From positions 26,228,001 through 26,292,000 of the forward strand of contig NC_087245.1 of NCBI RefSeq assembly GCF_037042905.1: a stretch of 64,000 bases of DNA, given 5' to 3'. Positions 1-64,000 of the stretch are shown piece after piece (the stretch's first letter is position 1; every line of letters starts with the position of its first letter). The notes below the pieces were generated by a model, which saw only the letters and a list, made by a program, of their open reading frames with translations, was not told the DNA's origin and made no database searches. Both the position numbers and the translations under genes were made by a program. The DNA is from Lytechinus pictus (lineage: Eukaryota).

Positions 1-143
1 AACCTCGTGGTGATAGCGGACCCCGTCGTGAACTTCAAATTGATTTGAAAACGCTAGCTACCCAAAACATTTTAATAACATATTTCAAATCATCGTGCGT
101 GCTTGCGTCTTCTACTTCATTTTAATTGCACTTGCGACTTTAA

Positions 144-726
144 AGGAGAATGAAACCCTTGAAACTAGCTGAATCCATATCAAAGAGAAAAATCAAAGAA
201 ACATATTGTTGAAAGTTTGAGGAAGATTGAATGAATAATAAGAAAGTTATGAGCATTTGAATATTGAGATCACTAGTGCCATGTAGATCCTCCCATCGGC
301 AATGCGACCAAGATCTGTGATATCACACACGTACAACTCCCTCATTACTTTAGTACTTATTTCACTTATATTCTCACTTTTATAGAGTCTATCACAAGGT
401 TATGTGTTTTCTTTATGAGATGACAAGTACAGAGGTTTCACAACATTATATCATTGATGAATCGTTTGTCATATGATTAGAATGAGCAAAAAGAGATATT
501 TTGGGGTATATTTTCAGTGTCCGAATGGGAGAGTTGTACGTGTGTGACATCACAGATCTTGGTCGCATTGCCAATGGGGGGATCTCCATAGCATTAGTGA
601 TCTCGACATTCAAATGCTCATAACTCTTTTATTGCTAGTCCTATTTTACTCAAAGTTTTGTTGATCTTATTCTTTGATTTTTCTGCTTTCACAAAAGCTA
701 ACTTGCTCCAAGAGTTTCATTCTCCT
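144..726. mobile_element. Non-autonomous TTAA-targeting DNA transposon (Kolobok-like), copy 1
   Basis: TIR AGGAGAATGAAAC...GTTTCATTCTCCT. Flanks are TTAA (140-143) and CTAA (727-730). A near-identical copy in the opposite orientation lies at 52419-53009. Confidence 0.85.
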
Positions 727-1177
727 CTAAGATGATGCGTCGTAAGAGATCATTCTAATAATTCTAAATCGCTAGCACCTAAAAATACTTCTAAAAGATG
801 TCCTGCCGATCGTTCATTAACCTGTGATCTATGAGAAATATTTTCATTTTATTTTCCTTTGCGCCTTTGCTCGGAAGATGCGTCTTTCGTTTATCTTTCT
901 AATAAAAATCACTTGGTTTATTTTAAAGCAATAACACCTCAAAACCCCTGGCTTTAAAACATGTTCCAAACGATCGCGCATGTTGGCGACTTCCATTCCA
1001 ATGCATTCGTCTTTGTGACTTTGTCAGGAAGATGCGCGCGACCGCGAACAACATTTTGATGTATTCCTTTGTTTTTAAACATCGCCGATTCGATTTCAAT
1101 TTTAGAAGCTTAACTTGCCGATCCGATTTTCGATCTGATTTTTGATCCGATTTACAACATTAGTTCAAGGGACAGAC

Positions 1178-1609
1178 TAGACCAAAAGCTTCAATCTCTG
1201 TTATTTTGGTTGTTCAGCTGAACTCCGTTGGCTTCACTCACCAAATACAGAGACCGAAGTTCTAGCGCGAACTGTACAGGAGACTCAATGGCCATATGTT
1301 TATGTACTATAAGTTCGGATAAAACAGGAAGTGAAGTAGCGCGAGGTAAGTCACTGTTTTTGTTCCTTTAACTTGATTTTCCCCCGTTTTTGGACAATTA
1401 ATGCCAAAAGGGAATATTAATTTGCATTTCAGTCGTGTTAATTTTTAAAATTTTTATTCATTAAAGACAAAAATTGAAGAGCCCCGACAGGGGGATTTTG
1501 CATTGAAAGTCCCCTAATGGTGGCTGCATGATAGCGAGCCGTCTGTGTACGAGGAGAAATTTAAAAAATGTTTAAAAACTCCTCGAAACAGACGGCTGCC
1601 AGCTGTCTA
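1178..1609 (+). mobile_element. About 430-bp non-autonomous DNA element with TAGAC...GTCTA termini and 9-bp TSD (Academ- or Mutator-like; superfamily uncertain)
   Basis: GGGACAGAC is duplicated at 1169-1177 and 1610-1618. An inverted copy lies at 2473-2926. Confidence 0.8.
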
Positions 1610-1914
1610 GGGACAGACCTATTTGTTGACAAACACTACAGATCGAGGGATCTACAAGACTCAAGAGATCGGTCTGGACTGTAAGTGTAAGAAACCTTCA
1701 ATTTTTCACCTTTTTATTAACTAATTTTTTAACCTTCATACACATTAGGCGTATGGTCGACTCCTTGCCTGAGCTCCGCCTAGCCTCCGGCCCGCAAAGA
1801 AAGAGCTCCCTGGGCCTGGCGGTCTGGTAGGGCTTATACTTATACTACAGTCCCACATCCATCTATTCATGTTTGTTATTTCGAATTGCCACAAAATCAA
1901 AGTGTTTTTTTTAC

Positions 1915-2011
1915 CTGCAGCTCCTCCGAATGTTTTGACTCGGAAATCTTCGAGAGTTTTAGGGTAGGCATCAAACTGCCTCAGGCGGTTCCAAACGTCC
2001 TGAATAGCCAT
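1915..2011 (-). CDS. ERGIC3: ER-Golgi intermediate compartment protein 3 (Erv46 family), first coding exon
   Basis: Encodes MAIQDVWNRLRQFDAYPKTLEDFRVKTFGGAA, matching the FDAYPKTLEDFRVKT N-terminus of ERGIC3. The exon is 97 nt with a phase-1 GTAA donor starting at 1914. No further exon was seen in the window. Confidence 0.92.
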
Positions 2012-2250
2012 TTCCACCAAAATGAACACAAAAATGGTTTCGACGTTGCCGTTTGTACTCGTTCTGCCTCTCTCAGCCCTGAAATCTGCGATAATCTGCG
2101 CCGGTGCGTGCCCGATCCGATCGGCCGGGCCGGGCGCTCGGCGACTGACGCATGCACGCGCGCGTGCAGTGTCTTCTTCCAGTCCAATGCATATGCACTG
2201 CACTGGAAGCATGCTGTTTCAACTTCAGTTCAAGCATGCATGGTGATGAA
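2012..2250. promoter_or_regulatory. CpG/GC-rich promoter and 5' UTR region of ERGIC3 (possibly bidirectional)
   Basis: Local CpG-rich island directly upstream of the ATG in an AT-rich background. It contains an NRF1-like GCATGCACGCGCGCGTGCA near 2149-2168. Confidence 0.55.
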
Positions 2251-2472
2251 GATCTGTCACAGTTGCAGACAAGATGCCATGGGCAGAGCCAGCCTTGTAA
2301 TGGTGGTAAGACTAGAGACATGTTTTTGTTTTTGCTTTTCATCCTGTCAGAAAAGGCTCCAAGTCCAAATTTAATTAAAGCAGTGCCAGTGGCAAAAAAA
2401 CTTATTCATTTTTGAGTGACTGCATGGTTGCTAAAAGTGAACGGCACCACAAGAGAGAAGAAGAATTTTTGA

Positions 2473-2926
2473 TAGACAGCTGGCAGCCGTCTGTTTCGAG
2501 GAGTTTTTTAACTTTTTTTTAGTTTTTAAATTTCTCCTCATACACAGACGGCTCGCTAGCGTGCAGCCACCATTAGGGGACTTGCAATGCAAAATCCCCC
2601 CATCGGGGCTCTTCAATTTTCGTCTTTAATGAATAAAAATTTTGAAAATTAACCCGACCAAAATGCAAATTAATATTCCCTCTTGGCATTAATTGCCAAA
2701 AAACTGAGAAAAATCAAGTTAAAAAGAACAAAAACAGTGACTTACCTCGGCTGTCGCGCAAATTCACTTCCCCCTTTTATCCGATCTTAACTACATAAAC
2801 ATATGGCCATTGAGTCCCCTGTAGCTGTACAGATCGCGCTAGAACTTCGGTCTCTGTATTTGGTGAGTGAAGCCAACGGAGTTCAGCTGAACAACCAACA
2901 TAACAGAGACCATAGCTTTTGGTCTA
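2473..2926 (-). mobile_element. Second, inverted copy of the 1178-1609 element
   Basis: Reverse-complement match along the full length. Flanks AATTTTTGA / ATACTTTGA match at 6 of 9 positions, consistent with a decayed TSD. Confidence 0.8.
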
Positions 2927-4334
2927 ATACTTTGAATGAATTTAATCAACAGTAACAGGTACCGTACGTACGTCATAAAATAACTTTTTTTAGATCATCC
3001 AATGAATTAATGAGATATGAATACTGGTATTCATCAACATGGTTATACAGAGTGATGCCAAATGGACATGCACGTTTGAGGAGAAAACATATTGCTCAAA
3101 GTAACTCTTTGAATTTTGAACTGCTATGATGCTATCGTAATTTTGATTTATTGATTGGATTCTATGACTATGTTGTTCTACATCACATGTAGCTTTTTAT
3201 ATGCTGCACATTAAAAAATTGGTGTATTACTTCATTAATTACGACCTAAAATGTAAATCCATACCCGGTTACGGAGTGACGGTTAGAGTGACATCAGAAA
3301 TACATGCACAGGCAACATAGAATGAACATATATTTTAAAATTTTTGTGTGATATGATGTAAAATAATGACCTTCAGATTAATTATCCAAAAGAAAATTTT
3401 ACAAAACAAGCAATAGTTCTCTGTTAAATGGAAATTAAGTAAAAAACAGTCATTGTAGTCCCATGTATAGAATTTCTTGTATGGTTTGGATTCTCCTATA
3501 AGGAGATGCATAAGAAAAAATAATTGTTGCTAATTATGTTCCCCTTTTGTATTGATGAAATTCCATATGAGTTTTGAAAGAAAAATTTGATCCAGATTTG
3601 AAATATAGAGCCGATATAAATTTTTGGAAAATGTCCACTTTTGCTTGGAATTGCCCTACTGTGATAGGACCTAGGGAGTAGGGGACCTAGACCTGGAAAA
3701 TCGACTGCATAATTAATTGCATTTTTCGAGTAGATCCGGTAATAAGGTGATAATTAGACCCTAGTCTTTAGAATTAGAAGTATAACAGATCATCCTACTA
3801 ACTTGTGGTTTGTGCCATGATTTAGACTTTAGAGATCTGTTAAATGAACATGATAGATTGTATTATGGTCACCATGGTCATGATGGTAAAGTCGAGAGAG
3901 AGCTGTTGTGAAGTTGAAACTTTAACTTCATGTTGAGTAAACTTGAGCATTGTTGAGTCAAGTCTTTCTTACAATTATTAAGAGAGCTTGAGATGTAAGT
4001 TGTTGTAACCTGTGAATGTGTCATGGTCACAGTCAGTAGGCAGGTCTTAAATATCCCTGATAGAAATGGATAGATCTAACGTTAGACCTATTAATCGGTC
4101 TATAAACAAAAGTTGGGCTAAGGTTTTGCAAGCTTGATCATGTTGATGCAGACCAAAACACCCCTTTTATTATTCTGTCATTGCTGCTCTAAATATAGAT
4201 CGAATGATTTTGGTGTCATTGGAAAAAAAGAAGAATCATTCTTTCAGGTCATGTGTTTGAATTTATTTAAAGATTTTGTAAAGTAGGTGAAACTTTTGAT
4301 AAAAACTTTTTATTAAAAAACACCCAAGTCCCAA

Positions 4335-4871
4335 GGTTAAGTTTTTTAAATGACAGCATAACTTAGAAAGTATATGGACCTAGTTCATGAAACGTGGCCA
4401 TAAGGGTAATCAAATATTACTTAACATCCTGGCTGAGTTTCAATTCACATGACCAAGGTCAAAGGTCATTTAGGGTCAATGAACTTTGACCAAGTAACTT
4501 GCGGTATTTGTTGAATTGCCATCAAAACTTTGAAAGGTTATGGATCTAATTCATATAACCTGGAAATACGAGTAATCAAGTATCACTGAACATCTCTTGC
4601 GAGTTTCAGGTTACATGTACATGACCAAAGGTCATTTAAGGTCAATGAACTTTGGCCATGTTGGAGGTAATTATTAAATTGCTGTCATAACTTTCAAAGT
4701 TTAGGGATATAGTTACTGAAATGTGGACATAGGGATAATCAAGTATCACTGACAAGTCTTAGGTCACATGATCAAGGTCAAATGTTATTTAGGGTCAATG
4801 AAAGTAGTATTGTATCATTATATGAATGATGTTTTTTGTGAATAATTATTTCATAGTAGTTTTCAAAGTCA
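4335..4871 (+). mobile_element. Internal fragment of the Helentron/HINE-like family found at 42153 and 51843
   Basis: Same roughly 163-bp core repeat (CATGACCAAGGTCAAAGGTCATTTAGGGTCAATGAAC) and same 3' tail. Termini are missing. Confidence 0.8.
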
Positions 4872-4999
4872 GATCCAGTTGTTTAAGTAGGGGGTGCTGG
4901 GCCCTGGGGTTTGTTCAGGCCAAGGATTATGAATGACAATGTCATCACTCGCCAGTTGCAGAAAAAAAATTGACTTGCCAGAAAAAAGTGGTTGGGTGA

Positions 5000-7165
5000 G
5001 TCCATACGTGTCTTACGAGACATTTAGAGAACATTTGACAGTTTTTTTACAAGAAAAACAAAAAATATTCCAGTAACTAAAGGTGATCATCAAGTACTTC
5101 CAGAGTGTTAGGAAAACCAAGACTTAACATGACTTGAATTCAAATCCTGTATAACACAGATTAAAAATAGTAATGTGTCGTACGGACGCAGAAAAAGTGG
5201 CTTTTTTTTAACCTCAAGTTTGTGCTCTAAAGTCTGTGAGGTAGATATTTTTCATAGAAACTGAACTCAGATTGACATTCAATTACCCAAGAACAAACAC
5301 ATCTATGAAAGAAAACAAAATAAAAGTTCATGAATAAATAAATCAAATTATCATTTTCGAGAACATTGTGGCATACGGGACACTCAAAATGTGTCGTACG
5401 GGACATCTCTAAATTGAAGCCAAACTTTCTTACTATATGTCTCTGACTTCTTCAATCACTTTATTTGGCTGATGATAATGATAATCCTATCAAACTAAAG
5501 ACATTCATTATGTTAGAAACCTCTATTGGCTGAATAATTCTGTCAATATATTATAAACAAAATAATGTGTCGTACGGGACACTTGTGTGTTGAACAGGCA
5601 CTTGCGTGTTGTACTGGACAGCCTAAATAAAACAATGAACTTTTTATCAATCAGAAGGGGAGCATTGCCCCTAAATTCTTCCTTTTTAATGAAAAGGCTT
5701 TTAATAAGTAGTCATTCAGGACAATATTATTAAAGGACAAGTCCACCCCAACAAAAAGTTGATTTGAATAAAAAGTGAAAAATCCAACAAGCATAACACT
5801 GAAAATTTCATCAAAATCGGATGTAAATAAGAAAGTTATGACATTTTAAAGTTTTGCTTAATTTCACAAAACAGTTATATGCACATCCTGGTTGGTATGC
5901 AAATGAAGAGACTATGACGTCATCCACTCACTATTTCTTTTGTATTTTATTACATGAAATATGAAATATTCTAATTTTCTCCTTATTGTCAAGTGTCAAC
6001 GATTAATTACTCCCTGAACATGTGGCATTAGCATTGTTTCATACTATATGTTTTAGTCAAGTTGGTCCTTATTGCCAAATCTATAAAAAATGAAATATTG
6101 TATAATTCAAACAAAAAACAAAAGAAATAATGAGTGATGGACATCATCGACTGACTCACCTAGTTGTGCCTATCACTGTTTTGTGAAAAATAAGCGAAAC
6201 TTTAAAATGTCATAACTTTCTTAATTTCCATCTGATTTTGATGAAATTTTCAGCTCTATGCTAGTTTGATTTTTCTCTATTCAAGTCAGCATTTTCCAGG
6301 GATGGAGTTGACCTTTAAGTCAGGAGCAATATATTATCATTTTTTTCATGACGGGAAATGTACAATGGTTCACAACATTTTTTTTCTAAAGAAATGCGAT
6401 TTTACTTTTTCAAACCTTTCTGCATTTCATGAAACCATATGGTTTGTCTTATTTTTTCAGATTTTTATTTGAACAAATAGGTTTGTCTTATTTTCCAGAT
6501 TATTTTTTACAACTTGAAAAAGGTAATTAAGGAGTTTCAATACTGTACATACAAAAATTAGTGATCATCAAGGGAAGTCCAACTAGATGATTGATTTTTA
6601 AATATTTTTTTACATCTTGTAATAATTTCACATTAGCATGCAAGAGGAAGTCATCTTCCAGGCGAGGGTGAATCAATTATAAAGGTTTTCTTTTCATGCT
6701 CAGTGACAAAGAAATTAACCTGCTCTGACAAGCGAAAATCACCAGTTTAGCTGAAGGGATTCAAAAAAGAATACGCCTGCATGAAGTCAATTAAAATTGT
6801 TAGAATCACCTATTTCATGTTCTATGGAGATCAAAAAAATACTTTTTCAGTTCACTTTATGTCAAATCAATTACTTGAATTAAAATAATCCTACTATTTA
6901 TAGTTTCTGAATCCAAATCCTGCAATTAAATGCAGTATGTATTGTGTGTCGTACGGGACATGTCCCGTACAACACAGTGTGTGTCGTACGGGACAACTTT
7001 TAATAGGGCAATTGTTGAAAAATGGAAGGCAGTAATTAGACCCTTATGGGATAAATCGATCACCCATGGGTCAAAGATAGAGAAACTGATATTGTGAAAT
7101 TGCATCATCAAAAATAAATTTGTAGGAAAAAATTTTGCATTTTCATGTGTCGTATGGGACATTGC
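5000..7165. repeat. Degraded DNA-transposon-like region with dispersed TGTGTCGTACGGGACA motifs
   Basis: About 8 same-orientation motif copies near 5007, 5174, 5370, 5390, 5566, 6945, 6981 and 7146. Termini not resolved. Confidence 0.45.
5734..6314. mobile_element. Kolobok-like non-autonomous element (TTAA TSD)
   Basis: TTAA at 5730-5733 and 6315-6318. Imperfect TIR AGGACAAGTCCACCCC / GGGATGGAGTTGACCT. Subterminal inverted GAAAATTTCATCAAAATC. Confidence 0.8.
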
Positions 7166-8220
7166 CAAAAATAGGTTTGGAAAAATCAGGGCTGCCCCTA
7201 TTATGGATCATGAAAATGTTGTAAATATTATGTGGAACCATCAATGATACATTATTTCATTGACCTGCAATATTTTCAATCTTTTCGTGCTTTGCCAATA
7301 ATCGTTTCAGGCAGTGTTTGTACTTGACTATTCAATCAGCAATATTATTGAAAATTGAAAATTCCAATGTTTCTCAAAAAAAAAACTATATCTGACTTCA
7401 CTTTTGGTTAAAAATTTTCATAAAATTTAGGTATCATAGTACAATATTACACTACTTATGACGTATGAAAACATGTTAATACTGCCTAGTATGGCTTGGC
7501 GGATCCAGGGGGGCCTGGGCCTCCCATATTGGTGGAGCAAAAAAAGAAAAAGGGGGACAGAAAGAAAAAAAAAGAAGAGGAAAAAAAAGGAGGAAGAAGA
7601 GTGAATAAAATAAGGTGAGCCTGGGAAGACTTAAAAATTATAATAAAATGTTTTCATGTCATTGTATAAAATTTGTGCTTGCATTGCATGATCGATGAGA
7701 TACATATTTGGCTCAATAGGCTGATATTGAGCTTGAAATATCAAGTTTGTATGTCAATATCATACAAAATATATTTCAGCTTGGACAATGAGCTTTGATT
7801 TTCAAATTGATTTTCAAAAAATGCTCTGTAAAATGTCTGTTCTATTGTCTGAGAATCAACATTTTCAGCTCGCGCTGCAAGCTCGCATGATTCGATTTGT
7901 CAAGTACATGTACCTATTCTCTTTGTGTGTGTATTCCATAGAGTCCTTAAAATAGCCCTTTTCAGGTTTGATTGTCAAAACCTAGCACTGCGCGTTTGCA
8001 TATGATTGGTCAGTAATAATATACTTCTATAGTAATTCTATAACAAACTACTTAAATTCCATTTTCATGACAGTTTATCAAAAATTTTGGCTCGCGATTT
8101 GCTCTCGCATATATTTACCAAGTCCAGTTTTCAGGCCTTAATATCAATAAATATAGGCTCTCATATAAGCTGTATTAGATCAATAAATTCTCGTGCTTTG
8201 GAAGAGGAATAGAAAGATAG

Positions 8221-8302
8221 CAGGGCCCGCTGGGAGAACAGTTTTCGGAACTGAAGCGGCTTCCCTGGGTAAATATACCTGTATTATTATTATTATTATT
8301 AT
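8221..8302 (+). mobile_element. 5'-truncated retroposon tail matching the 3' end of the SINE at 17194-17492
   Basis: TSD AAAGATAG at 8213-8220 and 8303-8310, with a (TAT)n tail. The empty site is visible in the sister hAT copy near 12740. Confidence 0.85.
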
Positions 8303-8828
8303 AAAGATAGTCATCATTTTTCATTATGATGAAAAAATGTCCTTAGAATGTCCCGGTCCTAGGTCAAAATTATATAAAATTATCAGCTCGCGCTCGCATC
8401 ATTTATTACGTGTGATCTATATCCACAGCTCAATTTTCTCACACAGTGCTTGAATTATATAGTATTTTAAAGGCATGGTCTGGGCTGACAGTAAATAAAT
8501 AGAGTAATATTCATTCACAGAGCAAAATGCTGAAAATTTCATCAAAATCAGAAAAGAAATAACGAAGTTATTGAATTTTAAAGTTTATCAATATTTTGTT
8601 AAGACAGTTATATGCACATTATCATGCCTTGGCGCAGGCTTATTTGAGGTGTACACCCAATAACTTTCTATAGCTTTGAGGTGGGATCACCAAATTCATA
8701 CCAGAGGTCCATCTCCTGAAGGCACAGGTCAAGTTCGAATATGAGTTGAAATGTGAATAAGGTCAAAGGTCAAATGTCAATGAACTTTCCATGACTGGCA
8801 CTGTGCTATGTTGTACACATAATAACTT

Positions 8829-8891
8829 TTCGGAAATACGAACCTTCGGAATAACCGAGCCTTCGGAATAACGAAGCTTCGGAATTACGAA
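8829..8891. repeat. 16-bp tandem repeat (CTTCGGAATAACGAAC), about 4 units
   Basis: Read directly from the sequence. It resembles the terminal arrays of foldback-type elements. Confidence 0.7.
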
Positions 8892-10004
8892 TGTATGCGT
8901 TGTTTTTAGGTTTAATTTTTTTCCGTTCGCGCTCGCATTGTTTCGTTGTATACATCCTGTTCATGATTACAAAAAGTGCTTAGAATATCCATTTTTTTAG
9001 TTAGGAATGTCAAAAATTTTCAGCTCTTGCTTCGTGCTCGCATTATTTGATCGTTGAAATATGTATTCATGGCTAACTGCATACAGTCCTTGACAGGTCC
9101 CTTTTTATTTAATCAGGCCAGAACGTATTTCTGCTGGCAGTAGGCCTAATTACAGACTCAGCTTGTTCAGAATCACAAACATGAAACATTGCCCAGAATG
9201 TTTAATTTTCAGGACAAAATATATGAAATTTAAAAAAAAATTAGCTTGCGCTATGCGCTCACTCTATTCAAATAGGGCTTATGAGATTTTTACATTTTCA
9301 TGTTGTTTTATAAGAATAAAGCTAAGTGACTACTAGGAATACCACTTCAAATAAACAAACAAAGTTGACTTTGAGCCGCCGATCGGGGAAAATGTGGTTG
9401 AACATTTCCCCCCCCCCCCCCCTATTGGCGAATGCTGGATCCGCTCCTGGTATGGTAAATAACAAACACAGCAGTAGCACCCCCTAAATATCTTGGTGGG
9501 GGGGATGCTTTAGCCAGTGTGACCAATTTGTACAGTAAAAAAAGGCACTTTGGGGTCATGCACATCCGTCGATAATGATTCAAACAATTTCAGAGTGCTA
9601 AACATTGCATATGGGGCAAAATTTATAAGAAGCTGCAAGCAAAAAGTTTTAAACTTTCAATTAAAAAAACAAATCTTGTGATAAATTTTTTACATGAAAT
9701 TCAGAAAATGATACCATATTCCACCTCCCCCCCCCCTTTTTTCCGGGGGCATCCCGATAGACCGCGGGTCCGATAGACCGCGGGTCCGTTAGACCGCGGG
9801 TCCGATAGACCGCGGGTCCGATAGTCCGCGGGTCCGATAGACCGCGGGTCCGATAGTCCGCAGTGTGTGTAAAATTATGATCAGATATATCAAATGTCAT
9901 CGAGAGGTCCAAAGGTCAAATGATACAAGGCCATGGGGTTCTATCAGGTGCGGATCCATGGGGGGGGGGGCGAGGAGGAACTGCCTCACCCCCAACCCCC
10001 AGCT

Positions 10005-10950
10005 CAAAGAAAGAGGGGGGAAGAGGGGAAAAGGAAAATAATAAAAAAAGAAAGAGGAAGATGGGAAAAGAAGAGAATAGAAAAGAGAGTAAGAAGGAGA
10101 AAGGAAGAGAAGAAAAAAAGAGAAGAAAAAGGGGAAAGGAAAGACAAAGAAAATGGGAGAAGAAAAGGGGAAAGAAGAGAAAAAAGAGAGGAGGGAAAAG
10201 GAAGAGAAGAAAAGAAAGGAGAAAGGAAAAGGAGGAAAAAGGAGAAAAAAAAGAGGAAGGAAGAGATGAATATTTAAATAGAGGAAGATGGGAAGAAAGA
10301 TAAGAAAAAAGAGAGAGGAAGAGGGGAAAAGAAGAGAAGAAAGAGAGAGAGAGAGGAAGGGGGAGGGAGAGAAAAAGAAAAAAAGATTAAAAGAAAAAAA
10401 GGGGGAAAGGAAAGAAAAAGAAAAAGGGAGAAGTAAAGGGTGGAAGAGAAAAAAAAGTGGAAGAGGGAAAAGAAAGAAAAGAAAAGAACGGAGTAAGGAA
10501 AAGGGGGAAAAGAAGAAGAAAAAAAGAGGAAAGAAGAGAATAATATTTAAAGAGAGAGGAAGATGTGAAAAGAGAAGAAAAAAGGAAAGAGTAAGGGGGA
10601 GGAAGAGAAGAAAAACGAAAAAAGAGAGAGGAAAAGAGGGGAAGAAAAGACAGAAAAAAGAGAAGAAAAGGGGGAAAGAAAAGATGGGGGAAAAGGAAAA
10701 GAAAATGGGGAAATAAAAGATGGGGGAAAAGGAGAAGAAAAGGGGGAAAGGAAGACAACAAATGAGAGTAGAAAAGGGAAAAATAAAGAGAAGAAAAAGA
10801 GAGAGAGAGCAGGAAAAAAAGAGAAGAAGAAAAGGGGAGAGGAAGAGGGGGAAAGAAAGAGAGAGAGAAAGAAAAAAAGAGAAAGGAAGGAAGGGGAATG
10901 AGGATAAGAGAAAGAAAAAAAAGAAAGAAAAGGAGATGGGAAACGGGAGA
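10005..10950. repeat. Polypurine (GA-rich) low-complexity tract
   Basis: About 950 bp almost entirely A/G. It produces the spurious K/E/R-rich ORFs. Confidence 0.9.
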
Positions 10951-11904
10951 GGGATGTTGACCTGGACGTCGATTTGATGGCGCCAAAATGACGTTCGAAC
11001 TATGGGGCGCCGAACTGATGTTTGAACTTGGAGGGGGGCGCCAAATTGATGTTCGAACTAGGGGAGCGCTAATTTGAATTTTGACCATAATGCGACAAAT
11101 ACATGTTTCAGAGAGGGGGAGGGAGGGCAAAGTTATATTTCACATGGGGGCGCCAAGTTTATGTTCAACCGAGGGTGCCAAATCGACCTTGAACTTAGGG
11201 GGCTTCATGCAAATTCATTTTCGACCGGGGGCGCAACATTGCTCTTATTGCCTGTTTATAGTAAAATATATGTCCTGCCCAAAAAACTTAAATTAAATGC
11301 GGCTGAATTAAAATATCCCGTTTTTACGATAACAGACAAAAACAATGTTTTCGAGTTTTAAGTCTGTTTAGCGAGATAGATACCCTGTTGAGGGTCACAA
11401 AAAGGGGTTATTATCAAATTCAGCTCGCGCTACGCGCTCGCAATATTTGATTAATGACGTATACATCCTCTGCATCAATCCTAGTGTTAGTAAGTGTAAG
11501 TGTTAGTGTTTTTCAAGTCAACATACATAGGCCGATCCAGGGGGCAAAGATTTTGCCCCCCCCCCCATGGTGGCGCAAAAAAGGGGTAAGAAACAGAAAA
11601 CAAAGAAGAGAAAAAGGACAAGCAATTAGAATAGGAATTATACCTTAGTCCTTCTTAAGTCAGTATATAAAAAAATTGAGCTCGCGCTTCGCGCTGGCAA
11701 AAATAAATTGTTTAGTTATATACGCATCCCGACCTTACAGTTTTTTATGCGAACGAGAAGCACAAGCTGAAAATATTTGATATTCTAACCTGACAACTGA
11801 AAATGTATTTTTCATTTCATCATTATAAAAGTTTTCAGCTAGCGCTTCGCGGTCGCATTCATTTCTTAATAGATATGCATCGTGTTCATCATAACAACTA
11901 CTAA

Positions 11905-13866
11905 CATAGGCGGATCCAGGCGGCCCGAGGGCACCCCCCCCCCCTCCCCCTATTGACAGAGCAAATAAATTGGGAAAAACGGGGAAAGAAAAAAGGGGGA
12001 AAGAAATGAGAAAAAAAGAAGACGAAACATAAAAGGAGGAAGTAATGTCACTGTATTGAAGTTTCGCTCGCGCATCGCGCTCGCATTGCCTGTTCGATGA
12101 GATGCATATCTTGCTCAATATGATGATATGTAGTTTAAAATATCAAGTTTTGATATCAATATACAAAACATAATTCAGCTCGGACATCGATTTTTCATTA
12201 TATTGTTTTATTTACCAATTTATGTTTTTAAGTGCTCTGGAAAATGTCCGTTTTAAAGTTTGAATCAACATTTACAACATTTTGTGCGCTCGCACTATTT
12301 GCCAAGTAGACCTACATATTGTCTTTTTGTATTTCATATAAGATTCTCTAAATATACCTTTTCAGGTGTCTCGATTGTAAAAAAAATAATAAAGGCCTAT
12401 GAGCTAGCGCTATGCGCTCGCATTTTGATTGGTGAGTTATGTATACCTTTTTATTAATTCTCTAACAATTAAATTTCTTAAATTCCCCCATTAAAAAATT
12501 CCGGATCGCGATTTGCGCTCGCATTATTTGCTAAAAATATATCAACCAATGAATCCTATTCATGATTACAAAAATACTTAAAATATCAGGTTTTCAGGCC
12601 TCATGCACTGTCAACAAATTTCACACACTCATTAGGCTTAACAGATTAATAAATATGAAATAAAATTTGTATGAATTCCTAATAACTAAATTGTCCCTTT
12701 TTCAGAAATAAATATTGACAAGTTTTAGGAAAAGAAATAGAAGATAGTCATCATTCTTATATGATGACAAAATGTCCTTAGGCCTAAAATGTCTCGATCC
12801 TAGGTCAAAATAATAATAAAATATCAGCTCGCGCTTCGCGCTCGCATTATTTATATAGTGCTATCAAATTTCCCTATATACACAGTGCTGTAAACAGTGC
12901 TTAAATTGACCCTTTTCACATCGGAAATTCAAATATTATTTTCAGCTCGGGCTCTGCGCTCGCATTATTGATTTTTATGATGAAAAATGAAATGTATTCA
13001 GATTGCCAGGATTCTGTCTAACTCTAAAACACGCGCACGCATGTTTTTTTGCGCTCGCATTATTATTGTAGGAAGATATCAAAAATTATCCATGCTTTTT
13101 CATGATTGACAAACATGAATCGAATGTCCCATTGGGGGATTTGAAATCTCATCTTTTTAGGTTGGAATATCAAAAATATTCAGCTCGCGCTTCGCGCTCG
13201 CATTATTTAATCGTTGAAATATGTATCGTCTTAATGGCTAACTGCAAAACATCCTTAACAGGTCCCTTTTCGACCAGGTCAGAACGAATATTTAACATTT
13301 CTGCTCGCGCTTCGCGTTCGTGGTAATTATCTAGTTGCATACGCGTCCTGTTCAGGTTCACAAACATTGCCCAAAATGTTCAATTTTCAGGACAAAATAC
13401 ATGAAATTTCATTTTTAGATTACATAGGGCTTAAGAGATTATTACACATTTATGTTGCTTATAAAGTAAAGCTAGGAAATGACTGTTAGGACATGGGCGT
13501 TTTGCCCACCCCCCCCCCCAAAAAAAAAGAGAGAATCAAGACTAAGAAAAAATAGAGAGAAAAGGAAAGGGATTAGGATGAAATATAATATTATTTTCCA
13601 AATATTATGTCAAAATCTATCACAACCTTGTACTTTTGTAATAAAAATGTCATAATATTTGCTTGCTCGCTTCGCTCACTGGCAACTTCTTATCAATTTT
13701 ATGCGATACACCATATCGAGCCCCCTCGAAATTGTTGGCTCATTACGGCACTGGGACAACCCCTTCAAAGAAACAAACAAAAAATCAACTTTGAGCGGCC
13801 GATCGGGGAAAATATGGGTGAAAAAATGACCCCTCCCCCTATTGGCGGAAGCTGGGTCCGCCCCTG
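11905..13866 (+). mobile_element. hAT-like element, sister copy of 7495-9449, nested inside 9945-14542
   Basis: Termini CATAGGCGGATCCAG...CTGGGTCCGCCCCTG and colinear internal blocks. TSD not recognisable. Confidence 0.65.
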
Positions 13867-14694
13867 ACTTAGGCTTTCAGGATATAATACTTGAAAAATC
13901 TATTTAAAAAAAAATCAGATCGCGCTTCGCGTTCTCATTATTTATTTAGGCCTTGTGAGATACCTCAATGTGTTTTTAAGAATGAAATCTCAGATTGTCT
14001 TTAACGTCTACCCCCTCCCACTTCATTTATTTTTTTTAACTTGGTGCCGTCGCCACCCCCCCCCCCCGTGCATCCATGCTGAATAAATACGCCGCTGATT
14101 AGGAGAATTAGTCGATTGCTTCGAGATTGCATTATTCCCAAGAGGTTATCGTTAATATTATTGAAGGGTATTCTAAAACAACAGTACATAAACAGCTCCC
14201 GTTCACACAATATTCGAGTAGGGCCTACTCTGGTTAGAAGTTAAACCAAATTGAACCCCCCCCAAAAAAAAAAAAAAATAATAATAATAATAAAAAAAAA
14301 TCGCTCGTGCTTCGCGCTCCCATTTATATTACATTTCATGGATTTTTTTTTTAAAGAACAGATGAAAAAGTGGTCTTTGTTTTTTTTTTAATGTGATTAT
14401 AAGATAATTCAAAATCCATTTAAGGCACTTAAGTTAGCCTGGCCGGGAGGGAGTGGGCGCCATTTTTCGAAAAGTACACATGGGCGCCAAAAATCAGGTC
14501 AAATCCCCCCCTCCCTCCCACGAAATCCTGGATCCGCGCCTGGGTTCTATAACAATAACCCAATTAGGGCAATCACCCCCTGACAACTACTTCAAGGAAA
14601 ATATTATCCCCATATTTTTACCGCCGGGGACTGTTACCCCCCTCCCCCGGAAATTTACCCTCCAGACAATTACCCCGGATAATTACCCCTAGTA

Positions 14695-15390
14695 CGGAGC
14701 CTTATAAATGCCATCAACGTGACGACATGGCGTGGTACTTTATCTTGCCATGTCTTTAAATTAATCATTATCGGCGGAAGAAATTTTTTTTAGGGGGGTC
14801 CACCTGAAATTTTGGGATGGACACAGGTAAAAAATTTAACAAGCAAATAAACCATAATTTATAGGAGGGATCACCAAAATTTTTTGAAAAGAAAAAATAG
14901 GTTATCAACTAAAATTAGGGGGGGGGGAACAAAAAGATTTTAGTGGGGGTCCACCTCAATTTAGGGGGGGGGGGGCGTAGAAAACAAATTGACAACCAAA
15001 CAAAGGTTCTCAACTAAAAATCTAGGGGGGACCGTCCCCCACCTCAAATTTAGGGGGAAAGATCCCCCCCCCCCCGCTTCCACCGCCTAAGTAATTAATA
15101 CGCTTATTATTTCGACATAGCGATATATTCTATCTTGTCAAATCGATATGTCCACATGGCGAGATATGAGGTGTACAAGTCCCGATATATCGCCATGTTG
15201 ACATGTAACTTATTTAAGTCGACTTGGCAAGATAAAATATCTCGCCATGTTGACATATAACTTTTTATAAGTGGACTGACTTGGCAGGATAACGTATCGC
15301 GCCATGCGGACATAATAAGCTTATTTAGTCGACAAGGCAAGGTAAAGTATCTCGCCATGTCGTCAAGTCGATGGCATTTTAGAGGCTCCG
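14695..15390. mobile_element. TA-flanked MITE (Tc1/mariner-like) at the centre of the foldback element
   Basis: TA|CGGAGCCT...AAATGCCATC.ACGTGACGACATGGCG is mirrored at about 15352-15390|TA. Internal roughly 55-bp CGCCATG repeats. A G-rich insert sits at about 14769-15089. Confidence 0.7.
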
Positions 15391-15753
15391 TATGGCGTCT
15401 AGAGGGTTAATTTCCGGGGGGGGGGGTAACAATCCCTGACGATAAAAATATGGGGATAATATTTTCCTTGAAGTAGATGTCAGGGGGCGATCGTCCGTTG
15501 GGTCATCGTTATAGAACCCCATGGACTCGTATCATTGGCCTTTTGACCTCTTGATGACATTGGATCTCACTATATCCTGATCATAATTTTACACACACCG
15601 CGGACTATCGGACCCGCGGAGTATCGGACCCGCGGACTATCGGACCCGCGGTCTATCGGACCCGCGGTCTATCGGACCCGCGGACTATCGGACCCGCGGT
15701 CTATCGGACCCGCGGTCTATCGGGCTGTAACCTTTTTTCCTTACAATGCATAT

Positions 15754-18376
15754 GGGCATTTTCACCATAGATGGACACAGAGGCGAAAAAATCAAGTTGA
15801 TATTTATGTCAAATGCTTTATGTTTTTTAATAAAACAAGACCTGAAGTTTGTGAGACAAAATTTTTTTCCGACTCTGGCAGCCATTTTTTATTTCAAAAT
15901 GGCTGCCAAAGTATGGATACAAATTAGAGTTGAAAATAGTATATTGATACATATTTTGTTTTGACAGATTTTTAAAGAACAGGTTTGATCATGATGTTTT
16001 CGCCTGTGATTTAGCTTGCTATTATAACACTTTTTAAAATCCCACAGAAAGAAACACCAGTAATTCATTCATCTGATAAAAAAACATTGATGAAGTATGT
16101 GATATGGTATGTAATGTCAGTTACCGAAAACATGAACTTTTTTTTCTCATTTCCTGGAAAAGAGGATATATTATATGAATTATGAAACTTGGTAGATTTC
16201 CTCTCTAGGTAACACCCCTCCCTTCTACACCAAAATTAAAGATTACCAATTAACAATGAAGCCATAGGGTACCATTAAATATATGTAATGTCAGTTACCA
16301 AGTGGAAAATGTAATGTCAGTTACCGAAATGTAATGTCAGTTACCATGATAAAACGTTGGTTACCAATATTGAAATGCAAATATGTGGTCAATTTTATGG
16401 TAAAGAAATATTGTATACTTGTTATTTAAGTCTTTCACTTTAAAAGTCACACCAGAAGGAGCTTGCTATTGACTTTTAAAAGGTATAGTTCACAAGGAAT
16501 ACTATATGAAATTATGAAGGAAGTTGCATTCCCATCGTGCAAAAAAAAATTACTATGAAATTGTTTTGTACATGCACTTACCAAGTACCTAATTGTTTGT
16601 ATCAGACAATTTTTTGTTTGGTTTTCGGGGGGGGGGGGGGGGGGTAGGGGGTACTTTTCCCAACCTATTGCCTAAATCTGCAACGTTTTTTAAGCTTAAC
16701 ATTGTGATGAAGGGGATTTCCAGGGTCCTTTTTTTTAGTTTCTAGGATTATTTTGAGCATTGCCTCGCTAAAAGTAAATTTCTGGTTTTTATACCTGGTA
16801 GTAGTGTGGATGTGTGATACAATTTTGTTTTTGGTTTACAAGTATAGATGAAAAGTGAAATTTGACAGTTCTGATCAATGTTGCATGGATCTACTAAAAC
16901 TGTGTTTTTTTTTTCTAATTTCCATTAGTTCAGTTTCAGTTTAGAAGCTGGAGTTAATTTTTTGTTGACAGCTTATAAAAGAAATTAGCAAAGAAAATGA
17001 TTAAACAAATTATGAAGAGAATTGAAATCCGACAGATATGAACAAGCATTGCTTGCACTGACCAGAATAGAAATCAATAAAACTACATGGCTGCATGAGA
17101 TTCGGGGGAGGGGTACGTGTAGCCTAGGGGAGGAGACTCTTATTCATTTTGCCTTTTTTGAGGGGAGGGGGAAAAAGTCGATATGAAACTGATAATAATA
17201 ATAATAATAATAATACAGGTATATTTACCCAGGGAAGCCGCTTCAGTTCCGAAAACTGTTCTCCCAGCGGGCCCTGCTATTATTATTACCCCGGCTTTAG
17301 CTGGGCTGCCTAGGCACTCAAAGCATTCAAGGAATTTCTTCCTACCGGGTACCCATTCATCTCACCTGGGTTGAGTACAGCACAGTGTGGATAAATTTCT
17401 TGCTGAAGGAAATTACGCCATGGCTGGGATTCGAACCGACGACCCTCTGTTTCAAAGTCCGAAGACTAATCCACTGGGCCACAACGCTCCACAACTGATG
17501 AATATATTATGGGTGTATAGTCAGAAAAATCCATGTGTACAGTCAATGCAATATTAGATTACTATAGGAAAACATGTAGCTGCTATGACCCCCCCCCCCC
17601 CCCGAGTAAGTAAAACATAAATTTCTTATCTTTTGATAATTAAAAATGTGAAGTATTATGAAACTTTTATGATTTTAAAAAGCCTTACATATAAGTACCA
17701 AGAAAATTATGCCTTTGAAAATCATATAGCACTGGTAAATGTTAATGTGTATTGTCAGTTACCAACAAGTAATGATAAAAATGTTCAAATCAAAGAAAGG
17801 AATTAAGAAAAAGAAAAAGTTTTTTCATTGAAATGTTCCTAGAAACTCTGGTATACTTTCACATCAAGCTCACTTTAATGTGAAGCCCTGCACAGAAGAT
17901 ACAATGCAATGATTCCACACATTTGACTTCCATGTGTTATCTCTACATGGCAAATTAAGTGTAATGTCAGTTACCGTAATGTCAGTTACCAGCATGGTTG
18001 TGGAAAAATTATCATAGCCCCCAAAAGACAAAAACGAATTGTTAAATATTTTGACACATCTTAACCTAGTAATGGAGGTATATTTACATATTCAAATTAT
18101 TACTCTATCTACTCAGGGACATGAGATATTTCAATTTTAATGAACACCCTGAAATTGCATGTCCTTTTGCGTAATGTCAGTTACCGACACATTTTTTCTT
18201 GCTGATGCGTAAAAAAAAGTGGTTACATAGGAAAACTTAGTATCAGAGTATACAGCAAGGTTCACTTTATCAACTCTATCAAAAGCAAACTCCCATCATT
18301 TGTTGTTTTAGAGATACACACAATGAAAGGTGTGAAAACATTGTGCCGTGTAATGTCAGTTACCGTGAAAATGCCC
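15754..18376. mobile_element. Non-autonomous DNA transposon with ATAT TSD (Sola1-like by TSD)
   Basis: ATAT|GGGCATTTTCAC...GTGAAAATGCCC|ATAT. About 9 same-orientation GTAATGTCAGTTACC motifs clustered toward the two ends. Confidence 0.75.
17194..17492 (-). mobile_element. Full-length tRNA-derived SINE (Deu/Nin-domain-like core)
   Basis: On the minus strand: A box TGGCCCAGTGG, B box GGTTCGAATCC, core CAACCCAGGTG...AATGGGTAC and a (TAT)n tail. AACTGAT is duplicated on both flanks. Confidence 0.88.
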
Positions 18377-18771
18377 ATATGAGGAAAAAAGTAGTGAGCA
18401 GTATTTTAAAAATCTCAAATATGGTAAGACCCACAGAGTAGATGCATAAATGTACAGTGCATTTTGTCTGTGTGGGAGTGAAACATGGATTAACGGAACA
18501 CAGAAAATTTTGGTCTAGCTTTTTCTGTGGTGGACTTGACCTTTAATTGATACATTGAAATTTCTTTAAAAATAATTGTATTTCTTTGTTTCATTTCTAG
18601 TTCACTTGGAAACTGAAGGCACCAAAGGGTCCAATGAGTATAGAGATTCTACCCTGCTAGAAAGGGCAATTCATGAATCTGTGTACGGTAGTCGGTCTAC
18701 TTTTTGGTTAGAGAAGGAAAGCCAAAGTAAATTCTGCATATGAGGAAGGACTTGAGTATTCAGATGCCAAG

Positions 18772-19015
18772 ATGGATGAGAATGACACTGATGAGAAATC
18801 TTTACATGGAGGTATTGTATTGACCTGCATTGATGAGGATAGTTTGATTTTCATTAAATCTGAGATTGAAGACAGTGAAACAGAAGACAAGGGAACATTT
18901 GATGGCAAGTCTACAGCTCCCATTGTGACAGATGAAACTTCTCAAGATAATGATGAGAAGGGGCCTGGGGACCATGGAAGTAGTTCTTTGAGTTTTGATC
19001 TTTCAAGCGAAGAAG
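18772..19015 (+). CDS. Giant C2H2 zinc-finger protein, acidic N-terminal coding exon
   Basis: Acceptor TTTCTAG ends at 18600 and the ATG is in AAGATGG context. Encodes the acidic MDENDTDEK...FIKSEIEDSE...SSEE. The phase-1 donor G|GTGAAG matches the phase of the 21724 acceptor. Confidence 0.7.
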
Positions 19016-19626
19016 GTGAAGTATGTTTCTGTTGAGTGGAACTGTTATGTGAGGATTTGAAGGTCATTCCAACCCATAAAAGTTAAATGAGAAGAAGTAT
19101 ATATGGCAAAATGCTGATACAGTCGGCAAAATCGGAGGTAAAATGAAAAATGTGACGTTTTGAAGTTTTGCTTACTTAAAAAAAAAATGGTTTATGCACT
19201 TTTGAGCTGTTATGCAAGTGAGGGAACCAATGAAGCCATCCACCCACAATTTCTTTTGTATTTTGTTAAATGAAATATTGTAAGTTTTCATCATTATGTG
19301 AATCAAGTTTTGACTCCTCCCTGAACTCAGATTCAATGAAGAGTTCCTTGTCAATTAGAAAAAGTCTATGAATAATATAACAAAATCCAATTTGTGACAT
19401 TATAACCTCCCTCATTTTAATTGTATAATAATAGTGCATAAAACATGTTTGTGAAAATAAGTGAAATTTCTAAACTTACTTATTTTCATCCAATTTTGAT
19501 GAAATTTGTATTATTATGCTCGTTAGATTTTCTAAATTCAACCTTCTTCTTTTTTAGCCTTGGAGATAAGACCTGACCTATAGGATTAAAGGGGATGTAG
19601 TTCACTTAGTAGAGTAGCTGTTACTG

Positions 19627-20984
19627 CAGGTTTTAAACATATACTGTAGGGCAGCAACACACGGCAGGGTTGCTTTTAGGAAGGTCCACCCTGCTCAGAT
19701 TTTGTGACCACTTAAGCTCCGCCCCTCACTCAGCGCACTTTCTAGTAGATTGTAGTGTTGATTTTATTTTATTTTGTTAAATTTTACTATTTTTTATGGA
19801 TAATGAGAACTCTAGACTAAGAAAGAATGTTGGATATTATTTTTTAGGAATGTTAGGCCTACTGTATTTTATGTAAAAAGTAAGACAAAGGGTCATCATG
19901 ATTCTTGTAGTTTGCACATCAATAAAAATACATAGTCTGATGACATTGCATTACCGTTTTTCTGCTGAATTTTGCTGCCCATACCAAAAATACACCAGCC
20001 AACACCAAAGCCAATACGTTGATCTTCTGGCATGACTGCGCCGAAACTTCCCGGGAGGGACACATTGGTGCGCGTACTGTGCAAAGGCAGAGCTGGCCGC
20101 ACTAGAATGACTGGCAGGATACATGTATCTCAATGCAACTCGACATAGTCATGACAGACATGGACTTGAACGATATGGATTTGATCTGTCATTGATGTGG
20201 AACTAAGGCACTTGACCAATGATAAATGTTCATGGATAGAAACCTAATTTTCACTTTCAGTGTAGATTGGAGTCTGAAAATATAGAATGATTATGTGATA
20301 TCCACAAATCCGACCCAACTTTTTTGCAATCCATCAGGCAGAGATCGAATACAGCCACTAGCCAGTTGCAAGCCCAAGCCCAGATAAGGTCCTAGTCTAA
20401 CGTTAGACCTAATAGCCTGACCAAAATTATCTGGTCCAGTATCGAGCCATGTATGTTTTGACGGGCCTTGACTTGTCAACTACCAAGTGGCGAAGGTGTA
20501 CATGTCACAGGCACAGCTACTATTACTATTCTATAATTTTATGCAAATTTGTGTAAGCATGCATGCAGATACCAGCCAATCGTATCCTTTCTCCGCACCG
20601 ACCAGCTGGCCAGGGCGCCGGCGCAGTCAGCCATGGCGCTATACCCAAGCGGTGGCGCTGCCTCTGGACTGTGAAGGCCTGCGCATTAAAGTGGCGCAGC
20701 GAAATTTAGATGAAGCATTTATCAACCTCACGTATATTTGTTATCATACTGACTTGCGAAAGTCATAAAATAGTTATCACCTACACATAATATTTAACAA
20801 AAAATACAGGAATAGATATTGCATATTTTTAAGCATGATGTTTGATATAAAAAAAACTTTCAAGTAAAAATGTTGAAAATGAGGAAATGAAAAAAAATCA
20901 ACTCTACAATCTACTTAAAAAGTGTGCTGAGTGAGGGGCGGAGCTTATAGCAGTCACAAAATGAGCTTTGCTAAAACAATCCTG
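19627..20984. mobile_element. Intronic non-autonomous DNA transposon with long imperfect TIRs
   Basis: TTTGTGACCACTTAAGCTCCGCCCCTCACTCAGCGCACTTT...GATTGTAG (about 19700-19765) is inverted at about 20895-20965. Ends are CAGG...CCTG, with a possible 7-bp TSD GTTACTG. The left end is either 19627 or 19665. Confidence 0.7.
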
Positions 20985-21723
20985 GTTACTGAATATTTAA
21001 AAAAATAAGATAATCATTCAGTAATATTTTTAATTTCAAAATTATGTACATCATTATTCAGTTGTTTGTATTTTTTTGTGTTTCTTTTATTTGAATCTAG
21101 TCTTGTCACATTCTGTTAGTTTACCTCTATTTTGCTATTAATCTCTGAGTGTATTGTATCGGTTCATGGTTTCGTTGGCATTGTCTACCAAATTGTGCAT
21201 GCACTTCAATCGTATGTGCGTATCGAGTGGACCTTCCTAAAAGTACTGCAAAGTGTTGCTGCCCTCTACGTTTGTTGTGATAATAACCCCAATAAAACAA
21301 AAAATAAAGACAAGAGATGGTGCTAAATGTAATTAATATCCCCAAAACCTCAATTTAAATTTTAATTGAAATTTAATATTGAAAAGGAATTTAATGACCA
21401 CCACACTTCGGTAACATTGAATGTTAGATGGCACTTGAGTATAATTCATATTGTTGAACATTTACAGGTTAGACTGACCTGAATGCTGTTGTCACTGATG
21501 CCCAAACTTATATAATAGAGCACCCTCTGTGAAGGAGACTGCAGTAAGTGCTGTAACTTAATTGGGAAATAGACCTTATAATGATTTAGTTTCCATCCCT
21601 CATAATATTCAAATTGTACATTTTCACAGTACTTTATTGAATAATTTAATATTGACTTCATGTTTACATTTGATTTTTTCCACAATAAATAACTTAACGT
21701 ATATTTCCTTGTCGCACTTACAG

Positions 21724-24700
21724 AAACTGGTCCCCAGCAGCATGAGGATAGACGATGCTTCGATGGAGGGAGAGTGAAAAGTGGAGAGGATGTTTTGACT
21801 GGGCCATGTGATTGTAAGAGGGCAGACTGTTCAGGGTCAATGCGTTCATGCACTGAGAATCATGAAACAACTACATGTACTTCCAAATGTTCCAATGATA
21901 AAACAACTCTTAAATGTTTAGTGTGTGCTCTCTCATTTTCTGAAGAGTCTCAACTGAGGGAACACTTCCAACGATGTCATTTTATCGTCATAGAGTCTGA
22001 AGACATGACTCATTGTTCACATTGTAAAAAGTCATTTCGATGTAATTCTGACTTTGTGAAGCATAAGGCGAAATGCTCTTTGGGAAATCAGTTTGGATTG
22101 AGTTTTTGTACAAAACTTGATTCAGACGACAGCAGATTTAATGAAGGAACACTTCAAAATGGTGATAAAGACTTCTCTCAGAAACTTTTTAACCGCTCTC
22201 ATCGTGGCGAAAGCTTTCCATCCAAGTGTGATCTCGCTAATCATAATGTAAATCATTATGGTAAATCTTATAAATGTGACATATCTTCACAAGAAAAAAA
22301 TGAACATGAAAGATCACATGAAGAGCAAAGACCATTCGAATGTCAGTGTTGTAAAAAGAGATTCAAGCTGAAACACCATCTCCAAGGCCACATTAGAATT
22401 CACACAAAGGAGAAACACTATGAATGTCCATATTGTAACAAGAAATTTTCCTGGAAGAAAGAATGCGATATGCATGTAATTGAACACCCTGGGGTCAATT
22501 TTCCAGAATGTTCTCTGTGTAAAAAGAAATTTGCATCTTTGGACATGAAGCATAGACATATGAAAAGGTATCATGGCATTGTTGACTTGGAATGTACAAA
22601 AGAAAAGTATCACGAATGTCAGTATTGTAAAAAGAGATTCAAGCTGAAACACCATCTCCAAGGCCACATTAGAATTCATACAAAGGATAAACCCTTCCAA
22701 TGTAAACATTGTGGCAAGGAATTTAGTCATCAATCAACATTACGTGAACATGTAGGTAAGACTCAACCAGAATGTTTTAAATGCAAAGAGAAATTTGCAT
22801 GTAAGACGATGAGGCGCAAACACATGAAAAACTGTGTTTTAGACTATCTCCAACATAAGGACAAAGACTTCTCTCAGAAACCTTTCAACTGCTCTCATCG
22901 TGGTGTAAGCTTTCCATCCAAGTGTGATCTCGCTAATCATAATGTAAATCATTATGGTAAATCTTATAAATGTGACATATCTTCACAAGAAAAAAATGAA
23001 CATGAAAGATCACATGAGGAGCAAAGGCCATTTGAATGTCAGTATTGTAAAAAGAGATTCAAACTGAAACACCATCTCCAAGACCACATTAGAATTCATA
23101 CAAAGGAGAAACACTATGAATGTCCATATTGTAACAAGAAATTTTCCTGGAAGAAAGAATGCGATATGCATGTAATCGAACACCCTGGGGTCAATTTTCC
23201 AGAATGTTCTCTGTGTAAAAAGAAATTTGCATCTTTGGACATGAAGCATAGACATATGAAAAGGTATCATGGAATTGTTGACTTGGAATGTACAAAAGAA
23301 AAGTATCATGAATGTCAGTATTGTGATAAAAAATTTGGGCTAAAAGGTACTCTGAAGAAACACATTAGAATTCATACAAAGGATAAACCTTTCCAATGTA
23401 AACATTGTGGCAAGGAATTTAGTCATCAATCAACATTAAGTGAACATGTAGGTAAGACTCAACCAGAATGTCCTAAATGCAAAGAGAAATTTGCATGTAT
23501 GACGATGAGGCGCAAACACGTGAAAAACTGTGTTTTAGACTATCTCCAAGCTGAAGACAAAGAATTCTCTCAGAAACCTTTCAACTGCTCTCATTGTGGC
23601 GAAAGCTTTACATACGAGTGTGATCTTGCTAATCATAACATAAAGCATAATGAAAAAAAATCATATGATTGCTACTATTGTGACAAATCTTTCCCATCTT
23701 CACACGAAAGAAATGAGCATGAAAGATCACATGAGGAGCAAAGACCATTTGAATGTCAGTATTGTAAAAAGAGATTCAAACTGAAACACCATCTCCAAGG
23801 CCACATTAGAATTCACACAAAGGAGAAACACTATGAATGTCCATATTGTAACAAGAAATTTTCCTGGAAGAAAGAATGCGATATGCATGTAATCGAACAC
23901 CCTGGGGTCAATTTTCCAGAATGTTCTCTGTGTAAAAAGAAATTTGCATCTTTGGACATGAAGCATAGACATATGAAAAGGTATCATGGAATTGTTGACT
24001 TGGAATGTACAAAAGAAAAGTATCACGAATGTCAGTATTGTGATAAAAAATTTGGCTTAAAAGGTACTCTGAAGAAACACATTAGAATTCATACAAAGGA
24101 TAAACCTTTCCAATGTAAACATTGTGGCAAGGAATTTAGTCATCAATCAACATTAAGTGTACATGTAGGTAAGACTCAACTAGAATGTCCTAAATGCAAA
24201 CAGAAATTTGCATGTAAGATGATGAGGCGCATACACATGACAAACTGTGTTTTAGACAATCTCCAACATGAAGACAAAGACTTCTCTCAGAAACCTTTCA
24301 ACTGCTCTCATCGTGGCGAAAGCTTTCCATCCAAGTGTGATCTCGCTAATCATAATGTAAATCATTATGGTAAATCTTATAAATGTGACACATCTTCACA
24401 AGAAAAAAATGAACATGAAAAATCACATGAGGAGCAAAGGCCATTTGAATGCCAGTATTGTAAAAAGAGATTCAAACTGAAACACCATCTCCAAGACCAC
24501 ATTAGAATTCACACAAAGGAGAAACACTATGAATGTCCATATTGTAACAAGAAATTTTCCTGGAAGAAAGAATGCGATATGCATGTAATTGAACACCCTG
24601 GGGTCAATTTTCCAGAATGTTCTCTGTGTAAAAAGAAATTTGCATCTTTGGACATGAAGCATAGACATATGAAAAGGTATCATGGAATTGTTGACTTGGA

Positions 24701-27119
24701 ATGTACAAAAGAAAAGTATCATGAATGTCAGTATTGTGATAAAAAATTTGGCCTAAAAGGTACTCTGAAGAAACACATGAGAATTCATACAAAGGATAAA
24801 CCCTTCCAATGTAAACATTGTGGCAAGGAATTTAGTCGTCAATCAACATTAAGTGAACATGTAGGTAAGACTCAACCAGAATGTCCTAAATGCAAAGAGA
24901 AATTTGCATGTATGACGATGAGGCGCAAACACGTGAAAAACTGTGTTTTAGACTATCTCCAAGCTGAAGACAAAGACTTCTCTCAGAAACCTTTCAACTG
25001 CTCTCATTGTGGCGAAAGGTTTACATACGAGTGTGATCTTGCTAATCATAACATAAAGCATAATGCAGGAAAATCATATGATTGCTATTATTGTGACAAA
25101 TCTTTCCCATCTTCACAAGAGAGAAATGAACATGAAAGATCACATGAGGAGCAAAGGCCATTTGAATGCCAGTATTGTAAAAAGAGATTCAAGCTGATGC
25201 ACCATCTCCAAGACCATATTAGAATTCACACAAAGGAAAAACCCTATGAATGTCCATATTGTAACAAGAAATTTTCCTGGAAGAAAGAATGCGATATGCA
25301 TGTAATCGAACACCCTGGGGTCAATTTTCCAGAATGTTCTCTGTGTAAAAAGAAATTTGCATCTTTGGACATGAAGCATAGACATATGAAAAGGTATCAT
25401 GGAATTGCTGACTGTACAAAAGATAAAAAAAGTCATTTATGTCAGTATTGTGGTAGAATATTCAGCCTTAAAAGTACGCTAGAGGACCACATTATAATTC
25501 ATACAAAGGAAAAACAATTTAAATGTGGACATTGTGGCAAGGAATTTAGCCATCAATTAACATTTAGTGAACATGTAGGTAAGACTCAACCAGAATGTTC
25601 TAAAAGCAAAGAGAAATTTCCATGTCTACCAATGAAGTGTAAACACATGAAAAACTGTGACGTAGACAATATCCAAGATGGCAACAAAGAATTCTCTCAG
25701 AAACCTGTCAACTGTTCTCATTGTGGTGAAAGCTTTACATCTGAGTGTGATCTTGCCAATCATAACATCAATCATCAGTCATATGGATGTTCTAATTGTG
25801 ATAAATCTTTTCCATCTTCACAAGAGAGAGATGAACATGAAAAATCACATGAAGAGCAAAGGCCATTTGAATGTCAGTATTGTGAAAAAAAATTCAAGCT
25901 GAAACACCATCTCCAAGACCACATTAGAATTCACACAAAGGAGAAACACTATGAATGTCCATATTGTAACAAGAAATTTATCCATGCGATTTCATTACAG
26001 TTTCATGTGAGTAATCCAGAATGTATCAAATGCAGAGAGAAATTTGTCTGTGCGACCATGAAGTATACACATACAAAAAATTGTCGTCCATATCACGATA
26101 AATCTCGTGTATGTCTGAAATGTGGCAAGAAATTCAGATTGAAACAGAATCTGAATAAACATACACATGAATTTCATAGAATGGATAAGTTATTCCAGTG
26201 TAACCTTTGCAGCAAGGAATTTTCTGACAAGAAGAAATATGATACGCACATGTCCTCACATGTTGAGAGAGATTTACCCGAGACTTGCCTGTGTCAGTAT
26301 TGTGGAAAGACATTCCGCACAAAAAGTAATCTAATGGGGCACCTTAAAACCCACACAAGAGACTCCTCTTTCATATGTAAACATTGCGGTGCAGAATTCT
26401 ACCGTAGGATAACATTAAGGTCACATTTGGGTATTGGAGGAGCAAAACCACCAGAATGTCTCAAATGCAAGCAGAAATTTGCCTGTGTGACCATGAAGCG
26501 AAGACACATGATAAAGTATCATGGATACTGTAATAAATCTTATAAGTGTCTAGAATGTGGAAAGACGTTCGTTATAAGGAGTAATCTTAATAAACATCTT
26601 GAACTTCACGCAAAGGAAAAATCCTTTGAATACAAGATTCGATATGATACTCATATGACTGCGTATACTGAGGGAAATTTACCAGCAACCCATGAATGTG
26701 AGTATTGTGGCAAGACGTTCAACCAGGAATATCGTCGAGATTACCACATGAGAATCCACACAAAAGAGAATCTGTATAAATGTGAGCATTGTGACATGGA
26801 ATTTATCCATAGGGGTACATACATTTCACATGTGGGTAATGCTGGACTGATCCCTCTAGAATGTTTCAAATGCAAACAGAAATTTGCCTGCAAGACCATG
26901 AAGCGAAGACATATGACAAAGTTTCATGATGGATTCCCCTTTGATTGTCGGAAGTGTGGCAAGAAATTCAAATTAGAAAGTAATCTGAATCACCATAAGT
27001 GTGTCAGAATTAAAAAGAAGAAAGCCTTCAAATGCGAAATGTGCAGCAGGGAATTTCGCTACGAGAAGTGGTATGATGTGCATGTGGCCACTCATGTTGA
27101 GGGAAATGTACCAGAGTAA
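21724..27119 (+). CDS. Giant C2H2 zinc-finger protein, 5.4-kb main exon (about 55-60 finger-like units)
   Basis: Uninterrupted ORF of CxxC...HxxxH fingers with HTKEK-type linkers. The acceptor TTACAG ends at 21723, and the frame is open from 21724 into the listed 21774 ORF. Confidence 0.93.
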
Positions 27120-27419
27120 CACGGTGCTCTCAGTGGTAAAGACAGGTTTTACAGCATTGAAAGTGAACAAGGGAAAGGCCATCTTTGGGAACAACTTGAG
27201 CTGCTTATACATGAATAGTGTGAATGGCAGTCTTGTGGAACATGTGCAGGAACATACAAGAAACACATTCAGAATTGAAGGATTCACTAAAACATCCCTT
27301 GGCTTGTAGGAAAGACCTGTCTCCAAAGGTTCTGCTCTAGGCTGTTCTAATACAGCTTAGGATAGCACTGTCTGTTCCTTCTCATCGTGTGACCATCTCT
27401 TTCTCTTTCTACCATGGCA

Positions 27420-30400
27420 GCATTGTGTCAAAAACATTGCCAAACCAGAACAGCTTGTATTTCTTGACCAACTTTAGTATTGTCTCTGAGTGACCCACTA
27501 GTTTGGTGACATTGTCTCTGAGAAACCCATTGGTTCAATGTTCCTAACAGTTTATATTTCCAGTTTCAGCTAGGATTGTGCCTGTTGCACATCCATAGCT
27601 TATGATCCTGTATAGTATTTGCTGCTTTTCCATATTGAGCCTAGTCAACTCTACTGTAAGTGCCATTCACCATTGCTCTAATGTATTCGAAGCTTTTAAC
27701 TTTCTCTCATGTTTATCTGCTTATTGTGATGTTTGCAGTGATAGTCTTAATGCTTAAACCTTAAGGTCGATATCAATGAATCAGGATATTGCAGAGAGGT
27801 CCACCACCAATTTAGATTGATGTGTTGTGGTCATGGAGTGTTTCCTTTATGATCATCTCCAAGAATACATGTTGAATGAGACTTGAGAAAGTAAACAACC
27901 ATGCCTCATGTCGGATGTTGTCTGGGAAGAACTTTCTGAAGTGGCTCTTGAAGATAACATTACTACATGAAGTAAAGTCTGTGAACAGAGTCTTAATCTC
28001 CTGCACTATTTTCAGGCCTTGGTCCTGGACTCTCTGTTGTCTTCCATCTTTTGCTATGCCAAAAGTTTGATAGATCAATATTGTTTTTGACAGAGTATGG
28101 CAGGAATGCTATTTCATGCCAGACTGAGATCAAAAGTCTTACATGGCTGCAGAGTTACCTTCTTAAAGCATGTTTCTGGCCAATAATCTGGAAGGCATGT
28201 CATCCATATGATGTCTGACAAGTTGTCAGATCAATCTTAATACTGAATCTTAATCTCACACACAGTGCAATTAATAGCAAAATCGAAAGACGAGCTGTAC
28301 AGGGGAGGGAATCCCTCTAGCATAGCCTGATGTAAATTATTGCACATCGCCTTTTAACTGCAGCACTGAATTAATTCATAAGGTTGTAATATACAAGGAC
28401 TTTTATATAGTGGAGACTCAAAAGGGTATCATGGCAAACTTAATGCTGCAAAATTGTGGGCCAAATGCATATAAAGTACAGAAATCTTTTTATGATCCTC
28501 TTGCTAGACTTTTACTTTTTCCAATCCAATCAAAGGTCATTTGATATAGCGCCTTTTCCTTTCAGCTACAAAGTGCTGTGCACACACTACTCCATGTTTG
28601 GGCCACTAAAACAATTTATACTTGTAATTAAACGCCTCAGAATGGTTAGCTTTTCTAGAATTAGCATTCCGAAAGTAAACATCTGTTTGTAAGAAAATCT
28701 TTGCCAGGATTTATACATTTCATATTGTGTTTGCACCAGGATGAATCCTGTTAATGGAACCAAAAGTACATGGCTAGCTCTTGGTGTCACCTAGAGCATT
28801 TGGTTTTAGAGTGCAACACATTCAAAGCATTGCAAATGGTCAAATGCAGGTTTCATCTTTAAATGACATATATAACCTTCTGCTCCCCACTTGGGTTAAA
28901 CATTCCTCTTCAAAACAAACAATTTCACAGAATTGATGAATCTTTCGTCATTTGTTGTTGTCTTATTTTTTTTCTCATGAATATGTTGATTTTTTTTTTT
29001 GCTCTTGTAGCTTTTATTGCAAAATAGACTTTACTGTCATTCGAACAAAATAACTTGCATGTATGTGGAAATTAATTGCGTATTTTTTAAAGTCAGGAAT
29101 ATGAAGGTTTTTTATCTCTATGTACTTATATTACATGTATCTCATGAGTGAAAAGTACAATTTGTTCAATTGTTGTGTGGTACCGTTATATTTTATCTGT
29201 TTATCTTTCTATGACCAAATTTAAAAAGTAATCTTCTTGCCACACTATTCAAGGTACATCTCTCTTTTACCAAACCATTACTGTAGTTTCCTGCTAAAAT
29301 CGGTGTATGCCAGTGCTTGGTAATTCTGGTCACCAACACATTTATTTTACACAGTTTAAAGCACTTGGTAATTCTTTTGAGATTAATTTTTGAAAGTTTC
29401 ATCTTTTCATTATTATGACATGTTTTCATAGCATTTAGGGTCATGCAGCTATTAATTGGGAATGAACTATTATCAACACTGAACTCTGCAAAGTCTGCCT
29501 TTTTAATGTCTGCTATAAGAGTCAAAATGATGAAAATTTGCCATAATGTTGACTTCAGGAATGTTTTCAGTTATCAAGTCACCTATTTTGTAAGCGCTGT
29601 GGATAAATCTAATGTTGAATTAATCAGTAGCATTGGATGATTTTTTGCTAAAGAATTTCTGTTGAAAAAGGACAAAGAATTTTGGTTTAAAATGGCAATA
29701 AAACCAAATATGTAAATGGAGAGCTAGAACTACACATTCAGGCGAAGTCAACTTTGTAATTAGGAAGAGCTGACTGTTTTCTGTATCTTCAAATTTCAGG
29801 ACTTATATCATAACCTTTTAATTTTGATGTTGAACAACAAAATTCATGGTTTCCCATTAAAGTCATAAATCAAACACCTGTTCATCTTTATCTTTCTCCA
29901 ATGCAGTTGTGAGAGAATTCTTAAGCCTCTTTTAAACTTCTTGTATTGGCATTCGTGTGGACTCACTCGTCTTTAAAATCTGTTTGGATTGGGGAAATAG
30001 ACAGAGTTAAAAGGTGAGAGATTGTTCCAGCACAGCAATAGTTCACTCATGCAAAAAGCATGATCAGAACATTGTGATATGAGCCATTGCCATGGTGAAG
30101 GACCCAGGTTGTCCTGCCAACACTTTCACCTTTTTTCAAGCGTTTGGGTAATTGAACACTGGATATCTTACTATAGATTTGTTGATTGAACACCTACCTT
30201 TTTTCATTGTAGACAATAGCAAATTTTTGCAATTCCAACAGGGACAGGTTCTACAACATAGCGAATCTATTGAAGATGCGCGTCAAATTACAATGAAGAT
30301 CTTGGAGGTCTTTGTCAAAAATTGGTGAACCAGGACAGTAGATGGTCCTCAGATTCGGAGCTGACAAGAAATTGCAAATAATGTCGCTTGTCCAGAGTCC
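27420..30400 (-). pseudogene. Highly decayed RTE-clade LINE (RT and probable APE endonuclease remnants)
   Basis: Minus-strand fragments: HVFLEMIIKETLHDHNTSI*IGGGPLCNI..IDL (compare RTE RT FLE.IM.ETL.DH..SISIGGR.ICNLRFADDIDL); KVKSFEYI; ETILKLVKKYKLFWFGNV (compare VKRRKL.WFGHV). A weaker VFNQ...PKRLK...SDH lies near 30050-30200. Many stops and frameshifts. Motif comparisons are from memory; the left RT part is more certain than the right. Confidence 0.7.
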
Positions 30401-31494
30401 GAGTCCAGGATGACACTGCTATTTTGATTCACTTATTTTCAACAAAGGCTGCTTTGTCAGGAAGGGCATTTGACAATAGATTCTCAGTGTTCCAGAAAGC
30501 ATCTGCGTAGTGGTTTTGAAAACTCCCTAATGCTTCTGTCATCACATAATGTGATTGACAAGACTTCAGTTGTGTACGATCTGTGGCTCCCTGTCCAAAT
30601 TTGTTGAACTGATATGTCTTCCAGAAGAGTCTGTCAATCATCGATGAAATGGAACATTAACTTGAGGATGATTACCTTGAAGGGGAAACTGATATTTTTT
30701 TTTATTTCACATCAAAATATTTTTGTGGTACCAGTCCTAAAAACTTCAGACATACTTCATGTAATATAGAAAGGTTATAGTGTGAAATGATGTACGTGTT
30801 ATTTTTATATTTTGAAAATGAAATTGTTGATGGTAATATTATTGAATATACAGCATTTTCATTCATGTGCATCATGGTATGGATTAAGTGGGAGATCGAA
30901 AGAGAAGTAATGGGTAGAAAGAAATGGAATGAAAAGGATAAATGTATAGAGAGTGTGTGTGGTGGAAAGGAAGTGGCAAAGGTGCGGGAAATGAGAGAAA
31001 GATTGAATAAAAGGAAGGGGTATCGGAGGAAGTATATAAGTGCAAGGGGCCAAATGGTCTGAGAACAGATGGGAAATGAGAGAGGGAAGCAAACTTAAGA
31101 GATGGGGATGACGTTTCGTCAAAATTTGCCATCTGTAAAGTTGTACCAGATCTTGCAACTTCCATTGATTATGATTGGCTGAGAAGCACGGGTATCTGAA
31201 TGTTATGGTAATTGTCTGATTAATCATTTGACAAGATCCTTTCATGAAATGTTCCCAATGAATTGAGGAGTGAAAAAGGTGTGTTGGGCACTTTGGAAAG
31301 AGTGATTAAACATTAATGAGAAAAAGAAAAGGGGGAAGAGAAGGGTACACAGAGCAAAGAAAACATGATATAGAGACAGAATTCTATAGGAGAGAGATAG
31401 GTCAGGACACACTGGGAAGAGCAAGAGAGGTGGGACGAGGGAATGAGTATAGGCCTACTTTCAGAAAGAGAGGGTTATGCTGCAGTCACATTTC

Positions 31495-31614
31495 CCCTAT
31501 GGCGGCCGTACCGCGAGTCAAAAATATCAGTTTCATTTATTTTTATTAAAACCACCTTTCTATGTAGCGGGTTTTAAAAGCGGGTTTTCGACTCGCTGTA
31601 TGACCGCCATAGGG
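31495..31614. mobile_element. Short palindromic MITE remnant
   Basis: CCCTATGGCGGCCGTACCGCGAGTCAAAAA is inverted as TTTTCGACTCGCTGTATGACCGCCATAGGG. Confidence 0.6.
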
Positions 31615-31929
31615 CACTTACATCAGAAACGTGAGAAAGCTGAAAGCAATAGAAGTAAACGAGAGCTGAAACCTCAGAGGGATAAATAAAGATGGGGTAA
31701 CAAAAAGTAAAAGATCAGAGAGAGAGAGAGAGGAACAGATTATGGTGCAGGGAGAAATCGGGATGGAAAATCTAGACAAAAGAGAAGATCTCAAAAGATA
31801 TCTCATTTACTTTCTCACTTATTTATGTTCCTATCATTGACATCCCCTGATAAATGAATGGTATGCTTCTTTTTTTCGTTGGAAGAAGGTGTAATATGCA
31901 TTGTTTTGTTTAAAGAGATGCGCGGCCCT

Positions 31930-32515
31930 TCCTCTTCACTATTCTATTTCTCTTTTTAATCTGCTCTCTTGTGACTTTTATCTTTTCGTCTCCTGTCGTC
32001 ATCCTCTCTCTCCCTTTCTTTTATTTTATTCTCTTTCTCTTCCCCCTTCCGTTTACCTTTTTTCTCCTGTTCGTTTTCTGTTCCTGCTCTTTCCTTTTCC
32101 CTACCTTCCCTGTCTCTCTCTCTCTACTTTCTTAACTTTTCCCATTCCATTCTATTCTTTCTCCCTTTCCCTGCTTTCCCTTTTAATTCTCCCATTTCCC
32201 CTTTCTTCCTTCCTTTCTTTCTTTCCTCTATTCCTTTTACTTCTTTCCCTTCTCGTTCTGTTCTCTTTGCTCCTATATCCCCCTATATCCTTTTTCATCT
32301 TTTTTTTATAATCGCTTTGTGTCATGTCGTCATCTCTCTCTCTGCCCCCTTTCCTTCTCTTTCTTCGTCTACATCCCCTTCTCCCCAACTCCATGCTTTT
32401 CCTTCTTTGCCTTCATTCACTGCCTTTCCCTCTTTTATTCCCCCCTCTCAGTTTTCTTTTCCTTCTCTTAATTTACCTCGTTTCCCCTTCCTGTTCTTTA
32501 ATTCCTTTCTCCCTC
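31930..32515. repeat. Polypyrimidine (CT-rich) low-complexity tract
   Basis: Composition read directly from the sequence. Confidence 0.85.
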
Positions 32516-34467
32516 AGGGCCCTATTTGGAACGATTTTTTTTTACAGGGGTGCTGATGTAAATTTGAAAAGCAAAAAAAAGTAATTTTGGTTACATTTCT
32601 CAACACTTACAAAAATTCCAGGGAGAGTTGCCTATGGAAATTAGCACGTACATGCAGCATTTCTGCTTCTCAGTGCCATACATGTTTGTTCTCTTTTCGT
32701 TTTCTCCATCCTCTTTCCACCTCCTTTTTATCTTTCATGCAGGGGCGGATTCAGTATTTTCCAAAGGGGGGGGGGGCACATTTTCCCGAGGGAAAATGTG
32801 ACAACCAAAAAAAAGTTTTCAACAGAAAAATATTTTCAAAAGTTGGGGGCACACTTCTGTTTTAACGGCATTTTTATTACAAATTCTAATTGTGCCTCTC
32901 AAAGGGGGGGGGGGGCACCGGCCGGACGATCTCAGAGCATATGAATACCTCAAACACTCTCTTACATGATAGGCTGAAAAATATTTGTGGTGGAAAATGT
33001 CTGGCATACCCAAGTTATTGAAGACTTTTTGTGGTTTGTCCCTCCCTGGCCCTCGATCGATTGGGAAATCCTGCAAGGATCTGCCCCGGGATCTGCCAAT
33101 GGCCAATGCCCCCCCCCCCCCCCCATGGTCTCATGCCCTTTTCGCGAGTCCATCTCCTGGCCTTGAAAAAATAGCTTTTGTGTAAGAGCTTTATGAATAC
33201 CCGGCAATGGCAGTAAATATGATGACATTGTCATGTGCATGAGCTTGTAAAATGATTTGACAAACCATAAAATGATTCAGTTTTTCTTTTATGATTTGTT
33301 ATCCAGAAGACACAGTAGAACCTACATTTTTGTGTGTGACTTCGAAAATTTGCTATCATTCTCATTTTACAAGTTCGTTGGGCTAAAAATGCCTCTCAGA
33401 TGGTAAGTAAAGTGATATGTTTTCAAATGATTGTAACTTTTCAATTTAGTAGTGTGGTGTTATCATAATAAAATATGTTTATTTTACTGTTTTTCCGTAA
33501 TTTTGGTGCCGGCCCGGTGCACATCGCCGCGCCGGCTGACGTTTGGTTGCGTCGACGACTGTCGTCGTTGACATGGTACCGCGACGCTACCCGCTGCCTG
33601 TCCGGTTTCCGGGAGCGAGCCGGCCCAAAGCGCGGGAGGCCTAAATAACTATCCAAAAACCTCTCTCAATTCGGGCCACCAAAACTTAACATTTTTTCAA
33701 TAATGGTTGCCCGAGGTGAATTTCTGGTGGCCACCGCTAATGTCGAGCCTTGCCGTCCTTATCGTCATCCAAGTCACTGGGGACAAACTTGAGACACACC
33801 TCAAAGTCAAATATCAGCAAACTTTCAATGGAATCCACGGTTGGAAGATTTTCAAAAGAAATCTATTGTTCGCGGTGCGAAGCTTCTCACTGAACGGGGA
33901 CTTCCTTCCACCACACGTTTTCCCATTGACACAATAACAAATGACTCGGACACTTTTTCAAACGACAATAATAGTCTTTTTCTTTTCTCTCCTGTGGCTG
34001 TATATTCTTCCAAGTTGATGAAACAATGATCAAAAACACTAAATAAAACAAAATTAATCACATTAAAAACACTATTTAACTGTCTAATTACTCCTCGTGA
34101 TCCGAGTCCCCTTCCCGTGTTGAGACTGCCAATTTCCCATAGGAGGGGACTCGGATAACGAGTAATAGTACTCCTCGTTATCCAAGTCCCCTCCTATGAG
34201 AAATTGGACAGTCTTAACACGGGAAGGGGACTCGGATCACGAGGAGTAATAAGACAGTTCAATAGTGTTTTTAATGTGATTTTCATTGATTTTAATGATT
34301 CTTATTATCGAAAATGTTCATTTATCATCTCTAGGAAACTGTCTAAAAGTGGTAGAGTGGTTTTGAAGAGGAGGGAAATGAGGGGTAGATGAATATCAAC
34401 GGGTTAATTGCCATTTTGTATTTTTAGGAGAGGGGACTTGGATCACGAGTAATAGTACTCCTCGTTA

Positions 34468-35659
34468 CAGGGTAGGAATTACACGGGGGCGACGGGCGAT
34501 TTTGCCCCCATGACAGCCCAAATCGCCCCTAAAAATTCTCAAAACCCAATGCTTTGGGGCGACTTTTTATTTCAGAATCGCCCCAATAAAATACCATCGA
34601 CAATGTAAAAAATACTTCACATAATTACGTTCTCCGGGCCGCCGGCGGAGCAAGCGCATCTTTTATATCGCCCTTGCCAGCTTTAAGTTGAACGGTCGAT
34701 GCAATATCCGAACCTTCCGTAACACCGGAAGCTTCGCGATTGTAAAATAAACGCGCAATGCAATATGGGATGCGGAGTGTACACGCATAGTCTTTAGCAC
34801 GGGGTTTTTAGAATTATTGACGCACTTGCCGCATGGCTTATGTACATGTACGCGTGCACGATTAGACTGCACAGCTGGTAACGAGACCACGTGCATCGTA
34901 CGGTATATTATGTGTACTAGGCCTAGGCATGCACAGAATTGTATGCGATCAGCTGGTGATTGTGACAGCACTGATTATCGACATCGTCGAGTCGCAGTGC
35001 GAGATGGATAAGTTTCTAATTCGAGTTCAACCTGGCTCTGCCAAACGGCCAGAGCCAGCGCAAGAAGCCTCTCCAAATCGAGATACTGTTGAGAAGGATA
35101 AGCCAAAAAAGAAACAGTACTGTACAGAGACAATCGACAATAAAGTCTTGGGGCCTCGATTGGCTCAAATCTGAAGTGTGTGAAGCTGAAGCTCTGGTGC
35201 ACTAGCGTACCTACGGGGGGGGGGGCAGTCTGCCCCCCCCTGACGAGTCCCAACCCATGCACTTTTCTTCTTTTTTTTTTTGCTTGTCAATTTTTTTTCT
35301 GGTACGAAATCTTATATTTGTGGTTGAAGACTTGTTTATATTTATTTGCTTGTCACATTTTTGGGCAGACGAATTTGCCCCCCCCCCCCCCCCCCCCCGT
35401 GTGAAAAATCCTAGGTACACCACTGCTCTGGTGGGATCACTGTTGTTTATTGTAAGGCCTGTAGCCTACAGTAATTACAGTTAAAAATGTTCTGAGCTTT
35501 TAGGCATCACATTGAGTCTCGGAATGTCAAAAGGTAATTGCTGATATGCGATAAAAAAAGTAGCCCCATGAATTAGAAAATAGCCCCAAGATATTCAGTG
35601 GTAGCCCCAATGTAAAAAAAAAAGTAGCCCCTAAAAAAAAAAAATTAATTCCTACGCTG
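34468..35659 (+). mobile_element. Internally deleted hAT transposon retaining the transposase 5' end
   Basis: TIR CAGGGTAGGAATT / AATTCCTACGCTG. TSD CCTCGTTA at 34460-34467 and 35660-35667. Carries the ORF start MDKFLIRVQPGSAKRPE and a frameshifted SW.LDWLK...VYCKAC. Confidence 0.82.
35200..35425. mobile_element. hAT-type MITE nested in the transposase remnant
   Basis: TIR CACTAGCGTACCTA / TAGGTACACCACTG. TSD CTCTGGTG at 35192-35199 and 35426-35433. Confidence 0.82.
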
Positions 35660-37127
35660 CCTCGTTATCCAAGTCCCCTCCTATGAGAAATTGGACAGTC
35701 TTAACATGGGAAGGGGACTCGGATCACGAGGAGTAATAAGACAGTTAAATAGTGTTTTTAATGTGATTTTCATTGATTTTAATGATTCTTATTATCGAAA
35801 ATATTCATTTATCATCTCTAGGAAACTGTCTAAAAGTGACAGAGTGGTTTTGAAGAGGAGGGAAATGAGGGGTAGATGAATATCAACGGGTTAATTGCCG
35901 TTTTGTATTTTTAGGAGAGGGGACTTGGATCACGAGTAATAGTACTCCTTGTTATCCAAGTCCCCTCCTATGAGAAATTGGACAGTCTTAACACGGGAAA
36001 AGGACTCGGATCACGAGGAGTAATAACACGTTTAATAGTGTTTTTAATGTGATTTTCATTGATTTTAATGATTCTTATTATCGAAAATATTCATTTATCA
36101 TCTCTAGGAAACTGTCTAAAAGTGGCAGAGTGGTTTTGAAGAGGGAAATGAGGGGTAGATGAATATCAACGGGGTTAATTGCCTTTTTATTTTAGAGGGG
36201 GGACTTGGATCACGAGGAGTAATTATGCAGACATTCTTTTTACCTAACGAAATAAAGCAATGGAGACTGTTAAGAGGGATCGAGATGCGATTTGATTTAT
36301 TTAGTAAAAACGTGATAGACGAAATAAAGCAAAATCATAAAAAACATATATATGAAAAGGGATTTATTTAGCATAAAAAGTACAACGAAATAAAGCTATA
36401 AGTACTGAAAAAGAAGTAGATGCAATCCTGATTTATTTAGTAAATTAGGAATCAACAAAATAAAGCAATGGAGACTGAAGAGGGATCTAGGGCCTATTGA
36501 TTTATTTAGTAAAAACGTAGACGAAATAAAGCAAATTTTATATTGTGAGAAACATAAAAAAGATTAATATAATCCCGATTTATTTATATGAAAAGTACTA
36601 GTTTACGGATTAAAGCAATATAGATTGAAAAGAAGTAGGCCTAGATGCAATTCTGATTTATTTAGTAAATAAGGAATCAACGAAATAAAGCAATTGAGAC
36701 TGAAGAGGACATACTCATATAGGGCTTAAGTTATTGATTTATTTAGTAAAAACGTAGACGAAATAAAGCAAATTTGATATTGTAAGAAACATAAAAAGAT
36801 GAATATAATCCTGATTTATATATACGAAAAGTAATAGTTTATGAACTAAAGCAATAGAGAATGATGCAAATTCTGATTTATTACGCCAATAAAATAAAGT
36901 GGAGACTGAAAAGAGACAAGTAACACACAACTACGAGCTAGGTTGGTAGAGACAGGTAGGACATGTTTTACGTTGTGAAAAATTGTCCGTGGATCCGAGT
37001 CACCGGGGACTTGGATCACGATAATGCCGCCTTGCCTACTAAAACCTTGTAAAAGTTGTAAGTAGACACTTCACTTCAGCCGGGCGGGCGATCGCGCGGA
37101 CACAGCGCTAACACTTTTACTTACTGG

Positions 37128-37814
37128 TAGGGTGTCTGAAGCCACACTGAAAAGTGTCAGCATAAAACAGGCTAATTTAGGGGAAAATATGGCACATTTT
37201 TTCGGGGAAGTTCAGGCTACTAGAAAAATGTGATCTGAATTGATTATTAACTTGTGTTTGGCATGTATGGAAAGAGAAAATTCAGGGGCTTCTTCTGACA
37301 GCAAGGACAAGTTTATATGATAATTTTAAATAAGGATTTAGAGATAAATTGCAAACCCTTATTTTTGTGTGTGTTGAAATTGCCATTTCTCCATGCATTT
37401 TCTATGGGAAAATGAAATTTCTGTTTTGCACAATTTTTTTCACTTTGTCGCAATTTTTCATTGTGATCTGGTTTCCAAATCTTTATAAAAATCATACCAT
37501 CAGATAGAGCATAAAAAATCCTATTGGACTCTTTATGGACAAGTTTTTGGCATTAATAATAAATTTATAACACTACAGCTCTCGGAAGCAAAAAATTTTG
37601 ATTTGTGTGTGTCCATTTCTTAACTACACAGTCTATGGCAGAGAAATGCTGAAAATTTACCCAATTTCATTCTTCTTTTTTGCAGCCAATAATTGGATTT
37701 TTTTCAAAAATGTTACATTTCTGTCAGTCTGAAGGTAATTTCTCTTCAAATTCACAAAGAAAATGTGATATTTTCTTGAAATAAGAAAAATTATTTTTTT
37801 CTCCAGACACCCTA
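37128..37814. mobile_element. hAT-like non-autonomous element with 7-bp TSD
   Basis: TIR TAGGGTGTCTG / CAGACACCCTA. TTACTGG at 37121-37127 and 37815-37821. Confidence 0.8.
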
Positions 37815-37849
37815 TTACTGGTTAGACGTAGATTTTTGCATTGCAGTGA

Positions 37850-38084
37850 ATGGCGAGCGCATATCTAACACACACAGTTCGCTCCGCTCGGCACTTTGGC
37901 CGAGCGCTGGAGTTGCATTCGGCATTGCTCGAAAAGACAGAGTCAGTTTCTTCCTTTATTCCGCTAATTTTGATTGGTCAAAAATTCCCGCGGTTGCTTC
38001 GTACATCTTCGGTAAACATCGGAAATATAATGTACAAGACGGAGTATCCATTACTTTCATGCGAGGAAAGGACCTAATATTCAG
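37850..38084 (+). promoter_or_regulatory. Probable BBS9 promoter and non-coding first exon
   Basis: CpG-rich patch with an inverted CCAAT box (TGATTGG at about 37971). Donor CAG|GTATTT follows 38084. The ATG-bearing exon starts at an acceptor (TTTAG ending 40325), so an upstream exon is needed. Confidence 0.5.
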
Positions 38085-38719
38085 GTATTTATTTTTCTTT
38101 GCTTGAAATCACCTTCTTGTAATCATCGGATCCCTTGTATACTCGGTCAGTAATAAAATTGTATATTTGAGAACATTTTGTTAAATTCTAATCAAATTTG
38201 GTCCGTAGAGAGCCTGCGGATATGAGCTTCAGTTTTGAGTGTCATGAGGTGTTTGTGAATCTGACTCGGCCGATCGAGCAGGGTTGTTTTGAGCGTATAC
38301 GAACAGCTGTGAGTGACGTCATCCCCACTGCGTTGGGCCTTAGATTAGTCTTGGTATTCAGACACAGTATGTTTCAGCCGTTTTATATTTTTTTAAATTA
38401 CGATTTGAGCTCTGTTAATTATGAAAATCAAATTGTTATTTTGAAAATAATTTTATAGAATTTGTGTGAAAAAGGAATTAAGAGCAAAACTGTGAGTAAA
38501 CTTCAAGAATTTTGTTTGATAAGTGATTTTTTTGTTGGAATGCGTCTGAATGTCTAGAATATGGTATTGTTAATGAAAGTCGTATTTTTGAATGGCACAG
38601 AAAGCTCCTTTCATGAATTTAATTTAGAAATAGGTTTACATACATGAGATGTGTTTCATGAATTTGATATCTGATTTATGGACCTTTGTTATGGTGTTAA
38701 TTATTATTTTGAAGATATT

Positions 38720-39580
38720 ATGAAAAAATAAGAGAAGACAATAATGAGGCAACAGTGATGATGAGACATTAATAATATGAGACAATAAATATTGAGACAA
38801 TTATAATAATTATTATTACAATAATAATTATTATGATTATAATGATAACAATTATAATTATAATGACAATAATTATAATTGTAATAATTATTGAGACAAT
38901 ATTAATGAGACATCAATTCTAGTATTTATTGACAATAATAATTATTACAGTAATCATTATTATAATAAAATAATTGTAATGATAACAATTATGATGATGT
39001 AATTTGAATTGTAATAATTACTGAGACAATAATATTAATGAGATATCAATAATAATCATTATAATAATAATGCTTATTTATAATTAAAATAAATATAATT
39101 GTAGAAATAATTATAATTAAAGGCCTTATAATTATTGAGAAAATAATAACTATTATTACAATAATAATAATTATCATAAAATAATTATAATGATAAAAAT
39201 TATAATGAAAGTAATTGTACTTGTAATAATTACTGAGACAGTAATATTGATAAGTCATCAATAATGATTATTATCATAAAAATTATTATAATTATAATTA
39301 TAAAAATAATCATAATTATAATTAAAGGCCTTATAATTATTGAGACAATAATAATTATTATTATGAAATAATTATAACAATAACTATAATGATAGTAATT
39401 ATAATTGTAATAATTATTTAGAAAATAATATTAATGAAACAAAAATAATTGTCATGATAATAATAATTATTATAATTATAATAATAATTGGGACAATAAT
39501 GAAACGATGATGAGACAATAATAATATCAAAAATTTTATTGAGACCACAATAACAAGACAATAATGAGATAATAGACAAT
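38720..39580. repeat. AT-rich (ATA/ATT)n-derived degenerate minisatellite with recurring GAGACAAT
   Basis: Read directly from the sequence. Confidence 0.85.
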
Positions 39581-40366
39581 TGAAATCAATCTGTTTTTAT
39601 TTTTTGATAGAAATCCTAAGATTATTTTAATTCTCTTTCTTTGATTACAAATAATATTCATTGAAAACTTATAATTTCTAATGTTCAAGTAAAGAAAATC
39701 AATATCAAGTCATGTTTACCCTGTGCACAAACCTACCACAGGGCAATTACCCCCGAAACAGGGTTAGGTTAGGTTAGGTGTAGATTTTTGGATAGGGGTA
39801 CAGACTACAGTGTAGTTGTCCGGGGGGGGGGGGGGGTAATTGTCCAGGGTGGGGGAGGGGAATTGTCTGGGGGTGGGGGTGGGGTGTTATCGTCCAGGGG
39901 TAGTTGCCCTTGAACCAAAGAAATCATATGCCAATATGTCAAATCAATCTGAGTACTTTAAGATTTAAATAAAAAGCTTGTACAATTCCCCATTTAGCTA
40001 TGTATTATAAATGTGCCATGCCCAAAACAAAGAGAATAATAAGATTTCGCAATCTTCTTTTGTCCACAAAAAGCACTGTTTTTTCATCACAAAGATGACA
40101 ATAACTTGACTTCTAGATATCGGAATTTGAAAATTCAAACAGTTTTGTGAATCGTAGATATTGAGCCTCATTGTGAGCCTATCAAATATGCTGGAACAGC
40201 CTTTCCTAATTTTCACCTGAAGTGCCTATTGTAAGTATAATTTCTGACTTAGTCTTAGAGAAGTCTTAGGAATTTCATAAATAATTAAATTATGGAATTT
40301 TTCTGTTTTCATTTAATTTATTTAGATTTTCACCTCTGATTCTGAAGATACTAGCAAGAGATAAAG

Positions 40367-43300
40367 ATGTCTTTGTTCAAAGCAAGAGATTGGTGGACAA
40401 CAACGGTTGGTTCAGGAGAGGTCTTTGATCAGGGCAGCCTCGCTGTAGCAAAGATTGATGGAAATTCAGCTTCTCATGGTAAGACATTCATCAAGGCTTT
40501 AATACAAAACCAATGCGAACAGGGCCGTTTCGTAAAGCTCTTCTTAAGGCCACTGCACACCTTACAACTGGTCCACGATCTGATTTTGGAGCAAATCACA
40601 GTTTGCTAATTTTCTGAAAATGTGAAATTTTTATGAAAAATATCCTTTTATTTGAGATATTTGCTGTATTTATTAAGTGAATTTTGACATTTTTTAAGAT
40701 AAAACTGTTAAAATGTTCATACTCTCCATAAAATTGTATTATCTTTGCCCATTTCTGTATTTGTCAAATTTTCATATTTCAGACAAAATTGTTGTTGGAA
40801 GTTTGAATGGGGTTCTTCGGATCTACCAGCCTCAACCGTCTAAAGGAGATAACCTGAAAGCTGAAGATGTAGTTCTTGAAGCTCAGTTGCAGCAACCCAT
40901 CCTTCAGGTTGAAACAGGACGCTTTGTTTCGTAAGTATTATATTTTTTATTCGGCTGCATACAAGATGTACATGTATGCTAACAAAGAGTACAATGCTTT
41001 ACCTAAATCCACTTCCACTATCAATTCATAAACAGTTATCTCATTGACTTCATCATCACAGCTTCATACATCAATAATAGGAACCATCTTCTCCATTTGT
41101 CTGTAGCAGAAGCAACTCTTGCTTTGAATTCTCATTCTTTCCTCATATCATACATATCTGAAACCAACTTCAACCATGGTAGATACTGCTCCAGTAGTTA
41201 CTGTCGAGTGTATCATGGTCTGGTGGTTTTGACTCTCCGCTTTTAAACAGAGGGTCGTGGATTCGAATCCCAGCAATGTATTTGCATGCATGCAGCCATT
41301 GGCCGTGTTGTTTAGGGGGCTCTTCTGGCTGGTGATTGTAATCTTTCCTGCATTAAATTTTCACAAAAGACGAAATGGATTTCATTTTGATGTTGCACTT
41401 TTCCTGTGTCGTTAGGGATATGTATCTGCACAAATACCTATTCTTGACTGGTGACAGTCAGTGTAAGTTCTCATACTCACAGTTTGCTGTGAAAAGGCTG
41501 ATTAATGCATAGATAGGGTTGCTAACAAGTTTTTTGATGAATGCCAGGTAATCTAGCCTACTGGTCATATGGTGGGTTGCATCAATTGGTGTAAAACCAG
41601 GTAAATATTCAACAAATTGGGCATAGCCTAGTTGGAAATCTGACATATTTAACATGGTAAATTGTTAATTTTTATTGATTTGCAGAAAAATCTGTTAGTC
41701 ACTATTACAGAAAAGAGGTTCATTTTCTTCTGTACTTTTTTCCATTTCAATATCATTGTAATTAAAGGGTTTTAAGAGTAGTTAGGCAGTACTGTTACCC
41801 TGGTCACTATTATTTGATCGAAATAGTCACTGCTTACTGTGTCACATGGCATCTAAGTTTTTGGTTGGTAACTCCTTTTGCCAGTGGATTTCTTCCTTCA
41901 AATTATTCTCATAATATCTGTTTCTTATTTCTCATCAGGGCATCAGAATCGGTGCATTTATCTGTACTCCATCCCCGTAAACTGGCAATTTACTCTGTCC
42001 ATGGTGAGTTGTAATGTTATGTTGTGCCATGATCACAGTCATTTTGAATAATGTTACATCCACTTCAATTGGTCTGCTATCATTTGGGTTTTCAGGGGGG
42101 GGGGGAGTTTTATATGTTGTTATATAAATGCTAAAATATTGTTGTTGTTTTTGTCTCGCCTGCATAGCAGAGCGAGACTATAGGCGCCGCTTTTCCGACG
42201 GCGGCGGCGACGGCGGCGGCGGCGGCGGCGTCAACATCAAATCTTAACCTAAGGTTAAGTTTTTGAAATGACATCATAACTTAGAAAGTATATGGACCTA
42301 GTTCATGAAACTTGGACATAAGGTTAATCAAGTATTACTGAACATCCTGCCTGAGTTTCAGGTCACATGACCAAGGTTAAAGGTCATTTAGGGTCAATGA
42401 ACTTAGACCATGTTGGGAAAATTATTTTCAAAATCTTAACCGAAGGTTAAGTTTTTGAAATGACATCATAACTTAGAAAGTATATGGACCTAGTTCATGA
42501 AACTTGGGCATAAGGTTAATCAAGTATTAGTGAACATCCTGCTCGAGTTTCAGGTCACGTGACCAAGGTCAAAGGTCATTTAGGGTCAATGAACTTTGGT
42601 CAAGTTGGGGGTATTTGTTGAATTACTATCATAACTTTGAAAATTTATGGATCTAGTCCATGAAACTTGGACATAAGGTTAATCAAGTATTAGTGAACAT
42701 CCTGCCTGAGTTTCAGGTCACATGACCAAGGTCAAAGGTCATTTAGGGTCAATGAACTTTGGCCAAGTTGGGGGTATTTGTTGAATTACCATCATAACTT
42801 TGAAAATTTATGGATTTAGTTCATGAAACTTGGACATTAGGTTAATCAAGTACCACTGAATATCCTGTGCGAGTTTCAGGTCACATGACCATGGTCAATG
42901 GTCATTTAAGGTCAATGAACTTTGGCCGTGTTGGGGGTATATGTTAAATTACCATCCTAGCTCTGAAAGTTTATGGATCTAGTTCATAAAACTTGGACAT
43001 AAGAGTAATCAAGTATCACTGAACATCCTGTACGAGTTTCAGGTCACATGACCATGGTCAAAGGTCATTGAAATTTGGCCGTGTTGGGGGTATTTGTTGA
43101 ATTACCATCCTAACTGTGAAAGTTTATGGATCTAGTTCATAAAACTTGGGATATAAGAGTAATCAAGCATCACTGAACATCCCCTGTGAGTTTCAGGTCA
43201 CAAAACCAAGTCAAAGGTCAGTTAAGGTCAATAAACTTAGGCCATGTTGGGGTAATTGTTGAAGTGCCATCATAACTTTGAAAGTTTATGGATAGAGTGA

Positions 43301-46300
43301 ATGAAATGTGGACATGGGTGTAGTTGACAGTCTTAAGTCTCCGTTCAAATGTCATTTATGGTCAATGAACGTGGTATTATGTCATTATATGAATGATGTT
43401 TTTGTGAATGATTATTTTATAGTAGTTTTCAAAGTTAGCACTGCTGCTATATTAGATTGCGTAATGCAGGCGAGACTGCCAGAGGCGTTCCACTTGTTTA
43501 GTATTCCTCGTGCAGTTGTGCGAGGAAACGGGTAAATTGTGACATTTCTTTCTGTAATTGATTTCTGCACTGCAAACATATATAGTTACGTATGGCACAC
43601 AACACAGCAGATGATCACTGCTCGGATGATATCAACCTAGAAAATTCTTTTGCCAAATCCACAACATAATACTCTCAGTATTTTGAACTAGAACAAGAGA
43701 GAGCCAATGTTATCAATTGCATGAAAGATTTGTACGAAGGACAAACTGCCTTGTCACCTTCGGATAACACAAAGGAATATGGAATATTTAACATGTATGG
43801 CACTCACACATCTATAAGTACAGAATCCAGTGTTCAAAGTTTTTAATAATACCAATGAATATACATTTTAAGGAAACTTAATTCTATGGAAAATGCCTTG
43901 AGCAGTCTGTTTAAAATTGTTTTGCTTGAGCATAATTAACTCATTAATTTGCACATATTCAAGAAATGGTATTGAACAATTTTACATTTATTGATTTTAA
44001 CATTTTGTACACTAGGCGAAGATGATAATATATGATTTTGTTGTGTTCAGGTGTGACCGGTGCAGTGGAGCATGGTTCTCAGTACCATCTAAAACTCATG
44101 TATGAACACAACCTCCAGAGGACAGCACACAGTCTTGTAGTGGGACCATTTGGAGGGGTCAAAGGTCAGTATTTTGTGTTTCAAAAGTTTTGTACATAAA
44201 ATGGTTTGTACATAAACTGTTTGTTTTTTGTGTTATTTTGGGGGCTTTTGATGTCTATTTCATACTTCACCCCTACTTGTTATTGTTTCCTTTATTGCAC
44301 ATTCAGTTCAAATTTGTTTATATATATTTATGATACTTATTCACATGGCACCGTACCATAATACCTTGCCAAATGGGTTCATGGGAGCCTGAGAACTAGT
44401 CTGGTTTATCATTTTATTTTAATTTCTAATGTCAGTAGGGAAAATAGTGTCTTTTAGGTGCGATAGTGCATTGAGTCACTGTCATAATTTTTTTTGTTAG
44501 ACAGTTCTGATCAGCAGAGACCATCGTAAAGACATCACTGATCCCCCTTTAATACAGACTGTTTAAAAAAGGGAAAAGTTTTCAAATAGATTGATGGCCT
44601 GGTGGCAAAATCAATACTTATACGGGCCAATGAGAGTATGGGCTTAATCTTTTCTTTTCAATGTTATTTAATGTTAATTGTTATCTTGAATATTTGATTT
44701 CTTATCCTCTTTGTACATCATTTGCCTTCAGTCACTTCTTCATATTTGTTTCTCCACCTTTACAGGAAAAGATTTCTTGTGTGTTCAATCAATGGACGGC
44801 ACCGTTTCTTTCTTTGAGCAGGAGAGCTTTGCCTTCAGTCGTTTCCTGCCTGGCTTTCTCCTACCCGGTCCTATCAAATACATTCCACGTACCGATTCCT
44901 TCGTGACGGTGTCGTCCTCATGGCAGGTAGAAAGTTACAAGTATCAGGTCCTTGCTGTGGCCTCTGATTCCAAGACCAAGGAAGAGTCTCAGAAGATGAC
45001 GTTAGGCAAGAGAATCACTGTAAGTTTTTGAGTTGTAATCTTCCCTCTTCTCCAATGAGTCGCTTTTTAAGCCGTATTCAGACATGGTGAGACAAATCAT
45101 CCAGCTTTAATATGCTGATGAGCATGCACTACCCTCTAGTGTAGCTGGAAACCTTGTCAGGAAGGGAAAAATTGTTCTGACATCAAAGGAAAAGGTACCT
45201 CATCCTTTCGGGAAGCACTTTCATACCAACACAAATTTCTGACAAGTAAAAGAAAAAAAAAAGATATTGCACCCCCCTCTTTCTCTTAGTTATGCTAGTG
45301 CCAAATTCAAGCGCAGGCAGAAGACATATTTTTCATTGCCTTATACAAAGTATTGCTGAGCTTTGTTGGTTAGCTTTTTCCATCATATCTGAACAAGGTT
45401 TTAGTGTCCTCTTTTCTATTTCATTCCCCAGCAAGAGCTGACATTTATAGTAATCAGCTGGTGATTGGGAGAGCTGTTGGGTGGCTTATAAAATTTGGCT
45501 CACACTGTTCCGGGGGGGGGGGGGGTGATGGAGTTCAAAGCCAGCAGAAACGGAACATGCATTCTTTATGAATGGGCATATATACTTGTCACAGCACTGG
45601 TATAATTTACAATTGCCATTTCATCTGTATTGAAAAACAGGAGTGTATACTTGAATCAATTTTTCTTGTGGGTATACTGTGCGTTACAATATAGGTCTAA
45701 AATTGATTAAACCTATGCTTATTTCAGATTGTGTTCAAAGTGTAATTACTTGCATATTCTTTAACAGGCTGACTGGACATATCCACTGGGGGAACCTGTC
45801 CTTGATATGTCAGTCATAACTCATGCAAATGCAGTACCATCTATAGTCATATTGGGTAAGTAAATATGAAGGCATGATTTCATATAACATGTTGGTCTCT
45901 ATTCTAAACTGTGAACTATCCATTAGTTTATTGTACATGTAGATTTTCTATTCATCCAATGATCTGACTGGATTAGGTTGAATGATCCGTGATCTTTTCC
46001 TAAAATATACTGTAATCACAATAACTTTATATCTATATTAGAGGTAAGACTACTAAATCATGATTATAAGGTCAATGGTACAAAAAAAATATGGAAAAAA
46101 AATTATTTCAATCACAATGACTATATTTGGAAGCAGAATAATCAAATTCATACCCAAGTTGCATGGCTTGAAGTCATAAACAATTAAAAAAATAAATTAC
46201 AACCTTCATGAAAAGCCACTGGAAATATATATATATTTTTCTTACCTTAGATGCATTTTAACCATATTCAAATGGATTATATCCACTAGGTCTACAAGAT

Positions 46301-49300
46301 GTGGGTCTACTTCTCAATTAGTGTAATACAACATGGGTTAACCCCATTTGGTCTACTATCAATTTAGTCTAATTTCCGTTTGGTGTACATATTACACTTA
46401 GACTAATACCCACTTAGTCTAATTGTATACTGGTGTTTTGGCTCGGTTGGTTGAGCGTCAGTCTCACAACTGGGAGGTCGGGAGTTCAAGCTCCAGCTGT
46501 GTCAGATCGAAAGACGTTAAAAGATTGGAGTTGCTGCTACCCTGTTTGGAGTTTAATAATTTCAAGGAAAAGAGCAATGTTTATCTGGCGCTGCTCAGTG
46601 GCTGCCGGGCCCCCGATCAATTGGACAAAATGAATTTTCGGATGATATCTATTTCTGATTTCTATTTCGAACAACAAAATATGGATTTTCATTTTCATTT
46701 TGCAATATCAGTACAATGCCCAAATGGTCTATTTCACCTGGTCTAATTCATGTGCAAACTTGAAACTTGGATTCATAAGCAATTTATCTTATCGTTAGAC
46801 CAAGTGGGTATTGTATTGTATTAGCTGAAATTGGTATAGCCTAGCAGGAAATTATATAAACCGGTGAATGGGTTTATATATGGCAATTAGACTGAATCTT
46901 AAGTTGATGAACTGGCTGTAGACAAACTAGGATTAGACCATGTGGGATGAGACAAACATTAAGTAGACATTGCAGGTGTAGAACAAGTGGCACTTTACCA
47001 TTCAAACATGGAAATATGCAGAATGAAGACAAAATTATGCCTGCCATTCCGTTTGTATTGAATGTAGTGATAATTTATTGAATAGATGTTATATAAAACG
47101 TGAAAAATTTCAAATTTTTACTACTATCTCTTTTCAGGAGAGAGGTCAGTTGTCTGCCTGAAAGATGTTGGAACGTTGTCTTTTTCTAAAAAGCTTGAGT
47201 ATAATCCCAGTAGCTTCTTCATATATGCCTCATGTAAGTATCAAGTTCATTGACTTTAATACTCCCCGGGGAGTGGAGGGTGTGTAGACATTGTGAGTGG
47301 GAATGACTGACTGAATCTGATGATTGGGTTAATAAGATGTGTACAATTGATGTCTTATATACATTGTAAATAACCAGATGATGATGATTATTATTGTTTT
47401 TATACATTCGTCCTACTACGGGATGTATTATGGTATCACGCTCATTGTCCGTCTGTCTGTTCGTCCTTCCGTCCGTTAACTTTTCTTTGTAAACTTGATA
47501 ACTTCAGTTCAACTTAAAATAGGCTCATATAATTGGTGTGTGGGATACTAGCATGGATCCCAGGAAGCTTATTGATTGGTCAAAAGGTTAAAGGTCAAAG
47601 TGACATGTTTTCATCTTACCCATCCGAAGTCCTTGTAAACGTGATAACTTTAGTTTTACGTAACTTAAGCTCATATAATTTGGTGTGTAGGAATTCTATT
47701 GATTTTAAGGTCAAAGGTCAAGTCGCCACCTTCAACTTTTCTTGCTTGACCAATGAATCCATTTTGAGCGTTACAGGCGAGCGTATTATGTGCTGGCCCC
47801 AGCGACACTCTTGTTGTTATTGTTGTTATTATTATTGATCAATCTTGCACAAATATCTTTTCAGAATGATATAGAGCACCACATAAATGATGTAGAATGC
47901 CCAAAGAGATAACTATTATTTGAATTAAATACTTTTATGGGAATATAAATGTCTTGCTCCTCCATTTCTTTCTCTTGATAGTAAATGAGAATAGCATACA
48001 GTATATGGTTGGTACCCATACCAGGCAACTTTTGGTCTATGAAGATGCAACACTCAAGTGGGCAGCCAAGCTTGAACATGTTCCAGTCGCCTTGCGAATT
48101 GGAGAGTTCCAGTAAGTTACACTCTATATTTTTCTTTCTCATAAATTTACATATATACCATATGAAACGAATATGGCAACCCAGCTCATCACCAAAGATA
48201 AAGGCATAAGTTGTCATCGATTTGTTTTGTGTCTCTGATATGTTACAAAAATGAAGCCCAGTAAAAAATCAACATCTAAAAATAAGTATCTAGTGCTTTA
48301 AAAAGGTAAAATCTAAAAAGATCAGAAACACCATCTTAATTTCATTATTAATTAACAAAGAGCAGTATGATAAGTAGAAGTGGAAATTAGGCTATCTGGG
48401 CTTTAAACTAAATTAGAAAATTGACCAAGTGATGGTTGGACTAAACGGTAATTAGACCAAATTGATCGTAGACCGATTGGATGTAGCCATGATGGTGTTA
48501 GCCAATCTGAGAATTAGACCATATGTTTGTACACCAAGTTGATACAAACCTCCTATTTACAACATATATTTGGTTTCCTTTCCAGAGATTTAAAAGGAAT
48601 TATTGTCAGCCTTGATGATGAAGGACACCTGATGTGTTCCTACCTCGGTACCGATCCGTCCCTCTTTGTGGTGCCTCCACCGGATTCTAGGGAAATAGAC
48701 TATGACAACCAAGACAAGGAAATGAAAGATCTTCAGAGAATCATCAAGGATTCATCTCATAAAGCAGGTAAGCTTTTCATTCTTTAGATTGTAGACATTC
48801 ATGCTTGAATGAAATACTAAGTCACCTGCATGAAATGTGTTTGTGTGTGGTTGTGTTTGTAAGAGAGTTTTTAAAGTGTGTCAATCAGATATGATTATTT
48901 ACATGTGGGCAGCCCTTTAGCATCATCATCTGAAGATGTGACTAGAGTTCGAACATTGAACCTCTGCATCAATTTGTAACTTCACCATCTAGCTTTGATT
49001 ACAGTTGAGTGTTGCAGTGTCCAGTTTCATTCATTATGTTTGTCTCTTTTCTAGATATGTGTAGGATTCAAGTTAGTCTGTTACAGAAACAAATCATCGC
49101 ATTCCTTTCAACGAAAAACTAAACTGATATGCAGCATTTACATATTGGTTTATACTCATTTTTTAAAGTAATAGCACTAGTAATCATATAATCATAATCC
49201 GTATTCATAACACAATTGATTTGATGTAGAATTCTTTGTAATGAACAATGTTCAAAATCCTTCATTAGAATCAACTCTGCAATTTTGTGTGTGTTTGAGT

Positions 49301-52300
49301 GTTTATAGCATAATTTATACAATGTAATGATGTTTGATATTATCTGTTTGTAGATTTTGCTCCTAAGAAGAAGATTGATGATGATCTCACAATGACAGCT
49401 TCTGTACCATCCAATCTAGATGCGAGTTCAGTAAGTTCAACCATTTACACTATGTTAGATAGCAATCTCCACTTTATTGTCAATCAATCTATTCTATTCT
49501 ACTGACTGCACAACCTCCAACCTCTGGGTAGTATTCCAACAATGAGTTGTCAGTCTGTTCTAATTGCTAAGCCAGCGACATTGACATAACCATTATTGAA
49601 GAGTGATCTGTTCTTTCATGCCACAATATTAAATTATTATTGCACTGTCTTGTAGCCTTACCCTTCAGCTGCCTCTACTACATCCCTTCATTTAGAATGT
49701 CTCATCAAGAATCTCATTATTTGCCTTTATTTTATTTTGTCAGGCTGCTCAAGAAACGGAGATACCAGATGAAGATCAGATTCCTTTATTAACTGTAAAG
49801 GTAAGTACTGCTTTATATTAGTAATGTGCAGAGTCATATGTAACTTACAAATATTATCATTATTGCTATTATTATTATTTGACCAAATCACACAATACAT
49901 GATACAAACATAAATTACTTTCACATGATAGAAAACAAACGATACAGAATGGAGTAGTGCTACTCGCTGGTCAGGGATGATAAAAGCATAATAAAAAGCT
50001 GTTGCTCAGAAGCATCAATAGCTTAAGAAAACGACCCTAGGTTCTTTGTGCATTACCTCAGTAGGTTTTTACATGCAAGACATCAATGAACACGGTCTGA
50101 AGGTGATATGAGAAAATGGAGAAGCACGTTAGGAAACTTGAAGAAAATATTTTTTTAGACATCAAATGTGAGGGCTAAACTTCTCTAAACATACAGCATT
50201 ACTCAAACTATATCTATCTGATAGGCACTCACTCTCTCGACACTTTGAAATACTGTTTTAACGATGTGGATGATGATGCAGTTAGCTGCTGTTACAAATG
50301 GATTACTTTCATGAAAAAAATATCAGGTAACTTGTAAAGAATAAGCAGCTACCTAGACCCAGGCCTACCATGAACATTTGATGTGATTTTAATATAAATG
50401 TGATTTTAAAGAGCATATCACTGTTGATTTAATCATAATTGTTATTTACATCATTTTCCAGCTCACATTGAAGAGTCAGACTGGAATATCTAATGTACGA
50501 GTTTTACTACACTGTCCGTATCCATTGGCTGCAACACAGAGTACTTTCACCATTCCATATGTCGGTAAGCTCTCACTTTTATGAGATATTCTTGCAGAGA
50601 TTTCATTTATATAAATCATTTTACCTTGTAGAAGTTAGAATCTTTATCATGAAATGTGCTATATCTTTGACAATTATGGACATTCTTATGTTGGAGAAGA
50701 GTGTAAAGCAACTTTCAAAACTTGGGTTGTTTGGGGGGACTTGAGCTTTAATTTTCAATGTGCCACATTGATTTATGTTGGAAAGTATTTTTTTCTTCAA
50801 ATTTCTAAGATAATGATGAAAAAGCCTTGCTTGGTGAAGATTACTCAAAAATAATCCACAGACATACAATACAATGAGCATTGTTGTTTTACAAGGTCTG
50901 TACCGCCAGCATTAAAGAGAAAATGAATTGTTGCGAATGTATAGATAATAAGTATGATTGCATCAAAATGTATCTGTGGCATGCTAAATGAATGCCCTTT
51001 GTTCTGCAGGAGATGTGTCTAATCCCACTACCACAATGATCACGTTCTTCATGAGAGGACATTGTTTACCAGCTTCACTAGTTGCTAGGGCAACAGCAAC
51101 ATACACTACATCAGCAGGTAAATATCTTGAAGTAGTCCCATTTTCTGCATTTACAGTAGAGGTTAGACTAAAGAGAGTTGATATTGAAGATGTGCCTTTT
51201 CTATCTATGTTTAATTGTTTTTTATATCAAGTTCTCAGAATATACTTTCTCTGGTATTCTGCACACTTTTTCATACCCCCATATACAGTGGTGCTCAAAA
51301 ATTAGTGAACCCCAGATTCAAAGTGTTCCAAGTTCTGTAATGTTTTAGATATTTAATTGTGATGTCATGTGATAAAGTGTTACATTCAATAAAGTTTGTT
51401 TATCTGGGCTCGCCGAACATTGTAGTGTTGTTTTCTAGATTCAACACTCAGCATGAAGGCGTGCATTTTGTGGTGGGATTTACTAACTTTTTAGCACAAC
51501 TGTAGGCCCACCCACACACACATGCTCATTCATCTTGGATAGTAAGGGCAAGTGGCAAAGTTGTAAACATAAAATGAGAGGTGCTGTCCTCAAATTGTCT
51601 CTCTATAGTTAGCTGTGGTTCATTTAAGGTGTGAATTTCATATCATGCGAAAGCTGTAATATTAATAACGACATTTATTGAATTCAGACTATCAGATTTG
51701 TAATTTATTTCTTAAATAGTGCAACTCTGTTGGGACCTGGTTTACACGGTCATGATTTCTGTCATGTATTCTCTCATTATCTGTTGAGTGCAATCAAATC
51801 TTTTGATGAAGAGCTACATGTACACTGAAAAGGTTAATTTTTGTCTCGCCTGCATAGCAGAGCGAGACTATAGGCGCCGCTTTTCCGACGGCGGCGGCGG
51901 CGTCAACATCAAATCTTAACCTAAGGTTAAGTTTTTGAAATGACATCATAACTTAGAAAGTATATGGACCTAGTTCATGAAACTTGGACATAAGGTTAAT
52001 CAAGTATTACTGAACATCCTGCCGGAGTTTCAGGTCACATGACTAAGGTCAAAGGTCATGTAGGGTCAATGAACTTAGACCATGTTGGGAGAATTATTTT
52101 CAAAATCTTAACCAAAGGTTAAGTTTTTGAAATGACATCATAACTTAGAAAGTATATGGACCTAGTTCATGAAACTTGGGCATAAGGTTAATCAAGTATT
52201 AGTGAACATCCTGCTTGAGTTTCAGGTCACATGACCAAGGTCAAAGGTCATTTAGGGTCAATGAACTTTGGTCAAGTTGGGGGTATTTGTTGAATTACTA

Positions 52301-55300
52301 TCATAACTTTGAAAATTTATGGATCTAGTTCATGAAACTTGGACATTAGGTTAATCAAGTACCACTGAATATCCTGTGCGAGTTTCAGGTCACATGACCA
52401 TGGTCAATGGTCATTTAAAGGAGAATGAAACTCTTGGAGCAAGTTAGCTTTTATGAAAGCAGAAAAATCAAAGAATAAGATCAACAAAAGTTTGAGTAAA
52501 ATAAGACTAGCAATAGAAGAGTTATGAGCATTTTAATGTCGAGATCACTAATGCTATGGAGATCCTCGCATTGGCAAAGCGACCAAGATCTATGATGTCA
52601 CAGATGAACAACTCTCCCCTTTTGGACACTGAAAATACACTGTATACCCCAAAACATCTCTTTTTGCTCATTCTAATCATATGACAAACGATTCATCAAT
52701 GATATAATGTTGTGAAACCTCTGTACTTGTCCTCTCATAAAGAGAACACCTCACCTTTTGATAGACTCTATAAAAGTGAGAATATAAGTGAAATAAGTAC
52801 TAAAGTAATGAGGGAGTTGTACGTGTGTGACATCACAGATCTTGGTCGCATTGCCAATGGGAGGATCTACATGGCATTAGTGATCTCGACATTCAAATGC
52901 TCATAACTTTTTTATTATTCATTCAATCTTCCTCAAACTTTCAACAATATGTTTCTTTGATTTTTCTCTTTGATATGGATTCAGCTGGTTTCAAGGGTTT
53001 CATTCTCCTTTAAGGTCAATGAACTTTGGCCGTGTGGTTTTTTTTGTGTTAAATTACCATCCTAACTTTGGAGGTTTATGGATCTAGTTCATAAAACTTG
53101 GACATAAAACTTGGGGTATAAGAGTAATCAAGTATCACTGAACATCCCCTGTGAGTTTCAGGTCACAAAACCAAGGTCAACGGTCAGTTAAGGTCAATAA
53201 ACTTAGGCCATGTTGGGGTAATTGTTGAATTGCCATCATAACTTTGAAAGTTTATGGATGAAATGTGGACATGGGTGTAGTTGACAAGTCTTAAGTCACT
53301 GTTCAAATGTCATCTATGGTCAATGAACGTGGTATTATGTCATTATATGAATGGTGTTTTTGTGAATGATTATTTTATAGTAATTTTCAAAGTTAGCACT
53401 GCTGCTATATTAAATCGCGTAATGCAGGCGAGACTGCCAGAGGCGTTCCGCTTGTTTTGTTAGGGGTGTACAGGTGTTCTGTTGGATACTGTCAAAGCAT
53501 TCAAGACTTATTGTTTCTTTTTCAATTTTACTCTTAGGAGTACCACACATTGTTCAGTGTACCATCAAGCTACCTCTGAAGCTTGTATGTAAACCCTGCC
53601 AACCTGCCAAGAATGCTACACATAAGATCACACTGGACTCTAACAAGAATTGTGCCAATCTACACGATATATTCCCAGGTAAGCACTGCATCACCAATGG
53701 TAACTTATGGTTACCAGACCAAATTACCTCTGTCTATACTCTCTTTTTTCCTCTCTCTCATTCTTTTATATTATTTTTTATTTTGGGTGGATGTCCCTTG
53801 AAGCGTACCTCTCATATTTTGATTCTTATTTTATTGTACTTTGTTTCTAAGAGATAGTTATGACTGTATTATGAGTTAAGTGTCATCAGGTTTGATTTAT
53901 GGGTTTGATATTCATAAGTCCGTATTGTTTTTTTTATCACCCTCAGATTTGATTAAAAAGTTTGATATCCATGATTGTATTGCGTGTTTTGCATCCTCAG
54001 ACTTGATTGAAGGGTTTGATAACAATGATTATATTGTGTGTATATATCATCCTCTGATTTGGAATAAAGAGTTTGATCAACATTATTGCATTTTCCTCAG
54101 CTTATGATTAAAGTGTTTGATAACCGTGGTTGTATTCTGTGTATAAAACAAATTGTCCTAAGATTTGATTAAAGATTTGATAATAATGATAGTATTGTGT
54201 GTGTATTGTCCTCAGGTTAAGAATCAAAGGTTTGATCAACATGATTGTATTGTATGTTGATTGTCCTCAGATTTAACAGGACCAGAAGGAATGGGATCAG
54301 GTAATGCTCTTGGTTTACAGATATTTGGAGGTCCCAGAGTTACCATCCTAGCTTCTAAATCATCACGTAAGTCAGTCATTTTGTTTGTACCTGAATAGTG
54401 AATATTTTTTTATACAGTTGATTCTTTGTGAGAAATGATTTTTAAATCTCTTGACATCAAACATACACCCCTTCTCAAATAGCAGATAGTCTTTGTTTCC
54501 ACTGACTAATTTGTTCTGAGCCAATCAGATGAAAGGATTTCAGTAGCTTATAACAGTTGTCTGTGAAAATCTCTTATAATAATCAGTAGGTACTTACAAC
54601 CCTGGAGCCCGTTTCATAAAGATTTACAACTGTTGTTACTTTGCCATTATGGCAACTACCATGGTAACAGGGCTCGGCACCGAATCAAAATCAAGGTTAC
54701 CATGGTAATTGCCATAATGGCAAAGTTGTAACTCTTTTTTTTATTTGGGGGGAGGGGGTCTGCCTTTCACATTATCTGGCTATTTCAGGTCATTTCAGAA
54801 GGAGATGGGTTCTTCGCAAACCAGGAAAAAGATTGTTATAAATTTTGGGGAGCTATATTGTAATGCATAGTTTACGTTGAATCCCTGGGAATATCAGGGG
54901 CTCTTTTCTATTTAGTTTTCCAAGTCTCTAAATAGACATTTCAGGGGTGAATTTGCCTCAAGCACCTGTGTGTTCCCCCCCTCCCCCTTTGCAAACAGCA
55001 TTTTTAATACAGCAGCATCTCTCAATGTCAGATTTTGAAGAACAACACTTGACATTAAAGAATCCTTTCTTGTATCTGCTTTCTTTTTCCAGAGAGGTAT
55101 CGACTGCAGTGTGACATCTTTGAAGCAATGTGGCCTGTGGTCAACGAGTTCATTGAACGTGTCAGAATATATCATGTGAATACTGGGGTCAAGGATTTCA
55201 AGCTCTCTTTCTCATCAAATCTTATGATGCAGGAATATTTTGAGCTTATTGATACACACATGGAGGTAAGGATCATATCTTAGGCACAAGAGATTAAATC

Positions 55301-58300
55301 CCTCTTGTGTGCGAACGGGCTCTGAATGGGTTCTGAACGGGGATTAAAAGAGTCGACAATAGACCCCGTTCGTTCAAGTTCATTCACGTTCAGAATCCTA
55401 CTGAAGGATTGAGCTGAGAAGAGTACTGATTTTCATTGTCTTCTCGCACAAAAGGGGGTGTCACTGTACGGCAAAGCGAACGGTCGGATTATTAATGAAT
55501 GAATACATGCGAACGTTGGGATTAATTCAAGCCTTGATAGAGATTTCTTACTACAACGCTGGGCATTTCCCGAATAAAAAGGGATGATCAAACTTTGAGC
55601 GCTTCTTAAGTTGGACGAACAAACACGCGGCCTTGTATTTATTCATTGATATTGAAAGTTTATTATCAACCTTCCCCTTTTTAATTTCGCCGGGCGTATT
55701 GTTCATTTATAACCATTTTGACATTCAATACAGATCGTTTGTCAAGAATTTTAAGACATTTCCCGTGTATGAAGGAATGTCCAAACTTTGCGCTTTTTTA
55801 TTTTGACGACGATATTTTTTTATTTATATTGAAAGTTAATCATTAGACATTCGTTACAAATCGTCTAACAATAATTTTAAGACATTTCTCGAATTGGAAG
55901 AGATGTCCAAACTTTGCGCTTTTTATTTTTGACGAACGTATTTCATTTAATTTAAAGTTGATAGACAACTTAACGATGTCGATGCTATCTCTCCGACACC
56001 AGGTCCGGCGCAAAATTGACATTTTTCTTCCCGTGGTCATCCTTTATTTCATACCCTGACATCGGTTACGTGATCATAAAATAGGTTCTGACGTCAGACA
56101 ACTTAACGATGTCAACGCTATCTCTCCGACATCAGATCAGGCGCGGAGGTCGTCCGCTAGTTTATCCTTGACATTTTTCTTCCCGTGGTCATCCTTTCTT
56201 TCATACCCTGACATCGGTTACGTGATCAAAAAATAGGTTCTGACGTCAGACAACTTAACGATGTCAACGCTATCTCTCTGACATCGGATCAGGCGCGGAG
56301 GTCGTCCGCTAGTTTATCCTTGACATTTCTCTTTCCGTGGTCATCCTTTATTTCATATCCTGACATCGTTTACATGATGATAAAATAGGTTCAGACGTCA
56401 GACAACTTAACGATTTCAAAGCTATCTCTCCGACATCAGATCAGGCGCGGAGGTCGTCCGCTAGTTTATCCTTGACATTTTTCTTTCCGTTGTCATCCTT
56501 TATTTCATATCCTGACATCGTTTACATGATGATAAAATAGGTTCAGACGTCAGACAACTTAACGATGCCGGTGCTATCTCTCGGACACCAGGTCCGGCGC
56601 AAAATTGACATTTTTCTTCCTGTGGTCATCCTTTATTTCATAACCTGACATCGGTTACGTGATCATAAAATAGGTTCTGACGTCAGAGAACTTCACGATG
56701 TTGGCGCTATCTCTACGACATCGGATCAGGCGCGGAGGTCGTCCGCTAGTTTATCCTTGACATTTTTCTTCTCGTGGTCATCCTTTATTTCATACCCTGA
56801 CATCGTTTACATGATCATAAAATAGGTTATGACGCAGAGAGCTTGACGATTTAGGGGAAGGGGGGGGGTTTGCTTTGAGGCCGATATTCTATACTTCAGT
56901 TTTAAAACTTTATTTCATATCGAGAAGCATCAAGAAGAAGAGATATGTGTATATTGTGGGAGGATAGATAGTAAATCGCGCAATTATATCAATCTGATTA
57001 TTCCCTCCTTTAATTATTCAGAATTACGCTCATTGACAATCATCTTTTAATTTAATATCCTAGCACAGTTAAACCTTCATTTTTTATGCCGTGTCGGATC
57101 GAGAAAAGGCGAGAATCATATTTGGTTGGAAGATAATGATTTTAATTCACAATGCAAATTGCATAATAAGCTCTGATGTCTTTTAAACATATAAGCCTCC
57201 GATGTCGGAGTAAGAATTTATCAATACAGCAATGTCGAATTTTAGGGGGTTTGGGGAAAATGGTTTCATTCAATATCGATCAAAATTACGAAAATCACAA
57301 GCAAAACAAAAATTGGTCACAATGATATGCCTATATATAAATGAGTGATCATCACTCCTACTCCCTCGTTATTTTCATGACCGTATACTTTATCATTATT
57401 GTGATTCATCATGCTCAAATATATTCGACCCCCCCCCCCCCCCTCTGGATTAGAAGCTCTGTTAATATTAAACAGTTCTGACCCGAATCCGCGTCAAAAG
57501 GGATTTACGTTCGCTCAAACAATAACATACACTTTGATGTCATTCATACCTTAAGAATCACTCCGGGGGTTAATCCCCGGCCGCGGCACCTATGCCCGTC
57601 AGCAAGGCATTTAATCCGCAGCGTTCTTTTATCCTGCATTCAAATAAAGGGTGAATCACCTTTAAAAGTATGGTATTGTTCAAGTTTTTAAGTGTCAGGA
57701 ATTTGAAAGAGCAAAGTTTGCTGCAAGATTAAACGTACATTATTATCGTTTAGTAGAAGTTATTTTGCGACATTTATCGAGTCAGAAGGGATGTCTAAAC
57801 TTTGATGCTACCCGATATGAAATAAATGTTTAAAACTGAGGTATACTGTAGAAAACAACCTCAAAGCCCCCCCCCCCCCTCATCTCTCTCGCTCTTTTTC
57901 TCTCCATCCATAGACCCCACCTCTCCCTCCCTCTCTCAAACTCCTAACTCTATTGGTGCCCAAATTTTTCTTATCACAGTTCAATATTTATAAACATTGC
58001 AGAAAACATGTGGTTTCATCGTGGAAAAAGGTCAATCTCTCAGTTCATGTCAATCAAATCCAGTTGTGGATTGCGCAATAGAAAACAATGGTGTTGCAAT
58101 CATTGAGCCTCGGTGTGCTCTGTGTGAGAATAAATAATTTCGAAAGGTATAGGTTAAAAATCGTTAGAAGTATCAAATAACAATTTAAAACCTTTTTAGG
58201 TCAATATTCGTTTCATGGCGGAGCGGATAAAAATGAAGCAAATATTTGATGTTATTGGAAGATATAATTACTAAAGGTGAACCCGGAAGGTGAATTATAT

Positions 58301-60634
58301 TGATATGATTATGTCCATCTCGAAATTCTACAAAATTATGCTCATTGACGATCATCTTTGAGTTTAGTATTCTAAACTGAAATCAAATAAAGGGATGAGT
58401 TTGAGAATAGTAGGAAAGTCAATAGATGGAGAGATAGAACGAGAGAAAGATATATATGGAGAGGGGGGGGGGGAGATAGCGACTTTTGCGCCTGATGTTG
58501 TAGAGATATAGCCGACATCGTTAAGTTTTCTGACATCAGAACCTATTAAACGATCATGTAAATAATGTCAGAATATGAAATAAATAATGACCACGAGAAG
58601 AAAAATGTCAAGGATGAACTAGCAGACGACCTCTGCGCCTGATCCGATGTCGTAGAGATAGCGCCAACATCGTGAAGTTATCTGACGTCAGAACATATCT
58701 AACGATCATGTAAACGATGTTAGGGTGTGAAATAAATGATTACCACGGGAAAAAATGTCAAGGATAGAATAGCGGACGACCTCCGCGCCTGATCCGATGT
58801 CGTAGAGATAGCGTCAACATCGTGAAGTTTTCTGACGTCAAAATCTATTTCATGATCGTGTAAACGATGTTAGGGTGTGAAATAAATGATTACCACGGGG
58901 AAAAAATGTCAAGGATAAAATAGCGGACGACCTCCGCGCCCAACCTGATGTTGGAGAGATAGCGTTGGCGATCGTTAAGTTATCTGACGTCAGAACTTGT
59001 TTATGATCATGTAAACGATGCCAGGGTGTGAAATAAAGGATGACCACGGGAAGAAAAATGTCAAGGACAAAATAGTGGACGACCTCCGCGCCTTATCTGA
59101 TGTCGTAGAGATATAGCCGACATCGTTAAGTTTTCTGACGTCAGAACCTATTAAACGATCATGTAAATAATGTCAGAGTATGAAATAAATAATGACCACG
59201 AGAAGAAAAATGTCAAGGATGAACTAGCAGACGGCCTCCGCGCCTGATCCGATGTCGTAGAGATAGCGCCAACATCGTGAAGTTTTCTGACGTCAAAATC
59301 TATTTTATGATCATGTAAACGATGTTAGGGTGTGAAATAAATGATTACCACGGGAAAAAATGTCAAGGATAGAATAGCGGACGACCTCCGCGCCTGATCC
59401 GATGTCGTAGAGATAGCGTCAACATCGTGAAGTTTTCTGACGTCAAAATCTATTTCATGATCGTGTAAACGATGTTAGGGTGTGAAATAAATGATTACCA
59501 CGGGGAAAAAATGTCAAGGATAAAATAGCGGACGACCTCCGCGCCCAACCTGATGTTGGAGAGATAGCGTTGGCGATCGTTAAGTTATCTGACGTCAGAA
59601 CTTGTTTATGATCATGTAAACGATGCCAGGGTGTGAAATAAAGGATGACCACGGGAAGAAAAATGTCAAGGACAAAATAGCTAGTGGACGACCTCCGCGC
59701 CTTATCTGATGTCGTAGAGATATAGCCGACATCGTTAAGTTTTCTGACGTCAGAACCTATTAAACGATCATGTAAATAATGTCAGAGTATGAAATAAATA
59801 ATGACCACGAGAAGAAAAATGTCAAGGATGAACTAGCAGACGGCCTCCGCGCCTGATCCGATGTCGTAGAGATAGCGCCAACATCGTGAAGTTTTCTGAC
59901 GTCAAAATCTATTTTATGATCATGTAAACGATGTTAGGGTGTGAAATAAATGATTACCACGGGAAAAAATGTCAAGGATAGAATAGCGGACGACCTCCGC
60001 GCCTGATCCGATGTCGTAGAGATAGCGCCAACATCGTGAAGTTATCTGACGTCAGAACATATTTAACGATCATGTAAACGATGTTAGGGTGAGAAATAAA
60101 TGATTACCACGGGAAAAAATGTCAAGGATAGAATAGCGGACGACCTCCGCGCCTGATCCGATGTCGTAGAGATAGCGTCAACATCGTGAAGTTTTCTGAC
60201 GTCAAAATCTATTTCATGATCGTGTAAACGATGTTAGGGTGTGAAATAAATGATTACCACGGGGAAAAAATGTCAAGGATAAAATAGCGGACGACCTCCG
60301 CGCCCAACCTGATGTTGGAGAGATAGTGTTGGCGATCGTTAAGTTATTTGACGTCAGAACTTGTTTATGATCATGTAAAGGATGTCAGGGTATGAAATAA
60401 AGGATGACCACGGGAAGAAAAATGTAAAGGATAAACTTGCGGACGACTTCCGCGCTTGATCTGATGTCGAAGAGATAGCGCCGACATCGTTAAGTTCTCT
60501 GACGATTAACGAAATACGTTCGTCAAAATTAAAAAGCGCAAAGTTTGAACATCCCTTCTGACTCCAGAAATGTCTTAAAATTGTTAGACGATTTGTAACG
60601 AATCTCTAATTTATTGACTTTCAATATAAATGAA

Positions 60635-60674
<40 letters not shown>

Positions 60675-63600
60675 TCATCCGTCAAAATTAAAAAGCGCAA
60701 AGTTTGGACATCCCTTCACACACGGGAAATTTCTTATCATGAGCGCAAAACATCTGTACTTGATCACCTTTTAATATAAATGAAGAAATACGTCCTTCAG
60801 AATTAAAATGCGGGAAGTTTTGACTCAGGATATTTCTGAAAATGATCGCCAAACGATCTGCATCGAGTGTCAATTCCATACATTGGCAAACTTTTTTTTT
60901 TTTTTTTTTTTTTTTTTGTCACTTTTATCACTTGGGGAAAATCCCCCTGGACCCGGCTGTAGCTGTTTCTAGCTGAGCAGAACTATTCTACGTTCTGAAC
61001 GGAGTACTTAAGCGCTTTCTATTGACTTCTTTGTTAACAATAATCCTTGCGTTCGGGTGTATGCAGGGGGCTTTACAAACGCATTCGTGATGGGGATTAG
61101 CAAGACAATAGAGCATACCGAACGCGCACGAACTTAAGTGATATTAAATCTCTTGTGCCTTAATCAAACTGTTTGTTAGGATAGTACAGACAAGCTCTTT
61201 AGAATGCTCTATAAATGATAAGTAAGCATGACTAATCAAACTTACACACCTGGGGGCCGTTTCATAAAGCTGTTCATAAGTTAAGAGCGACTTTAAGAAC
61301 GACTGGTGATCCTTTATTGTGGTAAATGGTATATTCATTGGCGATGGTTACGCGCGTAAGAAAGGTTCACCAGTCGTTCTTAAAGTCGCTCTTAACTTAC
61401 GAACAGCTTTATGAAACACCCACCTGGTGGGTGTTTCATAAAGCTGTTCGTAAAGTTACACATAACTTTACATACGACTGGAACATGATCTTAGATGCTA
61501 AGTGAGCTACATAGGGTAATATCATTTAGCACAAGAAAGGGTCACCAGTCATGCGTAAAGTCATTTGTAACTTTACGAACAGCTTTGTAAAACACCCACC
61601 AGGTAGTAGTTTTCAGCAGGCCTTGAATTTTGACATTTTAGAATAAGGGTACATCTTTATATTAACCAATCATGTGGAATGTTTATAAATCAAAATGAAT
61701 GAATTAATCTTCAATTGGTTTTAATTCAGACTATAACTACACGTTCCGTTGCGATACCATTTTCAAAGAAATTGTAGTAGCATTTGATTTGAACATTCCA
61801 ACTTCTAAAATCTTAATGATCAAAGTTTTGAATAGTGGTATGAATACTAAAATCAATACCAGTCTAATTCAAGTTTCCCTTTAGAGATAAATGCAAATCA
61901 AATTCCAATTTGTAATGATGTTATCATCTGTTGCGACTTTAAGCCAACTGCGACTTTACTGCAACCACAATGCTTGCAGCAAAGCTTAATTCTGATTTTA
62001 GTAATGTGAACTTTTACACTGAACTTCAAAGAAAATAATTTCACTTCATAGTTAATGCGAAATGTGATTAGATGAAAAATTATGCCTTAGTTTGATTATG
62101 TGGTATAAGATGGGCGTAAGTGATGTATTTTTTAAACAAGTTTCATTTTAGAATACACACTATTCTTTGATTTAGTTGAGGGTTCACGCAGAGAGATACA
62201 AGGAGCTTCTAGACCAGAGAGCTAAACAATTCCGAGCCATCCAGAGGAGACTTCTGACCAGGTTTAAGGATAAGACCCCATCACCTCTCAATAATCTTGA
62301 TACATTATTGGAAGGAACCTATAGACAGGTGAACAAATAGTCCTCATTCAACTTTATCTTAGTTCCTCAGTCATAGATTGTATGATTACTAAAGTAAACA
62401 TACTAGAAAGTAACTCTTGGTTTATCAACACTTCACTATTCTAGAGGCCTGAAAATATCTATTGTTGTGGAGAGGGAAAACAAAATGTCTCATGAATCAA
62501 ATTACTATTAAACTTTTAAATTCTGTTTTTGAAAGTAACATCTACCTCCCTGTGGGTATCATGTATGCACCATGAGTGAAAATAGGAATGCTCCCATAGG
62601 ACAATCCGATATCATGACTGCTCCCTTCAGCTACAAGAACCTAAAGACAAGCTATTTATATAAATAGATGAATAAATGAGATACAATGATGATAACATTG
62701 TAGGAAAAGAAAATGAGTAAATTGATAAAAAGTAAATAAATAACAAATATGTAAGTAAAAAATAAAACTAAAACAATAAGAAAGTAGCAAATAAACAAAA
62801 GATGAATAATAATTGAATAAAGATAAGAAACAAAATAATACATTAAAAATTACCAAATTAACTGGTTTGAATAGAAGTGAAAATAAAAAATGCTTTATGT
62901 CCTTATCAGAGAATATGATTTTCAATACATGGTTTCCTTTTTCCTACGTAGATATTGAAATTAGCTGAAGGCGTGGATGAAAATCAAAAGGCTCTAGTTC
63001 GCTGCTCCATGGGTCTGAGCTGTGCCACTAGTATAATTACCACTCTTCTTGCTCTTGCTCATGGGTTCAGCGAATCAGAGAAAGAGATCTTGGATGCTAG
63101 TCTGTCTTCACAAGTACAGTGTGAAGGGGATCAGGTAAGTAGAGAGTGCAGTTGTCATAATGGTGATGATGATGAAAAAAGAGAACTTGATAAAACAGGG
63201 GTTAGTACTGATATCATTTTAAATGAACTTGACCTAAGGTTAAGATTTCAAAGTTTCAAGATAGCGTTGTAATTATAAGTCTATTTTTTTAATCTTGGAT
63301 GTAATGATGAGTTTGATTATGATATCATAATCAGGTAACTGGGTCAAAGGTAATTTCAGGTCAGTTAATTTTGATAAGAACTGGTATTTTTTTATGATTT
63401 AAAAAATAGCCACAAAAGACAGGTTTTTGCTATACACAGGTGGTCGCAAAGACAGATTTGACTGTATATATATTTTTTTCCTATAATTCTTTTATTTACA
63501 AAAGGGTTGGGAGGAAACGGTAGATGCATCCATCATCAATCTTCTGAAAACCTGCTTGGCTAAATCAGCCAAAGACCAAGCGATTAATCCAGCCCCACTG

Positions 63601-63700
63601 ACCTTGACACCGGATACAACCAAGCTCAAGAAACATATCATGCAGGTCACAGAGAAACTTGCAAAAGGTTCCCGGCTCCATGTCGAAGGACAGGCACAGG
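40367..63700 (+). CDS. BBS9: Bardet-Biedl syndrome 9 / PTHB1 (BBSome subunit); 19 coding exons in the window, 3' end beyond it
   Basis: Exons: 40367-40478, 40783-40930, 41939-42003, 44051-44164, 44766-45019, 45768-45855, 47138-47233, 47982-48111, 48586-48767, 49354-49430, 49744-49800, 50462-50564, 51010-51117, 53538-53678, 54271-54366, 55093-55265, 62176-62328, 62952-63134, 63505-63700. All introns are GT-AG and phases chain without frameshift (2476 nt). Diagnostic peptides: MSLFKARDWW, VLHPRKL, LCVQSMDG, FLLPGP, CSYLGTDPSLF, QFRAIQRRLLTRFKDKTP, GWEETVDA. Confidence 0.96.
41212..41276 (+). mobile_element. Degraded SINE tRNA-like head
   Basis: AAACAGAGGGTCGTGGATTCGAATCCCAGC closely matches the head of the 17194-17492 SINE. 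Confidence 0.6.
42153..43498 (+). mobile_element. Helentron-associated (HINE/DINE/pearl-like) element, copy 1
   Basis: T-rich flanks, sub-TIR GTCTCGCCTGC...GCAGGCGAGAC, (GGC)n microsatellite, 6-7 core repeats of about 163 bp, and a 3' end CACTTGTT. Confidence 0.82.
46433..46690 (+). mobile_element. tRNA-derived SINE (MetaSINE-like core)
   Basis: A box TGGCTCGGTTGG and B box AGTTCAAGCTCC, followed by GTCAGATCGAAAGACGTTAAAA...TTGCTGCTACCCTG. Confidence 0.65.
47405..47815 (+). mobile_element. Second HINE-like family, degraded
   Basis: (GTCC/GTCT)n microsatellite, AAGGTCAAAGGTCA core, and a 3' GCGTATTATG...ACTCTTGTT end. Confidence 0.55.
51843..53456 (+). mobile_element. HINE-like element, copy 2, interrupted by a Kolobok-like insertion
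   Basis: Near-identical to 42153-43498 at both ends, with fewer core repeats. Confidence 0.85.
52419..53009. mobile_element. Kolobok-like element, copy 2 (inverted relative to 144-726)
   Basis: Perfect TTAA TSD at 52415-52418 and 53010-53013. The empty site GGTCATTTAAGGTCAATG is present in HINE copy 1 near 42900. Confidence 0.92.
53860..54270 (+). repeat. Degenerate roughly 55-bp minisatellite ending in a BBS9 splice acceptor
   Basis: About 8 units of TCCTCAG-ATTTGATTAAAG.GTTTGAT...ATGATTGTATTG. Confidence 0.8.
54605..54735. mobile_element. Palindromic Harbinger-like MITE, right end truncated
   Basis: CTG|GAGCCCGTTTCATAAAG terminus shared with the 61253 family. Hairpin ACTTTGCCATTATGGCAACTACCATGGTAAC / GTTACCATGGTAATTGCCATAATGGCAAAGT. 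Confidence 0.65.
55963..56850 (+). repeat. Left satellite array, about 6 units of 152/133 bp
   Basis: GACGTCA-type anchor at 56089, 56241, 56393, 56545, 56678 and 56830. Confidence 0.9.
58485..60505 (-). repeat. Right satellite array (inverted), about 14 units of 150-155 bp with a 605-bp higher-order repeat
   Basis: Anchors at 58531, 58683, 58833, 58985, 59136, 59288, 59438, 59590, 59745, 59897, 60047, 60197, 60349 and 60500. Identical ORF translations lie 605 bp apart. Confidence 0.92.
61253..61599. mobile_element. Two abutting palindromic Harbinger-like MITEs (61253-61423 and 61427-61599) with CWG TSDs
   Basis: CTG|element 1|CTG|element 2|CAG. Shared TIR GTTTCATAAAGCTGTTC.TAA with different internal stems. 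Confidence 0.8.
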
Positions 63701-64000
63701 GTATGTACAATACAAGAGTGTTTCTTGTGGATTCTACGTTCTGTGGCATTAAATCGTAAATTGTTATTATAGTTGTTGCTGTTATTATCATTAATGCTCA
63801 AATATTTGATAAAAATACCTTAAATCAGGGCAAATTGCCTCAAATGAGGGAAAAATCAGGGAATTTTGATTAGCTATTAAGTCAAAAGCACATTATTCAG
63901 TCAGACTCTGTTATATTTTGTTGCATATCAAAACATCCATTGAATGACTGGTTATGGTGGTACTAACTAGTTTAACATTATTTTTATACTGAAAATACAT

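What the first reader, a model, noticed from the sequence alone, without database searches (positions are those of the whole stretch)
55283..61159. Harbinger-like element carrying two inverted satellite arrays, one with alpha-satellite-style higher-order structure
Seen: TTA TSD and 13-bp TIRs enclose a left array (about 6 units) and a right inverted array (about 14 units) of the same roughly 151-bp monomer. Diagnostic variants in the right array run A-B-C-D, A-B-C-D, A-B-B-C-D, giving a 605-bp four-monomer period with near-identical copies, while adjacent monomers differ more. The left array has its own 152/133-bp variants, so the two arms homogenise separately. Inference: this is a snapshot of satellite DNA arising and forming higher-order repeats inside a mobile carrier. 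The monomer is about nucleosome length.
Basis: partly seen in the sequence, partly recalled or inferred. Interest (0 to 1): 0.72.

Follow-up and report, generated by a model that had tools for sequence, protein, structure and literature searches.

The report
Transposon with mirror-image repeat arrays
A gene-less jumping DNA element, absent from the same spot in a related genome, sits in an intron of the cilia gene BBS9 and carries two mirror-image repeat arrays whose 'higher-order' pattern likely comes from only two or three recent local duplications, an early step on a known route from transposon to satellite DNA.

Summary
The element is real. It spans 55283-61159 with 13-bp TIRs and a TTA duplication, 17 nt into a BBS9 intron. 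Contigs from 2 of 3 samples of a related organism join the two flanks over a single TTA (empty site). Other contigs carry the same ends with different flanks. It codes for nothing. Its arms are foldback-like: older ~125-bp repeats, then inverted ~152-bp arrays (left ~6 units, right 13.3).

The A-B-C-D order holds, but 'alpha-satellite-style HOR' overstates it. One 605-bp duplication (715/715 identical plus a 4-bp insertion) on top of an older five-monomer duplication explains the order, so there are about two copies of the period. The left arm has its own older four-monomer period (589 bp, 93%). The right array is not homogenised. The arrays were not checked against reads, and no free-standing satellite or transposase partner was found. 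Harbinger is likely (TWA duplication, subterminal GAACG cluster), but Zator is not excluded.

The closest published case is Tetris. This scan has already noted several satellite-armed foldback transposons elsewhere in this genome (unchecked notes). Modest interest.

The parts
55280..55282 (+). left copy of the 3-bp target-site duplication TTA
   Evidence: single TTA at the empty site in organism A
55283..55295 (+). left 13-bp TIR
55283..55560 (+). left unique end; 7 GAACG motifs; a 9-bp-stem hairpin (55284-55310) that includes the start of the TIR; no clear similarity to the right end beyond the TIR
55560..55962 (+). left flanking domain: three old, degenerate ~125-bp repeats (about 78% alike)
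55962..56853 (-). left array, ~6 monomers (152/133 bp), with an older four-monomer period of 589 bp (93%)
56854..58493 (.). non-coding middle, a patchwork of decayed internal copies (56859-56933 inverted at 57802-57880; 56982-57062 direct at 58293-58374; a 125-bp-unit piece at 57762-57804)
58494..60505 (+). right array, 13 full monomers plus a 43-bp piece: A B C D / A' B' C D* / A' B' B C D'
58704..60027 (+). youngest duplication, period 605 bp: 58704-59418 matches 59309-60027 at 715 of 715, plus one 4-bp insertion
60508..60890 (-). right flanking domain: inverted ~125-bp repeats, with an (AT)18 run inside
60925..61159 (-). right unique end; 4 GAACG motifs; a 67-bp stretch (60996-61062) is duplicated in the main contig of runs X5 and X7
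61147..61159 (-). right 13-bp TIR
61160..61162 (+). right copy of the TTA duplication
55094..55265 (+). host BBS9/PTHB1 exon upstream (platform domain); the element begins 17 nt past its GT donor
   Evidence: Pfam PTHB1_pf; splice sites read by eye
62176..62328 (+). next host exon, open and in phase
   Evidence: boundaries read by eye; PTHB1 domains lie in order on both sides of the element

Best explanation
This is one copy of a multi-copy, non-coding cut-and-paste transposon family that duplicated TTA on entering a BBS9 intron, likely moved by a PIF/Harbinger transposase and its Myb-like partner made elsewhere, and its higher-order pattern is likely the passive trace of two or three out-of-register duplications in an array of already diverged monomers. 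Shown: ends, TSD, empty site, other flanks, no coding frame, foldback-like arms, the duplicated blocks. Inferred: (1) the partner protein would read the GAACG cluster in the outer ~250 bp, not the 152-bp monomer, which has no such motif; (2) one flanking-domain-plus-array module was copied in inverted form to make two arms, which then diverged ~15%; (3) unequal crossing-over or slippage aligns best-matching monomers several units apart, so one event copies a block of four or five. One history that fits: a five-monomer block (A B' B C D) doubles, one B' is lost, then C D A' B' doubles.
For: Empty site: a 577-bp contig of X5 (depth 83.5, minus strand) aligns to 55121-55282 with its letters 415-576 and to 61159-61216 with letters 361-418. 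A 187-bp contig of X7 (depth 46.2) does the same (51-187 and 1-54). They were matched across calls by length, depth and strand. Their loose ends before 61159 match the left flank 55249-55278 at 27 and 26 of 30 letters (counted by eye). Other copies: contigs leave the right TIR through TTA into at least four other flanks, and the fourth base varies (C, T, A), so the duplication is 3 bp; two more pieces match only the first T. A 312-bp contig in X1 and X3 starts aligning at 55282 after 68 other letters. End contigs are roughly ten-fold deeper than exon contigs (X1 205-398 vs 10-13; X5 809-1181 vs 83.5; X7 441-893 vs 46-72; a rough guide, not a copy number). No coding: 0 of 65 frames of 30 aa or more outside the arrays reach a Pfam cut-off; Rfam 0. 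GAACG: 11 in the two ends vs 0.29 expected, the top 5-mer of all (corrected P about 1e-11), and 0 in the arrays. PIF/Harbinger make 3-bp TWA duplications and their Myb-like partner binds subterminal sequence (PMC13668399, passages). Blocks: 715/715 plus 4 bp at lag 605/609; 326/328 at lag 1364; 198/210 at the array edge.
Against: No transposase partner with these ends was found (no genome; 0 matches in two metagenome scans). Zator also makes a 3-bp TAA duplication (PMC12905397, passages). All read evidence comes from organism A, which differs at 8 of 180 exon letters, not from the window's own sample. X1/X3 showed neither an empty nor a filled junction among the pieces listed, and the tables were cut. 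The arrays were not compared with reads, so the 605-bp duplication and the arrays of other copies are unverified. Both arms having a period near 600 bp may not be chance.
Confidence: 0.7

Rival explanations
1. Same anatomy and history, but the mover is a Zator (or another 3-bp-TSD superfamily) rather than PIF/Harbinger.
For: Zator-1 of amphioxus has 3-bp TAA duplications (PMC12905397, passages). The element has no coding remnant that would decide the matter.
Against: The TIR here is 13 bp against 33 bp in that Zator-1. A subterminal motif cluster fits the two-protein Harbinger scheme. Unchecked scan notes report Harbinger transposases in this genome.
Confidence: 0.15
2. One reading: a satellite is being born here and is organising into a maintained alpha-satellite-like HOR, with a preferred unit of about 600 bp.
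For: The four-monomer period is real. Both arms independently show four-monomer periods, 605 and 589 bp. The route from arm repeats to satellite is published for Tetris (PMC4079207, passages).
Against: There are only about 2.2 copies of the period (1324 bp at period 605), and the older period is five monomers. No long or free-standing array was seen (searches found nothing, but they do not search this genome's DNA fully). No motif in the monomer is unusually conserved (longest invariant run 7; 7101 of 20,000 shuffles reach it).
Confidence: 0.12
3. The element is real, but the youngest 605-bp duplication is an assembly error (false duplication or merged haplotypes).
For: 0 substitutions over 715 bp. 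No reads of the source animal were available (best share 0.12).
Against: The two copies differ by a 4-bp insertion. The older 326/328 and 589-bp blocks would remain. The host exons scanned are open and in order.
Confidence: 0.08
4. The 152-bp arrays are functional: they carry extra protein-binding sites (the 12-bp palindrome TCTGACGTCAGA) that help transposition or host-factor binding, as proposed for Galileo and Tetris.
For: The palindrome core TGACGTCA occurs 15 times in the arrays vs 2 in the rest of the window. The Tetris paper proposes this role, citing Galileo. The 156-bp DTC84 repeat also has a 12-nt palindrome (PMC3879986, passages).
Against: The counts reflect copying of one monomer. 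The palindrome is not conserved beyond chance among 10 monomer types. The terminal motif is absent from the arrays.
Confidence: 0.12

Closest known systems
Tetris, foldback transposon of Drosophila virilis, and its TIR-220 repeats (PMC4079207; passages read)
   Same: Non-autonomous. Inverted arms built of a flanking domain, a tandem-repeat domain and an inner piece around a non-coding middle. Monomers within a complete copy are about 87% alike (here ~85%). Array length changes by local duplication.
   Different: Tetris has 8-10-bp TSDs, was suggested to be Mutator, and its long inverted arms are terminal. Here the TSD is 3 bp, the true TIR is 13 bp, and the outer ~240-280 bp of each end are unique. 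Tetris repeats were shown to form long arrays; none is shown here. The terms 'higher-order' and 'HOR' do not occur in its main text.
Non-autonomous PIF/Harbinger elements (features as stated in PMC13668399; passages read)
   Same: 3-bp TWA duplication, conserved termini, no coding capacity, clustered subterminal motifs.
   Different: 5.9 kb with inverted satellite-like arms. No DDE or Myb/SANT partner tied to these ends was found.
DTC84 of the clam Donax trunculus (PMC3879986; passages read)
   Same: Mobile element carrying a short array of ~156-bp repeats with ordered variants and a 12-nt palindrome.
   Different: One array of up to five repeats plus a microsatellite, putative AA duplication, no inverted second array, no repeated multi-monomer period.
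Human alpha-satellite HOR (PMC4107277; passages read)
   Same: A block of diverged monomers repeated with higher identity between blocks than between neighbours.
   Different: Alpha-satellite HORs are centromeric tandem arrays, usually chromosome-specific (hundreds to thousands of copies, recalled). Here there are about two copies, mixed periods, in an intron.
TU elements of Strongylocentrotus purpuratus (Liebermann 1983; only cited in PMC4079207; paper not seen)
   Same: Sea-urchin foldback element with long inverted arms.
   Different: Recalled: 15-bp outer repeats and an 8-bp duplication; here 152-bp repeats and a 3-bp duplication.

Membership tests
PIF/Harbinger | 3-bp TWA target-site duplication | tested here: met
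   Filled site TTA...TTA, empty site single TTA; other copies continue TTA with a variable fourth base
PIF/Harbinger | terminal inverted repeats | tested here: met
   13 bp exact; no other letters listed within the TIR in organism A (the table was cut)
PIF/Harbinger | DDE transposase plus Myb/SANT gene in the element or in an autonomous partner with the same ends | not testable with these tools
   Element is non-coding; no genome held; metagenome scans empty
PIF/Harbinger | subterminal sites bound by the Myb-like partner | tested here: inconclusive
   GAACG cluster, 11 vs 0.29 expected; binding not tested
Zator | 3-bp TAA-type duplication | tested here: met
   Same data as for Harbinger; Zator-1 TSD
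Zator | Zator transposase in a partner | not testable with these tools
   No partner found
Kolobok / piggyBac | 4-bp TTAA duplication (recalled) | tested here: not met
   Left flank reads CTTA; the empty site holds one TTA; the fourth base varies in other copies
Foldback (Tetris-type anatomy) | long inverted arms with internal tandem repeats around a non-coding middle | tested here: met
   55668-56850 vs 59576-60820, 78% over 1270 bp; up to 90% in pieces
Foldback (Tetris-type anatomy) | arms reach the termini; 8-10-bp duplication | tested here: not met
   The outer ends do not align better than the best of 30 shuffles (score -19, shuffles mean -40, best -5); TSD is 3 bp
Alpha-satellite-type HOR | blocks more alike than adjacent monomers | tested here: met
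   Lag 4 mean 9.6 vs lag 1 mean 22.3
Alpha-satellite-type HOR | one fixed multimer amplified into a long homogeneous array | tested here: not met
   About 2.2 copies, periods of four and five mixed; other loci not examined
Helentron-associated (Pearl/DTC84/DINE-like) | no true TSD, single central array plus microsatellite (partly recalled; DTC84) | tested here: not met
   True 3-bp duplication and two inverted arrays; the left end does hold a TIR-linked hairpin

The most novel reading that the evidence does not exclude
A Harbinger-type family has evolved foldback arms, and its young dispersed copies each grow multi-monomer periods independently, with a bias towards units of about 600 bp (605 and 589 bp in the two arms here) set by chromatin or recombination geometry. 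The family would then be a replicated natural experiment on how higher-order repeats begin, and possibly the source of a long HOR satellite elsewhere in the genome.
Probability: 0.12. Interest if true: 0.62.

Novelty: new variant of a known kind. Interest (0 to 1): 0.33.

Why it matters
It is a clean, bounded example (empty site shown) in which the first steps of a higher-order repeat can be read as single duplication events. It also suggests that foldback anatomy, mostly ascribed to Mutator and P elements in PMC4079207, arises in a 3-bp-TWA superfamily too. If other copies show the same bias in period, the family would let one test how HORs start. For the host, the arms would form a long duplex in BBS9 pre-mRNA (predicted -523 vs -130 kcal/mol for shuffles; 60-bp perfect run) and add 13 sense-strand AATAAA motifs, so an effect on splicing or silencing is possible but untested. 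As it stands it confirms a known route rather than opening a new one.

Tried and rejected
Whole-genome survey: not possible, no genome is held. Metagenome scans with a left-end pattern and a monomer pattern: 0 and 0. Look-ups of earlier notes by sequence and by relatives: 0 windows; by words: 0. Runs of the source animal: none listed; 8 of 15 rows held 0.07-0.12 of the words, and four of them (three samples) were laid. RNA genes: none. Transposase remnants: 4 of 65 frames gave weak unrelated Pfam hits (E 0.016-0.096); frames inside the arrays were not scanned. Common origin of the 152-bp and ~125-bp repeats: a monomer profile found no significant hit outside the arrays. Conservation of the TGACGTCA palindrome (the 'CRE' label is recalled): not above chance. 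A 4-bp TTAA duplication: rejected. A nested second element starting at 55668: not supported; a 654-bp X5 contig runs from the right array edge through the right end, and 55556-55770 is covered by single deep contigs. Nucleosome-length argument: not tested; similar lengths occur in unrelated element repeats (156 bp). The original Zator paper is not held. Ten literature searches listed no paper describing an HOR inside a Harbinger or foldback arm. Only listings and keyword passages were seen, no supplements, and Repbase-type entries and subscription journals are not covered.
Full report
Observation. The stretch 55283-61159 begins and ends with an exact 13-bp inverted repeat and has TTA on each side. 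That alone is weak: 25 such pairs within 12 kb occur in this repeat-rich window, most inside other repeats. The right array (58494-60505) has 13 full monomers of 150-156 bp and a 43-bp piece. The left array (55962-56853) is inverted and has five full monomers and two partial ones. Pairwise differences give A B C D / A' B' C D* / A' B' B C D'. The mean is 9.6 at lag 4 against 22.3 at lag 1 and 16.8-25.3 at all seven other lags; 402 of 100,000 order shuffles did as well at any lag from 2 to 6.

What the higher-order pattern is. Positions 58704-59418 equal 59309-60027 at 715 of 715 bases, apart from one 4-bp insertion. That is one duplication of 605 bp, or about 2.2 copies of the period. Removing it leaves nine monomers in which B C D-front recurs five units on (326 of 328 at lag 1364), while the edge block matches at only 198 of 210. 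B' resembles C in its first half and B in its second, and B, B' and C differ by only 7-16 sites. So the array holds three lineages and mixed four- and five-monomer periods, and two or three events account for it (inference). The left arm has its own older four-monomer period of 589 bp (270 of 291). Right-arm types differ from each other by 22.2 sites on average, from left monomers by 23.4, and left monomers from each other by 15.2. Duplications are local to each arm, but the right arm is not homogenised. Multi-unit periods are not special to this element: a zinc-finger exon in the same window shows periods of 696, 717 and 1413 bp.

Anatomy. Inverted similarity extends beyond the arrays to 55668 and 60820 through older ~125-bp repeats. 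The outer ~240-280 bp of the two ends do not align better than the best of 30 shuffles. Those ends hold 11 copies of GAACG against 0.29 expected, the top 5-mer of all (corrected P about 1e-11 under a simple Poisson model); the arrays hold none. The 1.6-kb middle is a patchwork of decayed internal copies. None of 65 frames of 30 aa or more outside the arrays reaches a Pfam cut-off, and Rfam finds nothing. Eleven of 69 plus-strand frames scanned (69 of 83 listed) match PTHB1/BBS9 domains in gene order, ten before the element and one after. The element starts 17 nt into an intron, and the next exon is open and in phase (splice sites read by eye).

Mobility. No genome is held, so I used public runs. 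The best held only 0.07-0.12 of the sampled words. They come from 'organism A', which differs at 8 of 180 exon letters, so it is a close relative and not the source animal. Four runs from three samples were laid on each junction. In X5 a 577-bp contig covers the left flank up to 55282 and, in the second call, the right flank from 61159; the two alignments overlap by four letters, C plus one TTA. In X7 a 187-bp contig does the same (matched by length, depth and strand). Their loose ends match the left flank at 27 and 26 of 30 letters. This is an empty site in 2 of 3 samples. The third (X1/X3) showed neither form among the pieces listed. Other contigs leave the right TIR through TTA into at least four different flanks, with C, T or A as the fourth base, and two match only the first T. 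End contigs are roughly ten-fold deeper than exon contigs, which suggests on the order of ten copies; the tool warns that depth is no copy number. A 654-bp X5 contig runs from the right array edge to the right end, so the flanking domain is part of the family. The arrays themselves were not compared with reads, so array length and order in other copies are unknown.

Mechanism. Most likely a non-autonomous PIF/Harbinger derivative, moved in trans. That superfamily makes 3-bp TWA duplications and uses a Myb-like partner that binds subterminal sequence (PMC13668399, passages), which fits the GAACG cluster; binding is inferred. Zator also makes 3-bp TAA duplications (PMC12905397, passages), and without a partner gene it cannot be excluded. 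The arrays likely ride along and change by out-of-register recombination or slippage. A binding role for the monomer, as proposed for Galileo and Tetris, finds no support here: its 12-bp palindrome is not conserved beyond chance. An assembly error in the youngest block is possible, but the 4-bp difference between the copies argues against it.

Comparison. It works like Tetris of Drosophila virilis (PMC4079207, passages): non-coding, inverted arms with flanking and repeat domains, about 87% monomer identity within a copy, and single duplications changing array length. It fails the Tetris features of terminal arms and an 8-10-bp duplication. DTC84 shows ordered ~156-bp variants inside a mobile element (PMC3879986, passages). 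It meets the minimal HOR definition but not the amplified-array feature of alpha satellite (PMC4107277, passages). PMC10048060, PMC13553610, PMC5139131 and PMC3016246 were seen as keyword passages only and added no closer case. Ten searches listed no report of an HOR inside a Harbinger or foldback arm; coverage is limited to open papers, and no supplements were read. Earlier notes of this scan, which I did not check, describe several satellite-armed foldback elements in the same genome, with 4-bp and 9-bp duplications and far longer arrays. The 'sea urchin' label comes from those notes.

Verdict. A real, young, multi-copy element and an accurate observation, with an over-reaching label. The new aspects are a 3-bp-TWA element with foldback arms and four-monomer periods in both arms. 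Interest 0.33; new variant of a known kind.

Noticed in passing
window 21693-27119 (+): A 1808-aa stop-free C2H2 zinc-finger frame built by block duplications with periods of 696, 717 and 1413 bp.
   Followed up: partly
window 55284-55310: The left end folds into a 9-bp-stem hairpin that includes the first part of the TIR; an 11-bp deletion near 55321-55328 occurs in some organism-A contigs.
   Followed up: partly
window 58579-60396 (+): Each right-array monomer carries AATAAA on the BBS9 sense strand (13 copies), a possible source of early polyadenylation.
   Followed up: no
window 61160-61168: Several other-copy contigs match this flank for 7-9 bases past the TIR, which may hint at a target preference longer than TWA or may be aligner run-on.
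   Followed up: no
window 61244-61612: Palindromic MITE-like inserts 80 bp past the element; organism-A cover stops at about 61220.
   Followed up: no
window 54496-54727: A very high-copy short palindromic element in the upstream intron; depth thousands of times that of the exon.
   Followed up: no
window 42239-43315, 51911-52430, 136-735, 4330-4872: A dispersed family with 163/192-bp tandem core repeats, Pearl/Tsp-like by recall.
   Followed up: no
window 34056-36216: A unit of about 290 bp with inverted ends and TAA flanks, repeated at 34088, 35660 and 35947.
   Followed up: no
window 1575-2507: A 13-bp inverted pair with TTA flanks around a short frame matching ERGIC_N on the minus strand; by eye it could be a 4-bp TTAA boundary.
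   Followed up: no
window 9754-9944 and 15511-15723: Two inverted copies of a 16-bp minisatellite with flank, 5.6 kb apart, 90% alike.
   Followed up: no
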